In this document: piece after piece, positions 1 through 64,000 of the stretch | Layout: the number at the start of each line of letters is the position of its first letter | Position numbering within the stretch: the first letter of the stretch is position 1 | Source: a candidate division WOR-3 bacterium | GTDB lineage: Bacteria; Hydrothermota; Tepidihabitantia; Tepidihabitantales; Tepidihabitantaceae | Reading direction: 5' to 3' | NCBI GenBank assembly: GCA_039801085.1 | Contig: JBDRTY010000001.1 | Coordinates: forward strand, 236,354-300,353 | DNA length: 64,000 nt | Position numbers and translations under genes: made by a program | Notes under the pieces: generated by a model | The model's input: the letters and a program-made list of their open reading frames with translations, nothing else | Databases searched by the model: none | Told to the model about the DNA's origin: nothing

Positions 1-1181
1 ACCATCTGAACAATCTCTCTGGAGGTTGTTCCCCGGACAATTGAATCGTCAACAAGCAGAATATTCTTGTTCTGAATCTGGGAACGCACCGGATTGAGTT
101 TCTGACGGACAGAAACAGAGCGATTGACTGTTGCCGGGGTAATGAAGGTCCGAGCGATGTAGCGGTTCTTGATCAGACCTTCCCGCATCTCGATATTCAG
201 TGCCCGGGCAAGAGCAGCACCCGCCGGTCGGGCAGTATCCGGAACCGGTATTACAATCTCGGGTTGGATGTTACGGCGCATAACCTCGTGAGCGAGTGTA
301 TTACCGAGCCGCAACCGTGCCTCGTAAACTTCAATACCATCGATGACTGAATCAGGCCGGGCAAAATATACATATTCAAAGATGCAAGTGCGGGGTTTAC
401 ATGAATTAAGCAGGTGATGGTGGAGTCGGTGATGACGGTCGATGAAAATGACTTCTCCCGGCTGAACATCACGGAATTCGGTAAAGCCGATCAGATCCAA
501 GGCAACGCTTTCTGAAGCGACGGCGAATTCATAAACCGGTCTTTTCCTCAGTACACTATGGCGTAGGCTGTGCGAACTGTGTTCGGCTGATACCCTCCTT
601 TTTCCCAGCACCAACGGACGGATACCGCTCTGGTCGCGGAAGGCAACCAGACCCTGCTGATGAATGAGCGCTACCACGGAATAGGCACCCTTAGCCCGCT
701 GGAACACTGTTTTCACTGCCTGGTAAATGTGTTCCGGTTTCAGCGGTTCCGAACGGTATTTTTCCAGTTCACTGGCAAAAACATTCAGGATCGGTTCGAC
801 ATCACAGAAACTGGTCAGCTGGCGCAGATCTCTTGTTTCCAATTCGTGTCGTAGGCTGAAATAATTGGTAAGATTGCCGTTATGGACCATACCAATGCCA
901 TAGGGATGATTAACAAAGAATGGCTGGGCATCTTCACTGGTTCCCGGCCCGATCGTCGGGTAACGGGTATGTCCGATCCCCAGTGAACCGGTAAGCCGGG
1001 AAAGATTCTTTTCATTGAACACTCGGCTTACCAGCCCGTTTCCTTTTTTCAAATGAAGTGTAACATCGGAGGTCAGAATTCCGGCAGAGTCCTGTCCCCG
1101 GTGTTGGAGTGCGATCAGGCCAGTAACTAAGTCCGGTGCTACCGGTTGATTAAAGTAGAAAAGGCCGAGAACACCACACAC
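1..1181 (-). CDS. purF: Amidophosphoribosyltransferase (3' end runs off the window)
   Basis: Not in the ORF track. Manual translation from GTG at 1181 gives (M)CGVLGLF...ALQHRGQDSAGI...GIGHTRYPT...HNGNLTN...VIPVPDT...IKNRYIARTFI...LLVDDSIVRGTT: Ntn-hydrolase Cys1 and PRPP-binding motifs. The frame is open to position 1. Confidence 0.95.
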   Translation of the reverse strand, partial: MCGVLGLFYFNQPVAPDLVTGLIALQHRGQDSAGILTSDVTLHLKKGNGLVSRVFNEKNLSRLTGSLGIGHTRYPTIGPGTSEDAQPFFVNHPYGIGMVHNGNLTNYFSLRHELETRDLRQLTSFCDVEPILNVFASELEKYRSEPLKPEHIYQAVKTVFQRAKGAYSVVALIHQQGLVAFRDQSGIRPLVLGKRRVSAEHSSHSLRHSVLRKRPVYEFAVASESVALDLIGFTEFRDVQPGEVIFIDRHHRLHHHLLNSCKPRTCIFEYVYFARPDSVIDGIEVYEARLRLGNTLAHEVMRRNIQPEIVIPVPDTARPAGAALARALNIEMREGLIKNRYIARTFITPATVNRSVSVRQKLNPVRSQIQNKNILLVDDSIVRGTTSREIVQM

Positions 1182-1215
1182 GGGTCTATTTTAAATGATT
1201 CAATTCAGAATGCAA
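1182..1215 (-). promoter_or_regulatory. sigma70-like leaderless promoter of purF
   Basis: TTGCAT-16nt-TAAAAT-6nt-GTG; no Shine-Dalgarno sequence. Confidence 0.6.
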
Positions 1216-1221
1216 ATTTAG

Positions 1222-2472
1222 TTAATCACGCAGTCTGATGTCAAGGTACGGGATTTTCAACCGTTTTGCCATCCCGGGAGAAACGGTTAATGCCATGCCC
1301 GAACCGATTACCTCACTGCCCATGCGTCTTTTTAATAAATCGACTGCCCGATAAAGTCGTTCCATTTTTTCCAAGCGGAGCGGATCGTCAAAGAGTGTAA
1401 TTTGACTGTTACGGGTAGAGACCAGTCGAGTCAGAATGACGCCGGTTTGCCGGTAAACCTTCCCGGGTTGATAGATCGCATCAAACCCCTGTTGAATAAA
1501 TGGAGCTAATAGAAGCGGATACGCTGTTGGTGCGGACAGCTTCAATTCCACTGCGCTTTCCTGAAATTCCTGGGTGCGGAGAAACAGAATCAGACGCTGA
1601 GGTGCCAGCTGATAGCGCCGGGCTTTGAAGCAGGCGGCTTCAAGATTGGCGCTGAGCCTGCTGAAGATCGCAAACCGGCTGGTGGTCGGTGGGAATGTCG
1701 TTGCCTTGCTGATTGACTGGTAGTTGTTCTTGGGTTCGGGATTTACCGGATATACCGGTCGGCCGTTTAGTTCCTGCCAGATTTCGTAGCAGGGTTTAGG
1801 GAGGTGTTTATGGATAAACATTTCGGACCGGCGGGCGAGGTCCAGTGCAGTTCTGATGCCTAGTTTATTACACCAGGCAGCGGTACTGGTTCCGATTCCC
1901 CAGACCGCATCCACGGGCAATTTTTCCAGATACAGGTGAATCTGTCGTCCCGGGATTACTGTCAGGCCCCCGGGTTTTCTGTGCTGAGAGGCGATCTTAG
2001 CGAGAACTTTAGTGAGGCTGATGCCGATGGAAACCGAGATGCCCAGTTCTGTCCGGATTGTTTCCTGAATCCGGAAGCCCAGTTCCTCATAGGAGCAGTG
2101 ATAGGCCCGGCGCAGGCCGGTAATGTCCACAAACGCTTCATCAATTGAGTATTCTTCGACCGCTGGAGAAAATCGGCGGAGAATATCCATCATCCGGATC
2201 GAAAACAGACTGTATTTTTCATAATCGGAGTTAAGAACAATTACCGCTGGATAAAGGTGTTTCACATCCCGGATCCGCATGCCCCGTTTGATACCAAGCA
2301 CCTTGGCTTCATAACTGGCAGCAGTAACAATTCCCCGCTCTCTGCCGACGATCAGCGGTTTACCGGCAAGGTGGGGATTGGTTGCCTGCTCACAGGCAGC
2401 AAAGAAGGCGTCGGCATCTACATGCAGAATCGCATTTTGCCAGTCAAAGACCAGGAGTGGCTGGGTGCTCAT
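1222..2472 (-). CDS. Y-family error-prone DNA polymerase (DinB/UmuC-like)
   Basis: ILHVDADAFFA and YSIDEAFVD catalytic motifs, IMS C-terminal little-finger region. Start moved to the ATG at 2472 (ATGA overlap with the upstream stop); the ORF-track extension to 2607 lies inside lexA. Confidence 0.93.
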   Translation of the reverse strand: MSTQPLLVFDWQNAILHVDADAFFAACEQATNPHLAGKPLIVGRERGIVTAASYEAKVLGIKRGMRIRDVKHLYPAVIVLNSDYEKYSLFSIRMMDILRRFSPAVEEYSIDEAFVDITGLRRAYHCSYEELGFRIQETIRTELGISVSIGISLTKVLAKIASQHRKPGGLTVIPGRQIHLYLEKLPVDAVWGIGTSTAAWCNKLGIRTALDLARRSEMFIHKHLPKPCYEIWQELNGRPVYPVNPEPKNNYQSISKATTFPPTTSRFAIFSRLSANLEAACFKARRYQLAPQRLILFLRTQEFQESAVELKLSAPTAYPLLLAPFIQQGFDAIYQPGKVYRQTGVILTRLVSTRNSQITLFDDPLRLEKMERLYRAVDLLKRRMGSEVIGSGMALTVSPGMAKRLKIPYLDIRLRD

Positions 2473-3053
2473 CGGTATTTCCGGATTACGGCGGTAACCA
2501 CCCCACCGATTCGGAGTTCTGCTCTGGGCTTCAAAGGCGGGTAGTTCGGATTTGCGGGGACGAGGATAATCTGTCCTCCCTGTTTTCTTAAGTACTTGAT
2601 CGTCCATTCACCATCAACCTCAGCAATCACGATATCGCCATTCTTGGGGGTGATTGAGCGGTCGATCAGAACCATGTCTCCCGGGAGAATGCCGGCTTCC
2701 CGCATTGAATTGCCGGTGACCTTCAAGAGGAAGGTAGCGGCTGAGTTGCGTATCAGCCATTCATCAAGTGAAATTTTGTCCAGAAGTTCCTCCTCGGCAG
2801 GGGAGGGAAAGCCGGCTTCAACGGTTCCGAGCAGTTTCAGGGGTGAAAGCAGTTTCTGAGGGATAAGCCTACCTTTTTCATCCTGAGTGATGATCCCCTG
2901 TGCCTTCAGTTTCTTCACCAGCCGGAAAACCGCATTTTTGGAACGCCAGCCAAAGAGCTGCGCAATTTCAGTGTAAGACGGCATCCGGCACCGCTGCCGG
3001 TAGAACTGCCGGAGCTGTTCAATTTTATTGTTCAAGTCAGCACTTCGCCTCAT
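2469..3053 (-). CDS. lexA: LexA-family repressor with UmuD-like S24 peptidase domain
   Basis: N-terminal winged HTH (MPSYTEIAQLFGWRSKNAVFRLVKKL), Ala-Gly cleavage site in EAGFPSPA, catalytic Ser (GNSM) and Lys (WTIKYL). Confidence 0.88.
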   Translation of the reverse strand: MRRSADLNNKIEQLRQFYRQRCRMPSYTEIAQLFGWRSKNAVFRLVKKLKAQGIITQDEKGRLIPQKLLSPLKLLGTVEAGFPSPAEEELLDKISLDEWLIRNSAATFLLKVTGNSMREAGILPGDMVLIDRSITPKNGDIVIAEVDGEWTIKYLRKQGGQIILVPANPNYPPLKPRAELRIGGVVTAVIRKYR

Positions 3054-3088
3054 GAATTAATTATAGTGAACGATTGTTCACTTGTCAA
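3054..3088 (-). promoter_or_regulatory. Consensus sigma70 promoter of the lexA-polymerase cassette (leaderless)
   Basis: TTGACA (3088-3083)-17nt-TATAAT (3065-3060)-6nt-ATG (3053). Confidence 0.9.
3065..3082. promoter_or_regulatory. LexA operator (SOS box) AGTGAAC-GATT-GTTCACT
   Basis: Perfect inverted repeat with 7-bp arms and a GAAC-N4-GTTC core, filling the promoter spacer. Confidence 0.85.
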
Positions 3089-3095
3089 GCAATCT

Positions 3096-3980
3096 TTAGT
3101 TGTCGATGCCCCGGCCTTCAAAGTCCGGGGTGTAGTCGGAGGAAGCGGAGGAAAGTTCCTGCAGAAAACCTTCTTCAAAACCGAGGTCCAGAAAGTAATC
3201 CCTGATCTCCTGATACTCGGAGGGACGGAGGCGCCGGTTCATATCCGGCAGAGTTTCTGCCTGATAGGTCGGATAATACTGTGCCATCAGACTGATCTGG
3301 GTCTGGGGTCCGAGATTGTCCCGGAGCCAGCGGAGGATTTTCTTGGAGTCTTCAATCTGTCCCGGCAGGACGAGATGGCGGACAATCAGCCCCTGTTTAA
3401 TAATTCCCTCCTCGTCGTAGCGGTTTTCTCCAACCTGCCGTTTCATTTCCATGATTGCTGCGGAGGCGTATTTAAAATAGTTCGGTGCGGAGGAGAACTG
3501 CTGTGCCAGTTCGTCGGAAAAATACTTCAGATCAGGAAGATAGATCGAGACCAGACCTCCCAGTTGCCGCAGGGTTTCCACCTTTTCATAGGCGTTGGAG
3601 TTCCAGAGGATGGGAATCCGTAACCGCTGTCTCGCCGCCTCGAGTACCGGGATCAGCTGCAGGGTATAGTGGGTCGGGGTTACGAGGTTGATGTTGTGGG
3701 CACCCTGATTTTCAAGCTGGAGCATGATTTCGACTAAACGCTCCGGTTGCACCTTTCTGCCGAATCCCAGCTGGGAGATATCGTAGTTCTGACAGAAACG
3801 GCAGCGGAGATTGCAGTGGGAAAAGAAGATCGTTCCTGATCCTCTGGTGCCGGATACCGGAGGTTCCTCCCAGAAATGGAGCTGTGCCTGAGCAATTTCA
3901 ATTTCATCGGTTGCCCGGCACCGGCCCGGATGGACCGAGCGGTCAATATTACATTCAAACGGACAGGCGTTGCAGATCAT
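3096..3980 (-). CDS. Radical SAM protein, PflX / PFL-activase-like
   Basis: CNLRCRFC cluster motif, N-terminal CxxCPxxC, GLIVRHLVLPG. The ATG at 3980 is preferred; the TTG at 4016 in the ORF track is the -35 hexamer. Confidence 0.85.
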   Translation of the reverse strand: MICNACPFECNIDRSVHPGRCRATDEIEIAQAQLHFWEEPPVSGTRGSGTIFFSHCNLRCRFCQNYDISQLGFGRKVQPERLVEIMLQLENQGAHNINLVTPTHYTLQLIPVLEAARQRLRIPILWNSNAYEKVETLRQLGGLVSIYLPDLKYFSDELAQQFSSAPNYFKYASAAIMEMKRQVGENRYDEEGIIKQGLIVRHLVLPGQIEDSKKILRWLRDNLGPQTQISLMAQYYPTYQAETLPDMNRRLRPSEYQEIRDYFLDLGFEEGFLQELSSASSDYTPDFEGRGIDN

Positions 3981-4016
3981 GCTTATAATTCTACTTCCCG
4001 AAGGAGGCGGTATCAA
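3981..4016 (-). promoter_or_regulatory. Leaderless promoter of the radical SAM gene
   Basis: TTGATA-17nt-TAGAAT-7nt-ATG. Confidence 0.7.
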
Positions 4017-4070
4017 CTCCGGGTTGGTGCTTGTGATTAGGCGGGCAGGGCAGTGAAACCAGTTTCTGTC

Positions 4071-4104
4071 TTGACCCGGAGCGGAGGCGATTTAGAATAT
4101 CCTG
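4071..4104 (+). promoter_or_regulatory. Leaderless promoter of uvrB
   Basis: TTGACC-16nt-TAGAAT-6nt-ATG; no Shine-Dalgarno sequence next to the start. Confidence 0.7.
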
Positions 4105-6132
4105 ATGCAGGAGCGGTTCCGGTTGAGAGCGCCTTTCCAGCCCGCCGGTGACCAGCCGGAGGCGATTGAGCGGCTGGTTGAATTTATTCAGTCGGGAGCG
4201 AAATATTCCACCCTGCTGGGGGTCACCGGATCGGGCAAGACCTTTGTCATGGCATCAGTAATCGCCCGGCTTAACCGGCCGACGATTGTCATCTCCCATA
4301 ACAAGACACTGGCAGCTCAGCTGTATGGCGAGTTCAGACAGTTCTTTCCGGATAATGCGGTGGAGTACTTCATCTCCTATTATGACTATTACCAGCCTGA
4401 GGCCTATGTGCCGGAACATGACCTTTACATTGAAAAGGACGCCTCTATTAACGAGGAGATTGAGCGGCTCCGCTTACGTGCCACCTCCAGCCTGATTGAG
4501 CGCCGGGATGTGATCGTGGTCGCCTCAGTTTCCTGTATCTATAACCTCGGCGAACCCTGGGAGTTCCGAGAGTCGCTTTTTCCGATTGAACTGAATCGGG
4601 AGCTGGACCGGGAACAGTTACTGGAACAGCTGGTAAAACTGCAATATACCAGAAACGATTTTGAGCCCAAGCGGTCAACCTTCCGGGTCCGGGGTGAGGT
4701 AGTGGAGGTTCACCCTTCGCACCGGGATTACGGGGTGCGGATTGAGTTCCAGGAGGACCGGATTGCCCGGCTGAGTATCTTTGACATTGTATCCGGCGAA
4801 CTGATTGAGCGCCGGGAGCGGGTGGTAATCTATCCGGCACGCCATTTCATTACCGGTAAGGAGCGGATTGAGCGGGCAATCAGATCAATTGAGGCCGAAC
4901 TCCGGCAACGGGTGGCGGAGCTGGAGGCACAGGGAAAATTCCTAGAGGCGCAGCGGCTCAGAACCAGAACCAGATTTGATCTCGAGATGATTCAGGAGTT
5001 CGGCTACTGTCCCGGAATTGAGAATTACTCCCGGCATCTTCTGGGCAAGGCGCCGGGCGAGCGGCCTTACTGCCTTCTGGACTATTTTCCGGCTGACTAC
5101 CTGATGTTCATTGATGAGTCCCATCAGACCGTTCCCCAGATCCAGGGGATGTATAATGGTGACCGGTCAAGAAAGCAGGTGCTGGTCGATTACGGATTCC
5201 GACTGCCCTCCTGTCTGGACAACCGGCCGCTGCGTTTTGACGAGTTTGAGACTCTGATCAATCAGGTGGTCTTTACTTCGGCGACACCGGGAGATTATGA
5301 GCTGGAGCGGAGTCAGGGCCAGGTTGCCGAGCTGATTGTCCGGCCCACCGGACTGGTGGATCCGAAGATGACCATCCGGTCGACCGCCAATCAGGTGGAT
5401 GATCTGCTGAATGAAATCCGGCAGCGGGTGGAGCGCCAGGAGCGGGTGCTGGTGACGACACTAACCAAGCGTATGGCCGAGGACCTAGCGGAGTATCTGA
5501 CTGAGCTGGGCATCCGGGTAAGGTATCTCCATTCCGAGATTGAGCCGCTGGAGCGGGTGGAGATTCTGCGTGGACTGCGGCTCGGCGAATTTGATGTGCT
5601 GGTCGGGATTAACCTTTTGCGTGAAGGGCTTGATCTGCCGGAGGTGTCCTTAGTGGCGGTGCTGGATGCAGACAAGGAGGGGTTTCTGCGTGATGCCCGT
5701 TCCTTGATTCAGACCGCGGGCCGGGCGGCAAGAAATGTCCGGGGCGAGGTAATTCTATATGCCGATAACATCACCCGTTCCATCCGGAATGCCCTTGCTG
5801 AGACCGAGCGGCGGCGGCAGAAGCAGATTGAGTATAACCGCCGGCACGGCATCATTCCCCGCTCAATTGAAAAGACGACGGAACAGGTGCTGGGTACAAC
5901 CGCGGTTGCCGATGCCCGGGATGCAGAAGAGGCGGAAAATAACTGGCAGGTCGCTGAAGATGGAGGCCGAATGGAACTGCTGCTCCGGCTGGAAAAGGAG
6001 ATGCAGCAGGCGGCTCAGAATCTGGAGTTTGAGCGGGCAGCAAAGCTGCGGGACAGAATCCGTGAGCTCCGGCAGCAGATTGATGATGAAGAGTGGCGAA
6101 AAAGCCGGCGCAAACGGCTGAAAAACCGGTGA
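4105..6132 (+). CDS. uvrB: Excinuclease ABC subunit B
   Basis: GVTGSGKT Walker [27 protein letters not shown]-terminal UVR domain. Confidence 0.99.
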
Positions 6133-6168
6133 GGCGTAAGGGTTACCCTTAAAAACAATCCGGCTCAA

Positions 6169-7952
6169 TTAAGGGAGCAGCAGTTCAAAGTAATGAGTTA
6201 TATCACCAGGTGTGGCAGCAAGGCCTATTGCCACCACTCTGTCTTCAGTCAGCCGTAAAAGATAATAGGTGGCGGTTGCTTTTACCACCTGTCGTGGTAG
6301 CAGGAATCGCTCTGTTGTTCTTTTCTGACGGTGGATTTTATAGACCAGAGGTTGTCTGTTATTATTAATGGTAACTAGGACATAGATGCAGCTGCCGGTA
6401 TCAAGAAAATCCACAATCCGCTGGGGGAAGTTGGTGCGCAGTGTTTCAAGCATATAGCGCAGCGGTTCACTGGAGCGGTCAATCTCCGGGGTAACCGGTA
6501 CCGGATTTTCCCAGATCAATACCGAGTCCTCCAATTCAAATTCCTGGTTGAAGATCATAATTTTCCCCGAATAACGATCGGTAGTGTAGGAGCGGTTGTT
6601 CTGTCTGCGGACAAAGGCTTCGCTACCCACGAGATACCCAAGCCGCAGTTCCTCAAACCTGGGATCAAGCCCGCCGATAAAACGGATAAATCTGCCACCG
6701 GTATCATAAACTGCCAGCTGGTGGATGTTCTTGAGATAAAATTCCTCCCGGAAAGGATTCCAGTCCGCGGGCAGGTTTTCATCAAGCATTTCCGAACCCT
6801 GGGCAGGCCAGCCCCGGCAGTAAGGCAGAAACACAATTCCCGTTTCGGAAATGAGGGAGGCATCGGGATGTTCAAAAACGTCGGGAATGGTGTCAGGCCA
6901 GGGTTGAAATTCCACGCACCGTAACATCTGATTGGAATTTATGTTTTTGGTGATCATGACCGGTGCATTGAAGTAGTCAATCTGTACATTCTCGCCTTTG
7001 TCTCTCATCTGAATGCTGGGCAGGGGGGCGGTGATTATTAGCAGGGAATCATCAAGAAACCGGTGACTGAAATACATGGAATTGATAATATTCATTGCCT
7101 TGAGTTTAAGCACAAGCTCTGCCGGCAGACGGATGAAGAGCACCTCTTCCGAACTGTCGGGATAAAGCGCACGCAGCAGCTTTCCAGTTAGAAGATCAAA
7201 GACATAAACATGGGAGGTCATATGGTCGGTAAACGCCAGACGGGTACCGGCGGGATTGAGCGAAAGATAATACGTGCTAGAAATCGGATGTTCATCTGTG
7301 TCCCGAAGTCTTATCCTCCGCCGGAATTGCGGCTTCAGTCTTTTCTCCGGCACCCTTTTTTCTGAAACAGCGACTGCTTTGCTAGCAACTCTCGGGTGGG
7401 AGCTGTCGGCGATGAACTGGGCAACTAAGATGGAGTCAATCCGGCAGCTCAGCGTGCAGGATGAGATCAGCTCCCCGGTTGAGATTTTGAATTTGGTAAC
7501 AAAAGGTACCTGGAGAGTACCGGCGGAAAATTAAAAGTTTCTGAGGAAGTTTTCGTCAACCACCAGAGTATAGTCGGCATTAAAACTCCGGCGCTGGAGA
7601 TAGCGTTCTGCCGCACGGCGGTGATTGGAGACCGCCAGCAAAATGATGTCGTTTTTTACTCCCTGGGCCCGGAGGAGATCGGTAAATGGTTTGATCCCTC
7701 CTTCAATCCGGGCAGCGATCATCGGTGGAACTAAAAAACATACACCGTATCTGATTTGTAGTTAATTCCGAGTTTCTGGAAAAAGCGGTGGATTTCACGA
7801 TTGGTACCTTCAATCTGCGCCATCTGGTGAAGCTGGAGAACCGGATTGAAAACGGAACCGAATAGATAAACAGAGGTTACAAGTATGAGCACAAGGGCAG
7901 GGGCAGTGATTTTACCGCCCCTGCCCGCATGTACCACTGATTTACAGTCCAT
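6169..7952 (-). pseudogene. Disrupted ~594-aa membrane-anchored protein (possible thioredoxin-like N-part plus beta-propeller-like C-part)
   Basis: ORFs 7731-7952, 7531-7722 and 6169-7353 join into one frame by adding one base to the A6 run at 7733-7738 and reading through the in-frame TAA at 7531-7533 (7530 to 7353 is 59 open codons). Confidence 0.65.
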
Positions 7953-7964
7953 GTCCGGGTTACT

Positions 7965-8295
7965 CTATCGTTCTATCGGAACAATCTCCACGACCTTCAG
8001 TTCGTCACCGTAAACCGGAGTTCCATCAAGCGGCAAAGGAGCACCCAGACGGATACGATAACGCTGCCCTGAACTCGGATCCGTACCCGTTAATTCAAGA
8101 AGGGTATCAGGGGATGCATTAAAGGGAAGGGTAATCTCAAGACAGACAATGGAATCTCTGACGGGACAGATCCGAGGAGGAATAACTGTTACCCCCCAGA
8201 ACCATAGAGCTTGATACTGGCAGCGGTAAATGCAGGAATCAGGAGAAAAAGAAGCCCGAGGAAGAGAATACGCAGGTTCGTTAATTTTTAAGCAT
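7965..8295 (-). pseudogene. Disrupted ~110-aa secreted protein
   Basis: AGGAGG precedes ATG 8295, which stops after MLKN. Adding one base to the run at 8285-8289 and one to the run at 8192-8197 restores MLKKLTNLRILFLGLLFLLIPAFTA (signal peptide) in frame with the ORF ending at 7965. Confidence 0.6.
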
Positions 8296-8377
8296 CCTTT
8301 TCCTCCTTTCACAGCCGGAGTTCTTTCCCGACTGCGACTAAATTATAATTATACTACTACTTGTCAACAAATTTAAT

Positions 8378-9478
8378 TTATTTTCTCATTCTCAGCCAGA
8401 AACTGTGTAGGTGGCCGGCGATCGTCATTGCCTTTACCGGGCAGATTTCTGAGCAGCAGAAGCAGCGGATGCATTTGCGACGGTCGATTTCGGGCAAGGG
8501 ACTCATTCTGATCGCCTCTACCGGACAGTTCCGGGCACATTCAGCACAACGGATGCAGCGGTTGTGGTTCAGGACCGGCACGCGGGGGATAATCAGCCGG
8601 TACACCGGCCGGGATAGGCGGGTGATCAGACTGGCGAATCCGGCACCGGGCAGGCGGAACCCGGGAATGGGTGCAAAGTCACCGTGGATCTGAATTGCAG
8701 TCCGGGCTGCCGGTCCGAGCCTGCGACTGGCAGCGATGCGCACGGTCGGGATGGAGTCCGGCTGGGCACCGGCAAGCATCGCCATGACCGCATCCAGGGC
8801 AATACCGTTTTCACTGGCGAGCAGCAGATCCATCTTCCGCACCCTGCCGCCACTCGGTCCGTTGATTCCGTCCATGACCCGGATACCATCCATGATATGG
8901 AGCATTTTTACCGGCACCGTCTGATAGATGTCCACGAGCAGTTCGGCAAACTGTTCGGCACTGGCAGCCAAGGTGTGGAGATACGCCTTGTGCCCGCCGG
9001 GAATGATGCCGAAGATGTTTTTGACCGCACCGGTGAGCAGGGTCAGGGCATGGGTTTTGAATACCGGCAGATTGAGGATGATATCAACTTCGTGAATCAG
9101 GCTGGAGACCGGAATTTCTGGGGTATAGCGGGATGAAAGCGGCAGTTGCACCGGGTTGATTGAGACATTCTGAAAACAGCCCTGACTGGCTTCAATCATA
9201 CCAGTCGGCTTCAGATAGTCTTCAATCCGGTTCCGGCGGGCGCCGGCCGGATTGTCACCGACGATTATCCTTTTGGCGTTGCGCCGTTTGAGCTCGGAGA
9301 TGATCCCATGAACCAGCTCCGGATTGGTGGTAACCCCGGCTTCGGGGGGGTGGGGTGCGAGCAGGTTGGGTTTGACCCAGATCCGTTTGCCGGAGAAGTC
9401 ATAATTAAGAAAGTCAAGCGCCTCAATGACCGTTGCTTGCAGGTCGCCAATTTTCCGGATGAGTACCGAGGCGGGCAT
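8378..9478 (-). CDS. DUF362 domain protein with C-terminal 2x[4Fe-4S] ferredoxin
   Basis: WVKPNLL, VTTNPELV, LPVFKTH, LTGAVKNIFG; CIRCAECARNCP and CIRCFCCSEICP. Confidence 0.85.
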   Translation of the reverse strand: MPASVLIRKIGDLQATVIEALDFLNYDFSGKRIWVKPNLLAPHPPEAGVTTNPELVHGIISELKRRNAKRIIVGDNPAGARRNRIEDYLKPTGMIEASQGCFQNVSINPVQLPLSSRYTPEIPVSSLIHEVDIILNLPVFKTHALTLLTGAVKNIFGIIPGGHKAYLHTLAASAEQFAELLVDIYQTVPVKMLHIMDGIRVMDGINGPSGGRVRKMDLLLASENGIALDAVMAMLAGAQPDSIPTVRIAASRRLGPAARTAIQIHGDFAPIPGFRLPGAGFASLITRLSRPVYRLIIPRVPVLNHNRCIRCAECARNCPVEAIRMSPLPEIDRRKCIRCFCCSEICPVKAMTIAGHLHSFWLRMRK

Positions 9479-9496
9479 TAAGCAGTCGGCAGGGTG

Positions 9497-9688
9497 CTAC
9501 TTGTTATCTTGACCCGGGATGATATAAAGGACATTGGCAAGGGATACCACCGCTTCAGGCTGCCGCTCCCTGCCTTCAGGAATTCCGGTTTCCTTGAAAA
9601 TCACATCCACCATCTTGACGACACCTTCCTTGACGGTGTAACCACCACAAACCGCATAGCCGCCGGATTTGAGATAGACAATCGGCAT
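9497..9688 (-). CDS. Small hypothetical protein (63 aa), possible Sm/LSm-like fold
   Basis: Good RBS (AAGGAG), tightly packed in the operon, beta-rich pattern. Confidence 0.7.
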   Translation of the reverse strand: MPIVYLKSGGYAVCGGYTVKEGVVKMVDVIFKETGIPEGRERQPEAVVSLANVLYIIPGQDNK

Positions 9689-9700
9689 TTTTTCTCCTTT

Positions 9701-10903
9701 CTACATCTCGGGTCGGGGCAGGCTGACCCGAGACGGTTTTTCCTCCCGGAAACCTAGGGCAAAGTCCGCCTGCAGCAGTTTGTGAATCTCCCTGCTCCCC
9801 TCATAAATCTGGGCACCCTTGGCATTCCGGTAGAAGCGTTCTACCGGATATTCGTCGGAAAAGCCGTAGGCACCGAGGGTTTGAACCGCATTACTTGCTG
9901 CCCGTTCGGCCGCCTCACAGGCAAAAAGTTTTGCCGCTGAGGTGGCGCGGGTGGCGGTCCGGCCCTGATTTTTCTCCCAGCCGGCGCGGAGATAGAGCAG
10001 TCTTGCAGCCTGATAGCTGACTGCCATGTCAGCGATCATATCCTTGACAAGCTGATGTTCTGCGAGCGGTTTCCCGAAGCTGCTGCGGGTAAGGGCGTAG
10101 CCGGAAGCCACATCAAGGCAGGCACGGATCAGACCGGCGGCTCCGGCAGCAACGGTGTAGCGGCCCTGGTCAATTGCAAACATGGCGATCCTGAAACCCT
10201 CGTTCTCCCGACCGAGACGGTTGGCTTCCGGGACCCGGACATCGCTCAGGGAAATGGAGCCGGTATTGCCCGCCCGGACGCCGAGTTTGTGATGGATGGT
10301 TGAAGTGGACAGTCCGGCCATGCCCCGTTCGAGGATAAAGGCGGTGATGCCGGTGTGGTCACGCCGCTGCTGTTTTTCCCGGTCAGTCCAGGCAAAAACA
10401 AGGAAGTGGTCGGCGATATCCGCAAGTGAAATCCATGTTTTCTCGCCGTTCAGGATGTAGCAGTTGCCATCCCGGCGTGCGGTCGCCCGGATACCCAGAA
10501 CATCGGAGCCGGCATCCGGTTCGGTCAGACCGAAGGCGGCAAGTTTCTCACCCTTTGCCTGCGGGATCAGGTATCTCTTTTTCTGCGCTTCATCGCCCCA
10601 TGCCAGCAGGGTCAGGCTGACAAGGCCGATATGGACCGAAATGATTACCCGCAGTGAGGTATCAACATACTCCAGCTCCTCACAGGTAAGACCCAGACTG
10701 ATATAGTCACCACCGCTTCCACCCCAGACGGCGGGAATGGTCAGGCCAAGCAGACCCAGCTCCGCCATCTTCCGGGCGATCCGCGGGTCAAAGAACTGGT
10801 TGCGGTCGTTTTCCTGAATTCTGGGTTGAACCTCGTTGCGGGCAAACTCCCGGGCGAGTTTCTGCACGAGCTGCTGTTCTTCGGTGAAGGTGAAGTCGAT
10901 CAC
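9701..10903 (-). CDS. Acyl-CoA dehydrogenase family protein
   Basis: AFGLTEPDAGSD, LNGEKTWIS, QIYEGSREIH; GTG start overlaps the purB stop. Confidence 0.93.
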   Translation of the reverse strand: MIDFTFTEEQQLVQKLAREFARNEVQPRIQENDRNQFFDPRIARKMAELGLLGLTIPAVWGGSGGDYISLGLTCEELEYVDTSLRVIISVHIGLVSLTLLAWGDEAQKKRYLIPQAKGEKLAAFGLTEPDAGSDVLGIRATARRDGNCYILNGEKTWISLADIADHFLVFAWTDREKQQRRDHTGITAFILERGMAGLSTSTIHHKLGVRAGNTGSISLSDVRVPEANRLGRENEGFRIAMFAIDQGRYTVAAGAAGLIRACLDVASGYALTRSSFGKPLAEHQLVKDMIADMAVSYQAARLLYLRAGWEKNQGRTATRATSAAKLFACEAAERAASNAVQTLGAYGFSDEYPVERFYRNAKGAQIYEGSREIHKLLQADFALGFREEKPSRVSLPRPEM

Positions 10904-12195
10904 TTTCTGCCCAGTACCCGGCGGTAGACCGCATCCACATGCCGGACCAGATTCCGCAGTTGGAACACTGCCTCCAACTCAGACGGACTGAGATGGTGCT
11001 GCACGGTGCGGTCATTTCTGGCGAGCTGGCTCAGGGTTGTGCCCGAGCTGATTGCTTCGAATGACAGTTTCTGCACCAGTCTGTAGGCACGGGTGCGGTT
11101 CATACCCTTGTTTACCAGTGCCAGCAGCAGTGCCTGCGAGAAGAAGGTCTCACCGGAGATTTTCAGGTTTTTCTCCATCTGGTCAGGTCTGACCACCAGT
11201 CCGGCGAGGACCCGGTTCATCTGCCGGAGACAGTAGTGGAGGAGGGTAAAGGCCTCGGGAATGATAATCCGCTCGGCGGCAGAGTTGGTCAGATCCCGCT
11301 CGTGCCAGAGGGGGATGTTCTCGTAGCTGGCTAAGGCGTAGGAACGGATTACCCGGGCAAGGGAACAAACTCTTTCGCAGATGATCGGATTTTTCTTATG
11401 GGGCATTGCTGAAGATCCCGCCTGAGATTTGCCAAACGGTTCACTTACCTCCCCGATTTCGGTCCGCTGAAGGTTGCGGATCTCAGTAGCGATCCTTTCT
11501 AGCCCGGCAGCGATCAGTGCCAGCATCGAGAGGAGAAAGGCATGCCGGTCGCGCGGGATCACCTGGGTGGACACCGACTCGACCTTCAGATTAAGCAGTT
11601 TCAAAACCCTTTTTTCCACATCCGGGCTGAGCTGGGTATAGGCGCCGACGGTGCCGGAGATCTTGCCGTAGCCGATTTCCATCCGGGCGAGTTTGATCCG
11701 TTCAATACCCCGATTGATTTCCGCCAGCCAGGACAGGCATTTCAACCCGAAGGTAATCGGTTCTGCATGGACGCCGTGGGTTCTGCCGATCATCGGGGTC
11801 CAGTGGTAGCGGCGGGCAAGATCGGCGGTGGTCTTCTGGAGCTCGAGTAGTGCTGTGTGGATTATATCCAGCGCCTGAACGCAGCGAATCGCCAGGGCGG
11901 TGTCAACCACATCGTAAGAGGTAAGTCCGTAATGGACATACTTGCCTGCCTCGCCGGCACTTTTTGCCACGCTGCGGGTGAAGGCGATCACATCGTGGTT
12001 GGTTTCCTTTTCAAAACGTTCAATCTCACTGATTTTAAAAGTTGCCTGCTGGATTTTTTCTGCTGCCGGCTTCGGGATAATACCCAGTTCACCCTCGACC
12101 TTTGCCACTGCTTTCTCCACGAGCAGCCAGGTCTGAAACTTTGCCTCTTCAGACCAGAGCTGAGCCATTTCCGGTGTCAGGTAGCGGGAGGTCAT
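10900..12195 (-). CDS. purB: Adenylosuccinate lyase
   Basis: GSSAMPHKKNP fumarate-lyase signature, HYGLTSYDVVDT, GRTHGVHAEP. Confidence 0.97.
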   Translation of the reverse strand: MTSRYLTPEMAQLWSEEAKFQTWLLVEKAVAKVEGELGIIPKPAAEKIQQATFKISEIERFEKETNHDVIAFTRSVAKSAGEAGKYVHYGLTSYDVVDTALAIRCVQALDIIHTALLELQKTTADLARRYHWTPMIGRTHGVHAEPITFGLKCLSWLAEINRGIERIKLARMEIGYGKISGTVGAYTQLSPDVEKRVLKLLNLKVESVSTQVIPRDRHAFLLSMLALIAAGLERIATEIRNLQRTEIGEVSEPFGKSQAGSSAMPHKKNPIICERVCSLARVIRSYALASYENIPLWHERDLTNSAAERIIIPEAFTLLHYCLRQMNRVLAGLVVRPDQMEKNLKISGETFFSQALLLALVNKGMNRTRAYRLVQKLSFEAISSGTTLSQLARNDRTVQHHLSPSELEAVFQLRNLVRHVDAVYRRVLGRK

Positions 12196-12200
12196 AAATA

Positions 12201-13331
12201 CTATCTCAGCTGGTAGAGAATTCTTAACTGCTCACCCTTGCGATCAATAATCAGATCAATTGAACCCTGAAGCCGGTTCAGCCGTTCCTGGAGCATCCGG
12301 GCAGAGCTGACTACCTTGCCCTGAAACACCAGAATTACATCGCCCGGCAGCAGGCCGATTTTTTCGGCGACCGAATTTTCATTGACGCCAACGACCACTA
12401 CTCCCTTCGTATGGGCAAGACCGAAGCGGCGCCGGAGCACCGGATTGATATCAGCAACAACAAGACCCAGTCCGGTGCTGAACTTTTCATACTCAATCTG
12501 AGTTTCTCCGAGGGCTTCGCTGACGAACCTTTTAACTTCATTAATGGGCCGGGCGAATCCGACCCCTTCCGAACCACCGGCATGGGAAAAAATGAAGGTG
12601 TTGATACCGATGACCTCGCCCAGCGCATTGACCAGCGGACCGCCCGAATTTCCGGGGTTGATTGCGGCATCGGTCTGAATCATATCGGTATAGACGGCAC
12701 CGCCTCTGCCGGAACGGATGTCCCGGTGCAGTGCGGAGATGACGCCAACGGTGACGGTCGGCTGGGCATCTTCAATCAGGAAGCCGAACGGGTTACCGAT
12801 CGCGATTGCCCATTCGCCGATCAGCAGCTGGTCGGAATTACCTAGGGGTGCTACCGGCAGATTATCGCCCGAAATTTTCAGCAGTGCCAGATCCCGGTCG
12901 GGATCAAGAGCGATAATCTCCGCATCAAAGCTCCGGTTGTCAGGCAGGGTTACCTTGATTTTGGTTGCATTGCTGACAACATGGGCATTGGTAATGATAT
13001 AACCCTTGGCATCTACAATTACCCCCGAACCCATGGATTTGATTTCCTGCCGGAAGGTGTGCCGGGGAAAGAAGTCACGGAAGAAGTCGTCAAACCCGAA
13101 GATATCAAACGGGTCATAGGATACAATCCGCGTCTGAGTCACTACGACTGAGACCACCGCCGGGCTGACCTTCTGAGCAGCGATGACAATCGCATTTACC
13201 CGGGACCGGTCAATTTCTGTATTAACCTGTTCAACTGCAGGCCGGGATGGAGTTTTTTCGGTTGTGGCGCCACAGGCGAGGGGCAGAAACGCCAGCAGTA
13301 ATGTAATTATATTAAGAGGGTCGTATTTCAT
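12201..13331 (-). CDS. HtrA/DegP-family serine protease with one PDZ domain
   Basis: ITNAHVV, DLALLK, INPGNSGGPL triad; probable lipoprotein signal (FLPLAC). Confidence 0.93.
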   Translation of the reverse strand: MKYDPLNIITLLLAFLPLACGATTEKTPSRPAVEQVNTEIDRSRVNAIVIAAQKVSPAVVSVVVTQTRIVSYDPFDIFGFDDFFRDFFPRHTFRQEIKSMGSGVIVDAKGYIITNAHVVSNATKIKVTLPDNRSFDAEIIALDPDRDLALLKISGDNLPVAPLGNSDQLLIGEWAIAIGNPFGFLIEDAQPTVTVGVISALHRDIRSGRGGAVYTDMIQTDAAINPGNSGGPLVNALGEVIGINTFIFSHAGGSEGVGFARPINEVKRFVSEALGETQIEYEKFSTGLGLVVADINPVLRRRFGLAHTKGVVVVGVNENSVAEKIGLLPGDVILVFQGKVVSSARMLQERLNRLQGSIDLIIDRKGEQLRILYQLR

Positions 13332-13366
13332 CAGATTAGTTTAACCGGCAATTGGAGTAAGGTCAA
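13332..13366 (-). promoter_or_regulatory. Leaderless promoter of the htrA-purB operon
   Basis: TTGACC-17nt-TAAACT-6nt-ATG. Confidence 0.75.
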
Positions 13367-13379
13367 GTCTTGCCGGTAC

Positions 13380-13408
13380 TTGACAGGGGAAGAAGACAGA
13401 TTTATAAT
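13380..13408 (+). promoter_or_regulatory. Consensus sigma70 promoter for the secreted-protein genes
   Basis: TTGACA-17nt-TATAAT, followed by a ~80-nt leader with AAGGAGG before ATG 13496. Confidence 0.85.
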
Positions 13409-13495
13409 TTATTAAGGCAGGCAGAAGACATAGGCAGTTCATTTTTTCTTCTCGGGTCTACATCCGGACGGCTTTAAAATTTTAAGGAGGTCATT

Positions 13496-16411
13496 ATGAG
13501 AAATCCGGGTTTGAACTCTGTAATACCCAGTTGCCTACTTTTATCAGTTCTCCTGATAATTTTTATCCCTCAATCTGGAAGGGCGCAGGTTGAGGTCTGG
13601 ACCGCCCGCTATGATGGCGGGGCAGATGACTGGGATGAGGCGACTTCAATGGTGCTGACTCCGGACGGGAATATTGTGGTTACCGGTTTCAGTGTCGGCA
13701 GTGACCACAGCCGGGACATCGCTACCGTCAAGTTTTCCGGAACGGATGGGGAGATTATCTGGAGCCAGCGCTGGGCAAGGAACACCGGATCAAGGGATGA
13801 AGGCTGGAAGGTTTGTAGTGATACCGCAGGCAACATTTTTGTTGCCGGCTGGACAAGAACGACCGGGGCCGACACCGATTTTGTCGTGATCAAGTATTCG
13901 GCTGATGGTGAGGAGCAGTGGGTCTATGTCTATGATTCTGCCGGCGGTCCGGACCGGGCAACCGGCGTGGTGGCAGATGAGGCGGGCGGATGTTATGCTG
14001 CCGGTTATTCCTCCAATGGCACCAACCGTGATTATGTGATTTTTCATTTCCGGCCGGATGGCAGCCGGGACTGGTTCGTGCGGTATAACGGACCGGCGAA
14101 TGGTAATGATCTGGCAAATGCAGTTGCCCGGGATAAAGCGGGGAATATCTATGTCACCGGTTTCTCCTGGGGTGGTTCTGCTGCCCGGCTGGATTATCTG
14201 ACGATGAAGATCAGTCCGGCAGGCGAAACACTCTGGACCCGGCGTTATGATGGCACCGCAGTTGACAGTCTGATCAAGAATGATTTCGGATTTGCCCTTG
14301 CGGTTGATGATTCAGACTATGTGTATGTTACCGGCAGAGCAGGGGAAAGCGGAAGCTGGTATGATGGCACGACAATCAAGTACACCCCATCAGGCCAGGT
14401 GGTCTGGATTAACCGGTTTGACTGGGGTGAAAATGCGCTTGACGGCACGGGTGAGATCAGAATCGGACCGGACCGGAGTGTCTACTGTGCGGGTTATACC
14501 GAGACCAATATCGGCTGGTTTGACATGGTAATTTACAAACTGGCGCCGGACGGGCAGCTGGAATGGCAGCGCAGTTATGATTATGTTGCCGATGATGACA
14601 GTGTGACCGGGTTGTGGGTAGACCGTTTTGGTAACGCCTATCTTACCGGTTATTCCTATGGCGGGGACGGCTGTATGGACTGGGTGACAATGAAATACAA
14701 TCCGAACGGTGCCCTGATCTGGATGGCACGGCACAGTACCTTTGACGAGGATGATCAAAGTTATGATATTGCGGTGAATGGACTGGGTGATGTGCTGGTC
14801 GCCGGGTATGACTATCTGGAGGGGAGCGAGGATTATGCGGTGGTCAAGTATTCCGCACCGGATGTCGGTGCTGCGATGATCATTCAGCCGGTTGATACCT
14901 TCCGGCTGGATGCAGTTGTCACTCCTAGGGTGCGGGTGAAGAACTTCAGCGCGCTCAGCTTCACATTTCCGGTGCGGATTGAGATCGGCAATTTCTATTT
15001 TGACATCCAGCAGGTGCCGGCACTGGCACCATATGATTCCGCGGATGTTACTTTTGCTCCTTGGTTAGTACGTGATCTCGGAGAGCATGCGGTGGTGTGC
15101 TATTCAATGCTTAACGGCGACAAGGAACCCGGTAATGATACGGTCCTGGGTAGGGTGATTACCGTTTCCGCATGGGAGCGGCTTGAGGACATGCCGGCTG
15201 GTGCTCGCGGGAAGGGGGTAAAGGATGGTGGTGCGCTGTCATTTGCCCAGGATAGTCTGGTTTTCGGATTCAAGGGCAATAATACCACCGAATTTTATGC
15301 TTATAATACCCGATCCGGGCGCTGGGTGATCAAAGAGAGTATCCCCGCGGTCGGCAGGAGCGGAAGCCGGAAACGGGTCAAGGGTGGCGCCTGTCTTGCG
15401 GCTGATACCGCAGGAAGTCTGTTTGCTCTCAAAGGCAGTAATACTTTGGAGTTCTGGCGGTATTCAATTGCTGATAACCGCTGGACCCAGCTGCCCGATT
15501 TTCCGACCGGTGGCACGACCAAGCGGGTGAAGAATGGTGCCGGGATGGTTTATGTGCCACAGCTGCACCGGATTTATGCCCTGCGTGGCGCCAATACCAA
15601 CGATTTCTACTGCTATGTAATTGCCCGAGATTCCTGGATGGGGAGAAGGAGCGTTCCTCCTGGAGAGCGCAACCGGCGGATGAAGGATGGAAGTGCGATT
15701 GCCTTTGACGGCGATTCACTGATCTATGCGCTCAAGGGTGGTACCTATGAGTTCTATGCCTACAACATCAGCCGGGATACCTGGATTCAGCTGCCCTATA
15801 TTCCGGACAGCAGGATTCATACCAAGCGCACCAAGATGAAGAAGGGGGCGGCAATGGCTTATGATTACCAGTTCCAGCGGGTATATGCAACCAAGGGTGG
15901 CAAGTCAACCGAGTTCTGGTTCTTTGATGCAATCGGGGACAGCTGGAGTGAGACCCGGGATACCTTTCCCAGGGGCCCGGACAACAAGGCACCCTCCAAT
16001 GGCGGTGCGCTGACCTATGGTGCCGGCAAGGTTTACGCCCTGAAGGGTAACAAGACCCGGGAGTTCTGGCGGTATAATGCCAATTTTCCACTCAATCCGC
16101 CCCTGCCGAGTGTGCAGGCAGAGGTATCAAGCCTGTTACCGCGACTGCGGATGACAGTTATGCCCAATCCGGTCCGGAGTCACGGTCTAATCCGTTACAC
16201 TCTTCCCCAGTCGGGCGCAGTGCGGATGGCGGTCTATGACATCGCCGGCAGGGCGGTCCGGATGGTGAAACGGGATTATTTGCCGGCTGGCGAGCAGACG
16301 GAGCGGTTGGAAACTGCCGGGCTGAGTGCCGGAGTGTATCTGGTTCGGATTGAGGTTCTGGACGGTTCGGGCAGATACGGCGCAACGCAGAAGGTTCTTA
16401 TTACCCGCTAA
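13496..16411 (+). CDS. Secreted protein: SBBP-like beta-propeller + CARDB-like Ig + Kelch propeller + T9SS type-A-like CTD
   Basis: Signal peptide; repeated D..GN.YV.G / W..RYDG blades; six Kelch-like ALKG..T.EFW.Y blades; C-terminal LSAGVYLVRI...QKVLITR. Confidence 0.8.
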   Translation: MRNPGLNSVIPSCLLLSVLLIIFIPQSGRAQVEVWTARYDGGADDWDEATSMVLTPDGNIVVTGFSVGSDHSRDIATVKFSGTDGEIIWSQRWARNTGSRDEGWKVCSDTAGNIFVAGWTRTTGADTDFVVIKYSADGEEQWVYVYDSAGGPDRATGVVADEAGGCYAAGYSSNGTNRDYVIFHFRPDGSRDWFVRYNGPANGNDLANAVARDKAGNIYVTGFSWGGSAARLDYLTMKISPAGETLWTRRYDGTAVDSLIKNDFGFALAVDDSDYVYVTGRAGESGSWYDGTTIKYTPSGQVVWINRFDWGENALDGTGEIRIGPDRSVYCAGYTETNIGWFDMVIYKLAPDGQLEWQRSYDYVADDDSVTGLWVDRFGNAYLTGYSYGGDGCMDWVTMKYNPNGALIWMARHSTFDEDDQSYDIAVNGLGDVLVAGYDYLEGSEDYAVVKYSAPDVGAAMIIQPVDTFRLDAVVTPRVRVKNFSALSFTFPVRIEIGNFYFDIQQVPALAPYDSADVTFAPWLVRDLGEHAVVCYSMLNGDKEPGNDTVLGRVITVSAWERLEDMPAGARGKGVKDGGALSFAQDSLVFGFKGNNTTEFYAYNTRSGRWVIKESIPAVGRSGSRKRVKGGACLAADTAGSLFALKGSNTLEFWRYSIADNRWTQLPDFPTGGTTKRVKNGAGMVYVPQLHRIYALRGANTNDFYCYVIARDSWMGRRSVPPGERNRRMKDGSAIAFDGDSLIYALKGGTYEFYAYNISRDTWIQLPYIPDSRIHTKRTKMKKGAAMAYDYQFQRVYATKGGKSTEFWFFDAIGDSWSETRDTFPRGPDNKAPSNGGALTYGAGKVYALKGNKTREFWRYNANFPLNPPLPSVQAEVSSLLPRLRMTVMPNPVRSHGLIRYTLPQSGAVRMAVYDIAGRAVRMVKRDYLPAGEQTERLETAGLSAGVYLVRIEVLDGSGRYGATQKVLITR

Positions 16412-16439
16412 TGGCAGAGAAAGTTGAGGGAGGTTCAAG

Positions 16440-19400
16440 ATGAAGTTTGCTGTAAAACTGGCCATTCTCGGTCTGATTCCGGTGTTTTTGACCGCCGGCG
16501 CGGTGGATACAATGTGGTTGCGGATTTATCCGGGTTCGGATTCGGCAAGCGGTAACTTTAATCAGGCGGGTGATATCGGGTTTGACCCGCAGGGCAATAT
16601 CATTGTCTGCGGTGCCGGAGAAAAGGGAACTGCGGGCAGTACCGATATGCTGGTTGCTAAGTTCAATCCGTGGGGTGAGACGCTCTGGGTGCGCTCCTAT
16701 GGCGGGATTGTGGGCAGTGAGGAGGATATGGCGCATGCGCTGGCGGTAGATTCGTTCGGAAATATCTATGTGGTCGGAGTCACCGGTCAGTCAGGTCCTT
16801 ATGATCTTGACATCACCTGGCTGAAATTTTCACCAGAAGGCAGTCTTCTCTGGGCGAGAAGGACGATGCTGCCTGATGATGATATCGGTTATGATATTGA
16901 GATCGGCCTGCAGGGCGATATCTATATCTGCGGTGCGGTTACCGATACCCACTTTGTTCTCTCCCGTTACTGGCTTGCCCGGATCAATCCGGCAAATGGC
17001 GATACGGTCTGGACCAGAAGTTATATTTTGGATACGCTGGCGTTTAATGCCAGAAAGGACCGGCACCCGGATTTTGTGATGAGTGACTGGGACCGGTGGG
17101 ACAACTGCGCAGCCGCGCTGGCGATTTCTCCGGACTCCGGACATATCGTTACTACCGGCTTCGGCTACAGCGATAGCCGGAGCTATCAGGTGTGGACGAT
17201 GAAGTTCCTTCCTGACGGCACCCGGCGCTGGCAGCATGAGCATTACTGGTCACTGGATTACGATGACGCCGGATTTGATGTCGCAGTGGCAAACAATGGC
17301 TACATCTTTGTTGCCGGATTTGAGGAGAATGATTACAACTGGTATGATGCCACTCTTTTGCGCTATGCTCCCACCGGCGGTACGCCTTCAGTGCGCAGGG
17401 TTAATGACCCGATGGATGATGAGGATTACTTCTTTGCAGTGACACTTGATGATTCCAATCCTCCGAATGTGTATGCCACCGGTGCCTATTATCAGAGCAC
17501 GACGACCGGATTTGATATCATCACTTACAAGGCGAATGTGGCACTTACCGCCCGCTGGGGAACTGCCGGTGCAATTTTCTCCAGCAATCTTGATGATTAC
17601 GGCTTTGCCATTACCTACAATCAGGGCAAGATTTATGTTGCCGGCAGAAAGGGCAATGACCTGGTGGTATTGTGTTACCGGGCGGACAATACGGTTCCGC
17701 ACGATACCCTCTGGTCATTCAGCTACAATTCCCCTTACAATCAGGAGGATTTTGCCGCGGTAGTGGCGGCGATGGATTCGGATCATGTGTATTTTGCCGG
17801 TCAGGTTGCGCGAACCGGAGTTGCGAACAGTTACACCGATCTTATTGCCGGGAAGCTGTTTTACCCTTATCCTGATGTCGGGGTGGATGCCATTCTTGCG
17901 CCGGCGGGTCTGGTGGGATATCAGGAAACGATCACACCTCAGGTCCGTTTTGTCAACAGTGGTAATTCGCTTGCCCGGTTCAATGCCACTCTGCGTATCG
18001 GCAGTGATTACAGTCAGACCGTAAGCCGGACCACACCGCTCTATCCGGGTGATTCCTGTGTTTTAACCTTCCCGGACTGGGTGGCGCATCCGCTCGGGCA
18101 GGTGACGGTTACCTGTACAGTGGCGATGAGCGGGGATCGGGAACCACTGAATAATCTGCTGACTGGAGCGGTTCAGGTGGTGCTGCGCGATGCCGGCTGT
18201 CTGCGGATCGTGGCACCGGCGGATACCGTGGATTCGGGGGTGGCGGTTACACCGCAGGCATGGGTCCGCAATTACGGCACGGTTCAGGAGAATATCGGCG
18301 TCCGGTTCAGAATCGGCGACGGCTATGTAAATCAGCAGACGGTTCTGGTTGCTCCCGGGGAGAGCGCGCTGGTCCAGTTTGCCCTGTGGCGGCCGGCTGT
18401 GCCCGGTACCTGGGCGCTCCGCTGTTCCACCCTGCTGGCAGGTGATGCCAATCACAGCAATGATTTTGCTGATGGTCTGGTAGTTGTCCGTTCCGGTGGG
18501 GGTGTCTGGCCCGCAGGCTGGCAGGAGGTGGCATCGGTGCTCTCGCCACCCTCCGGCAGAGCGGTCAAGGATGGCGGCTGGCTCGCATTTGACCCGGAGC
18601 AGGGCAGGATTTATGCGGTCAAGGGGTACAAGACTGGAGATTTCTATGTTTACGATATTTATACCAACCGCTGGACCACCCTCACCCCCTGGCCTGCCGG
18701 CACTGAAGGCAAGCTGCCTTATAAGGGTTCTGCGGGCTGTTATGGTGATGGCAGGGTATGGGCGGTCAAGGGGTATAATACGCCGGAGTTCTGGTGTTAT
18801 GATATCAGCACCAGTGAGTGGCGTCAGCTGCAGAATATCCTGCCGGGAAACTCGGGAAAGTACCCCAAGGGCGGGACCGATGTCGTCTATGCCGAGGTGG
18901 ATGGTGTCGGTTATGTGTATCTGCTCAAGGGTTACAAGTGCGATTTCATGCGTTATAATACCGTGACCGGAGTCTGGGAACCGCTGCCGGATGCACCGGG
19001 AGGAATCAAACCCAAGTGGGATAAAGGTTCATGGCTTGCTTTTGACGGTGAAAATACACTTTATGCGCATAAGGCAAAGTATCATGAATTCTGGACCTTT
19101 GATGTCCGGGCAGGGCAGTGGAGTCTGACTCAGCTGCCTAATCTGCCGTTTGCCAGTCAGCGCACCGGCAAAAGCAAGAAGTCCAAGGATGGTGGTGCCG
19201 GTTTCTATTACAACGGTTTCATCTATGCGCTCAAGGGGGGCAATACCTGTGAGTTCTACCGGTTTGACTGCACCGGTCAGACCTGGGCCGAGCTCGACCC
19301 GATGCCGGAGATCGGTTCCACTGGCAGAAAGAAGCGGGTCAAGGCGGGAGGGGATATCGTTGCCGGTGTCAACGCCTGCTGGGCGCTGAAAGGAAATAAA

Positions 19401-19757
19401 ACGCTTGAGTTCTGGCGCTACGGTTTGATTCAGCCTGCAGAACCGGACCGAGGTGCGCCCAGTGCTCAGAGCGGTGAGGTGGCTGGTGCCGGGTGCTGGC
19501 AGTTGATGCCGGTTTACACCCGGGCGGGGGTCGGTTTCCGGTATTCTGCTCCGGAGCCGGTGCGGATTCAGGGACAGCTTTACGACCGGTCGGGCAGGCT
19601 GGTGCTGACTGTGCCGGAGATGCAGATCACCGGCACTGGAACCGTCAAGCCCGATCTCTCCGGTCTCAGTGCCGGGGTTTATCTTCTGAAACTGGAGGCG
19701 GGTGACGGCACAGTTCAGCATAAGAAGCTGATTCTGCGGCCGTCAGTGGAGCAGTAG
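16440..19757 (+). CDS. Secreted protein: beta-propeller + 2 CARDB-like Ig + Kelch propeller + T9SS-like CTD (paralogue of the upstream gene)
   Basis: Same architecture; C-terminal LSAGVYLLKLE...HKKLIL. Confidence 0.8.
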   Translation: MKFAVKLAILGLIPVFLTAGAVDTMWLRIYPGSDSASGNFNQAGDIGFDPQGNIIVCGAGEKGTAGSTDMLVAKFNPWGETLWVRSYGGIVGSEEDMAHALAVDSFGNIYVVGVTGQSGPYDLDITWLKFSPEGSLLWARRTMLPDDDIGYDIEIGLQGDIYICGAVTDTHFVLSRYWLARINPANGDTVWTRSYILDTLAFNARKDRHPDFVMSDWDRWDNCAAALAISPDSGHIVTTGFGYSDSRSYQVWTMKFLPDGTRRWQHEHYWSLDYDDAGFDVAVANNGYIFVAGFEENDYNWYDATLLRYAPTGGTPSVRRVNDPMDDEDYFFAVTLDDSNPPNVYATGAYYQSTTTGFDIITYKANVALTARWGTAGAIFSSNLDDYGFAITYNQGKIYVAGRKGNDLVVLCYRADNTVPHDTLWSFSYNSPYNQEDFAAVVAAMDSDHVYFAGQVARTGVANSYTDLIAGKLFYPYPDVGVDAILAPAGLVGYQETITPQVRFVNSGNSLARFNATLRIGSDYSQTVSRTTPLYPGDSCVLTFPDWVAHPLGQVTVTCTVAMSGDREPLNNLLTGAVQVVLRDAGCLRIVAPADTVDSGVAVTPQAWVRNYGTVQENIGVRFRIGDGYVNQQTVLVAPGESALVQFALWRPAVPGTWALRCSTLLAGDANHSNDFADGLVVVRSGGGVWPAGWQEVASVLSPPSGRAVKDGGWLAFDPEQGRIYAVKGYKTGDFYVYDIYTNRWTTLTPWPAGTEGKLPYKGSAGCYGDGRVWAVKGYNTPEFWCYDISTSEWRQLQNILPGNSGKYPKGGTDVVYAEVDGVGYVYLLKGYKCDFMRYNTVTGVWEPLPDAPGGIKPKWDKGSWLAFDGENTLYAHKAKYHEFWTFDVRAGQWSLTQLPNLPFASQRTGKSKKSKDGGAGFYYNGFIYALKGGNTCEFYRFDCTGQTWAELDPMPEIGSTGRKKRVKAGGDIVAGVNACWALKGNKTLEFWRYGLIQPAEPDRGAPSAQSGEVAGAGCWQLMPVYTRAGVGFRYSAPEPVRIQGQLYDRSGRLVLTVPEMQITGTGTVKPDLSGLSAGVYLLKLEAGDGTVQHKKLILRPSVEQ

Positions 19758-21236
19758 GACCCGGCGCAGCGGCCGGTCTGCAGTTTTAAGGAAGTAGACC
19801 CCGGAGGAAATACGAACCAGCCAGTTCAGACCGGGGGAGAGCTTCGCCACTTTTCTCCCGCTCCGGTCCAGAAGCAGACCGTAATCAGGGACAGTAATCA
19901 CTGGCAGACGATAGATTGAGGGCTGGAGCCTGGTGCCCGGCTTGCGGTCCGGAAGGTCCGCCACCGCGGTAAGAAACCGGGGTTTAAGCATGCCATCGCC
20001 AATAAGGCACATCCCGTAAAACCAGGAGCGTTCCCAGGGTTCAAAACCGCCCTGTGCCTGAGAGGTGAACCAGTCTCGGAATGCGAGTGCCAGCGGCTCA
20101 CCACCGGCAAGGGGCAGATAGAAGTCCTGAAACTCGAGCATCGAGCCGGTTTTGGTGGAGCCGATTGCCGCCAGCCCGGATGATGACTGAAACACATACC
20201 TGCCACCGCAATACCCGGTTTCCACAAACCGGACATTGGAGCAGGCAAACAGGTTGTAAAAGCAGGCTTCAGGATTAATGCGCGGTATCGATTCGCCGTA
20301 GAACCAGTCCCAGCTCTGGCTGTGGTTGTATTTCATCGCATGGCCTCCGGGCCAGGAATGAGCACACAGCTGAATCCACTGATAGGCGGCGGTGTCAATC
20401 CTTGGTTTGTAGTCCCGGACCCGGGTCTGCTCCGAATCGGCGACAAACACCCGCTCCGGATACAGCAGGCCGACATGTGAGTTCCATTCTCCTGCCCAGG
20501 GTGTCCAGTCGTCATCAATATAGGTGAGCGCCCGGTCCCGGATCTGGAGTCTGCCGGTGCGGTAGGCGTGGAGGCGGGCGAGATACTGCTGAATCAGACT
20601 GATATCCGGGCTGATGGTTGAGATGTAAATCCGGGAAATGCCGATCTCCGGCTCAATTGCACCGTAATGGGTGTCATGGATGCGGTCTGAACCGGGGACA
20701 AGTGAGTCCAGCGTATCCAGTCGGACCAGCGTATCCAGCCAGGTGCCATCCAGATCCATCAGGAAGAGATCACAGGGAAACTCCTCGTAGTGCTCATCCG
20801 GATCCCGCCTGCCGTTGCTGTTCCAGTCGTCAATGAGCTGAAACCAGGGCACCGGCAGGTTGCCGATCAGAATGGCGGCGGTCAGACTGGAGTACTGGTA
20901 TTCCCGTACGAAAAAGGCACGCAGTGACTCCGGGCTGGTGCCGGTGATGGCGAAGGCGGCAACCGAGTAGCCTTCACCGGTCAGGTCCGCATAGAGGGTG
21001 TCAAGCCACGGATTCAGGGCGCTGACAAGTGAATCCTGAATCAGGATATCAACCCGCGGGTCAAACCGGCTGCCGGCACCGGCAAGCGGTGAAACCTGCC
21101 ATCGGTCGGTCAGGGGCTGGCGGGCAACGAACTCCTGATAGCTGAGCGGTCTTGATGAGTTTGGGCTCAGCCAGCGCAGGACCGTAACTTCAGGAGGAGC
21201 CATCAGGATGAGCAGGGTGGATATCAGAATTTGCAT
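19743..21236 (-). CDS. Peptidase C25 (gingipain-like) family protein with CTD-like tail
   Basis: LIGNLPVP, PEIGISRI, putative His/Cys dyad (CAHS...LFACSN), AAIGSTK, LIGDG, C-terminal SSGVYFLK. Confidence 0.7.
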   Translation of the reverse strand: MQILISTLLILMAPPEVTVLRWLSPNSSRPLSYQEFVARQPLTDRWQVSPLAGAGSRFDPRVDILIQDSLVSALNPWLDTLYADLTGEGYSVAAFAITGTSPESLRAFFVREYQYSSLTAAILIGNLPVPWFQLIDDWNSNGRRDPDEHYEEFPCDLFLMDLDGTWLDTLVRLDTLDSLVPGSDRIHDTHYGAIEPEIGISRIYISTISPDISLIQQYLARLHAYRTGRLQIRDRALTYIDDDWTPWAGEWNSHVGLLYPERVFVADSEQTRVRDYKPRIDTAAYQWIQLCAHSWPGGHAMKYNHSQSWDWFYGESIPRINPEACFYNLFACSNVRFVETGYCGGRYVFQSSSGLAAIGSTKTGSMLEFQDFYLPLAGGEPLALAFRDWFTSQAQGGFEPWERSWFYGMCLIGDGMLKPRFLTAVADLPDRKPGTRLQPSIYRLPVITVPDYGLLLDRSGRKVAKLSPGLNWLVRISSGVYFLKTADRPLRRVLLLH

Positions 21237-21269
21237 AACTGATTATAATCATCAGCTTAGCGCAGTCAA
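21237..21269 (-). promoter_or_regulatory. Leaderless promoter of the C25-like gene
   Basis: TTGACT-16nt-TATAAT-5nt-ATG. Confidence 0.75.
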
Positions 21270-21449
21270 AGCGGGTTGTGTGATTGCTTAACCATCTTCA
21301 TATCAGATGAGGAAAGCCTTTTTCTCTTTTGGAGACCGGAATGGTAGGACTCTTTTCCTGGGGCTGAGTCCTTGGCATGATTTTCCTTGACAGGTGTGTG
21401 TGTGATTATAATAGGTTCGCCCCCGGTTCCGGACCCGGGGGTGAAATGA

Positions 21450-21944
21450 GTGAAGATGATGTACCGGAGATGGCTGGTGACTGTGATGCTGGCAGTCACC
21501 GCAATACCTGTGGGCAGTGTGGTTGCTGATGACGGGTTAAACCCAGAGGGGCTGTTTCTTGCGGTGTTTAATGCTGATGGCTCCTATGCGGATCGCAGCT
21601 ATGTTGCTGCCTACATTTATGACATCACCTCCACCGAGCCCGCATCCCTATATGTAATCGGCAGCACGGGACCTGGAGAGGGTAATAACAACATCGGGCC
21701 CACCTACAATATCTGCCGGTTTGCCCGTGGCGGTGCGCTTCCGCCCGGTGATGCGATCCCCTGTGATGCCTGCTATCGCTGGCGGTTCTATGCCTGGAAG
21801 GTGATTAACGGCACCACCTATTACAGCAACTGGAGCAAGGAGATGCGCTACTCTGCGCCCGACCATCTGTATGACAGTGACAATCTGTATCTCACCCGGA
21901 CTGCGCCACCGGAGCCGATACCGCCCTACTATGCGAATGAGTGA
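21450..21944 (+). CDS. Hypothetical secreted protein (164 aa)
   Basis: Clear signal peptide; stop overlaps the next start (ATGA); no family recognised. Confidence 0.7.
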   Translation: MKMMYRRWLVTVMLAVTAIPVGSVVADDGLNPEGLFLAVFNADGSYADRSYVAAYIYDITSTEPASLYVIGSTGPGEGNNNIGPTYNICRFARGGALPPGDAIPCDACYRWRFYAWKVINGTTYYSNWSKEMRYSAPDHLYDSDNLYLTRTAPPEPIPPYYANE

Positions 21945-23548
21945 GGTCGGAAATGGGCTTGGGGGAGCGGACTGGCTGGTGGTCAGGAAGGTTGAGCAGG
22001 CTGGTCCTGCTCCCCTTGATTTTCTGTCCGCTGCTTTGGGCACAGGTCTGGATCCGGACCTTTGACGGACCGGCGCACGGGCGGGATATATTGTATTGTC
22101 TTGATATTGATCCGCTGGGAAATGCAATTGTAACTGGTAGTACCAAGATTGTACTCGGGGATGATACCGTGTTAGCAGGTTTGACATTGAAGTATGATCC
22201 GGCAGGTAACCGGCAGTGGGTGCGGATTCAGGACAATAATACTTGGCTGGCGCTGGTGTGTGATGGTCAGGGCAACGCCTATGTTTCCGGCTCTAACGGA
22301 ATTGGCAAATACTATGCCAATGGTGAGCTTGCTTGGTTCTGGGGCAATCGGGTGAATGGCAGTGCTATTGCCCTTGACCGCAGGGGTGATGTGTGTGTTA
22401 CCGGCTTTATTACCGAACCGCCGCCGGTGTGGAATCGTGCCGTCATCGCCAAGTATGACACGGCAGGACGGCTGCTGTGGATGTGGATTGATTCCTTAGG
22501 CTCCCAGATGTATGGTCTGGCACTGGATACACTGGACAACATCTATGTGGTTGGTTCCGATGCCAAGAGAGGTCCGCCTCCCCGGTGGCGGATAATGAAG
22601 TTCAGTCCGGAGGGGCGACTGGTCTGGGACCGGGTTACCAATACTCCCGGGGGTGCGATGAGCATTGCGGTCACTTCTGGTGGAGAGGCGTATGCGACGG
22701 GTGAATACCGGACGGGCACAGAGCCGGAGCGGATTGTGACGGTGAAATACTCGCCGGATGGTGAGGAGCGGTGGCTGCGGTATTATGACGGTCCTGGCTG
22801 GGACTGGGGATATCCGGTCAAGCTGGGTCCGGATGGGTGCTGTTATGTTATCGGTCCGAGTGGCACTCAACCCGGACCCTGGCCGCTGTTTGACTTTGTG
22901 ACGATTAAGTATTCACCGGATGGTGAGGAGTTGTGGGTTAAGCGGTATGACGGGTCGGGCAAGGATGATATGCCGTTTGGGCTGGCGTTTGACTCCAGTG
23001 GTAATATCTATGTTGGTGGCTGGAGTCAGGTGCCGGCGGATTCGGTCAATTACAAGGCGGACTACACCCTGCTAAAATACGATCCGGATGGCAACCTGCT
23101 CTGGGAGGCGCGCTATTCCGGTCCGGATAATCTGGGCGGGTGCATCTACTCAATTGCAATTGATCGGGATAACTTCGTTTACACCGCCGGCAATATTTTT
23201 GTCGGAGCGCGGCCGCTTTACAGCTATGATGCCTGCATTATCAAATACCTTACGACCGGGCCAGGGATGGTGGAGCCGGGCACAGGCAGGGCTGGCAGGT
23301 CGGCACTGGTGCTTAGTCCCAATCCTGCCCGGTTCTGGTTTATGATTACCGGAGCCAGCCGGGTGGGAAATGTCCGGCTCTATGACATCGCCGGCAACCG
23401 GTTGCGGGTTTATGAGCGGGCAGAATCGGGGTGTTTTCCCCTTGCGGGTTTGAAGTCCGGGGTTTATCTGGTGAAGGGCGATACCCCCGAGGGTGAGTTT
23501 ACTCGGAAACTTGTGGTCAGACAAATTTGGGATAATCAGATCAAGTAA
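21941..23548 (+). CDS. SBBP-repeat beta-propeller protein with T9SS-like CTD
   Basis: Repeated D..GN.YV.G...KY.PDG..LW blades; C-terminal LKSGVYLVK...RKLVVR. Confidence 0.8.
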   Translation: MRSEMGLGERTGWWSGRLSRLVLLPLIFCPLLWAQVWIRTFDGPAHGRDILYCLDIDPLGNAIVTGSTKIVLGDDTVLAGLTLKYDPAGNRQWVRIQDNNTWLALVCDGQGNAYVSGSNGIGKYYANGELAWFWGNRVNGSAIALDRRGDVCVTGFITEPPPVWNRAVIAKYDTAGRLLWMWIDSLGSQMYGLALDTLDNIYVVGSDAKRGPPPRWRIMKFSPEGRLVWDRVTNTPGGAMSIAVTSGGEAYATGEYRTGTEPERIVTVKYSPDGEERWLRYYDGPGWDWGYPVKLGPDGCCYVIGPSGTQPGPWPLFDFVTIKYSPDGEELWVKRYDGSGKDDMPFGLAFDSSGNIYVGGWSQVPADSVNYKADYTLLKYDPDGNLLWEARYSGPDNLGGCIYSIAIDRDNFVYTAGNIFVGARPLYSYDACIIKYLTTGPGMVEPGTGRAGRSALVLSPNPARFWFMITGASRVGNVRLYDIAGNRLRVYERAESGCFPLAGLKSGVYLVKGDTPEGEFTRKLVVRQIWDNQIK

Positions 23549-23703
23549 TTTACCTTCCTGCCATTCTGAAGCCAGATTTTGAGGAGACCCCACGGTTATT
23601 CCTTTCCGAGATGAGGTTTCAGTTCCAAATCCGGTCCGGTTTCCAGTTAGGTCGCGTATCATGGTATTAGTAGATTTATTCCGGTTTGGTATTATAATTG
23701 GGC

Positions 23704-25869
23704 ATGCGCCGGATTGTGTTCGGATTTCTGATTGCCGGCTGGGTGCTGGCTGAGCCGGTGCGTATCGGTCTGGCGCTTTCCGGTGGAGCTGCCCTTGGTC
23801 TTGCCCATATCGGTGTGCTGAAGGTGCTGGAGCGGGAGGGGCTGGATTTTGTCGGAATCTCGGGAAACAGCATGGGTTCGCTCGTGGGCGGGGTTTATGC
23901 TGCCGGCTACAGCGCGGCTCAGATTGAGAGCATTGCCCTGAGCGTTGACTGGAACCGGCTTTTCTCCTCTCAGCCCGCCTATGGCGCCCAGTATCTGCAG
24001 GAGAAGCAGCAGGTGGAAAGGTATATCCTGCGCCTGCGACATAACCGGTTTCTGCCCTATCTGCCGGGCGGGCTGATTTCGCTGCAGAATGTTGAGCTTC
24101 TGCTTAACCGGCTGCTGGCTGAGGTTGAATTTAATACCGGATACGATTTTGACCGGCTGCCAGTGCCCTACCGGGCGGTGGCGGTGGATATCCGGGCGGG
24201 CAGGAAGGTGGTCCTGAAGTCGGGCCGGCTGGAGCAGGCGATCCGGGCAAGCATCGCCATTCCCGGGGTTTTTTCGCCTGAGGTAATTGAGGGCCGGGAG
24301 CTGGTGGATGGCGGGGTGCTGGATTATCTGCCTGTGACCGCACTGGAAGATTTTCAGCCCGATTTCATCATTGCGGTTCTGACAATGCGGCGTCAGGAAT
24401 CTCCAGATCAGAGTCTGCTTGATGTCGCCTCCCGGAGTATTGATCTGATGAGTATTGCCAATGTTGAACAGGCGCGGCAGCGGGCGGATGTGGTGATTGA
24501 GCCGGATGTTTCGAGGTTTCTCCATTCCGATTTTGCCCGTGCCCGGGAGCTGATCGCTGCCGGTGAGTCAGCAGCACTACGGGCGTTGCCGGTGATCCGG
24601 GAAAGGCTCAGGGGTAGGGTGCCGGTGCGGAGCAGAAACCGGATTGAACCCCGGTCCGTGCCGGTAGTGCGGCGGGTGGTCTTTGAAGGTCTGAAGCGGA
24701 CCCGGCGCTCGCTTCTTCTACCCTATCTTCGCACCCGGGAGGGTGTAAGGCTGAATTTCGGTCTGCTCCTCGGGGATGTGGAGCGGCTTTTCAATACCGG
24801 GCTGTTTGAGGATGTGAATTTCCGGTTAGGAGAGGTCACCGCGGAGAGTGCCGATGTGATCTTCGAGGTCAATGAGCGGCCGTTCGGGTTCTATGCGTTC
24901 GGGGTGCGCTATGATAATTATGATAATGTGGTGGTCGGGGCTGAGGTCGGGGAGGAGAATATTCTGGGTTTCGGCGCTACGGTCCGTGCCGGCGGTGTGG
25001 TCGGTAATCCGAATGAATTCCGGCTCGGGGTTACCGGCACACGGATTTTCCAGCTGCCTCTAGGATACCGGATTGACGGTTACATCAGCTCGCTGAGCCG
25101 GAGTCTCTGGGAGCAGGGGCGATTTGGTTCGAGTTACTTTGTCCGGGTGCGGGGTGTGGTGACCGAGGCGGGCTACAGCACCGGCAGAAACGGGTTTTTC
25201 AATTTCGGCGCCCGGGTGGAGCGGATCGGTTATGAGGGCATGGCGGTGGAGACCCTGCCCAGTGGCTTGCTTGCCGGTCTGCGGGCAAATCTGGAGTTCA
25301 ATACCTTTGACCGGCTGGAGCTGCCCGGCCGGGGTCTGGGGTACCGGTTGAGCGGGTTTTACTCCAGCCCGAAGGTGCTGAGCCGGTTTGAGTTTCTGAA
25401 GGCGGAGTTTGCAGATGAACAGGTTGTGCCGCTGTCTGCCCGCTGGGCACTGCGCTGGTGGAGCGATATCGGGCTGGTGCTGGGCAGACCGCCGTTCAGT
25501 GAGCAGTTTCTTTCCGGTGGTGAACGGTTTGCCGGTTTTGCGCCCGAGGAGTTTGTTAGTGAGCAGCGGTTGATCGCCGGTTCGGCACTGCGCTGGCGGG
25601 TACTGAACCTGCTGAGCCGGGATGATTATCCGGTATATCTTGAGGCCGGGGTTAATGCCGGAACCTTTGCCCGGCCGGATTCGCTGCTGTTGAGCGACCG
25701 GGTTTTTGAGCAGCTGCACTGGGGCGCCGGTTTCGGGGTGATGACGAACACACCGGCAGGGCCGCTGAAGCTGATCGTCGGACTGGGCAACTTTTTCAAG
25801 CCGACGCCGCATCCGGGCGGGGTGCGGATTTACCTTTCTCTGGGCAAGGAGTTCCGATACCGGCGCTGA
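23704..25869 (+). CDS. Patatin-like phospholipase + POTRA + BamA/TamA-type barrel (PlpD-like)
   Basis: GGAALG oxyanion hole, GNSMG nucleophile, DGG, POTRA-like segment, barrel ending IYLSLGKEF. ATG 23704 lies 5 nt after TATAAT (23693-23698). Confidence 0.85.
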   Translation: MRRIVFGFLIAGWVLAEPVRIGLALSGGAALGLAHIGVLKVLEREGLDFVGISGNSMGSLVGGVYAAGYSAAQIESIALSVDWNRLFSSQPAYGAQYLQEKQQVERYILRLRHNRFLPYLPGGLISLQNVELLLNRLLAEVEFNTGYDFDRLPVPYRAVAVDIRAGRKVVLKSGRLEQAIRASIAIPGVFSPEVIEGRELVDGGVLDYLPVTALEDFQPDFIIAVLTMRRQESPDQSLLDVASRSIDLMSIANVEQARQRADVVIEPDVSRFLHSDFARARELIAAGESAALRALPVIRERLRGRVPVRSRNRIEPRSVPVVRRVVFEGLKRTRRSLLLPYLRTREGVRLNFGLLLGDVERLFNTGLFEDVNFRLGEVTAESADVIFEVNERPFGFYAFGVRYDNYDNVVVGAEVGEENILGFGATVRAGGVVGNPNEFRLGVTGTRIFQLPLGYRIDGYISSLSRSLWEQGRFGSSYFVRVRGVVTEAGYSTGRNGFFNFGARVERIGYEGMAVETLPSGLLAGLRANLEFNTFDRLELPGRGLGYRLSGFYSSPKVLSRFEFLKAEFADEQVVPLSARWALRWWSDIGLVLGRPPFSEQFLSGGERFAGFAPEEFVSEQRLIAGSALRWRVLNLLSRDDYPVYLEAGVNAGTFARPDSLLLSDRVFEQLHWGAGFGVMTNTPAGPLKLIVGLGNFFKPTPHPGGVRIYLSLGKEFRYRR

Positions 25870-25877
25870 GCCGGATT

Positions 25878-26555
25878 TCAGTCGCGGCTGCCCGGACAGG
25901 CGCGGACACACAGCCCGCAGATGAACTGATGGACAAAGTGCTGGCGCTGAAATTCCCTGAGTTTCTCAAAGCAGGCTTGATGATCAAACTCCTCGGGTTT
26001 TTCCCGGATCGCACCCGCAGGGCAGATCGAGATGCAGTTGCGGCATTCACCGCAGTCCCGGTTGAGCGGTGTGCCCGGCTCCAGTTCCAGATCGGTGAGG
26101 ATGGTGACGAGCCGGACCTGAGCACCGTATTCCGGGGTGACGAGCAAATTGTTTCTGCCCAGCCAGCCGAGCCCGGCCTCAATTGCAATCCGCTTGTGGG
26201 AGAGGTGCGCCCGTTGGTTCTGCCAGTCAACAAACTGGGAGGCGGGGATAGGCAGGGCGCGGTAGTCGTTGTGCTGAAGCCAGATGGTGATGTCAAGGGC
26301 AATCCGGTCGAGGGTGAAGTTGACCTGGCGGTAATGATGTTCGTAGAGCAGATCCGGATGATCAGGCAGGGCCTCGAGGATTTCGCGGGCGAGCCGGACC
26401 CCGAGGACAATCGCATAGGGCAGCCGGTCAAGCGTAGTGCGGGGAAGAAGGAAGTCGTCGGTCCGGATTTTGCGCAGGTCGGCAACGCCGATGAGCGCCG
26501 CACCCCGGGCGCGGGCAAGTGATTCCAGTTCGGTACGCAGGCGAATCAGGCTCAT
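25878..26555 (-). CDS. QueG / epoxyqueuosine-reductase-like cobalamin-4Fe-4S protein
   Basis: AGLGWLGRNNLLVTPEYGAQVRLVTILTD, CGECRNCISICP, CGLCVRACP. Confidence 0.75.
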   Translation of the reverse strand: MSLIRLRTELESLARARGAALIGVADLRKIRTDDFLLPRTTLDRLPYAIVLGVRLAREILEALPDHPDLLYEHHYRQVNFTLDRIALDITIWLQHNDYRALPIPASQFVDWQNQRAHLSHKRIAIEAGLGWLGRNNLLVTPEYGAQVRLVTILTDLELEPGTPLNRDCGECRNCISICPAGAIREKPEEFDHQACFEKLREFQRQHFVHQFICGLCVRACPGSRD

Positions 26556-28447
26556 TCGGGCTCCTTAACGATTATATTCGTTGCCGGTTTTTTATCAAGA
26601 TATACCGTAAGGGCAAAGATGGCTGCCGGCGTTATTCCCGGAATCCGCTGTGCCTGACCGACCGATGCGGGTCGGATGCGGCTCAGTTTCTCGCGGACTT
26701 CAGTGGACAGCCCTGGAATCTGATAGTAATCGATGCCGGGAGGAATTCGGATTTCCTCCAGCTCCTGGAAACGGGCGACCTGCCGTTTTGTCCTTTCAAT
26801 ATAGCCTTCATATTTGACCTCAACCTCAATCAGCTCCTGAACCGGCAGGGGCAGCTGGGGTGCGGATTCGGTCAGCCGGCACAAACTCTGCCAGGTAATT
26901 TCGGGCCGGCGCAGCAGTTCTAGGGCTGAAGCCGGTTCCTGAAGCGGAGCGGTTTTGATCTCCTTAAGGATCCGGTTGACCCGGTCTGAAGGTCTGATCC
27001 GGCAGGTGCGCAGCCATTGCATACCCTTCTGGAACTGCTGATTTTTTTCCTCGATCTTGCGGAAGCGCTCCGGGCTGACTAGTCCCAGCTCATAACCCTT
27101 CGGTCCGAGCCGGAGGTCGGCGTTGTCCTCGCGCAACAGCAGCCGGAACTCAACCCGGGCGGTAAACATCCGGTAGGGTTCATCGGTGCCCTTTGTAACC
27201 AGGTCGTCAATCAGGACCCCGATATAGCCATCAGTCCGGGAGAGAACAAAAGGCGGTTTGCCTCTGACCTTCAACACCGCATTGATGCCGGCAACCAGTC
27301 CCTGAACCGCCGCCTCCTCGTAACCGGTCGTGCCGTTAATCTGACCGGCAAAGAAGAGGTTCCGGATCAGCCGGGTCTCCAGGGTCGGGTTGAGTTGGGT
27401 CGGGTCAGAATAGTCGTGTTCAATCGCATATCCGGGCCGGAGCATCCGGCATTCCTCCAGACCCGGGATGGAGTGGAGCATCCTTTCCTGAATTTCCACC
27501 GGCAGTGAGGTGGAGATGCCATTGGGGTAGCATTCGATCGTGTCGGTGCCTTCGGGTTCAATGAAGATGTGGTGGCGTTCCCGTTCAGCGAACTTGACCA
27601 CCTTGTCCTCAATTGAGGGGCAGTAACGGACGCCGCGGCCCTTGATCACGCCGGTGTAGAGCGGGGAGTATTTCAGACCCTTCCGGACAATTTCGTGGGT
27701 TTTGGGGGTAGTATAAGTGAGATAGCAGACCGCCCGGTTCCGGAGCGGCTGTCCGGTCCAGAAGGAAAACGGCCGGGGTGGCTCGTCACCCTCCTGTTTC
27801 TGCAGGACATCAAGCCTGACGGTGCGGATGTCAAGCCGGGGCGGGGTGCCGGTTTTGAATCTGCCGATCCGGAAGCCCAGTTCCTGCAGGTTCCGGCTCA
27901 GAAGGTTTGATGGTGCCTCGCCCAGTCTGCCGGCGGGAAAGCTGACCAGTCCGATGTGGACCAGCCCGGAAAGGAAGGTCCCGGGCGCAAGGATTATCGT
28001 TCTGCCGTAGAACTTCTCGCCGGTTTCGGTTTCAATGCCGATGGCGGTTTTTCCCCGGGTGAGAACCCGGGCGCAGGTTCCCTGCCGGAGAAAGAGGTTT
28101 GCGGTTTTTTCCAGAACTGAGCGCATGAGCTGGCGGTAGAGCTGACGGTCAACCTGAACCCGGGAGGAACGGACCGCTCTGCCCGAACTGGTGTTCAGCT
28201 GGCGGAAGTGAATGCCCGCAAGGTCGGTCACCTGTGCCATCTGCCCACCGAGCGCATCCAGCTCCCGGACGAGCTGTCCCTTGCCGATGCCGCCAACCGC
28301 GGGATTGCAGGACATCAGAGCAATAGTGTCCAGGTTCTGAGTTAAAAGCAGTGTTCTTATGCCCAGCCGGGCACTAACCAGTGCCGCTTCACATCCCGCA
28401 TGGCCGGCACCGACCACGATGACATCAAATTTTTCCGCCGGCATCAC
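26552..28447 (-). CDS. mnmG: tRNA uridine-5-carboxymethylaminomethyl modification enzyme
   Basis: VVGAGHAGCEAA, MSCNPAVGG, KTGTPPR, RYCPSIEDK, AGQINGTTGYEEAA. Confidence 0.98.
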   Translation of the reverse strand: MMPAEKFDVIVVGAGHAGCEAALVSARLGIRTLLLTQNLDTIALMSCNPAVGGIGKGQLVRELDALGGQMAQVTDLAGIHFRQLNTSSGRAVRSSRVQVDRQLYRQLMRSVLEKTANLFLRQGTCARVLTRGKTAIGIETETGEKFYGRTIILAPGTFLSGLVHIGLVSFPAGRLGEAPSNLLSRNLQELGFRIGRFKTGTPPRLDIRTVRLDVLQKQEGDEPPRPFSFWTGQPLRNRAVCYLTYTTPKTHEIVRKGLKYSPLYTGVIKGRGVRYCPSIEDKVVKFAERERHHIFIEPEGTDTIECYPNGISTSLPVEIQERMLHSIPGLEECRMLRPGYAIEHDYSDPTQLNPTLETRLIRNLFFAGQINGTTGYEEAAVQGLVAGINAVLKVRGKPPFVLSRTDGYIGVLIDDLVTKGTDEPYRMFTARVEFRLLLREDNADLRLGPKGYELGLVSPERFRKIEEKNQQFQKGMQWLRTCRIRPSDRVNRILKEIKTAPLQEPASALELLRRPEITWQSLCRLTESAPQLPLPVQELIEVEVKYEGYIERTKRQVARFQELEEIRIPPGIDYYQIPGLSTEVREKLSRIRPASVGQAQRIPGITPAAIFALTVYLDKKPATNIIVKEPE

Positions 28448-28481
28448 AGCTGATTTTAGTTTCTCCTGAGGGAAATGTCAA
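28448..28481 (-). promoter_or_regulatory. Leaderless promoter of mnmG
   Basis: TTGACA-17nt-TAAAAT-5nt-GTG (ATG 3 nt further). Confidence 0.75.
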
Positions 28482-28509
28482 TCAGCCGTCTCTTGGGTGA
28501 TATTCAGAT

Positions 28510-28537
28510 TTGACACCAATCGGGTTCAGGTTAAAAT
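28510..28537 (+). promoter_or_regulatory. Promoter of the barrel/nucleotidase operon
   Basis: TTGACA-16nt-TAAAAT, 9 nt before ATG 28547; no Shine-Dalgarno sequence. Confidence 0.65.
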
Positions 28538-28546
28538 CGTTTAACC

Positions 28547-29365
28547 ATGCGGACGCTCTTGCCCCTGTTTATATTGCTGGGAATGGCGGTAATGCCGGTT
28601 TATGCCCTTTTTGAGGAAAATGCATCTGGAGTCCGGGCAGAGGGGATGGGCGGCAGTTTCTGTGCGGTGGCGGATGATCTCAGTGCGCTCGATTTCAATC
28701 CTGCGGGGCTTGCCTTTGTCCGGGAGAGACAGTTTCAGAGTTTTTACAAGCTGCTTTACAGCGGGGTGGGGGTGAATCTGCACACATTCCATGCCGGTCT
28801 GGCACTCCCCCTGAGCCGGTTCGGTTGTCTGGCAGGGCGGGTCCAGGAGACCGGTTTTGAGCTTCAGTCCCAGCGTTCGCTCAAGCTTGGACATGGCTTT
28901 TTACTGGCAGAGGGACTGGCGTTCGGTTACGGAATAAACGGCTATAATCTCGTTCAGCAGGAGCTGGGTTCCGGATATGCCTTGGGCCTGGATGTAAGCC
29001 TCTTTGCCCGGATTGCCCGTTACTGGACCGTGGGGTTTTATGGTCATAATATCAACCTGCCGAAAATCGGTTCTTCAGAACTGCCGTCAGTGCTTGTCCT
29101 GGGACTGGGGTTTTCTCCCCGGCAGGGCATTCAGTCATCGCTGCAGGTGAGCAAGGAGCCCGGGATGCCTACCAGAATTGCTCTGGGGCAGGAGTTTGAG
29201 GTTGTCTCCGATTATCTTATCCTGCGTGCCGGTGTCCAGAATGAACCGGTCCGGTTCGCCTTCGGACTGAGTACCGGTTTGCGGCGGGTCGGAATTGACT
29301 ATGCGCTGATCACCCATCCGGTTCTACCCTTTACTCATAACTTCGGACTGCGGGTGAAATTTTAG
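28547..29365 (+). CDS. PorV/PorQ-family (FadL-fold) outer-membrane barrel
   Basis: Signal peptide; family signature RAEGMGG...ADDLSALDFNPAGLA; ends FGLRVKF. Confidence 0.7.
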   Translation: MRTLLPLFILLGMAVMPVYALFEENASGVRAEGMGGSFCAVADDLSALDFNPAGLAFVRERQFQSFYKLLYSGVGVNLHTFHAGLALPLSRFGCLAGRVQETGFELQSQRSLKLGHGFLLAEGLAFGYGINGYNLVQQELGSGYALGLDVSLFARIARYWTVGFYGHNINLPKIGSSELPSVLVLGLGFSPRQGIQSSLQVSKEPGMPTRIALGQEFEVVSDYLILRAGVQNEPVRFAFGLSTGLRRVGIDYALITHPVLPFTHNFGLRVKF

Positions 29366-29369
29366 CCTG

Positions 29370-31754
29370 ATGCTGCTGGTCTTTGTCTGGCTATTGGGTC
29401 TGTGGACAGCAGATAATCAGCTGGATATCAACCGGGCAAACCGGGCGGAAATCGGTCAGCTGCCGGTGGATTCCATGACCGCGGACCGGATCTATGAGTA
29501 TCTGCAGCTTTACGGCCGGTTCAACAGTATCTATGATCTGCTGCAGGTTCCCGGAATTACCCCCGAGAAACTGGATGAGCTGAAGCCGGTGATTTACATC
29601 CGGCCCCGGACTTGGGAGGAGCGGGCAACAGAGAATGTCCAGCGGATTCAGCGCCGGCTGGCAGCTGAGGACAGTCCGGGCAGGGCGGTAGTGGAGGAGT
29701 GGCAGGATCTGCTGCTGGATCCGCTCAACATTAACCGCGCAACGGTAGATGAGCTGCTGCTGCTGGAGAATGTGTCGCTGGTTGATGCGGTGGCGGTCGT
29801 GAATTTCATCCGGCAGGGAGGGAGGATCACGAGCCGTCGGGATCTGGCGAGCCAGGTTCCCGGTCTTTCAACCTATGGGTATCGGGGGATGCGGAATTAT
29901 GTGACCTTTCAGGACCGGGCTGATACTGCCCGGGTCAGGATCTGGAGCGGGAACTACCGGTTGAAATACGAGAGCGGGCAGGACTGGGAGGTGCTTACCA
30001 GTGCAGAGGAGTTTACCGCAGCATTGAACAGCTTGGTTCAGGACAGCGCCCGGTTCCGGGAGGCTGGGTTTACCGAGCCGGAGCTGGCATTTTACCGGGA
30101 GAGGTTGACCCAGGAGCTGGAGTTTCGAAAAAACATGGGCAATACGGGCATAATGCGCCACCGGTTACGGGCACGGATTGGTGAACAGATCCGGGCTGGC
30201 GGACTGGTGGAGCAGAATTTATACGAAAAGCCGGGTTTCAGCGGTGTCAGGGGGTATGTGACTGTTGACAAAATCGGTCCGGTCCGGCGGCTGCTCGTCG
30301 GTGATTACCGGCTGACTCTGGGGCAGGGACTTTTAATCGATAACAATTTTGAGCTGATGGCAAGGACGCATAAGCGAACCGCCGGGCTTTTCGGCGAGCT
30401 GAATGAAAATCCCGGTTTTGGGCTCAGAGGAGCGGCGGTTGAGCTGAAATTATATCGGTCCGGCTTATTGGGATTTTATTCGCTGGCAAAGCGGGACGGA
30501 ATTCTAAATCCGGACAGCACGGTAAACTGGTATATCATTTCCACACCACGCTACCCGACATTTAAAAATTTATTCGGTCAGACCGATGCCGGAGCCAGCT
30601 GGTCCGCTGATCTTTCCCAGCTGGTGTTTCTGCCACTCGGAACGCGCCTGGGTGTAAACGGTCTTTTTTCCCGCACCAGCCGGAGTCTGCAACCGGCTGC
30701 CCGCTATCTTGAACTTCCTGGTGATGCGGAGGTCATTGATGATCCGAACTGGGCCCGGCTGGATACGGGCAGAACCCGGCTGTTTTATTCTGCCGATTTC
30801 CGGACGGTGATTAACAATTTTGCCCTGGAGGGGGAGGTTGCTCATCAGCATCGGGGTGGCAGTGCCTATCTGCTGAAGGGTTATCTGCAGCATGATCTGC
30901 TGAATCTGACCGTGCTTTACCGGCATTATGATGTCAGTTATGTCAATCCGTATAACCGCGGGTTCTGTGAGGAGCTGCGGTTTGAGGATACACCACTGGA
31001 AAAGCCCTACCGGCTCATTGACCCGGCGTATGCTGCGCTCCAGAATTTCCCGATGCCCAAAGCGGAGCAGGGGTTTTTTGCCGAGATGCGCTATCAGATC
31101 TCCCGGCAGATTACCTTTACCCGTGCCTATCTTGATGTCTGGCGCAACCTTGCATATGGGGCGGACAATTTCCGGTTTCAGGCGGAAATGGAATACCGCC
31201 CGGTTTTTCCACTGCGGCTGCGCTTCCGGCAGAAGGTTCAGTTGAAGGAGCGACCGAGGCTGGTGCTGGGAACCGGCTCACTGTCCCTTGAGTCCTCACT
31301 GCGGGCACTGGTTTCGCTTTCCAACTGGGACTATCTGACTGGCGAACTGCGGTACAGCAGAACCCGGCTGACGCCAACGATGAAATACGATGACCGGGCG
31401 AGTATTGACGGCGACTTTGTGCTCGTGCAGTGGGAGCACAATTTTTCGGACGATTTTCAGGGGGAGCTGGGAATTGCCGGCTGGCGCAGCGGCGGCATGT
31501 CGAACTGGATGTTTGAGGACAACGGGATTGATTTTGTTGACGGCGACGGGTGCAAGTGGTATCTGGCATTGACTAACCGCCTGACCAATAATCTCCTTGT
31601 TTACCTGAAGTTCCGGCAGAAGTTAAGCATATTTCCCCATACCGGGCTGAGTGGAAATGAGGGCATCCATTATCCGGAAGGCATGCCGGTTCGGGATTTT
31701 ATGAGTCAGAGCCGGCGGTTTGATATCTGGCTGCAGATTGATTTTCTCTGGTGA
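29370..31754 (+). CDS. Two ComEA-like helix-hairpin-helix domains fused to a large outer-membrane barrel
   Basis: LDINRANRAEIGQLP...LLQVPGIT and PLNINRATVDELLLL... HhH_3-like repeats; amphipathic strands; C-terminal WLQIDFLW. Confidence 0.75.
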   Translation: MLLVFVWLLGLWTADNQLDINRANRAEIGQLPVDSMTADRIYEYLQLYGRFNSIYDLLQVPGITPEKLDELKPVIYIRPRTWEERATENVQRIQRRLAAEDSPGRAVVEEWQDLLLDPLNINRATVDELLLLENVSLVDAVAVVNFIRQGGRITSRRDLASQVPGLSTYGYRGMRNYVTFQDRADTARVRIWSGNYRLKYESGQDWEVLTSAEEFTAALNSLVQDSARFREAGFTEPELAFYRERLTQELEFRKNMGNTGIMRHRLRARIGEQIRAGGLVEQNLYEKPGFSGVRGYVTVDKIGPVRRLLVGDYRLTLGQGLLIDNNFELMARTHKRTAGLFGELNENPGFGLRGAAVELKLYRSGLLGFYSLAKRDGILNPDSTVNWYIISTPRYPTFKNLFGQTDAGASWSADLSQLVFLPLGTRLGVNGLFSRTSRSLQPAARYLELPGDAEVIDDPNWARLDTGRTRLFYSADFRTVINNFALEGEVAHQHRGGSAYLLKGYLQHDLLNLTVLYRHYDVSYVNPYNRGFCEELRFEDTPLEKPYRLIDPAYAALQNFPMPKAEQGFFAEMRYQISRQITFTRAYLDVWRNLAYGADNFRFQAEMEYRPVFPLRLRFRQKVQLKERPRLVLGTGSLSLESSLRALVSLSNWDYLTGELRYSRTRLTPTMKYDDRASIDGDFVLVQWEHNFSDDFQGELGIAGWRSGGMSNWMFEDNGIDFVDGDGCKWYLALTNRLTNNLLVYLKFRQKLSIFPHTGLSGNEGIHYPEGMPVRDFMSQSRRFDIWLQIDFLW

Positions 31755-31763
31755 GGAGGTACA

Positions 31764-32864
31764 GTGAAATTGAGATTCTGGAAAGTTCTGCTCAGCTTAC
31801 TTGCCGGTGGAACCGGTGCATTTGCCAGTGTGCCGGTGCGAAACTGGTGGGGCGAGGAGCTGACTGTTGAGCCATCAGGCATATTCCTTTATCCTTCAAA
31901 ACTGACGGGTTACCGCGGAGCAGCAGTCTTTGCCGGACTGGGCAGCAGCATGCTGAGCGAGGAGCGGACCCGGCTGGTATACGACCAGTTTGAGAATACG
32001 ATCGGCGAGGCGGCGTATGCAGATAACATCAGCTGGTCGCTGTATTTCGGACCTTTTGCCGGTGTTTATCGCTGGAGGGGATTCGGTTTCGGTGCCGGGC
32101 TGGCACAGATCCGGGATTTCAGCTATCAGTACCTGAAGGAATATCTGGACGATTTTTATGTGAAAATCGGTGAGGACCGGGTTGAGCAGTCAGGCGGCAT
32201 CTGGAACGGAGTGCTTGCGGTCGGATACAGTCCGGTTTCGTGGCTTGAGATCGGTGCCGGAGGAAGATATCTTTATGGTCAGCGCAGACTGGAACAGGTG
32301 CACATCCGGGTACCGGAGACCTCAGTGGTCAGCTTGAAAAACAGCATCAGGGGTGCGGGCTGGCAGGCAGGTGCGGGGTTTGTTTCCCGCGCCGGCTGGA
32401 GGGTGGATGCGTGTTACCAGTCAGGTGTCCGGTTTGGCAGCGAGGATTCAGATGCACTCAGGAAACTACCCTGGTGTGCCGGTATCGCTGCGGAATTGAA
32501 TGTCCCGGGTGCGCTGCCAGCAAGAATGCTTGCGGAGGCAAAGCTGTCCGGCTGGTCTGAAGTGGATTCCGGTTTCCGGAATGTGCTGAGCGTGCGGGCG
32601 GGGATTGAGCATCGGCTGCTCAATCGGGTGCGGATGAGCTACGGGTTCGGTGTCGACCCGCTCTTTTCCAATTCCGCGGTGCACCGGCTTCTGGGGCGGT
32701 TCGGGCTTGGATTTGATGTCAGCCGGCTGCGGCTGGATTTTAATCTTCAGGCGAGCCGGGAGGAACTTGATGCCGGAGATTTTGCCCTGCCGGTGGAACC
32801 GGCAGACATACGGGTTTATCAGGACCGAATCTGTCTGATGCTTAATTTCCGTTATGATATTTAG
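31764..32864 (+). CDS. Putative outer-membrane beta-barrel (FadL/OmpP1-like)
   Basis: Signal peptide, alternating aromatic/Gly strands, C-terminal LMLNFRYDI. Confidence 0.55.
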   Translation: MKLRFWKVLLSLLAGGTGAFASVPVRNWWGEELTVEPSGIFLYPSKLTGYRGAAVFAGLGSSMLSEERTRLVYDQFENTIGEAAYADNISWSLYFGPFAGVYRWRGFGFGAGLAQIRDFSYQYLKEYLDDFYVKIGEDRVEQSGGIWNGVLAVGYSPVSWLEIGAGGRYLYGQRRLEQVHIRVPETSVVSLKNSIRGAGWQAGAGFVSRAGWRVDACYQSGVRFGSEDSDALRKLPWCAGIAAELNVPGALPARMLAEAKLSGWSEVDSGFRNVLSVRAGIEHRLLNRVRMSYGFGVDPLFSNSAVHRLLGRFGLGFDVSRLRLDFNLQASREELDAGDFALPVEPADIRVYQDRICLMLNFRYDI

Positions 32865-32870
32865 GGGCAG

Positions 32871-34409
32871 ATGGGAAGAAAACAGGTGAAGTTCCGCCGT
32901 TTCGGGCTGTTCGTCAGTCTGCTGCTGGTCACCGCTGCGGCAGATGCTGAAATTCAGCATCTGATTATTGTCCATACCAATGATATCCATGGGGCCCTGC
33001 TGCCGGCTGAGGCTTACTGGCTGGATAACAACTTTCCGCCCCCGCTGGCTAACGCCGCAGGAGCGGTGACGGTAATTCGGGAGTTGCGGGATTCAGCGGT
33101 TCGGCACGGATACGGATTTCTGCTGCTGGATGGTGGTGATATCTTCAAGGGAACGCCGGTAGGGGATTTCACCCGCGGCCAGGCGGTCATCGACTTTTTC
33201 CGGCAGGCAGGGTATGATGCGGTTGCGCCTGGCAATCACGATTTTGATTTCGGCTGGCAGGTGCTGAAGGAGCTGGCTGATTCCTCCCGGATTCCTTGGA
33301 TCGCAACCAATGTCCGGGTACCGGATGGCGACAGTCCGCCCGGTTATCTGAAGCGGAGCTGCATTTTTGAACGGGGCGGTATCAAGATTGGCATCCTGGG
33401 GTTTTTGACCAAGTATCTTTACGGTATGGTGAACGAGTCGCTGACGGGCGGGCTTAATATTCTCCCTTATTATGATATTGCCCGGGAAGAGGTGACGAAA
33501 CTGCGGGAAGCCGGGGCTGAGATCGTCATTGCACTCAATCATATCGGTTACACCCACGATCAGCGGTTTGCCGATTCAGTATCCGGGGTGGATGTGATTA
33601 TCGGTGCGCACAGCCATACCGGTGTTGAGCCGCCTTACGAGAGTCCGAAGAACCATGTCATCATCCAGCAGGCGTATTCAAAACTGAGTTCAATCGGGGT
33701 GCTGGATATCCGTTTTGACACCAGAAGTCGACGCATTGTCGGTTATGAGGGCAGGTTGATTGATCTGCTCGCCGATGAGGTGCCCATGGATTCTATTTAT
33801 TCCCGGCGGCTGGATTCAATCCGGCAGACTGCGGAGAAGGGGTTTGATGAGGTTCTGGGCTATTCACGGCGTGAGCTGACCCGGGGCGGATTTACCGAAA
33901 CACCGATGGGGAATCTGATTACCGATGCCATGCGGGAGCGCTTCGGCACGGAAATTGCGGTGCACAATTCCGCCGGTATCCGGGCAAACATCCCTGCCGG
34001 TCCGGTGACCTATCGCCACATTTATCAGGTGGATGTTTTCGGGAATACCGTGGTTACCGGCAGGTATACCGGCAGACAGATCAGGGAGATTCTGGAGGTG
34101 TCGGTAAACGGACATCATGCAATCTTTCAGGTTTCAGGGGTGAAAATGAGATACTCGCTGAAGCGGCCGATCGGGGAAAGAGTATTGTGGGTGGAAGTTA
34201 ATGGTGCCCCGCTTGACTCGAACCGGATTTATACTCTGGCAACCAATTCCTATCTGGCGTCCGGGACCGGTGAATACCACATCTTTGCTGAGGGCGCTGA
34301 TCTGGAGGACAGCTTTCTCCCGTTGCGCGATGTGCTGGCGGACTACATCCGGCGTCATTCTCCGGTGGATGCCAGGATTGAGGGCAGAATTGTGCTGATT
34401 GACCAATGA
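32871..34409 (+). CDS. Exported bifunctional metallophosphatase / 5'-nucleotidase (UshA-like)
   Basis: HTNDIHG, LDGGD, PGNHDFD, LNHIG, GAHSH; 5'-nucleotidase C-terminal domain (NSAGIRA, FQVSG). Confidence 0.92.
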   Translation: MGRKQVKFRRFGLFVSLLLVTAAADAEIQHLIIVHTNDIHGALLPAEAYWLDNNFPPPLANAAGAVTVIRELRDSAVRHGYGFLLLDGGDIFKGTPVGDFTRGQAVIDFFRQAGYDAVAPGNHDFDFGWQVLKELADSSRIPWIATNVRVPDGDSPPGYLKRSCIFERGGIKIGILGFLTKYLYGMVNESLTGGLNILPYYDIAREEVTKLREAGAEIVIALNHIGYTHDQRFADSVSGVDVIIGAHSHTGVEPPYESPKNHVIIQQAYSKLSSIGVLDIRFDTRSRRIVGYEGRLIDLLADEVPMDSIYSRRLDSIRQTAEKGFDEVLGYSRRELTRGGFTETPMGNLITDAMRERFGTEIAVHNSAGIRANIPAGPVTYRHIYQVDVFGNTVVTGRYTGRQIREILEVSVNGHHAIFQVSGVKMRYSLKRPIGERVLWVEVNGAPLDSNRIYTLATNSYLASGTGEYHIFAEGADLEDSFLPLRDVLADYIRRHSPVDARIEGRIVLIDQ

Positions 34410-36028
34410 AAATCTGGCAGTTGAAACCGGCGGACGAAAGGCAGATTCAGAGTGTGGCTGAGGGGTGTGGTATTTCCCGGGAGTTTGCCCGGATGCTGGT
34501 TGTGCGCGGGGTTACGACCGGAGACGATGTTCGCATCTGGCTGCACCCGCGCCTCTCCGACCTCCATCCCAGCGAGCTCCTGCCGGATTTCGAGCCGGCA
34601 GTGAACCGGATTCAGCAGGCGATTGCACACCGGGAGCGGATTCTGGTCTGGGGGCATGATGACCTGGACGGGATTACTGCGGTTCTGGTCATGGTGAAGG
34701 TGCTGAGCAGTCTGCAGGCGGATGTTGATTATCATATTCCGGTAAAGGGCAGAGATAAGCATGGGCTTGATGCCCGGCTGGTGGCAGGTCTGCCGGCAGA
34801 AAAGAAACCGGGGCTGATCATCACGGTTGACTGCGGAATTTCCAATCACAGCGATATTGCCGGGCTGAGACAGCAGGGGGTGGAGGTAATTGTCACGGAT
34901 CATCATGAGGTGGTCATGCCTTTACCGCCAGCGCTGGCGGTGGTTGATCCGAAGCGCAGTGACAGCGAATATCCCTACAGACAGCTGACCGGTGCCGGCG
35001 TGGCACTGAAGCTGATGATGGGGCTGGTGGCACACCGGCTCGGCTTGAGCGTTACTCAGTTTGTTTCCGCTCAGCCGGAGCTGCTGGAGCTGGTGACACT
35101 GGGGACAGTGGCGGACCGGGCGCCCCTGACCGGTGAAAACCGCATTCTGGTGAAACTGGGGTTTGACCGGCTGATGAAGACCAGGCTGCCGGCGCTGCGC
35201 GCGGTGCTGGACAACTTGAGAAACGGGAATGAACCGTTGACGGTATCAACATTTCTTACTGAGCTGCTGCCGCTGTTTGCCGCGGCGAACGGCAGTGAGG
35301 GGGTAAGAAAATTTCTTTCCCGGGATCTGGCAGAAGTGCAGGCGTGGGTGAAAGAATTGACAGTCCGCAGTCAGGAGTGGCGGCAGGAGGCGGAAAGGAC
35401 ATTTCAGCTGGCACAGGCGCATGTCCGGCTCGGTGACGGCATTCTGTTTGTTCAGCATCCGGAGCTGTCGCTCCGGGCGCTGGGGTTCAGTGCCGCACGA
35501 TTGAAGGACCGGTATCAGGTGCCGGCAATTGTCATCGGCCGGCGGGATGATGTCTGGGTCGGCGAGTGCCGGGGTATTGAGGGTGTGGATCTGATGGAGC
35601 TTTTGCGTGCCCACCGCAACTTCTTTATTGATTTCGGCGGGCACAAGAAGGCAGCCGGATTTACCATCAGCCCGGACCGGGTGGATGAGTTCATCATTTC
35701 GGCGGAGCGGTTCGCCCACGAAAACTTTGCCGGCAGAATCATGCCGGAGAATCAGCTGACTGCAGATGCAGCCCTGCCCTTTTCCCGGTTCAATACCGAG
35801 ATCTGCCGGCTGGCACCGTTTGGGGAGGGGAACCCGGAGCCGGTTCTGATTTCCGAGCCGGTCCGCCTGATTCTCCAAGATAAGGGCTTTGTGCCTGACA
35901 CCCGCCCGGATTTGGTTCTCTTCTGCCGTCGGAGCGGTCTGGAGATTCAGCCGGAGATTTCCTATTCGGTCCTGTATTCCGTTGATGACCTGTGCCGGCT
36001 CTGGCTCATTGATCTCCAGCCCGTATAA
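34406..36028 (+). CDS. recJ: Single-stranded DNA exonuclease RecJ-like (DHH/DHHA1)
   Basis: GHDDLDG, ITVDCG, VTDHH, GTVAD, FGGHKKAAG, LAPFGEGNPEP; central region divergent. Confidence 0.8.
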   Translation: MKIWQLKPADERQIQSVAEGCGISREFARMLVVRGVTTGDDVRIWLHPRLSDLHPSELLPDFEPAVNRIQQAIAHRERILVWGHDDLDGITAVLVMVKVLSSLQADVDYHIPVKGRDKHGLDARLVAGLPAEKKPGLIITVDCGISNHSDIAGLRQQGVEVIVTDHHEVVMPLPPALAVVDPKRSDSEYPYRQLTGAGVALKLMMGLVAHRLGLSVTQFVSAQPELLELVTLGTVADRAPLTGENRILVKLGFDRLMKTRLPALRAVLDNLRNGNEPLTVSTFLTELLPLFAAANGSEGVRKFLSRDLAEVQAWVKELTVRSQEWRQEAERTFQLAQAHVRLGDGILFVQHPELSLRALGFSAARLKDRYQVPAIVIGRRDDVWVGECRGIEGVDLMELLRAHRNFFIDFGGHKKAAGFTISPDRVDEFIISAERFAHENFAGRIMPENQLTADAALPFSRFNTEICRLAPFGEGNPEPVLISEPVRLILQDKGFVPDTRPDLVLFCRRSGLEIQPEISYSVLYSVDDLCRLWLIDLQPV

Positions 36029-36033
36029 ATCCT

Positions 36034-37200
36034 GTGTCCCCGGCAAAAATTTCCATTACCCGCCGGAAATCGGCACGCGGCCATCTCTGGGTGTTCGCGG
36101 ATGAAATTAAGAGAATTGAAGGGGAGCCGGGTAAAGGTGATCTGGTCCGGGTATATGAGCACGGCAGGCTGGTCGGTTCCGGGATGTTCAATCCCGATTC
36201 GCTGATCCGGGTCCGGCTTTACTCGTTCCGCGATGAGGAGCTGGATGAGGAGCTGCTGGTTCAGCGGCTGACGGCAGCGCATCGGCGGCGCCAGCAGAAA
36301 CTGCCTCAGGAACAGGATTTCCGGCTGGTATTCGGAGAGAGTGATTTTCTGCCCGGACTGGTGATTGACAAATATGGCGATCACTTTGCGGTTCAGGTTT
36401 ATGCTGCGGGGTTTGACCGCCGCATCGAAATGGTGGTCAGTGCGCTGTGCCGGCTGTTTCCGGCAAAGGCGATCTATGAGAAGGATGACATCAAGCTCCG
36501 GGAGCCCGAAGGACTGGAGCGCCGGGAACGGCTGCTATACGGTCAGCCGAATCCGGACCTCATCATCTCGGAGAATGGAGTCCGGTTTTATGTGGACATC
36601 GCCGGCGGGCAGAAGACCGGTTACTTCTTCGACCACCGGCTCACCCGCAGGAAGGTCCGGCGTCTGGCACGAAACCGCCGGGTGCTGGATGTGTTCTGCT
36701 ACACCGGTTCCTTTGCAATTAATGCGGCACTGGGCGGGGCAACCGAGGTGATTGCGGTTGATATTTCGTCCGAAGCCTGCCGCTGGGCAGAGCGGAACGC
36801 CCGCCTGAACGGGGTTGAGGCGCGCTGCCGGTTTGTCACCGCCGATGCCTTTGAATACCTGCAGGAACTTCAGGCGTGCGGTGAGCGGTTTGACCTGATC
36901 AATCTTGACCCGCCCGCATTTATCAAGAGCCAGAAGCAGAAGGTGTCCGGGATCCGGGGCTATGAGAAGATCAACCGGCTGGCACTGGCACTACTGAAAC
37001 CCGGCGGGATTCTGGTCTCTTCATCCTGTTCCCATTATCTGTTCTGGCAGGACCTGCTGGATGTGGTCAGCAATGCCGCCGCCGAACTTAACCGGCAGTT
37101 TGTTATCCTTGACCGTTCCACTCAGGGCCCGGACCATCCGGTTCTGCCGCAGATGCCCGAATCTGAATACCTGCGCTGTCTCATTGTTCAGGTGAATTAG
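36034..37200 (+). CDS. RlmI-family PUA-domain SAM-dependent rRNA m5C methyltransferase
   Basis: GHLWVF, GESDFLPGLVID, GQKTGYFFD, LDVFCYTGSF, LDPPAF, SSCS. Confidence 0.9.
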   Translation: MSPAKISITRRKSARGHLWVFADEIKRIEGEPGKGDLVRVYEHGRLVGSGMFNPDSLIRVRLYSFRDEELDEELLVQRLTAAHRRRQQKLPQEQDFRLVFGESDFLPGLVIDKYGDHFAVQVYAAGFDRRIEMVVSALCRLFPAKAIYEKDDIKLREPEGLERRERLLYGQPNPDLIISENGVRFYVDIAGGQKTGYFFDHRLTRRKVRRLARNRRVLDVFCYTGSFAINAALGGATEVIAVDISSEACRWAERNARLNGVEARCRFVTADAFEYLQELQACGERFDLINLDPPAFIKSQKQKVSGIRGYEKINRLALALLKPGGILVSSSCSHYLFWQDLLDVVSNAAAELNRQFVILDRSTQGPDHPVLPQMPESEYLRCLIVQVN

Positions 37201-37703
37201 ACCTGAAATTTTACCTTTCTGCTGAAGATTGAGTCTGATATCACCAGAAGAGGATCCGGCAGGAAGACACGGGCGACCGGTGGCAGGACACTGCGGGGAG
37301 CCGGGCAGACAGCAGAACCGAAAACCGAGGGCGAGACAGGGGTTGAACTGGGATGCGGAGTTCGGCCTGAACTGAGGCTGGCGTCAGGCTTCTGAGCGAG
37401 CGTCGGGGCAGGACCTGCAGCCGGACCGGGGCTAGCCCCCGGCTACCCCCTCCGAAACAAATTCCGGGTATAACATTGTTTTAAGTGCCAGCCTGATAAT
37501 TACTTAGAGACAGAAGTTAAACGATACATTAACAAGAAGTAGTTATGGAGGTGAAAGGGAAGGGGAGGTGTAAGCAAGAGGCTCGGTTTAACTGTCACCC
37601 GGGTGGTTTGTTTCCGGTTACGGTCCGGCAGTCATGCATCGGGTTAATTATTCCTTAAATTTTCTTGACTTGTAGTCTTGCTGATTTATCATATTTTCTT
37701 AGC

Positions 37704-38096
37704 ATGAGTTCACAGGACAACTCCCAGCTTGTTTCCCAAATTGAAGAGTTGAGCGGTCAGCGTGTCAGTGAGTGTTACCAGTGCGGCTGCTGTACTGCGG
37801 GCTGTCCGGTTGGCGAGCTGATGGATCCGCCACCGAACCGGGCGATCCGGTTGCTGCAGCTCGGCCGGGCGCAGGAGCTTTTGGCAAGTGAAGGGATCTG
37901 GGTGTGTGCCAGCTGTCTTGTGTGCGGGAACCGCTGTCCGCGCAATGTGGATTATGCCAAAATTGCCGAGGCGTGCCGGGCACTGATTCTGCGGGCAAAG
38001 CGGAGCCAGGTTGATCCCGATGTGGTGAATGATCAGGACCTGCAGGATGTGCCGCAGCAGGCGTTTATCGCCAGTTTCCGGAAGTTTTCGGTATGA
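37704..38096 (+). CDS. hdrC: Heterodisulfide reductase subunit C
   Basis: CYQCGCCTAGCP and CASCLVCGNRCP. ATG 37704 preferred; the TTG at 37665 matches a -35 hexamer. Confidence 0.9.
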   Translation: MSSQDNSQLVSQIEELSGQRVSECYQCGCCTAGCPVGELMDPPPNRAIRLLQLGRAQELLASEGIWVCASCLVCGNRCPRNVDYAKIAEACRALILRAKRSQVDPDVVNDQDLQDVPQQAFIASFRKFSV

Positions 38097-38950
38097 AGTA
38101 TCCCTACTATCCGGGCTGTACCCTTTATTCCAAGGCGAGAAATCTGGACCGGTGCGGCCGGCTCGCAGCGGCGCGGGCAGGTTTTGAGCTTGAGGAGCTG
38201 CCTTCCTGGAACTGCTGTGGTGCAATTTACAATACCAATACTGATGATCTGGCAGCTCAGGTCGGACCGGTCCGGGTGCTGGCAAAGGCAAGTCAGCAGG
38301 GCAGACGGCTGGTGACCCTTTGTGCCGCCTGTTACAATGTGCTGAAGCGGGCGAATGAGCGTCTGCATGCCACCGGTTTTGAGCAGGACCGGCAGCGGAT
38401 TCTGGAGTTTGTTGATGAGCCATTTGAACAGGATGTTGAGGTTGTGCATTACCTTGAGGTGCTCAAGGAGCTGGGCTGGGATGCTTTAAGAGCGCGGGTG
38501 GTGCGTTCCCTGAACGGTCTGAAGGTGGCATCCTATTACGGCTGTCTGATGGTGCGGCCCAGGGAGGTGCTGAAGTTTGATGATCCGGAGAATCCGGTGG
38601 TGATGGATCAGCTGATTGCGGCGCTGGGCGGAGAGCCGGTGCGGTTTGATTTCAAGGCGGAGTGCTGTGGCGGGTATCTGGTGGTGAACCGGCGTCCGGT
38701 TGCCGATGCCTGCTCCCTGCGGGTGGTGGAGAACGCCCGGACCTGGGGGGCAGAGGCGCTCGTGACCACCTGTCCGCTCTGTCAGTACAATCTGGAAACC
38801 GCCCAGCTGCGCCGGGAAACAGTACTGACACCGGTTTTTTATTTCACTCAGCTGCTCGGCTTGGCGCTGGGGCTGGAGCCACCGGAGCTGGGTTTTGAGG
38901 ATAACAGGTCGGACCCGGTGCCGTTTCTGAAGGAGAAGGGGCTGTTGTGA
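38093..38950 (+). CDS. hdrB: Heterodisulfide reductase subunit B
   Basis: Two CCG domains: YYPGC/WNCCG/CAAC and YYGC/ECCGG/CPLC. Confidence 0.93.
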   Translation: MKYPYYPGCTLYSKARNLDRCGRLAAARAGFELEELPSWNCCGAIYNTNTDDLAAQVGPVRVLAKASQQGRRLVTLCAACYNVLKRANERLHATGFEQDRQRILEFVDEPFEQDVEVVHYLEVLKELGWDALRARVVRSLNGLKVASYYGCLMVRPREVLKFDDPENPVVMDQLIAALGGEPVRFDFKAECCGGYLVVNRRPVADACSLRVVENARTWGAEALVTTCPLCQYNLETAQLRRETVLTPVFYFTQLLGLALGLEPPELGFEDNRSDPVPFLKEKGLL

Positions 38951-40887
38951 AGCGCCGGATCGGGGTTTTTGTCTGTCACTGCGGGATCAATATTGCGGGG
39001 GTGGTCAGGGTGCCGGAGCTGGTCGAGCGGGCAAAAAATATTCCCGGCGTGGTGACGGCGCTGGATTATGTCTACTGCTGTTCGGATCCGGGGCAGCGGT
39101 TGATCCGGGAGACAATTGAGCGGGAACGGCTGGAGGGGATTGTGGTCGCCTGCTGTTCCCCCAATCTTCATGAGACCACCTTCCGCAAGGCGGCGGCTGA
39201 GGCCGGTCTCAACCCCTATCTCTGTGAGATCGCCAATATCCGGGAGCAGTGCTCCTGGGTGACTTCTGACCGGGATGCTGCCACGGACAAGGCGGAGGGA
39301 ATTGTCCGGACAATGGTGGCGAAGGTGAGTCATGATCAGCCGCTCGTGCGGCTCGGTGTGCCGATTGTCAAGCGGGCGCTGGTGGTCGGAGCAGGCATTG
39401 CCGGCATCCAGGCAGCGCTGGACATCGCCAACGCCGGTTATGAGGTGGTGCTGGTGGAGAAGGAGCCGTCAATCGGCGGACATATGGCGCAGCTTTCTGA
39501 GACCTTTCCGACGCTCGACTGCTCCCAGTGCATTCTGACCCCGAAGACGGTGGAGGCGGGCCGTCATCCGAAAATCCGGCTTCTGACCTATTCCGAGGTT
39601 GCCGAGGTCTCCGGATTTGTCGGCAACTTCCGGGTGAAGATCCGGCAGAAGCCGCGCTATGTTGACCTTGACGCCTGCACCGGCTGCGGTATCTGTCTCG
39701 AGAAGTGTCCGGTGCGGGTGGAGTCGGCGTTTGACCGGAATCTGACCCGGCGCCGGGCGATCTACCGGCTCTTTCCGCAGGCGGTGCCGAACAAGGTGGT
39801 GATTGATGCGGAAAACTGCCGGCAGCTCCAAGGTAAGAAGTGCGGAGTATGTGCCAAGGTCTGTCCGGCGCAGGCGATCCGGTATGATGACCAGGAGCGG
39901 ATTGTCGAGGAGGAGGTGGGAGCGATCGTGCTTGCCACCGGCTATGAGCTTTTTGACAGCCGCCGGCTGGGTGCCTACGGGCTGGGGGTGGTGCCGGATG
40001 TAATTGACAGCCTCGCCTTTGAGCGCATCCTTTCTGCCTCCGGACCTTTTGCCGGTGAGGTGCGCCGGCCTTCGGATGGCAGAGTGCCGAAGCGGGTGGT
40101 TTTTGTCCAGTGTGCCGGTTCCCGGGATTCAAACCAGGGTGTGCCCTACTGTTCGAAGATCTGCTGTATGTACACCGCCAAGCATGCCCTGCTTTACCGG
40201 CACCGGGTCCATGATGGTGAGGCGATTGTCTGCTATATTGATGTCCGGACCCCGGGCAAGGGTTTTGAGGAGTTTTACCGCCGGGCAACGGATGAGGGGG
40301 TCCAGTATCTCCGGGGCAAGGTGTCCAAGATCTTCCGGCGCGGCGACCGGGTGGTGGTCTGGGCAGCCGATACCCTGGCAGGCAAGAAGCTGGAAATTGA
40401 GGCGGATATGGTGGTGCTGGCAAGTGCGGTCGTGCCCAATCCTGAGGGCGTGGCGCTGGCACGCAGGCTGAAAATTCCGGTAGACAGCTGGGGGTTTCTG
40501 TCTGAAGCCCATCCGAAGCTCCGGCCGGTGGAGACGCTGACCGCCGGCTTCTTCCTCTGCGGCTGCGGTCAGGGACCGAAGGACATTCCGGAGACGGTGG
40601 CGCAGGCGTCAGGTGCTGCTGCCAAGGTGCTGGCGATGTTCGGGCAGAGTGAGCTGTATCATGAGCCGGTGACCGCAGTGGTGGATGAGGAGATCTGTGT
40701 CGGGTGCGGGAACTGTGAGCGGACCTGTGCCTATGAGGCGGTCAAGGTTGACCGGCAGCTGGGCAGGGCGGTGGTGCAGGCGGTGATGTGTGAAGGGTGC
40801 GGTGCCTGTTCGGTTGCCTGCCCGGCTGGCGCAATCAACCTGAAGAACTTCACCAAACAGGCGCTGACTGAAATGGTGGATGTATGA
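38947..40887 (+). CDS. hdrA: Heterodisulfide reductase subunit A (canonical length, 646 aa)
   Basis: IGVFVCHCG, GAGIAG, TFPTLDCSQCI, QCAGSRD...CSKICC, EAHPKLRP, GPKDIPETV, inserted and C-terminal ferredoxins. Confidence 0.95.
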   Translation: MKRRIGVFVCHCGINIAGVVRVPELVERAKNIPGVVTALDYVYCCSDPGQRLIRETIERERLEGIVVACCSPNLHETTFRKAAAEAGLNPYLCEIANIREQCSWVTSDRDAATDKAEGIVRTMVAKVSHDQPLVRLGVPIVKRALVVGAGIAGIQAALDIANAGYEVVLVEKEPSIGGHMAQLSETFPTLDCSQCILTPKTVEAGRHPKIRLLTYSEVAEVSGFVGNFRVKIRQKPRYVDLDACTGCGICLEKCPVRVESAFDRNLTRRRAIYRLFPQAVPNKVVIDAENCRQLQGKKCGVCAKVCPAQAIRYDDQERIVEEEVGAIVLATGYELFDSRRLGAYGLGVVPDVIDSLAFERILSASGPFAGEVRRPSDGRVPKRVVFVQCAGSRDSNQGVPYCSKICCMYTAKHALLYRHRVHDGEAIVCYIDVRTPGKGFEEFYRRATDEGVQYLRGKVSKIFRRGDRVVVWAADTLAGKKLEIEADMVVLASAVVPNPEGVALARRLKIPVDSWGFLSEAHPKLRPVETLTAGFFLCGCGQGPKDIPETVAQASGAAAKVLAMFGQSELYHEPVTAVVDEEICVGCGNCERTCAYEAVKVDRQLGRAVVQAVMCEGCGACSVACPAGAINLKNFTKQALTEMVDV

Positions 40888-43800
40888 GCGGTAATGGTGA
40901 TCAGAGACCGATGACCGGTGCGGCGCTGGTGGTCGGCGCGGGAATTGCCGGCATTCAGACAGCCCTTGAGCTGGCTGAGTCCGGTTTCAAGGTCTATCTT
41001 GCCGACTCCTCACCGGCGATCGGCGGGGTGATGGCGATGCTGGACAAGACCTTCCCGACCAATGACTGCTCAATGTGCATTCTGGCACCGAAGCTGGTGG
41101 GTACGGGCCGGCATCCGAATATTGAGCTTTTGAACTGCGCTGAGCTTCTGGAGCTCCGGGGCGAGCCGGGCAACTTTACCGCCCGCATCCGGCAGCGGCC
41201 GCGGTATGTGCTTCTGGACAAGTGCACCGGCTGTCTGGACTGCACCAAGGTTTGTCCGGTCCGGGTTCCCGATGAATACAACCAGCGGCTTTCGGAAAGG
41301 GGTGCGATTTATAAACGTTTTGCCCAGGCGATTCCCAATGCGGTGGCGATTGACAAGGGTGAGCGCCGGGCACCCTGCCGGCTTGCCTGTCCGGCCGGGG
41401 TTAATGCCCAAGCTTATATTGCGCTGACCCGCGCCCGCAAGTTCAAGGAGGGGTATCTCAAGGTCCGGGAAAGGCTGCCGTTTGTTGGCATCTGTGGCCG
41501 GGTGTGCCATCACCCGTGTGAACAGGAGTGTAACCGGCAGCAGGTTGATGGTGAGCCGCCGGTGGCGATCAGGACGATCAAGCGGTTTCTTGCCGACTAT
41601 GCGGCGGCTCAGGGCGGTGTGCCCTATCCCGCACCGGCAGCGGAGCGGGAGGAGCGGATTGCGGTCATCGGTGCCGGACCGGCAGGACTGACCTGCGCGC
41701 TGGATCTACGGCTTAAGGGTTATCAGGTCACCGTTTTTGAGGCTGCGGACCAGCCCGGTGGTATGATGCGCTGGGGAATTCCTGCCTACCGTCTGCCGCG
41801 GAATGTGCTCGATCAGGAGATTAAGGATATCCTTGATACTGGAATTGAGCTGAAGCTGAATACACCGGTCAGAACAACCGCGGAACTGCAGGAGTTACGC
41901 AATCAGGGCTACCGGGCGGTTTTCGTTGCCCTTGGTGCCCAGCGCAGCCGGACGCTGAACATTCCGGGTATGGAGCTTGAGGGGGTTTTGCACGGAATTG
42001 AGTTTCTGCGCCAGGTTAACCGGGGTGAGGTGCCGGCGGTGGGCAGACGGGTGGTGGTTATCGGCGGTGGTAATGTCGCAGTCGATGTGGCGATGTGTGC
42101 CCGGCGCGCCGGTGCTGAGGAAGTAACGATGGTATGTCTGGAGCAGCGGGAGGAGATGCCGGCGCACGAATGGGAGATTGAGGAGGCGCTGGCTGAGGGC
42201 ATCAAGATCATGCCGGGCTGGGGTCCGGCAGCGATCCGGGGAGAAAACGGCAGCGTCAAGGGTCTGGAAACGGTAGAATGCGTCCGGGTGTTTGATGAAC
42301 AGCGCCGGTTCAATCCGGCGTTCAACCCGGAGCATACCGGATTTGTGTCCGCAGATACGGTAATTCTGGCAATCGGACAGCAGGTGGCGGCTGAAGGGTT
42401 TGAAGGTATTGAACGGGGAGCGGGAGGAACATTCAGGGTTGATCCGGTGACGCTGGAGGTCAGCGGGCTGGAAGGTGTTTTTGCCGGTGGCGATCTGGTG
42501 AGCGGACCGGCATCAGTAATTGAGGCAGTCCAGGCAGGGCATGAGGCGGCGATTTCTATTGACCGTTTTATCCGGGGGGAGGATCTGCGTGCAGGCAGAC
42601 CGGAGCCGAAGCCGGAGAAGGCAGGGCTTGAGGATTCTGCCGGATATCGGACCGGAATCAGAAAACAGCCCCGGACCGGGGAACCGGTTCTGCCGCCTGG
42701 TGAACGCAGTGGTGAGCAGGAGATTAACCTTGGTTTCTCTGAGGAACAGGCGGTCCTTGAGGCACAGCGGTGTCTGGACTGCGGAGTGTGCTGCGAGTGT
42801 CTGCAGTGTGTTGCCGCCTGTGAAGCGGGGGCAATTGATCACCTCCAGCAGGTGCAGGAACGGGAGCTGCAGATCGGGGCGGTGATTCTTGCCGGCGGGT
42901 TCACCGAGCACAAGCCGGTTGCTGATGTCAGTCTGGGATATGGCCGGCACCCGAACATTATCACCAGTCTGGAGTTTGAGCGGATCCTTTCCGCCACCGG
43001 TCCTTATGAGGGACATGTGCGCCGGCCTGGAGACCGGACTCAGCCGAAAAAGATTGCCTGGGTGCAGTGTGTCGGCTCAAGAAATCAGGAGCATTATTAC
43101 TGTTCTTCGGTCTGCTGCATGTTCGCAACCAAGGAGGCGGTGATTGCCAAGGAGCACTGCCTCGGTGATCTGGAGTGCCATATCTACTACATGGACATGC
43201 GCTGCTTCGGCAAGGGGTTTGAGCGCTATTACGAACGGGCGGAGAAGGAGTACGGGGTGGTCTTCCGCCGGTCAAGGGTGAGTGCCATCCGTGCTGTGCC
43301 CGATTCCGGTGATCTGATTATCTCCTATGAGGATGATCAGGGTCAGCTTCATGATGAGGTTTACAACCTGGTGGTGCTCTCCAGCGCGCTCGTGCCCAGC
43401 CCGGAGATGAAAAGCCTCTGCGAACGGCTCGGGGTCAAGACCGATGAACAGGGTTTTGTCCGGACCGAGACCTACTATCCGGTGGCGACGAGCCGGAGCG
43501 GGGTTTTTGCCTGCGGGGTGCTGACCGAGCCCAAGGACATTCCGGAAACGGTCACCGAGGCGACCGGCTGTGCCGGTGCGGTTGCCGGGCTGCTCAGTTC
43601 CGCCCGGAATACGCTGGTGAGCAAGAAGAGTTATCCCGCAGAGCGGGATGTCAGCCTGGAGGAGCCGAGAATCGGGGTTTTTGTCTGTAACTGCGGGATC
43701 AATATCGGCGGGGTGGTGCGGGTGCCAGAGGTGGTGGAGTATGCGCAGAATCTGCCTGGTGTGGTGCATGCGGAGGAAAATCTGTTTACCTGTTCGCAGG

Positions 43801-45329
43801 ACACCCAGGAGAAGATCAAGCGGGTGATCCAGGAACAGCGGTTGAACCGGGTGGTGGTGGCATCCTGTACCCCCAGAACCCATGAACCGCTGTTTCAGGA
43901 GACGCTGGCAGAAGCCGGACTCAACCGGTATCTTTTCACGATGGCAAACATCCGGGATCAGTGTTCCTGGGTGCATATGCATCTGCCCGCTGAGGCAACT
44001 GCAAAGGCAAAGGAGCTGGTGCGGATGGCGGTTGCCAATGCCCGCCGACTCAAGCCGCTGGGCTCTTCCTCCCAGAAGGTCATTCAGCGGGCGCTGGTCA
44101 TTGGCGGTGGTGTTGCCGGTATGACCGCGGCAATGTCAATTGCCGAGCAGGGGTTTGAGGTTTATCTGGTGGAACGGGAAAAGGAGCTGGGTGGTAATCT
44201 GCGCCGGTTACGCTACGATGAGGCCGGTAATCAGACCGCCGAGCTTGCGAGCCGGCTGGAGCGTCAGGTCCGTTCCCACCCCCGAATCCGGGTGCTGACC
44301 GGAGTCGAGATTACCGGGGTTAACGGTTACATCGGTAACTACCGGACAGCGGTGCGGCCGGTGGCAAGTTCTGATGCTGGTGAAGAAATTCTGGAGCACG
44401 GGGTCTATGTTGTGGCGGTAGGGGCAAATGAATATGTGCCCAGGGAGTATTTCTACCGCGAGGACGAGCGGGTCAAGACTCAGCTGGAGCTGGAGGCTTT
44501 GCTGGAGCAGGGGACTGATTTCAATTCGCAGACAGTTGTGATGATTCAGTGTGTCGGTTCCAGAAACAGCGAGCATCCCTGGTGTTCCCGGGTCTGCTGT
44601 ACTGAGGCAGTCAAGAATGCGCTGGCGATCCGGCGGCGCTATCCGCAGTCGCGGGTTTACATCTTCTACCGGGATATGCGGACCTACGGTTTCCGGGAGG
44701 CGTTGTACCGTGAAGCTCGGCGTGCCGGCGTTGTTTTCATTCATTACGAGCCTGATGATCTGAAGGTGGAGAAGCGGGATGGCAGAATTGTTGTCTCCAG
44801 CTATGATCCGGTGCTGGCACAGCGGATTGCAGCTGCTGCTGACTGGCTGGTGCTTTCAACCGGAGTTGTGCCCGCACCGGTGAACTCCCAGCTGGCAAAG
44901 ATGCTCAAGGTGCCGTTAAATGAGGATGGATTCTTCCTTGAAGCCCATATGAAGCTCCGGCCGGTGGACTTCAACACCGCCGGCATCTTCATGGCCGGAA
45001 TGTGTCACAGTCCGCGTTTTATTTCCGAAACCATCGCTCAGGCGCTGGCAGCAGCGGCGCGTGCCGGTTCAGTGATCAGTCAGGACACTATTACCACATC
45101 GGCGGTGGTTGCCCGGGTTAATACCCGCTGGTGTGCGGGCTGCGGAATCTGTGAGCAGGTTTGCCAGTACGAGGCGGCACGGCTCAATCCCGAAACCGGG
45201 AAATCGGAGGTGACTCCTGTGCTCTGTCAGGGCTGCGGGGCGTGTGCAGCTGCCTGTCCATCAAATGCAATTGAACTTCAGGGGTTTGAATCAAAGCAGC
45301 TGCTGGCAATGATTGAGGAGGCGCTGTGA
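40884..45329 (+). CDS. HdrL-like protein: double HdrA module with an inserted GltD/NfnB-type FAD/NAD(P) oxidoreductase
   Basis: Two HdrA FAD modules (QCVGSRN twice); insert with CPAGVN...CGRVCHHPCE, GAGPAG, GGGNVA, GGDLVSGP, EAQRCLDC. Confidence 0.88.
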   Translation: MSGNGDQRPMTGAALVVGAGIAGIQTALELAESGFKVYLADSSPAIGGVMAMLDKTFPTNDCSMCILAPKLVGTGRHPNIELLNCAELLELRGEPGNFTARIRQRPRYVLLDKCTGCLDCTKVCPVRVPDEYNQRLSERGAIYKRFAQAIPNAVAIDKGERRAPCRLACPAGVNAQAYIALTRARKFKEGYLKVRERLPFVGICGRVCHHPCEQECNRQQVDGEPPVAIRTIKRFLADYAAAQGGVPYPAPAAEREERIAVIGAGPAGLTCALDLRLKGYQVTVFEAADQPGGMMRWGIPAYRLPRNVLDQEIKDILDTGIELKLNTPVRTTAELQELRNQGYRAVFVALGAQRSRTLNIPGMELEGVLHGIEFLRQVNRGEVPAVGRRVVVIGGGNVAVDVAMCARRAGAEEVTMVCLEQREEMPAHEWEIEEALAEGIKIMPGWGPAAIRGENGSVKGLETVECVRVFDEQRRFNPAFNPEHTGFVSADTVILAIGQQVAAEGFEGIERGAGGTFRVDPVTLEVSGLEGVFAGGDLVSGPASVIEAVQAGHEAAISIDRFIRGEDLRAGRPEPKPEKAGLEDSAGYRTGIRKQPRTGEPVLPPGERSGEQEINLGFSEEQAVLEAQRCLDCGVCCECLQCVAACEAGAIDHLQQVQERELQIGAVILAGGFTEHKPVADVSLGYGRHPNIITSLEFERILSATGPYEGHVRRPGDRTQPKKIAWVQCVGSRNQEHYYCSSVCCMFATKEAVIAKEHCLGDLECHIYYMDMRCFGKGFERYYERAEKEYGVVFRRSRVSAIRAVPDSGDLIISYEDDQGQLHDEVYNLVVLSSALVPSPEMKSLCERLGVKTDEQGFVRTETYYPVATSRSGVFACGVLTEPKDIPETVTEATGCAGAVAGLLSSARNTLVSKKSYPAERDVSLEEPRIGVFVCNCGINIGGVVRVPEVVEYAQNLPGVVHAEENLFTCSQDTQEKIKRVIQEQRLNRVVVASCTPRTHEPLFQETLAEAGLNRYLFTMANIRDQCSWVHMHLPAEATAKAKELVRMAVANARRLKPLGSSSQKVIQRALVIGGGVAGMTAAMSIAEQGFEVYLVEREKELGGNLRRLRYDEAGNQTAELASRLERQVRSHPRIRVLTGVEITGVNGYIGNYRTAVRPVASSDAGEEILEHGVYVVAVGANEYVPREYFYREDERVKTQLELEALLEQGTDFNSQTVVMIQCVGSRNSEHPWCSRVCCTEAVKNALAIRRRYPQSRVYIFYRDMRTYGFREALYREARRAGVVFIHYEPDDLKVEKRDGRIVVSSYDPVLAQRIAAAADWLVLSTGVVPAPVNSQLAKMLKVPLNEDGFFLEAHMKLRPVDFNTAGIFMAGMCHSPRFISETIAQALAAAARAGSVISQDTITTSAVVARVNTRWCAGCGICEQVCQYEAARLNPETGKSEVTPVLCQGCGACAAACPSNAIELQGFESKQLLAMIEEAL

Positions 45330-45363
45330 AAGGCAAATATTGGTGCGCGGCAGGAGGTGACAG

Positions 45364-45783
45364 ATGAGCTTTGAACCCAAGATCGTCGGTTTTCTCTGTA
45401 ACTGGTGCACCTATGCGGGTGCGGATCTGGCAGGAACTTCACGGCTCCAGTATCCGCCGAATATGCGGCCGATCCGGGTGATGTGTTCCGGGGCAGTGGA
45501 CTCGGTTTACATCCTCCGGGCACTGCTGGAAGGGGCAGATGGGGTCTTCATCGGCGGTTGTCATCCGGGTGACTGCCACTATGTTTCCGGTAACTACAAG
45601 ACCAGGCGCCGGATGGTGCTGTTCAATTCAATCATGCGGGCACTCGGGCTGGATGAGGGGCGGGTGCTGTTGCGCTGGATATCTGCTGCTGAGGGCAAGA
45701 AATTTGCTGATACGGTAACGGAGATGACCGAGCGGTTGCGTCAGCTCGGTCCCAGTCCGTTCCGGAAGCTGTGGGAGGTGTGA
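45364..45783 (+). CDS. mvhD: MvhD/FlxD [2Fe-2S] subunit
   Basis: FLCNWCTYAGADLAG, VMCSG, GCHPGDCHY; all ligands are Cys (no UGA). Confidence 0.93.
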   Translation: MSFEPKIVGFLCNWCTYAGADLAGTSRLQYPPNMRPIRVMCSGAVDSVYILRALLEGADGVFIGGCHPGDCHYVSGNYKTRRRMVLFNSIMRALGLDEGRVLLRWISAAEGKKFADTVTEMTERLRQLGPSPFRKLWEV

Positions 45784-45784
45784 T

Positions 45785-46924
45785 TTGGGCAAGATCGGTC
45801 TGCTGCCAGTAAAAGACAACCGTCCGGTTCAGACGCTGCGTGAACTTTTTGTCCGCTGGCTGGAATCGGGTCATGTGTCTGCCCTGCTGGTGCCGGCGGT
45901 TTCCCCGGCCGGGGTGGTGGCGCCGGTGCTCTGGTCTGATCCGGAAAAAGCATTACAGATTTATCCGCTTTTGCCGGTGATGGGAATTAACAGTGCTGGT
46001 GTGGTGGCAGAGATTGCCGCGGATAAGGCGGAAGGCAGCCGGCTGGGAGTGGTATTAAGACCCTGTGAGATGCGGGCGGTGGTGGAGCTGATTAAGCTTC
46101 AGCAGATTGCCCGGGACAATCTGGTTCTGATCGGCGTGGACTGTGCAGGAACATACAAGCCGACCACCTTGGGATCTGAGCTTAAAAATGATGCGGGGGA
46201 ACTTGAGAACTGGATTACCGGGTTTCTGACCGCTCAGGACCGGTATCTGAAGGATGAGCGGTTACGCCGTGCCTGCCAGCTGTGTGAATTTCCAGTTCCG
46301 CTCGTTTATGATGTGGCGCTCGGCTTTCTCGGGGTCAATCCGAAGGAGCAGCTGCTGATTCAGTCTGCCAGTGAGCTGGGAGATATGCTGCTGACCGAAG
46401 TGAACATTTCGCCAGTCGCAGCAGTGCCGGCAGAGAGGCAAACGTATCTCGACCATTTCATTTCCAAGCGTCAGGAGCAGGCAGTCCGGGCGATTGCCGA
46501 TTTTGACCGGGCTGCTCTTGGTCCGGAAAATCTGGTGCGCTATTTTGCCTCCTGCATCAACTGCCATAACTGCATGAAGGTGTGTCCGGTCTGTTACTGC
46601 CGGGAATGTTTCTTTGACTCGGAGGTTCTGAAGCGGGACCTGGATGGTTATATCCGGGTGTCCCGGCGTAAGGGGCTGAACCGGATGCCGGCAGACACAC
46701 TGCTGTTTCATCTGACCAGAATGAACCACATGATGACCTCCTGTGTCCAGTGTGGCATCTGTGAGGATTCCTGTCCAGCCGGGATCGGTTTAAGCGTCAT
46801 GTTCAAGAAGGTTTCCCGGGAGGCGCAGGCAGCATTTGAATATCTATCCGGTCGCTCGCTTGAGGAGCCGTTGCCGCTGACCACCTTCCGTGAGGATGAG
46901 TTCCGGCAGATCGGGGAGGATTAG
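45785..46924 (+). CDS. FdhB/FrhB-family (FlxC-like) Fe-S flavoprotein subunit
   Basis: RPCEMRA, IGVDCAG, CINCHNCMKVCPVCYCREC, CVQCGICEDSCP. Confidence 0.8.
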   Translation: MGKIGLLPVKDNRPVQTLRELFVRWLESGHVSALLVPAVSPAGVVAPVLWSDPEKALQIYPLLPVMGINSAGVVAEIAADKAEGSRLGVVLRPCEMRAVVELIKLQQIARDNLVLIGVDCAGTYKPTTLGSELKNDAGELENWITGFLTAQDRYLKDERLRRACQLCEFPVPLVYDVALGFLGVNPKEQLLIQSASELGDMLLTEVNISPVAAVPAERQTYLDHFISKRQEQAVRAIADFDRAALGPENLVRYFASCINCHNCMKVCPVCYCRECFFDSEVLKRDLDGYIRVSRRKGLNRMPADTLLFHLTRMNHMMTSCVQCGICEDSCPAGIGLSVMFKKVSREAQAAFEYLSGRSLEEPLPLTTFREDEFRQIGED

Positions 46925-46926
46925 TC

Positions 46927-47598
46927 ATGGCAGAACTGCTCCTGAACGAACTGGATGCCAGTTTCAAGCACCGGATTGCAGAACGGATGGGCGATGACAG
47001 TTTTCTCAACTGTTTTGCCTGCGGTTCCTGCACCGCTTCCTGTCCGGTGCGCCGGCTGGAGGAGAAATACAATCCCCGCCGGCTGATCAGGATGGCGATT
47101 CTGGGAATGAAGGAGGAGGTTTACCGCTCGGAATTCCTCTGGCTCTGTTCCTATCACTCTACCTGCCATTATCGCTGTCCGCAGAAGGTGAATATCGGAG
47201 CAGTCTGCGATGCGGTGGTGCGGATCCGGCAGGAGCGGGACGAAAATCACTGGCCGGCAGGTCCTACCCGTGAATTTCGCCAGCGGGTGCTGCGGGAGGT
47301 TTCCGGCGTGAGCGCCTGTTTTGTCTGCGGAACCTGCACCGCGGTCTGTCCCGAAAGTTTTCTTGATCCTTCGCGGGATCCAAGAAAGTTCATCCGCAAG
47401 GTTAATCTCGGTCTGGCACAGGCGGCACTGGCCGATGAGTTCAAGGATATCTGCGCCACCCATTTACGGTGTGAGAGCCGCTGTCCGCAGGGGGTGAAGA
47501 TCAGCCGGGTGATGCAGGCACTGCGCGAGCTGGCGCTGGAAGACGGTTTTTCCTGTCCAGAATCGTTAAACTTTCTGAAAAATCAGACAGATGACTGA
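46927..47598 (+). CDS. Tandem (double) HdrC-like ferredoxin
   Basis: Two HdrC repeats: CFACGSCTASCP/CSYHSTCHYRCP and CFVCGTCTAVCP/CATHLRCESRCP. Confidence 0.85.
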   Translation: MAELLLNELDASFKHRIAERMGDDSFLNCFACGSCTASCPVRRLEEKYNPRRLIRMAILGMKEEVYRSEFLWLCSYHSTCHYRCPQKVNIGAVCDAVVRIRQERDENHWPAGPTREFRQRVLREVSGVSACFVCGTCTAVCPESFLDPSRDPRKFIRKVNLGLAQAALADEFKDICATHLRCESRCPQGVKISRVMQALRELALEDGFSCPESLNFLKNQTDD

Positions 47599-50500
47599 GC
47601 CGAAATTTTCGGACCGGGTGTTAGTTATCGGTGGCGGGATCGGCGGTGTTCAGGCAGCGCTTGATCTCGCCGATACCGGCAGAAAGGTTTACTTGGTGGA
47701 AAGTGCGCCGGCGATTGGTGGCTATATGGCGATGCTGGATAAAACTTTTCCCACTAACGACTGTTCGATGTGCATTCTCAGCCCGAAGCTGGTCAGTTGT
47801 GCCCGGCATCCGAATGTGGAACTGATGACACTGAGCCGGCTCGTGGCACTCAGCGGTGAGCCGGGCAGGTTTCGGATACGGATACTTCGCCATGCCCGCT
47901 CGGTGGACCTTTCCCGGTGCACCGGCTGTGGTGACTGTCTGGAGAAGTGTCCGGTCAAAGTACCGAATGAGTTTGAGGGCGGTCTGGCACAACGCCGAGC
48001 AATCTACCGGCTCTATGCCCAGGCGGTACCCAATGCACCGGTGATTGACCGCCGCTTCTGTCTCAAATTCACCAAGGACCGCTGTGGCAACTGTGCCCGG
48101 GTGTGCAAGGCCGGGGCGATTGATTACCGCCAGCAGGATGAGGAGATTGAACTGGAAGTCGGTGCGGTGATCAATGCAAGCGGCAGTGTGATTGCTGATC
48201 CGCAACTCCGGCAGGAGTTCGGACACCGGCGCCTCGCCAATGTAGTTACCGCACTGGAGTTTGAGCGTATTCTTTCCGCCTCAGGTCCTTATTCCGGGCA
48301 TGTCCTCCGTCCTGGTGATGGTAAGGAGCCGAAACGCATCGCCTGGGTTCAGTGTTTCGGTTCCAGGGATGAGTCAATTGATCACGGTTACTGTTCGTCG
48401 GTCTGCTGCATGTATGCGGTCAAGGAGGCGGTGATCGCCCGCGAGCACAATCCGGCGATTGAACCGACGGTTTTCTATATGGACATCCGGGCTTACGGCA
48501 AGGAGTTTGACCGCTATATTGAACGGGCACAGAAGCAGTACGGGGTGAGGTTCGTCCAGGCGCGGGTGGCGGAAATTCTTGAGCAGAAGGAGAGCGGGAG
48601 TCTGATTGTCCGCTACGCTGATACCGGGGGTCAGCGTTCTGAGCTGTTTGATCTGGTAGTGCTGTCCTGCGGGCTCAGTGCCCGGGAGTTTGCTGGTATG
48701 ACGGTAGAAAGGGATAGTGCCGGATTTCCTGTGACCAGGTTGACCGAGCCGGTCAGTAGTTCCAGCGCCGGGGTATTTCTGGCCGGCAGCTGTGCGGCGC
48801 CGGTGGCGATCCCCGAGACGGTGATGGCAGCATCAGCAGCAGCGCTGAAGGCGATGACGCTGACCGTTCCGGCGGCGAAAGCCGTATCTGAAGAGCAGAG
48901 TGGTTTTGAACTTGATGTTGCCGGTGCTCCACCCCGAATCGGTGTTTTTGTCTGCAACTGCGGGATTAATATCGGCGGGGTGGTGCGGGTGCCGGAGGTG
49001 GTGGAGTATGCTCGGACACTGCCCGGAGTGGTTTATGCCGAAGAAAATCTCTATTCCTGTTCGGCGGATACGCTGGAGAAGCTCAAGCAGAGGGTCAGGG
49101 AGTATAACCTGAACCGGGTGGTGGTGGCATCCTGTTCCCCCCGGACGCACGAACCGCTGTTCCAGCAGACACTGGCTGAAGCAGGATTGAATCCGCATCT
49201 GTTTGCGATGGCAAACATCCGGGACCAGTGTTCTTGGGTGCATCCGGACCGGGATAGGGCAACAGAAAAGGCAAAGGATCTGGTCAAGATGGCGGTCGCC
49301 AGAGTACGCCGGCAGCTACCGCTCAAACCGGTGAAACTGCCGGTTACTAGGGCGGCACTGGTCGTCGGCGGCGGTATCAGTGGTATGGCGGCAGCGCTGG
49401 CGCTTGCTGACACCGGGGTTGATGTTTGTTTGGTGGAACGGGAGCCGGTTCTTGGGGGCATGGCAAGAAGAATTTACGAGACCATTGAAGGCGAGGACGT
49501 CCAACGGCTTCTGGCAGAAATGGAGGAACGAGTGAGGTCGCATCCCCGGATCCGGATTTTTACCGGAGCGGAAATCAGGCGCGTCAATGGCTTTGTTGGT
49601 TCATTTGAAACTACGGTTGCAGTTGCGGGCAGAGAGGAGATAGTGCGTCACGGGGTTGTGATTGTTGCCACCGGTGCTCAATACCGTCAGCCTGACGAAT
49701 ATCTTTATGGACAGGATCCGAGAATCCGGACCCAGCAGGAGCTGGAGGAGATTATTGCCCGCCAGCCTGAGGAGCTGAAGCGATTGGATAAGGTCGTGAT
49801 GATTCAGTGTGTTGGTTCGCGGGAGGGGAAACATAACTATTGTTCCCGGGTGTGCTGTACGGAGGCGGTCAAGAATGCGCTGGCAATCAAGCGCATTAAT
49901 CCGGATTGCGATATATACATTCTTTACCGGGATATCCGTACTTACGGTATACTGGAGCGGTATTACCGCCAGGCACGGGAGGCAGGGGTGATATTTGTCC
50001 GCTATGAGGAGACGGATAAACCTCGGGTGAAAGTGTCTGACGGAAAACTGCAGGTTGAGCTGCTCGAACCCGTACTGAAGATGCCCCTGACACTGCAACC
50101 GGATTGGTTGATTCTTTCCAGTGGAGTAACGCCTTATTCTGATGCCTCAATACTGGGACAGTTGCTGAAGGTACCGTTGCAGCAGGACGGATTTTTCCTT
50201 GAGGCGCATGCCAAGCTCCGGCCCGTGGATTTTGCCACTGATGGGGTATTTGTTGCCGGAATGTGCCATTATCCCAAGTTCATCCCCGAGGCGGTGGCAT
50301 CGGCACAGGCGGCTGCCGGCAGGGCGGCAACCGTTCTCGCCCGGGAGTATATTGAGGCTGAACCCTATCAGGCGGTGGTTAATCCGGAGCGCTGCTCTGC
50401 CTGCGGGATGTGTGAAAAACTGTGTGCCTATCGGGCAATTGAAGTGCAGGTGATTGATGAGCGTTCCGGCAGGCGGGCAGCAGTTGTCAATCAGGCGATG

Positions 50501-50614
50501 TGCAAGGGCTGTGGTGCCTGTGCCGCCAATTGCCGGTCGGCGGCAATTGATATCCGGGGTTTTGTTGCCGAAAACATCAGTCGCGAGCTTGCCGCACTTT
50601 TTGCTGAAGATTAA
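47591..50614 (+). CDS. Double-module HdrA paralogue (1007 aa)
   Basis: GGGIGG, TFPTNDCSMCI, QCFGSRD, IGVFVCNCG, QCVGSRE, EAHAKLRP, C-terminal ferredoxin. Confidence 0.9.
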   Translation: MTEPKFSDRVLVIGGGIGGVQAALDLADTGRKVYLVESAPAIGGYMAMLDKTFPTNDCSMCILSPKLVSCARHPNVELMTLSRLVALSGEPGRFRIRILRHARSVDLSRCTGCGDCLEKCPVKVPNEFEGGLAQRRAIYRLYAQAVPNAPVIDRRFCLKFTKDRCGNCARVCKAGAIDYRQQDEEIELEVGAVINASGSVIADPQLRQEFGHRRLANVVTALEFERILSASGPYSGHVLRPGDGKEPKRIAWVQCFGSRDESIDHGYCSSVCCMYAVKEAVIAREHNPAIEPTVFYMDIRAYGKEFDRYIERAQKQYGVRFVQARVAEILEQKESGSLIVRYADTGGQRSELFDLVVLSCGLSAREFAGMTVERDSAGFPVTRLTEPVSSSSAGVFLAGSCAAPVAIPETVMAASAAALKAMTLTVPAAKAVSEEQSGFELDVAGAPPRIGVFVCNCGINIGGVVRVPEVVEYARTLPGVVYAEENLYSCSADTLEKLKQRVREYNLNRVVVASCSPRTHEPLFQQTLAEAGLNPHLFAMANIRDQCSWVHPDRDRATEKAKDLVKMAVARVRRQLPLKPVKLPVTRAALVVGGGISGMAAALALADTGVDVCLVEREPVLGGMARRIYETIEGEDVQRLLAEMEERVRSHPRIRIFTGAEIRRVNGFVGSFETTVAVAGREEIVRHGVVIVATGAQYRQPDEYLYGQDPRIRTQQELEEIIARQPEELKRLDKVVMIQCVGSREGKHNYCSRVCCTEAVKNALAIKRINPDCDIYILYRDIRTYGILERYYRQAREAGVIFVRYEETDKPRVKVSDGKLQVELLEPVLKMPLTLQPDWLILSSGVTPYSDASILGQLLKVPLQQDGFFLEAHAKLRPVDFATDGVFVAGMCHYPKFIPEAVASAQAAAGRAATVLAREYIEAEPYQAVVNPERCSACGMCEKLCAYRAIEVQVIDERSGRRAAVVNQAMCKGCGACAANCRSAAIDIRGFVAENISRELAALFAED

Positions 50615-50638
50615 CAGACGACACTATTAGGGGACAGG

Positions 50639-51073
50639 ATGAATTCTGATTCTCTCCCTTACCGACTTCTCGACCATACAGCGGATTTAAAAGTGGAAAT
50701 ATACGGGCAGGAGTTGAAGGAACTGTTTTGCAACGCTGCCTTCATGATTTTTGATGTCATGCTGGATTTGAAACAGGTGCGTGAACAGGGGAACTATGAA
50801 ATATCGCTGCAATCGGCAGACCTGCCTGAACTCTTTCTGGACTGGCTCCGCGAACTGCTTTTCCTTTTTTCAACCCGCAGTTTTGTCACCAGACGGGTTG
50901 AAATTTCGGCATTGCAGAGCGAACCTGCGCTGCTGAAAGCAGTAGTCTACGGCGAAAGTTATGACCCGGACCGGCACGGATTGAAAATTGAGATTAAAAC
51001 GCCTACCTATCATCAGTATCAGATTGAACGGATGCAGGAGGGCTATCGGGCAACCGTAATCTTTGATGTATAG
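50639..51073 (+). CDS. Archease family protein
   Basis: LDHTAD N-terminal motif, IKTPTYH C-terminal motif, ATVIFDV end. Confidence 0.9.
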   Translation: MNSDSLPYRLLDHTADLKVEIYGQELKELFCNAAFMIFDVMLDLKQVREQGNYEISLQSADLPELFLDWLRELLFLFSTRSFVTRRVEISALQSEPALLKAVVYGESYDPDRHGLKIEIKTPTYHQYQIERMQEGYRATVIFDV

Positions 51074-51076
51074 CTA

Positions 51077-52246
51077 TTAGCCGCCGGGCTTTAAAGGCGA
51101 GATTTCCCTTAACCGTTTTACAACCCGTTCCATCACCTCAACCGCGTAATCAATTTCCACTTCGGTATTTTCCTCTCCCAGTGAGAAGCGGATGACGGAA
51201 TTTCGATAGATTTCCGGTACACCGATCGCCTTGACGGTCGGGGAGGGTTCAGGTTCACCGGAAGAACAGGCAGAACCGGAGGCAACGGCAATGCCCTCCA
51301 GATCCAGATTCATCAGCAGTGCCTCTCCTTCCACATATGCGACGCTGAAATGGCTGGTGTTGGGTAATCTTTTCTCCGGATGACCATTAAGTCGCACTTC
51401 AGAAATCCGTTCCAGAATGCCCTTTTCCAGCCGGTCCCGCAGCTGCCGGATACGGGCGACATTCTGTTGCCATTCCTCTTTAAGAATTTCACATGCCTTG
51501 CCGATACCGATGATGCCGATGACATTTTCGGTGCCGGCGCGCAGACCCCGCTGATGATGGCCGCCGTGAATCAGGGGTACAATCGGAGTTCCAGAACGGA
51601 TGAAGAGCACGCCGATTCCCTTAGGGGCATGAATTTTATGACCTGATATGGTCATCAGATCAACTCCCAGATTCTGGACATCAATTTCGATCTTGCCGGC
51701 GGCAGAGACCGCATCGGTATGTACTAATACCTCATGTTCATGACAAATTCGGACAATTTCCTTTAGCGGTTCAATTGTGCCGATCTCGTTATTGGCAAGC
51801 ATTACACTGACAAGCACGGTCTGGGGAGTGATTGCCTTGCGTACCGCTTCCGGGTCGACGATACCATAAGCATCTACTGGCAGGTAGGTGACCTGCCAGC
51901 CCATTTCCGCAAGATAGTGGGTACTTCCCAGTACAGAGGCGTGTTCAATCGGACTGGTGATAATGTGTCGTCCCTTTTTCAGCATCAGTGCGGCAGCGAC
52001 ACCCTTGATTGCCCAGTTATTGGCTTCAGTGCCGCCACTGGTAAAGAATATTTCTGCTGGCTTGGCGTTGATAAATGCCGCGACCTGCTCCCGGGCTCTT
52101 TCAATCCCTTCAGCGCATTCCCGGCCGAATGAGTGCAGGTTCGAGGGATTGCCGAAAATATCAGTCAGGTAAGGTGCAATTGCTTCCCTGACCCGCGGAT
52201 CGATCGGGGTGGTTGAGTTGTTGTCCAGATAGACACGCATTTTCAT
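51077..52246 (-). CDS. iscS: Cysteine desulfurase (IscS/NifS)
   Basis: YLDNNSTT, GNPSNLH, FTSGGTEANN, SGHKIHAPKG, SGSACSS. Confidence 0.93.
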   Translation of the reverse strand: MKMRVYLDNNSTTPIDPRVREAIAPYLTDIFGNPSNLHSFGRECAEGIERAREQVAAFINAKPAEIFFTSGGTEANNWAIKGVAAALMLKKGRHIITSPIEHASVLGSTHYLAEMGWQVTYLPVDAYGIVDPEAVRKAITPQTVLVSVMLANNEIGTIEPLKEIVRICHEHEVLVHTDAVSAAGKIEIDVQNLGVDLMTISGHKIHAPKGIGVLFIRSGTPIVPLIHGGHHQRGLRAGTENVIGIIGIGKACEILKEEWQQNVARIRQLRDRLEKGILERISEVRLNGHPEKRLPNTSHFSVAYVEGEALLMNLDLEGIAVASGSACSSGEPEPSPTVKAIGVPEIYRNSVIRFSLGEENTEVEIDYAVEVMERVVKRLREISPLKPGG

Positions 52247-52769
52247 TTTTTTGCTCCTTCTTTTTTCTCGATTTTAATCCTCCGATGAATTCATAAAGTA
52301 GGATCAGGATTACGCCGGTTACTACAAAGGCATCCGCCAGATTAAATGTAAACCAGCGGAATCCGAGTGAACGGATTTCAAAGTCAATGAAATCGATGAC
52401 ATGACCCAGCCGTACCCGGTCCACGAGATTACCCAACGCACCGCCCAGAATAATGCCATAGGCACAGCCGAGATAGGTGCTACGGGTCTTTAATGCCAGC
52501 AGCAGTACCAATATAATCCCGGTGAGCTGCAACAGGTAATGGAGCCAGACCGCGCCGAATGATATCCCGAATACCCCGAAGGGGTTGGTATTATAGGAAA
52601 TTTTAAGCAGATCACCTATTATCCGGATTGAAACGGGTGCTGCCGGCCTGTTGAAAATCCCGTAGACAAGATTTTTTGTTATCTGGTCAGCAAACAAAGC
52701 CAGAATGCTGGTCCAGACAAAAGAACGACCCAGCACCGGTGTGCAGCGGACGGGTTCTGAATTGGACAT
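52161..52769 (-). CDS. lspA: Lipoprotein signal peptidase (signal peptidase II)
   Basis: DQITK, GGALGNLVDR, VIDFID, FNLAD; the C-terminal tail overlaps iscS by 86 nt. Confidence 0.92.
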   Translation of the reverse strand: MSNSEPVRCTPVLGRSFVWTSILALFADQITKNLVYGIFNRPAAPVSIRIIGDLLKISYNTNPFGVFGISFGAVWLHYLLQLTGIILVLLLALKTRSTYLGCAYGIILGGALGNLVDRVRLGHVIDFIDFEIRSLGFRWFTFNLADAFVVTGVILILLYEFIGGLKSRKKKEQKNENACLSGQQLNHPDRSAGQGSNCTLPD

Positions 52770-53719
52770 CAGGATGTCTTTTCTGCGGCAGCAATAAGCT
52801 GGTCGAGCTGATCAGGGGGATAAACTCGGATATGATAGTGCTGGGCAAACTGTTGTGCTTCGGGGCTTAATGCGGTCCCGGCGATCAGAATAATATCCTG
52901 CGCACCGACATCATATGCCTTGGCATAAAGCTTTATTACTTCCTCGGCCGGTATTTCGGTCGCCCCGGCGGCAAATCCGATAACGACTTGGTGTTCCAGC
53001 GGACCGGATCGCTTGACCGCGAGAATGTCAATCAAATGTCTTGCTCCAGACCGGCCCGATACAGTAACCGCTTCCCGAACATCATACCCTTCCTGAGTTA
53101 GCAGGTTCTTTACCCGGCTCCGGGGTATCCTTTCCTCCTGTATCTTTTTCAACTGTTCAGGATTAACACAATATTTATAGAGCACAAGTTCGCGTACACC
53201 ATTTTTTTCATACAGCTGACTGCATCCGCTGCAGTGCCAGCGTTCTACCGGGGACCGGGTTAATTCGCGGCAGTGAGGGCACCGGTACCGGTAACCCAGA
53301 TCTTCATAATCACTGCCCAGCAGCAGCAATTCATCACGGCATTTCGGACAGACCCTCCGGTTATAGCGAAGAAAATCATCCGCCGGTCCGGAATAACCGC
53401 AAGTTCGATGTTTTAATACTCTGGTGCGAAGAATTTCCGGAGAGTGGCACTTGGGACAGAAAAAAACAAGCTTCAGCCGATCGGCATTACATCGTGGACA
53501 AAGAAATATTCTTTCCGCGAACTGGCGTTCCAAATATCCGAGCCGGGAGAGATCCTCGAGAAGCTGGACCGCAGCTTGAGCATCGATTTTCAGGTGTGAT
53601 TCTACGAGTGGATAGCTGATGCCCTCAGGGGTATGAGGAGCAAAGACCGGTTCCAGCGATCGGTCCGGTTTTTCTGTCAGCAGTTCAAAAAGTTTCAGCA
53701 GGTTGCTGTCAGTTTCCAT
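52769..53719 (-). CDS. Multi-zinc-ribbon (TackOD1-like) protein with C-terminal Mrr-like restriction-endonuclease fold
   Basis: CPRC, CPKC, HxxC, CPKC, CPHC, CSGC; C-terminal GRSGARHLIDILA...VIKLYAKAYDVG...ALSPEAQQFA. Confidence 0.6.
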   Translation of the reverse strand: METDSNLLKLFELLTEKPDRSLEPVFAPHTPEGISYPLVESHLKIDAQAAVQLLEDLSRLGYLERQFAERIFLCPRCNADRLKLVFFCPKCHSPEILRTRVLKHRTCGYSGPADDFLRYNRRVCPKCRDELLLLGSDYEDLGYRYRCPHCRELTRSPVERWHCSGCSQLYEKNGVRELVLYKYCVNPEQLKKIQEERIPRSRVKNLLTQEGYDVREAVTVSGRSGARHLIDILAVKRSGPLEHQVVIGFAAGATEIPAEEVIKLYAKAYDVGAQDIILIAGTALSPEAQQFAQHYHIRVYPPDQLDQLIAAAEKTS

Positions 53720-53739
53720 TCCGGAGCTCCTTGTGTGTT

Positions 53740-53767
53740 ATTATAAACTTAATTTCACCTCAGTCAA
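53740..53767 (-). promoter_or_regulatory. Promoter of the zinc-ribbon/lspA/iscS operon
   Basis: TTGACT-16nt-TATAAT, then AAGGAG before ATG 53719. Confidence 0.7.
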
Positions 53768-53781
53768 ATAAGTTTGCTCGA

Positions 53782-53817
53782 TTGACAATTGCGATTTTGA
53801 TGTTTAACTTTAAAACT
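53782..53817 (+). promoter_or_regulatory. Leaderless promoter of the Na/Pi transporter gene
   Basis: TTGACA-17nt-TAACTT-7nt-GTG (53818). Confidence 0.65.
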
Positions 53818-55833
53818 GTGCAGAGTTTTATTGTACTCATCGCAATTCTGTTTGCTGTTGTTAGTGGGAAAGCTTTTCCCGGCTATCAATTAAAATTTGC
53901 TACCGTGGGAGATGAGGATATTTCCGGTAATAATCAGGTGGGAGAGACCGGAAGTGATTTGCCCCGCTGCTTGGCACTGCAGGTTTTAGACCGGGGGAAA
54001 CCTGTTGTCCATATTCCGGTGCATTTTTCCATTTTAAGCGAACCGGTAGAAAACAGTTACCCGGGTAATTTCCGTGCCCGGCTTTCAGACACCGTTGTTT
54101 ATACCGATCAGCTTGGTATCGCCCGGACGAGACTGAGACTGGGAAGTAATACTGGTGAATATCTGATTAAAGGAGAAACGGCGGGCAGTGAACTGGTGTT
54201 TGTGATCCGGGGGTTGAAACATCGCTGGTATCTCGGGACAATTCTGGAAATTATCGGCGGGACAGCAATTTTTCTCTTCGGTTTGTATTACGGTTCAAAA
54301 GGGTTAAGGCGACTGGCAGGTGATAGACTGCGGCAGGTCCTTTTTGCACTGATTCCCAACCGGCTACTCGGGGTCTTAGTGGGAATTATTGTCACCGCAA
54401 TTTTCCAGTCCTCCAGCGCCACGGTCGGGCTTTTAATGTCGCTTGCCTCTTCCGGACTGATTACGGTGGGACAATCACTGGGGGTCATTCTGGGGGCTGA
54501 TATCGGTACAACAATTACAATCCAGCTGCTTTCATTCCGGATATACGAATACGCCCTTTTTGCTGTGGCAGTCGGATTGCTTTTAATGAATTCAAGCTGG
54601 CGGCTGAAGGATATCGGTCAGGTAATTTTCGGATTCGGGCTGGTATTTTTTTCCATGAAGATGGTTCTGAGTGCAGTGGAACCGGTAAAGTATCTGCCCC
54701 AATTTCAGGCGTTTTTCCGTGCGGGCACTATGCATCCTTTCTACTCGTTCGTGCTGGCACTGGTTTTTACCGCACTCGTGCGTTCTTCGGCAGCGACGAT
54801 CGGAATGACGGTCGGACTGTCTTTTTCGGGAATAATCGGGCTGGAAAGTGCAATTCCTTTGATCCTGGGGGCGAACGTTGGCAGCGGTTTAACAGCACTG
54901 GTTACAGCATGGAATACCAAGTCTGCAGGCAGACGGGTGGCGCTCGCCCAGCTCCTGTTTAAATTGATTACTACCCTGATGATTATTCCGGTAATCCCAC
55001 CAGCCACAGTTTTTTTCTCCCGGACCTCGCCAATCACTGCCCGGCAGATTGCCAATGCCCATACACTGATCAACATAGCGGCAGCAGTGATTTTTCTTCC
55101 GTTACTTGGCATCATCGAGAAACTGCTGGAGGTGATTATTCCGGAGCAGGCGGATACTGAAGCGGGTCCACGGTATCTTGATACCGCAGCGCTTGATAGT
55201 CCGGAACTGGCACTGGCACAGGGGACCCGGGAAATACTGAGAATGGGAGAGATGGTGCAGAATATGCTGGAAAAGTCACTGCTCTTTTTCCTGGAGAATG
55301 ATAAAGAAGGCTGTCGCTGGTTGGCATTGGAGGATGACCGGGTCGACCGGCTCGAAGAAGAGCTGATGGTTTTTTTATCAAAGATTCCTCCGGAATCACA
55401 GAATCCGGAGACATCAAAACGTACGCGGACACTGTTCTATATAACTGAGGAGCTGGAACATATTGCGGACATTGTTTCCAAAAACATGGTGGTATACATC
55501 AGAAAAAGGATAAACCACAACCTGGCTTTTTCTCCTGCTGGTCTGGAAGAGATCAAGAATTTTCACCAGCAAGTTCTGAAAAACCTGACAATGGCACTTG
55601 GCTGCATTGCCACCTGGGATGGAAAGATGGCACAGCAGTTAGCAGAAAAAAGGGTTTGGGGCATCGAGAGAAAACAGGAATTGCAAAACCGTCACCTTGA
55701 AAGGCTGGCACTCGGTTTAAAGGAAACTTTGGATACTTCCTCGATTCACCTGGATTTGATTTCGGATCTCGAAAGAATCAATTTCCACTGTAGCCAGATA
55801 GGTGCTGCAATAGCAAGTGTTGCAGAAGGCTAA
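53818..55833 (+). CDS. Na+/Pi cotransporter family protein with N-terminal Ig-like domain and PhoU-like C-terminal domains
   Basis: FQSSSAT and VRSSAAT repeats, LGADIGTT, LGANVGS, AHTLIN; PhoU-like helical repeats. GTG 53818 gives a signal peptide. Confidence 0.88.
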   Translation: MQSFIVLIAILFAVVSGKAFPGYQLKFATVGDEDISGNNQVGETGSDLPRCLALQVLDRGKPVVHIPVHFSILSEPVENSYPGNFRARLSDTVVYTDQLGIARTRLRLGSNTGEYLIKGETAGSELVFVIRGLKHRWYLGTILEIIGGTAIFLFGLYYGSKGLRRLAGDRLRQVLFALIPNRLLGVLVGIIVTAIFQSSSATVGLLMSLASSGLITVGQSLGVILGADIGTTITIQLLSFRIYEYALFAVAVGLLLMNSSWRLKDIGQVIFGFGLVFFSMKMVLSAVEPVKYLPQFQAFFRAGTMHPFYSFVLALVFTALVRSSAATIGMTVGLSFSGIIGLESAIPLILGANVGSGLTALVTAWNTKSAGRRVALAQLLFKLITTLMIIPVIPPATVFFSRTSPITARQIANAHTLINIAAAVIFLPLLGIIEKLLEVIIPEQADTEAGPRYLDTAALDSPELALAQGTREILRMGEMVQNMLEKSLLFFLENDKEGCRWLALEDDRVDRLEEELMVFLSKIPPESQNPETSKRTRTLFYITEELEHIADIVSKNMVVYIRKRINHNLAFSPAGLEEIKNFHQQVLKNLTMALGCIATWDGKMAQQLAEKRVWGIERKQELQNRHLERLALGLKETLDTSSIHLDLISDLERINFHCSQIGAAIASVAEG

Positions 55834-55860
55834 AAAAAGAGCCCCGAAGAGTCGGGGCTC
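55832..55860 (-). terminator. Rho-independent terminator with its U-tract on the minus strand
   Basis: GAGCCCCGA-4nt-TCGGGGCTC stem with an A7 run on the plus-strand 5' side. Confidence 0.75.
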
Positions 55861-56160
55861 AGGTGCAGAGCTGCGACGCATCTCACCCCTTTCGCCGCTC
55901 CCTCAATTTACTAACTCCTAGATAAGCAAAAAATATGCCAAACAATGTCGCATGGCGTGTATTGCATAATTATTTTTAAATTAATAACTTATCATGCGTG
56001 GGCAAAGTTTTCGTCAGCAGCCACATATTTTTAATGCTTATAAAATCAGCATTACTGCCGCATTTTTCTGCGGTGTCTTGAATTTTTCGATTTTATTGTT
56101 AATGGAGTTTATCTTGACTGCTGGGGAGTTTTGTTGTATTATAATTAAAAAGGAGTGGCG

Positions 56161-56811
56161 ATGAAAGTATATGCAAAGATGTTTTGGGGTTTGTTAGTGG
56201 TTTTGTTCCCGGTTTACGCACAATCCCGAATCGATACATTAGCTGTTCCTTTCGATTCTTTAATGGATTATCGGGTAACAGTTGACGGCTATATAGATGC
56301 AGAAGATAATGAATATCCCGCAAGTTTCCGTGATCCGGCAACAGGGATTACTGTTTACTGGGGGCACGATGATAGCCTCGTTTATGTAGGCATGGAGGCA
56401 AAGGGGAAAGGCTGGCTGGCGATCGGATTCGGCTCTCCGGTAATGAGCGGGTCCAATATGATAATTGGCCTTTATTCGGACGATTCACTGGCGGTATTTA
56501 ATCATATCGGAGGAGAAAGAGGTCATCGTGCAGTTAGTGGTGACATCGGTCTGATTGAAGACTGGGAGATTGACTATGACGATGAAACCAATACTGTGGT
56601 AATGGAATTTGTTTATCCCTTGCGCTGGCGGGGACTGGAAGGGACCGCAGTCAAGTCTCTTGAACCAGGCAATGTCTATGACTTCATACTTGCCCGTAAT
56701 CCCCGTAGTATCTCGCTCAAGTCAAAGCACGCGCAGAAGTCGCACCGGGTGTTCAGAATTGAAGCAGGTCTGATTCCGCAGGATTCTACATTGTCTCCAA
56801 AGGGTAACTGA
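56161..56811 (+). CDS. Secreted DOMON-domain protein
   Basis: Signal peptide; GWLAIGFG..MSGSNMIIG DOMON pattern; AGGAG RBS; promoter TTGACT-17-TATTAT at 56114-56142. Confidence 0.7.
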   Translation: MKVYAKMFWGLLVVLFPVYAQSRIDTLAVPFDSLMDYRVTVDGYIDAEDNEYPASFRDPATGITVYWGHDDSLVYVGMEAKGKGWLAIGFGSPVMSGSNMIIGLYSDDSLAVFNHIGGERGHRAVSGDIGLIEDWEIDYDDETNTVVMEFVYPLRWRGLEGTAVKSLEPGNVYDFILARNPRSISLKSKHAQKSHRVFRIEAGLIPQDSTLSPKGN

Positions 56812-56858
56812 TTATACTGCTGACACTTACGATTTGCACATTATTCTGCATTTCGGAG

Positions 56859-57566
56859 GTGGATTTTTCCCGATTGCACGCTGATTCAATTGACGCTGAT
56901 GTTGTGCTGGTAGTTCATTTCGGGGGGTGGGGCAATGTCCCGCTGATGCTGGCCAGTGAGTTCGTGCCGTTAGTCTTGGGTGTTGAACGTTGTCTTCAGA
57001 GGCGCGGGTTCCGCACGCTCATTGCATCCTATCATCGTGCACCTGCTGATTTCCCCGATCCCCCGGATCTGGGTGTGCAGCTGGCAGTTTTGACCGAGAT
57101 GTTCGGGTTTCATAAAACCCGGGTGCGCAGGTTTGCAGTGCTGCTGGAAACGCTGGCGGTAAGAAATCCCGATGTTCATTTCATCCTGTTGGGTCAGTCG
57201 AATGGTGCAATCTTTGTTGATGATGCAATTAAATTGCTGTCTTCACGTTTTGACCGGCGGGTGGCAGGTATTGTTGTCGGAATGCCGTTCTGGAAGCACG
57301 CCAGTGGTTGTGAGAATATACTCTATCTTGATAATGACGGGGATGATGAGTTGACAACGGGTGAGGTTGGCGAGATTTTCGGCACGGTATTGCAGCGGCT
57401 TTATCAACGGATGGCAGCAGCCTTGGGTTTCAGAATCCGGGAATATGAGCGGATATGGTATCTGCCAGGCCATGATTATGAGTGGCAGCGGGTGGAACCG
57501 GAAGTAACAGCATTCCTTGATCGTCTCCCGTTAAAGAAGCCGAAGGCTTCATCCGTTGACAATTAG
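56859..57566 (+). CDS. Hypothetical alpha/beta-hydrolase-fold protein
   Basis: GQSNG nucleophile elbow after FILL strand; late PGHDY His. Confidence 0.55.
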   Translation: MDFSRLHADSIDADVVLVVHFGGWGNVPLMLASEFVPLVLGVERCLQRRGFRTLIASYHRAPADFPDPPDLGVQLAVLTEMFGFHKTRVRRFAVLLETLAVRNPDVHFILLGQSNGAIFVDDAIKLLSSRFDRRVAGIVVGMPFWKHASGCENILYLDNDGDDELTTGEVGEIFGTVLQRLYQRMAAALGFRIREYERIWYLPGHDYEWQRVEPEVTAFLDRLPLKKPKASSVDN

Positions 57567-57626
57567 AATCTGTTTGATAAATTTTGAGATTGTGGTGATG
57601 ACAACAGTTGATAAAAAGGAGGAGTT

Positions 57627-59090
57627 ATGCACACCCGGTCAGGTATGCTGATGTTGCTAATTGCCGGATTACTGATATTTACCGGTTGTCCTAAACCACC
57701 ATTACAGCCAGAAACACCGCATGGGTCAGAGATTGTATTTCAGAATACGGTTTATTCGTGCACGACGCTAACCTCTGATCCCGCGGGCTTAAAAGTGGCA
57801 TATCAGTTTGACTGGGGAGATGGCGTGAGGTCAGAATGGTCCAGCTGGGTTGAAAGCGGTACGCCCTATGCCGACACTCATACCTATGTGCAAAGCGGTG
57901 AAGTCAGTATCGTGGTCCGGGCTAAGAACACTAAGGGCAGGATTTCGAGCTGGTCCGAGCCGCTGGTAGTTAATGTCAGCCCGGGTGAGGGCAATGTGCT
58001 CTGGAAATTCGGTTATTATGATCCTGAGGAACCGGAGGATTCGGCTGATTTTACCAATCATACTTTTGCCATTGGTCCGGAAGGACAGATTTATATCGGT
58101 TCCGGCGATATTTGCGCGCTACTCTGTCGAAAAGCCAACGGTGCCCGGCGTTGGGAGTTCATTGACCCGGAGGAGGAGGAGTTCTCTTCTGCACCGGCGA
58201 TCGCCGAGGACGGCACAATTTATGCCGGAACCGAAGGAGGAAAGTTCTACGCACTGACATCATCCGGGACCAAAAAGTGGGAAATTGATTTTCGTTCCGC
58301 CATACTGACCGCGCCGGCAATCGGTGCCGATGGAACAGTTTACATTCAACCCGAGGACGATACAGTTTATGCAATTGACCCTGCTAATGGCGCCCGGAAG
58401 TGGACGTTTTATGCCGGCGGCGGAGTGCGGTCACCAGTGATCGGTGCTGACGGAACGGTTTATATTTCTCAGGATGATACCCTGTTTGCGCTGGATCCGG
58501 CTAATGGCAGTATCAAATGGCGCTATGGTATGAGGCAGGCGATCGCAGTTTCACCGGCAGTTGACGCCAGCCGTAATGTGCTGTATGTCATGGATGAAGA
58601 TGGGTGGCTGGCATCTGTAAACCTCGCGGACGGCAGTGAAAACTGGCAGGTCTGGATCAGTGGTGACGCCACAGCCCCGGTGATAGATGAGAATGGGAGA
58701 GTCTATATCACCGGCGGGGGACGGCTGCATGCAATAAATCCGGTAAATGGGGCTGTTGAGTGGGACTGGGTTGCTCCGGTTTTGGAGGAAATGACGATGC
58801 CGGCGGTATCAAGTGAAGGGGTAATCTACTTCCTGGTGTTCTCTTCGGCGGTAACCGGCGCAACTGATACGCTGTATGCGGTGAACCGGGATGGCAGTCG
58901 GCGCTGGGCAGTAGGGTTAGCATCCGGAACACCCTTGGATTTCGTATCTGCCCCCAAAATTGATTCCCGGGGACTGGTGTATATCGGTGACGGAACAAGA
59001 GCCTGGTGTGTGGTGGGCAAGGGTGGTCCGGCAGCTTCATCCTGGCCTATGTTTCAGGCGGATATCAGAAATTCAGGACGGGCACGGTAA
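57627..59090 (+). CDS. Lipoprotein with PKD-like domain and PQQ-type beta-propeller (BamB-like repeats)
   Basis: Lipobox IFTGC, FDWGDG, repeated PAIGADGTVY...LYA.D...G..KW blades. Confidence 0.8.
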   Translation: MHTRSGMLMLLIAGLLIFTGCPKPPLQPETPHGSEIVFQNTVYSCTTLTSDPAGLKVAYQFDWGDGVRSEWSSWVESGTPYADTHTYVQSGEVSIVVRAKNTKGRISSWSEPLVVNVSPGEGNVLWKFGYYDPEEPEDSADFTNHTFAIGPEGQIYIGSGDICALLCRKANGARRWEFIDPEEEEFSSAPAIAEDGTIYAGTEGGKFYALTSSGTKKWEIDFRSAILTAPAIGADGTVYIQPEDDTVYAIDPANGARKWTFYAGGGVRSPVIGADGTVYISQDDTLFALDPANGSIKWRYGMRQAIAVSPAVDASRNVLYVMDEDGWLASVNLADGSENWQVWISGDATAPVIDENGRVYITGGGRLHAINPVNGAVEWDWVAPVLEEMTMPAVSSEGVIYFLVFSSAVTGATDTLYAVNRDGSRRWAVGLASGTPLDFVSAPKIDSRGLVYIGDGTRAWCVVGKGGPAASSWPMFQADIRNSGRAR

Positions 59091-59104
59091 ACCGGGAATA
59101 GGAT

Positions 59105-62086
59105 ATGGATAATCGGGTGCCTTCCAACTCACCACCGAAAACAGTTTTTCAGCCAGTACCGTCTCAGCCGGACTATCAGGAAATTCAGCGCCGGATTCTG
59201 AAATTTTGGGAGCAGGGCCGGCATTTTTACCGGCTGATGGCACGGAACCGCGGTAATCCGAAATTCAAGTTTCTTGACGGTCCGATTACAGCCAACGGTC
59301 CGATGGGGGTGCATCATGCCTGGGGCAGAACCTACAAGGATCTCTTCCAGCGATACAAAGCGATGCAGGGTTTTGATCAGCGCTTCCAGAACGGTTTTGA
59401 CTGTCAGGGGCTCTGGGTTGAGGTAGAGGTAGAAAAGGAGCTGGGTTTCAAGTCCAAGCGGGACATTGAGAAGTTCGGGATCGACCGGTTTGTGGAGAAA
59501 TGCAAGGAGCGGGTGCTGCGTTTCTCCCGGATTCAGACTCAGCAGTCAATTCTGATTGGACAGTGGATGGACTGGGAGAATTCATATTATACCATGTCGG
59601 AAGAAAACAACTACTCCATCTGGTATTTTCTCAAGGAGTGTCATCGCCGCGGGTTGATTTATGAGGGGACCGATGTCATGCCCTGGTGTGCCCGGTGCGG
59701 GACTGCGATTTCTGATATGGAGATCGCCACCGAGGGCTACCGGGAACTGACTCATCCGGCAGTTTATGTTAAATTCCCTCTTATTGAAAGAGAAGGTGAA
59801 AGTCTGCTGGTCTGGACGACGACCCCCTGGACTCTGAGTTCCAATACCGGGGCTGCGGTTCATCCGGATCTGACCTATGTCCGGGCAAAACTCGGGGATG
59901 AGGTGCTGATCCTGGCGCAGGATCGACTGGCGGTGCTGGGCACTGATTTCCGGGTGCTTGAAGAGGTTCCCGGTTCGGAACTTGCCGGGCTGAAGTATCG
60001 TGGTCCTTTTGACGAACTGCCTGCTCAGCAGGGTGTCGAGCACCGGGTTGTTCTCTGGGAGGATGTCAGTGCTAATGAAGGTACGGGTATTGTGCACATC
60101 GCACCCGGATGCGGCAAGGAGGATTTTCTTCTGGGAAAGGAGCAGGGGCTGGCGGTAATTGCTCCGCTGCTGGAAGACGGCACATTCCAAGAGGGATTTG
60201 ACTGGCTGACCGGCAGGTTTGCGGGGGAAGTTGCACCCGATATTTTTGAAAACTTACGGAGCAAGGGACTGCTTTTCCGCGTTGAGGATTATACTCACCG
60301 CTATCCGGTCTGCTGGCGTTGCGGTCAGGAGCTGGTCTTCCGGCTCGTTGATGAGTGGTTCATCCGGATGGATCCGTTGCGGGAGGAGATAATGAATTCG
60401 GCACGACAGGTGCGCTGGATTCCTGAGTTCGGGTTGGACCGTGAACTGGACTGGTTGCGCAATATGTCCGACTGGTGCATCTCCAAGAAGCGTTACTGGG
60501 GTCTGGCGCTGCCGATTTTCAAATGCGGCTGTGGCTGGTTTGATGTCATCGGCTCACGGGATGAGCTGAGACAGCGGGCAATAGCCGGCTGGGAACGGTT
60601 TGAGGGTCACACACCTCACCGTCCGTGGGTCGATGAGGTGAAAATTGCCTGCCCCCAATGTGGCAGTGCAGTTTCCCGGATTAAGGATGTCGGTAACCCC
60701 TGGCTGGATGCAGGGATTGTGCCCTTTTCTACGACCCATTATTTGAGCGACCGTCAATACTGGCAGGAGTGGTTTCCATTTGATTTTATCACCGAATCGT
60801 TTCCAGGACAGTTCCGAAACTGGTTCTATGCGATTCTGGCGATGAGTACGGTGCTGGAAAAATGTTCACCTTTCAAGACGGTGCTGGGCTATGCGACGAT
60901 GAAGGCGGAGGACGGACGGGAGATGCATAAATCGTGGGGAAATGCGATTGAGGTTGAGGAGGCGGTTGAGAAGATGGGGGCGGATGTGATGCGCTGGGTA
61001 TTTGCCCGTCACAACCCGGTTCAGAATCTGCTTTTCGGTTTCAAAGTTGGGCAGGAGGTCCGACGCAAACTGCTGACCTTCTGGAATGTTTACGGATTTT
61101 TTGTCACCTATGCCAACATTGATCAGATCAATCCGGTGAAACTTCGGGTTGAGCCGGATGACCTGACTCTCCTGGATCGCTGGATTCTATCCCGCCTGAA
61201 TTCGGTGGTGAAGCTGGCACGCAACCGGCTTGATGATTACGACTGTATGAGTGTGGCACTGGCAGTTGAGGATTTTATTGAGGATCTGTCCACCTGGTAT
61301 GTACGCCGGAACCGGCGGCGCTTCTGGAAATCGGCCGAAGACCGGGATAAAGCAGCTGCCTACTATACACTCTATCAGTGTATAGTGACGCTGATCAAGC
61401 TGGTGGCGCCGATCATGCCATTCATAACTGAGGATATATATCAGAATCTCGTCCGGAGCTGTGATGCCGATGCCCCGGATAGCATCCATCTGTGTTTTTA
61501 CCCCGAACCGGATGAGAAAATGATCAACCTGGAACTGGAGCGGGAGATGAAGATGGTCCGGGCGCTGGTTTCCCTTGGTCATGCGGCGCGGGAAAAGGCA
61601 CAGATCAAGGTTCGTCAACCTCTTTCCCGGATGATCGTGAGTATGAAATCAGCCGGCAGCCGGGACTGGTTGCTCCCATACGCTGACATCATCCGGGATG
61701 AGCTCAATATCCGGGAGCTTCAGTTTGCCGACTCTGATGAGCTGCCCGGTGCGGGACTGATAATTCAGGAGGATGAGAATTTTGCCATCGGGCTGGATAC
61801 CAGTTTAACTCCGGAGCTGGAGTATGAAGGTATTGCCCGGGAACTGGTGCGCAAGATTCAGAATATGCGCAAATCCGCCGGGTTTGAAGTCGTCGACCGG
61901 ATTGCACTCAGCTGCCAGTGTGCGGGTAAACTGGAGGCCGCGATCCGGATGTTTTCCGACTATATCCGTCAGGAAACTCTTGCGCAGGATATCACTTTTG
62001 CACCACTGGCGGATTATGACTCGGTCGCCGAGTTTGCCATCAATAACTGTCCCATCCGGGTGGAAATAAAGAGAGAGAGGAAGTAA
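59105..62086 (+). CDS. ileS: Isoleucyl-tRNA synthetase, type 2
   Basis: DGPITANG, WTTTPWTL, GTGIVHIAPG, DWCISKKRYWG, FPGQFRNWF; HIGH variant GVHH and KMSKS variant EMHKS. Confidence 0.96.
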   Translation: MDNRVPSNSPPKTVFQPVPSQPDYQEIQRRILKFWEQGRHFYRLMARNRGNPKFKFLDGPITANGPMGVHHAWGRTYKDLFQRYKAMQGFDQRFQNGFDCQGLWVEVEVEKELGFKSKRDIEKFGIDRFVEKCKERVLRFSRIQTQQSILIGQWMDWENSYYTMSEENNYSIWYFLKECHRRGLIYEGTDVMPWCARCGTAISDMEIATEGYRELTHPAVYVKFPLIEREGESLLVWTTTPWTLSSNTGAAVHPDLTYVRAKLGDEVLILAQDRLAVLGTDFRVLEEVPGSELAGLKYRGPFDELPAQQGVEHRVVLWEDVSANEGTGIVHIAPGCGKEDFLLGKEQGLAVIAPLLEDGTFQEGFDWLTGRFAGEVAPDIFENLRSKGLLFRVEDYTHRYPVCWRCGQELVFRLVDEWFIRMDPLREEIMNSARQVRWIPEFGLDRELDWLRNMSDWCISKKRYWGLALPIFKCGCGWFDVIGSRDELRQRAIAGWERFEGHTPHRPWVDEVKIACPQCGSAVSRIKDVGNPWLDAGIVPFSTTHYLSDRQYWQEWFPFDFITESFPGQFRNWFYAILAMSTVLEKCSPFKTVLGYATMKAEDGREMHKSWGNAIEVEEAVEKMGADVMRWVFARHNPVQNLLFGFKVGQEVRRKLLTFWNVYGFFVTYANIDQINPVKLRVEPDDLTLLDRWILSRLNSVVKLARNRLDDYDCMSVALAVEDFIEDLSTWYVRRNRRRFWKSAEDRDKAAAYYTLYQCIVTLIKLVAPIMPFITEDIYQNLVRSCDADAPDSIHLCFYPEPDEKMINLELEREMKMVRALVSLGHAAREKAQIKVRQPLSRMIVSMKSAGSRDWLLPYADIIRDELNIRELQFADSDELPGAGLIIQEDENFAIGLDTSLTPELEYEGIARELVRKIQNMRKSAGFEVVDRIALSCQCAGKLEAAIRMFSDYIRQETLAQDITFAPLADYDSVAEFAINNCPIRVEIKRERK

Positions 62087-62478
62087 TGGCACAAAAGAAA
62101 CAGAGAGCCGGTTCTCCCCTGAGCAAAAAGGACCTGCTGCGGCTGGAAAAGGCACTGCTGGAGGAGAAACAGCGGGTGCTCCGTCAGAGCAGTTTCACTC
62201 AGCAGGTTATGGACACACCTGCTGCTGCCGGTGATCTTTCCAGCCATCGCACCCATGTTGCTGATCAGGGGACGGAAAACTACCAGCGGGAACTGGCATC
62301 CCAGCTTAAGTCAATTGAGTCCGATGCCCTGCGGGAGATTGACGCTGCCCTGGACCGGATTGCCCGTGGAACCTACGGAATCTGCGAGCGCTGTGGTGAG
62401 CCGATACCACTGGCACGCCTGGAAGTGATACCCTATGCCCGGCTGTGTATGAAGTGTCTGAAAAGTCGGCAGAGTTAA
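62086..62478 (+). CDS. TraR/DksA C4-type zinc-finger protein
   Basis: Coiled coil with HVADQGT tip; GTYGICERC...RLEVIPYARLCMKC. Confidence 0.9.
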   Translation: MAQKKQRAGSPLSKKDLLRLEKALLEEKQRVLRQSSFTQQVMDTPAAAGDLSSHRTHVADQGTENYQRELASQLKSIESDALREIDAALDRIARGTYGICERCGEPIPLARLEVIPYARLCMKCLKSRQS

Positions 62479-63254
62479 ACCCCGAATTCATACCGAGGCA
62501 GCGGACTGACACTGCCCGGTCGGATCGCCGGTGGGAGCGGAATATCCGTCTGACAATTGAGTTTGACGGCACCGCCTATGCCGGGTGGCAAATTCAATCC
62601 AACTGCCAGACGGTGCAGGGCATGCTTACCGCAGCTGTTGAGGCGGTTCTGGGTACAAAGGTTGTAATCCATGGCTGCAGCCGGACCGATGCAGGGGTGT
62701 CGGCGCGGAACTATGTGGCTAATTTCCGCTGTCCGGTAAAAATGCCGGTTGAGCGTATTCCACCGGCACTTAATCACCACCTGCCCGATGATATTTTTGT
62801 TAAAGATGCTGAAGTCGTTGCCGACGATTTTCACGCCCGTTACAGTGCCCGGGGAAAGGTTTATTCCTATTACATTGTCTGCGGGCGGTCGCCGTTAAGG
62901 CGCCGGTTTGCCTGGGAATATACGGGCAGAATTGATATCGAAAGACTGAAAAACTGTCGGCAGCTGTTTCTGGGTACCAGCGATTTCAGCCGGTTCTGCT
63001 ATGACCGTTCGGGCGGTGGCTGGTGCACGGTGCGGTCAATTACAGTCCAGCAGCGTCACGATGAGCTGGTCGTAACCGTGCGGGGTGACCGGTTTCTCTA
63101 TAAGATGGTGCGGCGGATTGTCGGCGCACTGGTGGCGTATGCCACCGGCAGAATCACTAAAAGGGATATCCGAGCCGCACTGAACGGCAGAAAGCACCGT
63201 CCTTTCGTCACCGCACCCGCGTGCGGTCTGATCCTCGAACGGGTGATTTATTGA
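62445..63254 (+). CDS. truA: tRNA pseudouridine(38-40) synthase
   Basis: IEFDGTAYAGWQ, SRTDAGVSA, FHARYSA, FLYKMVRRIVG, APACGL; start uncertain. Confidence 0.93.
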   Translation: MYEVSEKSAELNPEFIPRQRTDTARSDRRWERNIRLTIEFDGTAYAGWQIQSNCQTVQGMLTAAVEAVLGTKVVIHGCSRTDAGVSARNYVANFRCPVKMPVERIPPALNHHLPDDIFVKDAEVVADDFHARYSARGKVYSYYIVCGRSPLRRRFAWEYTGRIDIERLKNCRQLFLGTSDFSRFCYDRSGGGWCTVRSITVQQRHDELVVTVRGDRFLYKMVRRIVGALVAYATGRITKRDIRAALNGRKHRPFVTAPACGLILERVIY

Positions 63255-63273
63255 TAGCTGACCTGCAGATCTG

Positions 63274-64000
63274 TTACTGCTGCCGGTAGCGCCGGGCGGC
63301 ATCATCCAGAGCCTGTTTCGGAGTTTTTGCTCCCAGTGTCGCCGCCTCCAGTTCTTCCACCAGCGCTTTTCTGCCGGCAAGCCACTTCAAGCCCCGGGGC
63401 TCGAAAACTCCGTATTCGAGCTGCCGGTAGGCGGCAAGCAGTCCCGGCGTGGTGGCAAAGCGCTCCTGAAGTTGCGGATCGTCAAGACAGGAACGGTGAA
63501 TCGGCACATACCACGTGCCCAGCGACCATTTTACCTGCTGTTTCGGAGCAATGAACCATTTGATAAACCGCCAAGCCGCCTTTTTTTCTGCCGGTGAAGC
63601 CTTCTTGAACATGCCGATGTTTGTGCCATAGATGATGGCGGCGGGTTTACCTTCCACCGGAATCGGTGCCATGCCGACGGGAAATTTTTCCTGTCCGGCA
63701 ATCGGGGCGCGCCAGGTGGAGCTGCCGGTGATGGTGGCGATTCTGCCGACAAGAAATTCTTCCATCGGGTTTCTGCCGGTGGCAGTAGTCTGGATACTGT
63801 CCCGGAATATCAGGTCAAGCTGAAAGGAAAGCACCTCAACGCCGAGCGGGCTGTTGAATTCCGGTTCGCCATCCTCCTGGCTGAGAAATCTGCCGCCGCG
63901 CTGGAGGAGCATGGAACCGAAAATCCAGATATCGGTACCGTTGGCGGTTGCCCAAGTTGCGATCGTGCCGTCAGGATTCCGGCGCAGCAGTTTCCGGCAC
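63274..64000 (-). CDS. ABC transporter extracellular solute-binding protein, family 1 (5' part outside the window)
   Basis: The frame stays open to the window edge; GTNIGMFKK...AAWRFIKWF...W...TWYVP pattern of sugar-binding proteins. Confidence 0.8.
   Translation of the reverse strand, partial: CRKLLRRNPDGTIATWATANGTDIWIFGSMLLQRGGRFLSQEDGEPEFNSPLGVEVLSFQLDLIFRDSIQTTATGRNPMEEFLVGRIATITGSSTWRAPIAGQEKFPVGMAPIPVEGKPAAIIYGTNIGMFKKASPAEKKAAWRFIKWFIAPKQQVKWSLGTWYVPIHRSCLDDPQLQERFATTPGLLAAYRQLEYGVFEPRGLKWLAGRKALVEELEAATLGAKTPKQALDDAARRYRQQ

Follow-up and report, generated by a model that had tools for sequence, protein, structure and literature searches.

The window, i.e., the whole stretch of 64,000 nucleotides from a candidate division WOR-3 bacterium that was analysed, holds between positions 37704 and 50614 of its plus strand eight closely packed genes in the order hdrC-hdrB-hdrA-hdrL-mvhD-fdhB/elpB-like-double hdrC-double hdrA; all genes and domains given below lie on this strand. 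According to the list of open reading frames, neighbouring genes overlap by 4, 4, 4 and 8 nt or are separated by 34, 1 and 2 nt. This agrees with the sequence-only reading, which had described eight genes that overlap or lie at most about 35 nt apart, i.e., all reading frames are in place and the widest gap is 34 nt. Pfam and NCBIfam calls give, in gene order, an HdrC-like protein, an HdrB with two CCG domains, HdrA, a fusion of GltD/NfnB and HdrA, MvhD, a protein with FrhB_FdhB_C and 4Fe-4S domains, a double HdrC and a double HdrA.

The ATG at 37704, also the hdrC start of that reading, is preferred over a longer open reading frame from the TTG at 37665, because this TTG belongs to the -35 hexamer of the scan's top promoter-like site (TTGACT-16 nt-TATCAT, 37665..37692, plus strand, 10/12 matches), which ends 11 nt upstream of the hdrC ATG. 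The position of this putative promoter implies that the leader of the operon is very short or absent. The same scan placed a terminator-like hairpin at 37187-37207, belonging to the methyltransferase gene that precedes the operon.

Components of the operon

The product of hdrC (37704..38096, 130 aa) has two [4Fe-4S] clusters by its profile matches (Fer4_8/Fer4_17; TIGR03290 HdrC, E 1.6e-16). It is followed by hdrB (38093..38950, 285 aa), in which PF02754 is matched twice. All ten cluster cysteines of HdrB are kept, with C, CC and CxxC motifs in each half, and the protein aligns end to end with the solved chains 9sfi_C (E 5e-36) and 5odc_B. The double hdrC (46927..47598) encodes 223 aa with 16 Cys in two HdrC-like stretches (TIGR03290, E 1.6e-35), i.e., four predicted [4Fe-4S] clusters, and no HdrB gene adjoins it.

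With regard to HdrA-type flavin modules, the earlier count of five is correct (1+2+2 across hdrA, hdrL and the double hdrA). All of them (5/5) keep GxGxxG, E356/K409 and, next to the flavin domain, the four Cys 386/399/403/404; E356 and K409 are described as linked to bifurcation (PMC12054007). The single hdrA (38947..40887) is of canonical type I, with N-terminal cluster, flavin (thioredoxin-reductase-like), inserted ferredoxin and C-terminal ferredoxin domains; its residues 3-637 match 5odc_A (E 4e-201), and it retains every cluster Cys as well as C197, E356 and K409. Domain profiles, PDB sequence matches and a Cys table resolve the 1481-aa hdrL product (40884..45329) into two modules. The first is without the N-terminal domain and retains C194/C197, and a GltD/NfnB-like module interrupts its inserted ferredoxin domain. 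The second has the N-terminal and the C-terminal ferredoxin domains and is without C197 and the inserted ferredoxin domain. The type II double hdrA (47591..50614, 1007 aa; 5odc_A matched in three stretches, E 2e-203) has the same complementary two-module layout without the GltD insert. That is, each of the two proteins has two flavin modules with one N-terminal cluster domain, one Cys197, one inserted and one C-terminal ferredoxin domain, and both are built as intramolecular 'heterodimers' with complementary domain loss. Complementary HdrA pairs have been interpreted as obligate heterodimers (PMC9012536).

Two flavin modules, a complementary N-terminal domain/Cys197 and E356 with K409 place both fusions in type II HdrA. 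They resemble the type II/III HdrA of methane-metabolising archaea (PMC12054007, PMC9012536), where double flavin modules, a GltD/NfnB module within the inserted ferredoxin domain, the complementary N-terminal domain and Cys197, and several hdrA genes per cluster are likewise found. In contrast to the archaeal systems, the host is a bacterium, the two modules follow each other in the opposite order to that of the ANME HdrA-NfnB fusions described, and all three HdrA types occur together with HdrBC in one operon.

The 139-aa [2Fe-2S] connector protein MvhD (45364..45783; PF02662, FlpD, E 6e-54) is encoded by the best-conserved of the eight genes, with 87-100% identity in relatives. The following gene (45785..46924) encodes a 379-aa FdhB/ElpB-like iron-sulfur protein, presumably a flavoprotein, with FrhB_FdhB_C and 4Fe-4S domains. 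It matches FdhB chains of Hdr complexes in the PDB sequence search (9t1s_M at 1e-28, 8rvu_E, 7bkb_E), and its AlphaFold model (pLDDT 85.9, pTM 0.87) gives Foldseek TM values of 0.71 to 7bkb_E and 0.70 to 8rvu_E. It has 15 invariant Cys, and the FdhB Cys pattern is seen in the sequence alignment. Judged by sequence and model, MvhD and the FdhB-like protein are homologous to ElpC/ElpB (FdhB-MvhD), the donor arm of methanogen Hdr, whose electron-input role is established by cryo-EM and enzyme assay (PMC12350162). NAD(P)H had been taken as the only evident input of the cluster, which does not hold given this match to a proven input arm. The methanogen ElpABC-HdrABC and FdhAB-MvhD-HdrABC complexes (8RVU, 7BKB; PMC12350162) share with the operon a canonical HdrABC, the MvhD/ElpC connector and the FdhB/ElpB fold and Cys pattern, whereas the eight genes include no ElpA or FdhA gene.

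The pyridine-nucleotide module of HdrL and its known core

The sixth flavin site of the operon is the GltD/NfnB-like FAD and NAD(P)H module of HdrL (about residues 158-624, 41355..42755), with a pair each of [4Fe-4S] and Rossmann motifs. Pfam places Pyr_redox_2 at 258-552 (E 1e-58) and Fer4_20 at 162-243, and residues 149-642 match NfnB/GltD/DPD chains in the PDB sequence search. Over its full length, i.e., 1462 aligned columns, HdrL is 50.4% identical to the 1489-aa ORF between hdrB and mvhD of M. thermoacetica DSM 21394. Module and homology to the HdrA of an NADH-dependent complex support a link of the cluster to NAD(P)H through HdrL, as the sequence-only reading had proposed.

This complex, the MetFV-HdrABC-MvhD methylene-tetrahydrofolate reductase of Moorella thermoacetica purified by Mock et al. 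2014, oxidises NADH at a site on HdrA, which binds two FAD (according to PMC5861303 and PMC8515935). Where strand beta-2 ends, the alignment shows 'VCLEQREEMPA' in HdrL and 'ACLESQEEMPA' in the Moorella protein. The nucleotide-site 'CLE' is thus common to both, while the other GltD-type modules aligned have 'YRR', i.e., 'VYRR' in the Desulfoscipio HdrL and in a second GltD-like protein of the WOR-3 genome. Moorella homology and the shared motif suggest that HdrL is probably linked to NADH rather than NADPH, the motif being the sole feature of HdrL itself that would favour NADH. With regard to direction, NAD(H) may be product and not donor, because the GltD module occupies the low-potential exit domain of canonical HdrA (PMC12350162, PMC12054007).

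The Moorella locus (hdrC-hdrB-1489-aa ORF-mvhD-metV-metF) shares the order hdrC-hdrB-hdrL-type hdrA-mvhD, and its HdrC, HdrB, HdrL and MvhD are 40, 36, 50 and 45% identical to the window proteins. In contrast, the WOR-3 operon is without metV/metF and has a canonical hdrA between hdrB and hdrL. By homology and gene order, it is an enlarged form of the known NADH-driven HdrC-HdrB-HdrL-MvhD core of the Moorella thermoacetica type, with four additions, i.e., the canonical HdrA, the ElpB/FdhB-like subunit, the four-cluster double HdrC and the type II double HdrA. The HdrL system is not a new kind, since this core is already known. The name HdrL dates from 2009 (HdrL1-3 of Desulfobacterium autotrophicum; PMC2702500), and Syntrophobacter fumaroxidans has an 'HdrABC/HdrL' cluster (Sfum_0819-0824) for which an NADH-linked bifurcating or confurcating function has been proposed (PMC5947623). 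This cluster likewise combines hdrABC, mvhD, hdrL and the gene of an FdhB-like Fe-S protein without a hydrogenase or Fdh catalytic subunit. Both of these organisms are sulfate reducers with DsrC as the proposed disulfide, whereas the WOR-3 genome has no DsrC and its operon has the double hdrC and type II hdrA in addition.

Possible redox partners in the genome and in relatives

That no hydrogenase or formate dehydrogenase catalytic subunit is encoded is true for the cluster. We searched the WOR-3 genome (96.8% complete, 7 contigs) for candidate partners and found neither a PF00384 match nor an [FeFe] hydrogenase nor a cytoplasmic NiFe large subunit. A membrane NiFe hydrogenase of group 4, whose L1/L2 motifs are intact, is encoded on contig C2, and within its cluster a degenerate 531-aa FdhA-like protein. 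A FlxA-like/Fer4_22 pair adjoins this hydrogenase, away from the hdr cluster, which differs from FlxABCD-HdrABC in having no FlxA-type flavoprotein or FlxBC. The sequence-only reading is supported in that the genome has no MvhAG, catalytic FdhA, adjacent FlxAB or DsrC. For the F420 route, CofH (FO synthase) was not found in the genome, where a CofE-like gene is one weak, isolated match. Ferredoxin consumers and producers encoded are RnfD, the group-4 NiFe hydrogenase and a 2-oxoacid:ferredoxin oxidoreductase.

HdrA, HdrB, HdrC and MvhD retain all cofactor ligands known from MvhADG-HdrABC (5ODC), and the system could be driven by H2 if an MvhAG hydrogenase from the unassembled ~3% of the genome docked on MvhD as in that complex. 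Sister genera carry a bare mvhG-mvhA pair whose NiFe motifs are intact and which has no mvhD alongside, an arrangement that implies use of the operon's MvhD. Where NiFe data exist, about half of these genera have such a pair, unlinked to the operon; one of them is G041, in which the operon is the same. Furthermore, a WOR-3 survey reports mvhADG and hdrABC in 34 MAGs (PMC12542636). We nevertheless consider a missed hydrogenase highly improbable, i.e., the genome is nearly complete, tblastn with a relative's MvhA returned only the group-4 subunit (25% identity), and mvhAG is missing in all four genomes of the genus and in those of three other genera. The pairs in G041 and other sister genera imply that independence from hydrogenase holds for the host genus and a few others and not for the operon as such.

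MetF is absent as well (no PF02219 match in the genome, and no MetF in 27/31 family genomes). The host probably does not use the Wood-Ljungdahl methyl branch. The acceptor at HdrB need not be a disulfide; HdrBC might be an electron relay or a non-thiol reductase, with the complex balancing NADH and ferredoxin (Nfn-like/confurcating) in concert with Rnf and the group-4 hydrogenase. HdrBC is present in the only HdrL-type enzyme purified so far, which reduces methylene-tetrahydrofolate on MetF (PMC5861303), in NCBIfam HdrB scores highest with the quinol-reactive SdhE type (157 bits, far below the cut-off of 500), and genome searches for DsrC and a TusA-like motif gave no candidate thiol carrier. 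The absence of MetF itself speaks against this reading, as do the conserved non-cubane cluster cysteines, the alignment with methanogen HdrB and the need of a bifurcating enzyme for a high-potential acceptor, and we regard it as unlikely. HdrB is still no proof of a disulfide substrate, since MetFV is the acceptor module at most HdrL loci. Full-length HdrL occurs in hundreds of genomes, and among 92 full-length loci mvhD adjoins downstream in 86, metVF is found in 57 and NiFe hydrogenase in 13.

Proposed electron flow

We favour, with moderate confidence, a soluble multi-flavin Hdr system on the Moorella-type core that would oxidise NADH and bifurcate. NADH would be oxidised at the GltD-like flavin of HdrL, and electrons would pass via the two [4Fe-4S] clusters of this module and the split inserted-ferredoxin domain to the HdrA-type flavins, where pairs would be split by flavin-based bifurcation. 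The high-potential electron would run through HdrC and the two non-cubane clusters of HdrB to an acceptor, most simply a disulfide. CoM-S-S-CoB would not be expected as substrate in a WOR-3 bacterium. The low-potential electron would exit to ferredoxin via free inserted-ferredoxin domains, either in HdrA or in the double HdrA, and reduced ferredoxin could in turn feed the Rnf complex and the group-4 hydrogenase. MvhD and the FdhB-like protein would form a second entry or exit arm for a further redox partner other than F420, since FO synthase is missing. Against bifurcation from NADH, reducing ferredoxin together with a disulfide (about -140 mV) is nearly thermoneutral. Homology to Moorella supports NADH oxidation and not disulfide or ferredoxin reduction, since the acceptor there is methylene-tetrahydrofolate via MetFV and a second acceptor was never named.

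The same eight-gene order in the sister genus G041, the one examined in full (55-87% identity per protein), and in MAG L003 rules out a chance gene arrangement; the central genes are kept in five other relatives. Whether the operon yields one assembly is a separate matter. One transcript may serve two or three complexes that share regulation, e.g., HdrABC with the MvhD/FdhB-like arm, HdrL alone, and the double HdrC with the double HdrA. Each of the two HdrA fusions forms a complete pseudo-dimer by itself, and the parts recur apart in Moorella, in Desulfotomaculum-type Firmicutes (double hdrA-mvhD-fdhB-like-Fer4_22-FlxA-like, also double hdrC-hdrL-mvhD-metVF) and in Desulfobacterota, where the order is C-B-L-D-AA-D (L, hdrL; D, mvhD; AA, double hdrA). 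These separable modules, and a single mvhD for three HdrA cores, count against the self-contained megacomplex that had been proposed. On the other hand, the gene order and the close coupling with overlaps of 4-8 nt persist across genera, Firmicute superclusters likewise hold double hdrA, fdhB-like gene, double hdrC and hdrL together, and methanogen Hdr enzymes form megadalton assemblies (PMC12350162). We therefore treat separate complexes as a serious if less probable option.

For this lineage, the unusual part is the context, i.e., in a genome without MetF, DsrC, MvhAG, [FeFe] hydrogenase, catalytic FdhA and an F420 synthase gene, the operon is nevertheless conserved with relatives and its HdrB retains all cluster cysteines.

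Operon layout and HdrA-type modules

Eight open reading frames on the + strand span positions 37704-50614 of the window. According to Pfam and NCBIfam they encode HdrC (130 aa from the ATG at 37704), HdrB (285 aa, two CCG domains), HdrA (646 aa), HdrL (a 1481-aa fusion of a GltD/NfnB-like module with HdrA modules), MvhD (139 aa, FlpD E-value 6e-54), a FrhB/FdhB-family iron-sulfur protein (379 aa), a double HdrC (223 aa) and a double HdrA (1007 aa). Neighboring genes overlap by 4, 4, 4 and 8 nt or are separated by 34, 1 and 2 nt, i.e., the tight packing described in the sequence-only reading (overlaps or gaps of at most about 35 nt) is reproduced. The same holds for its hdrC start, since the TTG at 37665, from which a longer hdrC frame would begin, falls within the -35 box of the best promoter-like site of our scan (TTGACT-16-TATCAT, 37665-37692). 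ATG 37704 is thus preferable.

The operon is flanked by unrelated housekeeping genes. Upstream, we find genes for a 5'-nucleotidase, a DHH phosphoesterase and an RNA methyltransferase, the latter followed by a terminator-like hairpin. Downstream, an archease gene (50639-51073) begins 25 nt past the last hdr gene, and a class-V aminotransferase is encoded on the other strand. Between the last hdr gene and the archease gene there is no terminator-like site, and the latter may share the operon's transcript; the annotated neighbors did not include an RtcB ligase gene. Further downstream, a TackOD1 (thaumarchaeal output) domain and an Mrr-type restriction-endonuclease domain are combined in one protein (52769-53719, - strand).

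The HdrA modules were compared by alignment with the HdrA of a methanogen of known structure (5ODC chain A). The 646-aa HdrA is canonical, i.e., the N-terminal cluster domain, C194/C197, the inserted and C-terminal ferredoxin domains as well as four cysteines beside the flavin domain (386/399/403/404) are all present. HdrL and the 1007-aa protein are each a single chain made of a pair of HdrA modules whose losses complement each other. [quoted passage not shown] Such complementary losses are known from archaeal tandem or fused HdrAs, where they were interpreted as an obligate heterodimer (PMC9012536). All five modules show the Rossmann motif, the four flavin-proximal cysteines and E356 and K409, two residues that are linked to the bifurcating flavin (PMC12054007). 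Since the alignment yields one canonical HdrA and two two-module chains, the earlier count of five HdrA flavin modules is right. A sixth, pyridine-nucleotide-linked flavin site of the operon resides in HdrL. There, a complete GltD/NfnB-like module (about residues 158-624) interrupts the inserted ferredoxin domain of the first module; it has two [4Fe-4S] motifs and one Rossmann fold each for FAD and NAD(P).

HdrB matches HdrB chains of known structure over its whole length, and 10/10 cysteines of the two non-cubane clusters are retained. The 379-aa protein is a true FdhB/ElpB homolog. In sequence it matches the FdhB chains from Hdr complexes (1e-28 to 9e-22), and its AlphaFold model, based on 32 homologs, reaches a pLDDT of 85.9 and a pTM of 0.87. 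In the Elp-Hdr enzyme, ElpB (FAD and four [4Fe-4S] clusters) and the MvhD homolog ElpC form the F420H2-using electron-input arm (PMC12350162). MvhD and the FdhB-like protein are therefore homologous to a proven donor arm, and the pyridine-nucleotide module of HdrL can no longer be considered the sole evident input, as had been claimed. F420 itself is an unlikely partner in the source genome, since CofH is absent and the only F420_ligase-family (CofE) match is weak, partial and isolated between murJ and mscL (locus L096 7914-8603, i.e., contig C2:259913-260602). We thus rejected this match as a sign of F420; the gene is probably a non-F420 member of its family.

HdrL relatives and the Moorella enzyme

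HdrL in its full-length form is very widespread; HdrL relatives were found in more than 594 stretches of the species-representative genome collection, covering many bacterial phyla as well as Asgard, Bathyarchaeia and Thermoplasmata archaea. For the fetched loci, we clustered the HdrL neighbors into families and annotated those that recur. Among the 92 loci with full-length HdrL, MvhD is found next to HdrL in 86, while MetV and/or MetF (57/92), the FdhB-like protein (33/92), FlxA-like flavoproteins (26/92), Fer4_22 proteins (25/92), double HdrA (22/92) and the NiFe small and large subunits (13/92) occur nearby less often.

The Moorella thermoacetica metF locus (hdrC-hdrB-1489-aa ORF-mvhD-metV-metF) comprises the genes of the purified MetFV-HdrABC-MvhD complex, and across 1462 aligned columns its 1489-aa ORF and the window HdrL share 50.4% identity. 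A characterized enzyme with an HdrL-type subunit thus already exists. This complex oxidizes NADH, with the NADH site on its HdrA, which holds two FAD (PMC5861303; PMC8515935). Where strand beta-2 of the NAD(P) fold ends, the window HdrL reads VCLEQREEMPA and the Moorella protein ACLESQEEMPA, compared to VYRR in the Desulfoscipio HdrL and in a second GltD-like protein of the source genome. An acidic residue at this position usually indicates NADH and Arg-Arg usually NADPH, for which reason the acidic end of beta-2 points to NADH as the nucleotide of the window HdrL.

A still larger supercluster is present in Desulfotomaculum-type Firmicutes (Desulfoscipio geothermicus, L099 1-12443, and loci L098, L102 and L111). 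It comprises double hdrA, split mvhD, fdhB-like, Fer4_22, FlxA-like, hdrCC, hdrL, mvhD, metV and metF genes, i.e., most parts of the window operon plus MetFV. Its HdrL carries the YRR motif and would be of the NADPH type by the usual rule.

Redox partners in the genome and the family

The source genome, a WOR-3 member, is 96.8% complete (1.91 Mb, 7 contigs). Of the genome-wide searches proposed by the sequence-only reading, those for mvhAG or any other cytoplasmic NiFe hydrogenase, for DsrC and for the molybdopterin catalytic domain (PF00384) came out empty. MTHFR (MetF) and [FeFe] hydrogenase were not found in this genome either, and a TusA motif scan (G..CP.P) returned spurious frames only, which is a weak negative.

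The HdrL gene is present in 4/4 genomes of the genus and nearly the whole family and is patchy in the rest of the phylum. The eight-gene order is identical in the sister-genus genome G041 and the metagenome-assembled genome L003, and MTHFR is absent in 27/31 family genomes. In a rival reading of the system, which we consider very improbable, an Mvh hydrogenase was missed in the source genome. A cytoplasmic NiFe large subunit (490-520 aa) is encoded in about half of the family's genera; it is absent from the source genus and three others. In G041, a bare mvhG/mvhA-like pair with intact NiFe motifs (L094 5011-7454, contig C9) has no mvhD or hdr genes alongside, and the eight-gene operon is on a different contig. 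A clean syntenic mvhGA deletion could not be demonstrated, given that the relative's flanking genes are scattered in the source genome. Most simply, MvhD of the operon would be able to serve an Mvh-type hydrogenase as well in genomes that have one, while the source lineage would work without it.

Beside RnfD, the source genome encodes a conserved group-4 membrane NiFe hydrogenase cluster (L002 3519-14582, i.e., C2:310018-321081) with intact motifs (L1 RICGICSNSH, L2 DPCYCCTER). Upstream are genes for a Fer4_22 protein, a FlxA-like NAD(P)-binding flavoprotein, a degenerate 531-aa FdhA-like protein and a HycB-like protein, in an order common to two sister genera. In the PDB, the 531-aa protein is matched best by FdhA from an Hdr complex; it has no match to PF00384, and a Cys/Sec-His motif was not seen. 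The cluster may form a complex that evolves H2 and is linked to NAD(P)H or Hdr.

In other phyla, the Fer4_22 and FlxA-like proteins, the usual neighbors of the FdhA-like subunit, adjoin the FdhB-like gene in hdr clusters. One could imagine that the operon's FdhB-like subunit pairs with the degenerate FdhA-like subunit and that the three HdrA cores form a membrane-docking cascade, i.e., a soluble-to-membrane Hdr-hydrogenase super-assembly. Uphill H2 production from NADH would then be paid by reduction of a putative WOR-3 thiol/disulfide cofactor. We consider this very improbable; if true, bacteria would have a counterpart to the Hdr-Fmd super-assemblies of methanogens.

A second Hdr locus (L087 4148-12675, i.e., C1:618147-626674) is joined to the alpha, beta and gamma subunits of a 2-oxoacid:ferredoxin oxidoreductase and matches the 'HdrAL/POR' cluster type. 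It encodes a 617-aa GltD/NfnB-like protein with a YRR motif (putatively NADPH-type by the usual rule), a 528-aa MvhD-HdrC-HdrB fusion and an HdrA-MvhD fusion. The latter is probably a selenoprotein, since an in-frame TGA is found exactly at its Cys197 position; a tRNA-Sec is encoded on contig C2 (complement 365760-365854). Given Rnf, the group-4 hydrogenase and the oxidoreductase-linked Hdr locus, both producers and consumers of ferredoxin are present.

Proposed function and its meaning

Most likely, the operon encodes an Hdr system of the Moorella/HdrL kind that is linked to NADH and works by flavin-based electron bifurcation. Building on the demonstrated cofactor sites and homologies of its proteins, we infer the electron route, its direction and the acceptor. 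The entry point for NADH would be the GltD-like flavin in HdrL, the inserted-ferredoxin domains that are free in the canonical and the double HdrA would provide the ferredoxin site, and MvhD with the FdhB-like protein would form a second arm for a further redox partner. High-potential electrons would leave through HdrC-HdrB towards an acceptor, in the simplest case a disulfide. A rival reading assigns HdrBC a non-disulfide role; the only purified HdrL-type relative uses a substrate other than a disulfide. The direction could also differ. In canonical HdrA, the inserted ferredoxin domain is the low-potential exit (PMC12350162, PMC12054007), and since the GltD module sits on this very domain, NAD+ could be an acceptor instead of NADH a donor. 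According to a further rival reading, the one transcript would give rise to several complexes.

Every part of the operon has been described before, as has the general idea, i.e., no new principle is involved. HdrL was named in 2009 (PMC2702500), type II and III HdrAs were classified in 2025 (PMC12054007), and an hdrABC/FdhB-like/mvhD/hdrL cluster without hydrogenase was detected in the Syntrophobacter fumaroxidans proteome and discussed as a confurcating system (PMC5947623). New here are the combination of all three HdrA types with HdrBC and an ElpB-like subunit in one conserved operon and its occurrence in a lineage that lacks every known partner.

The operon overturns nothing and sharpens the question of the acceptor. 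HdrL-type clusters are among the commonest uncharacterized energy-metabolism modules of anaerobes, and the sole purified example, from Moorella, works with MetFV, its second acceptor never having been found. In the WOR-3 family, the same core comes without MetFV, DsrC, Fdh and F420, and in about half of the genera Mvh is missing as well. The family's small genomes are a clean natural case for the HdrBC substrate outside methanogens and sulfate reducers, and an answer on the acceptor would extend to hundreds of genomes. They also allow one to ask whether fermenters are assisted by NADH-driven ferredoxin reduction in shedding reductant as H2.
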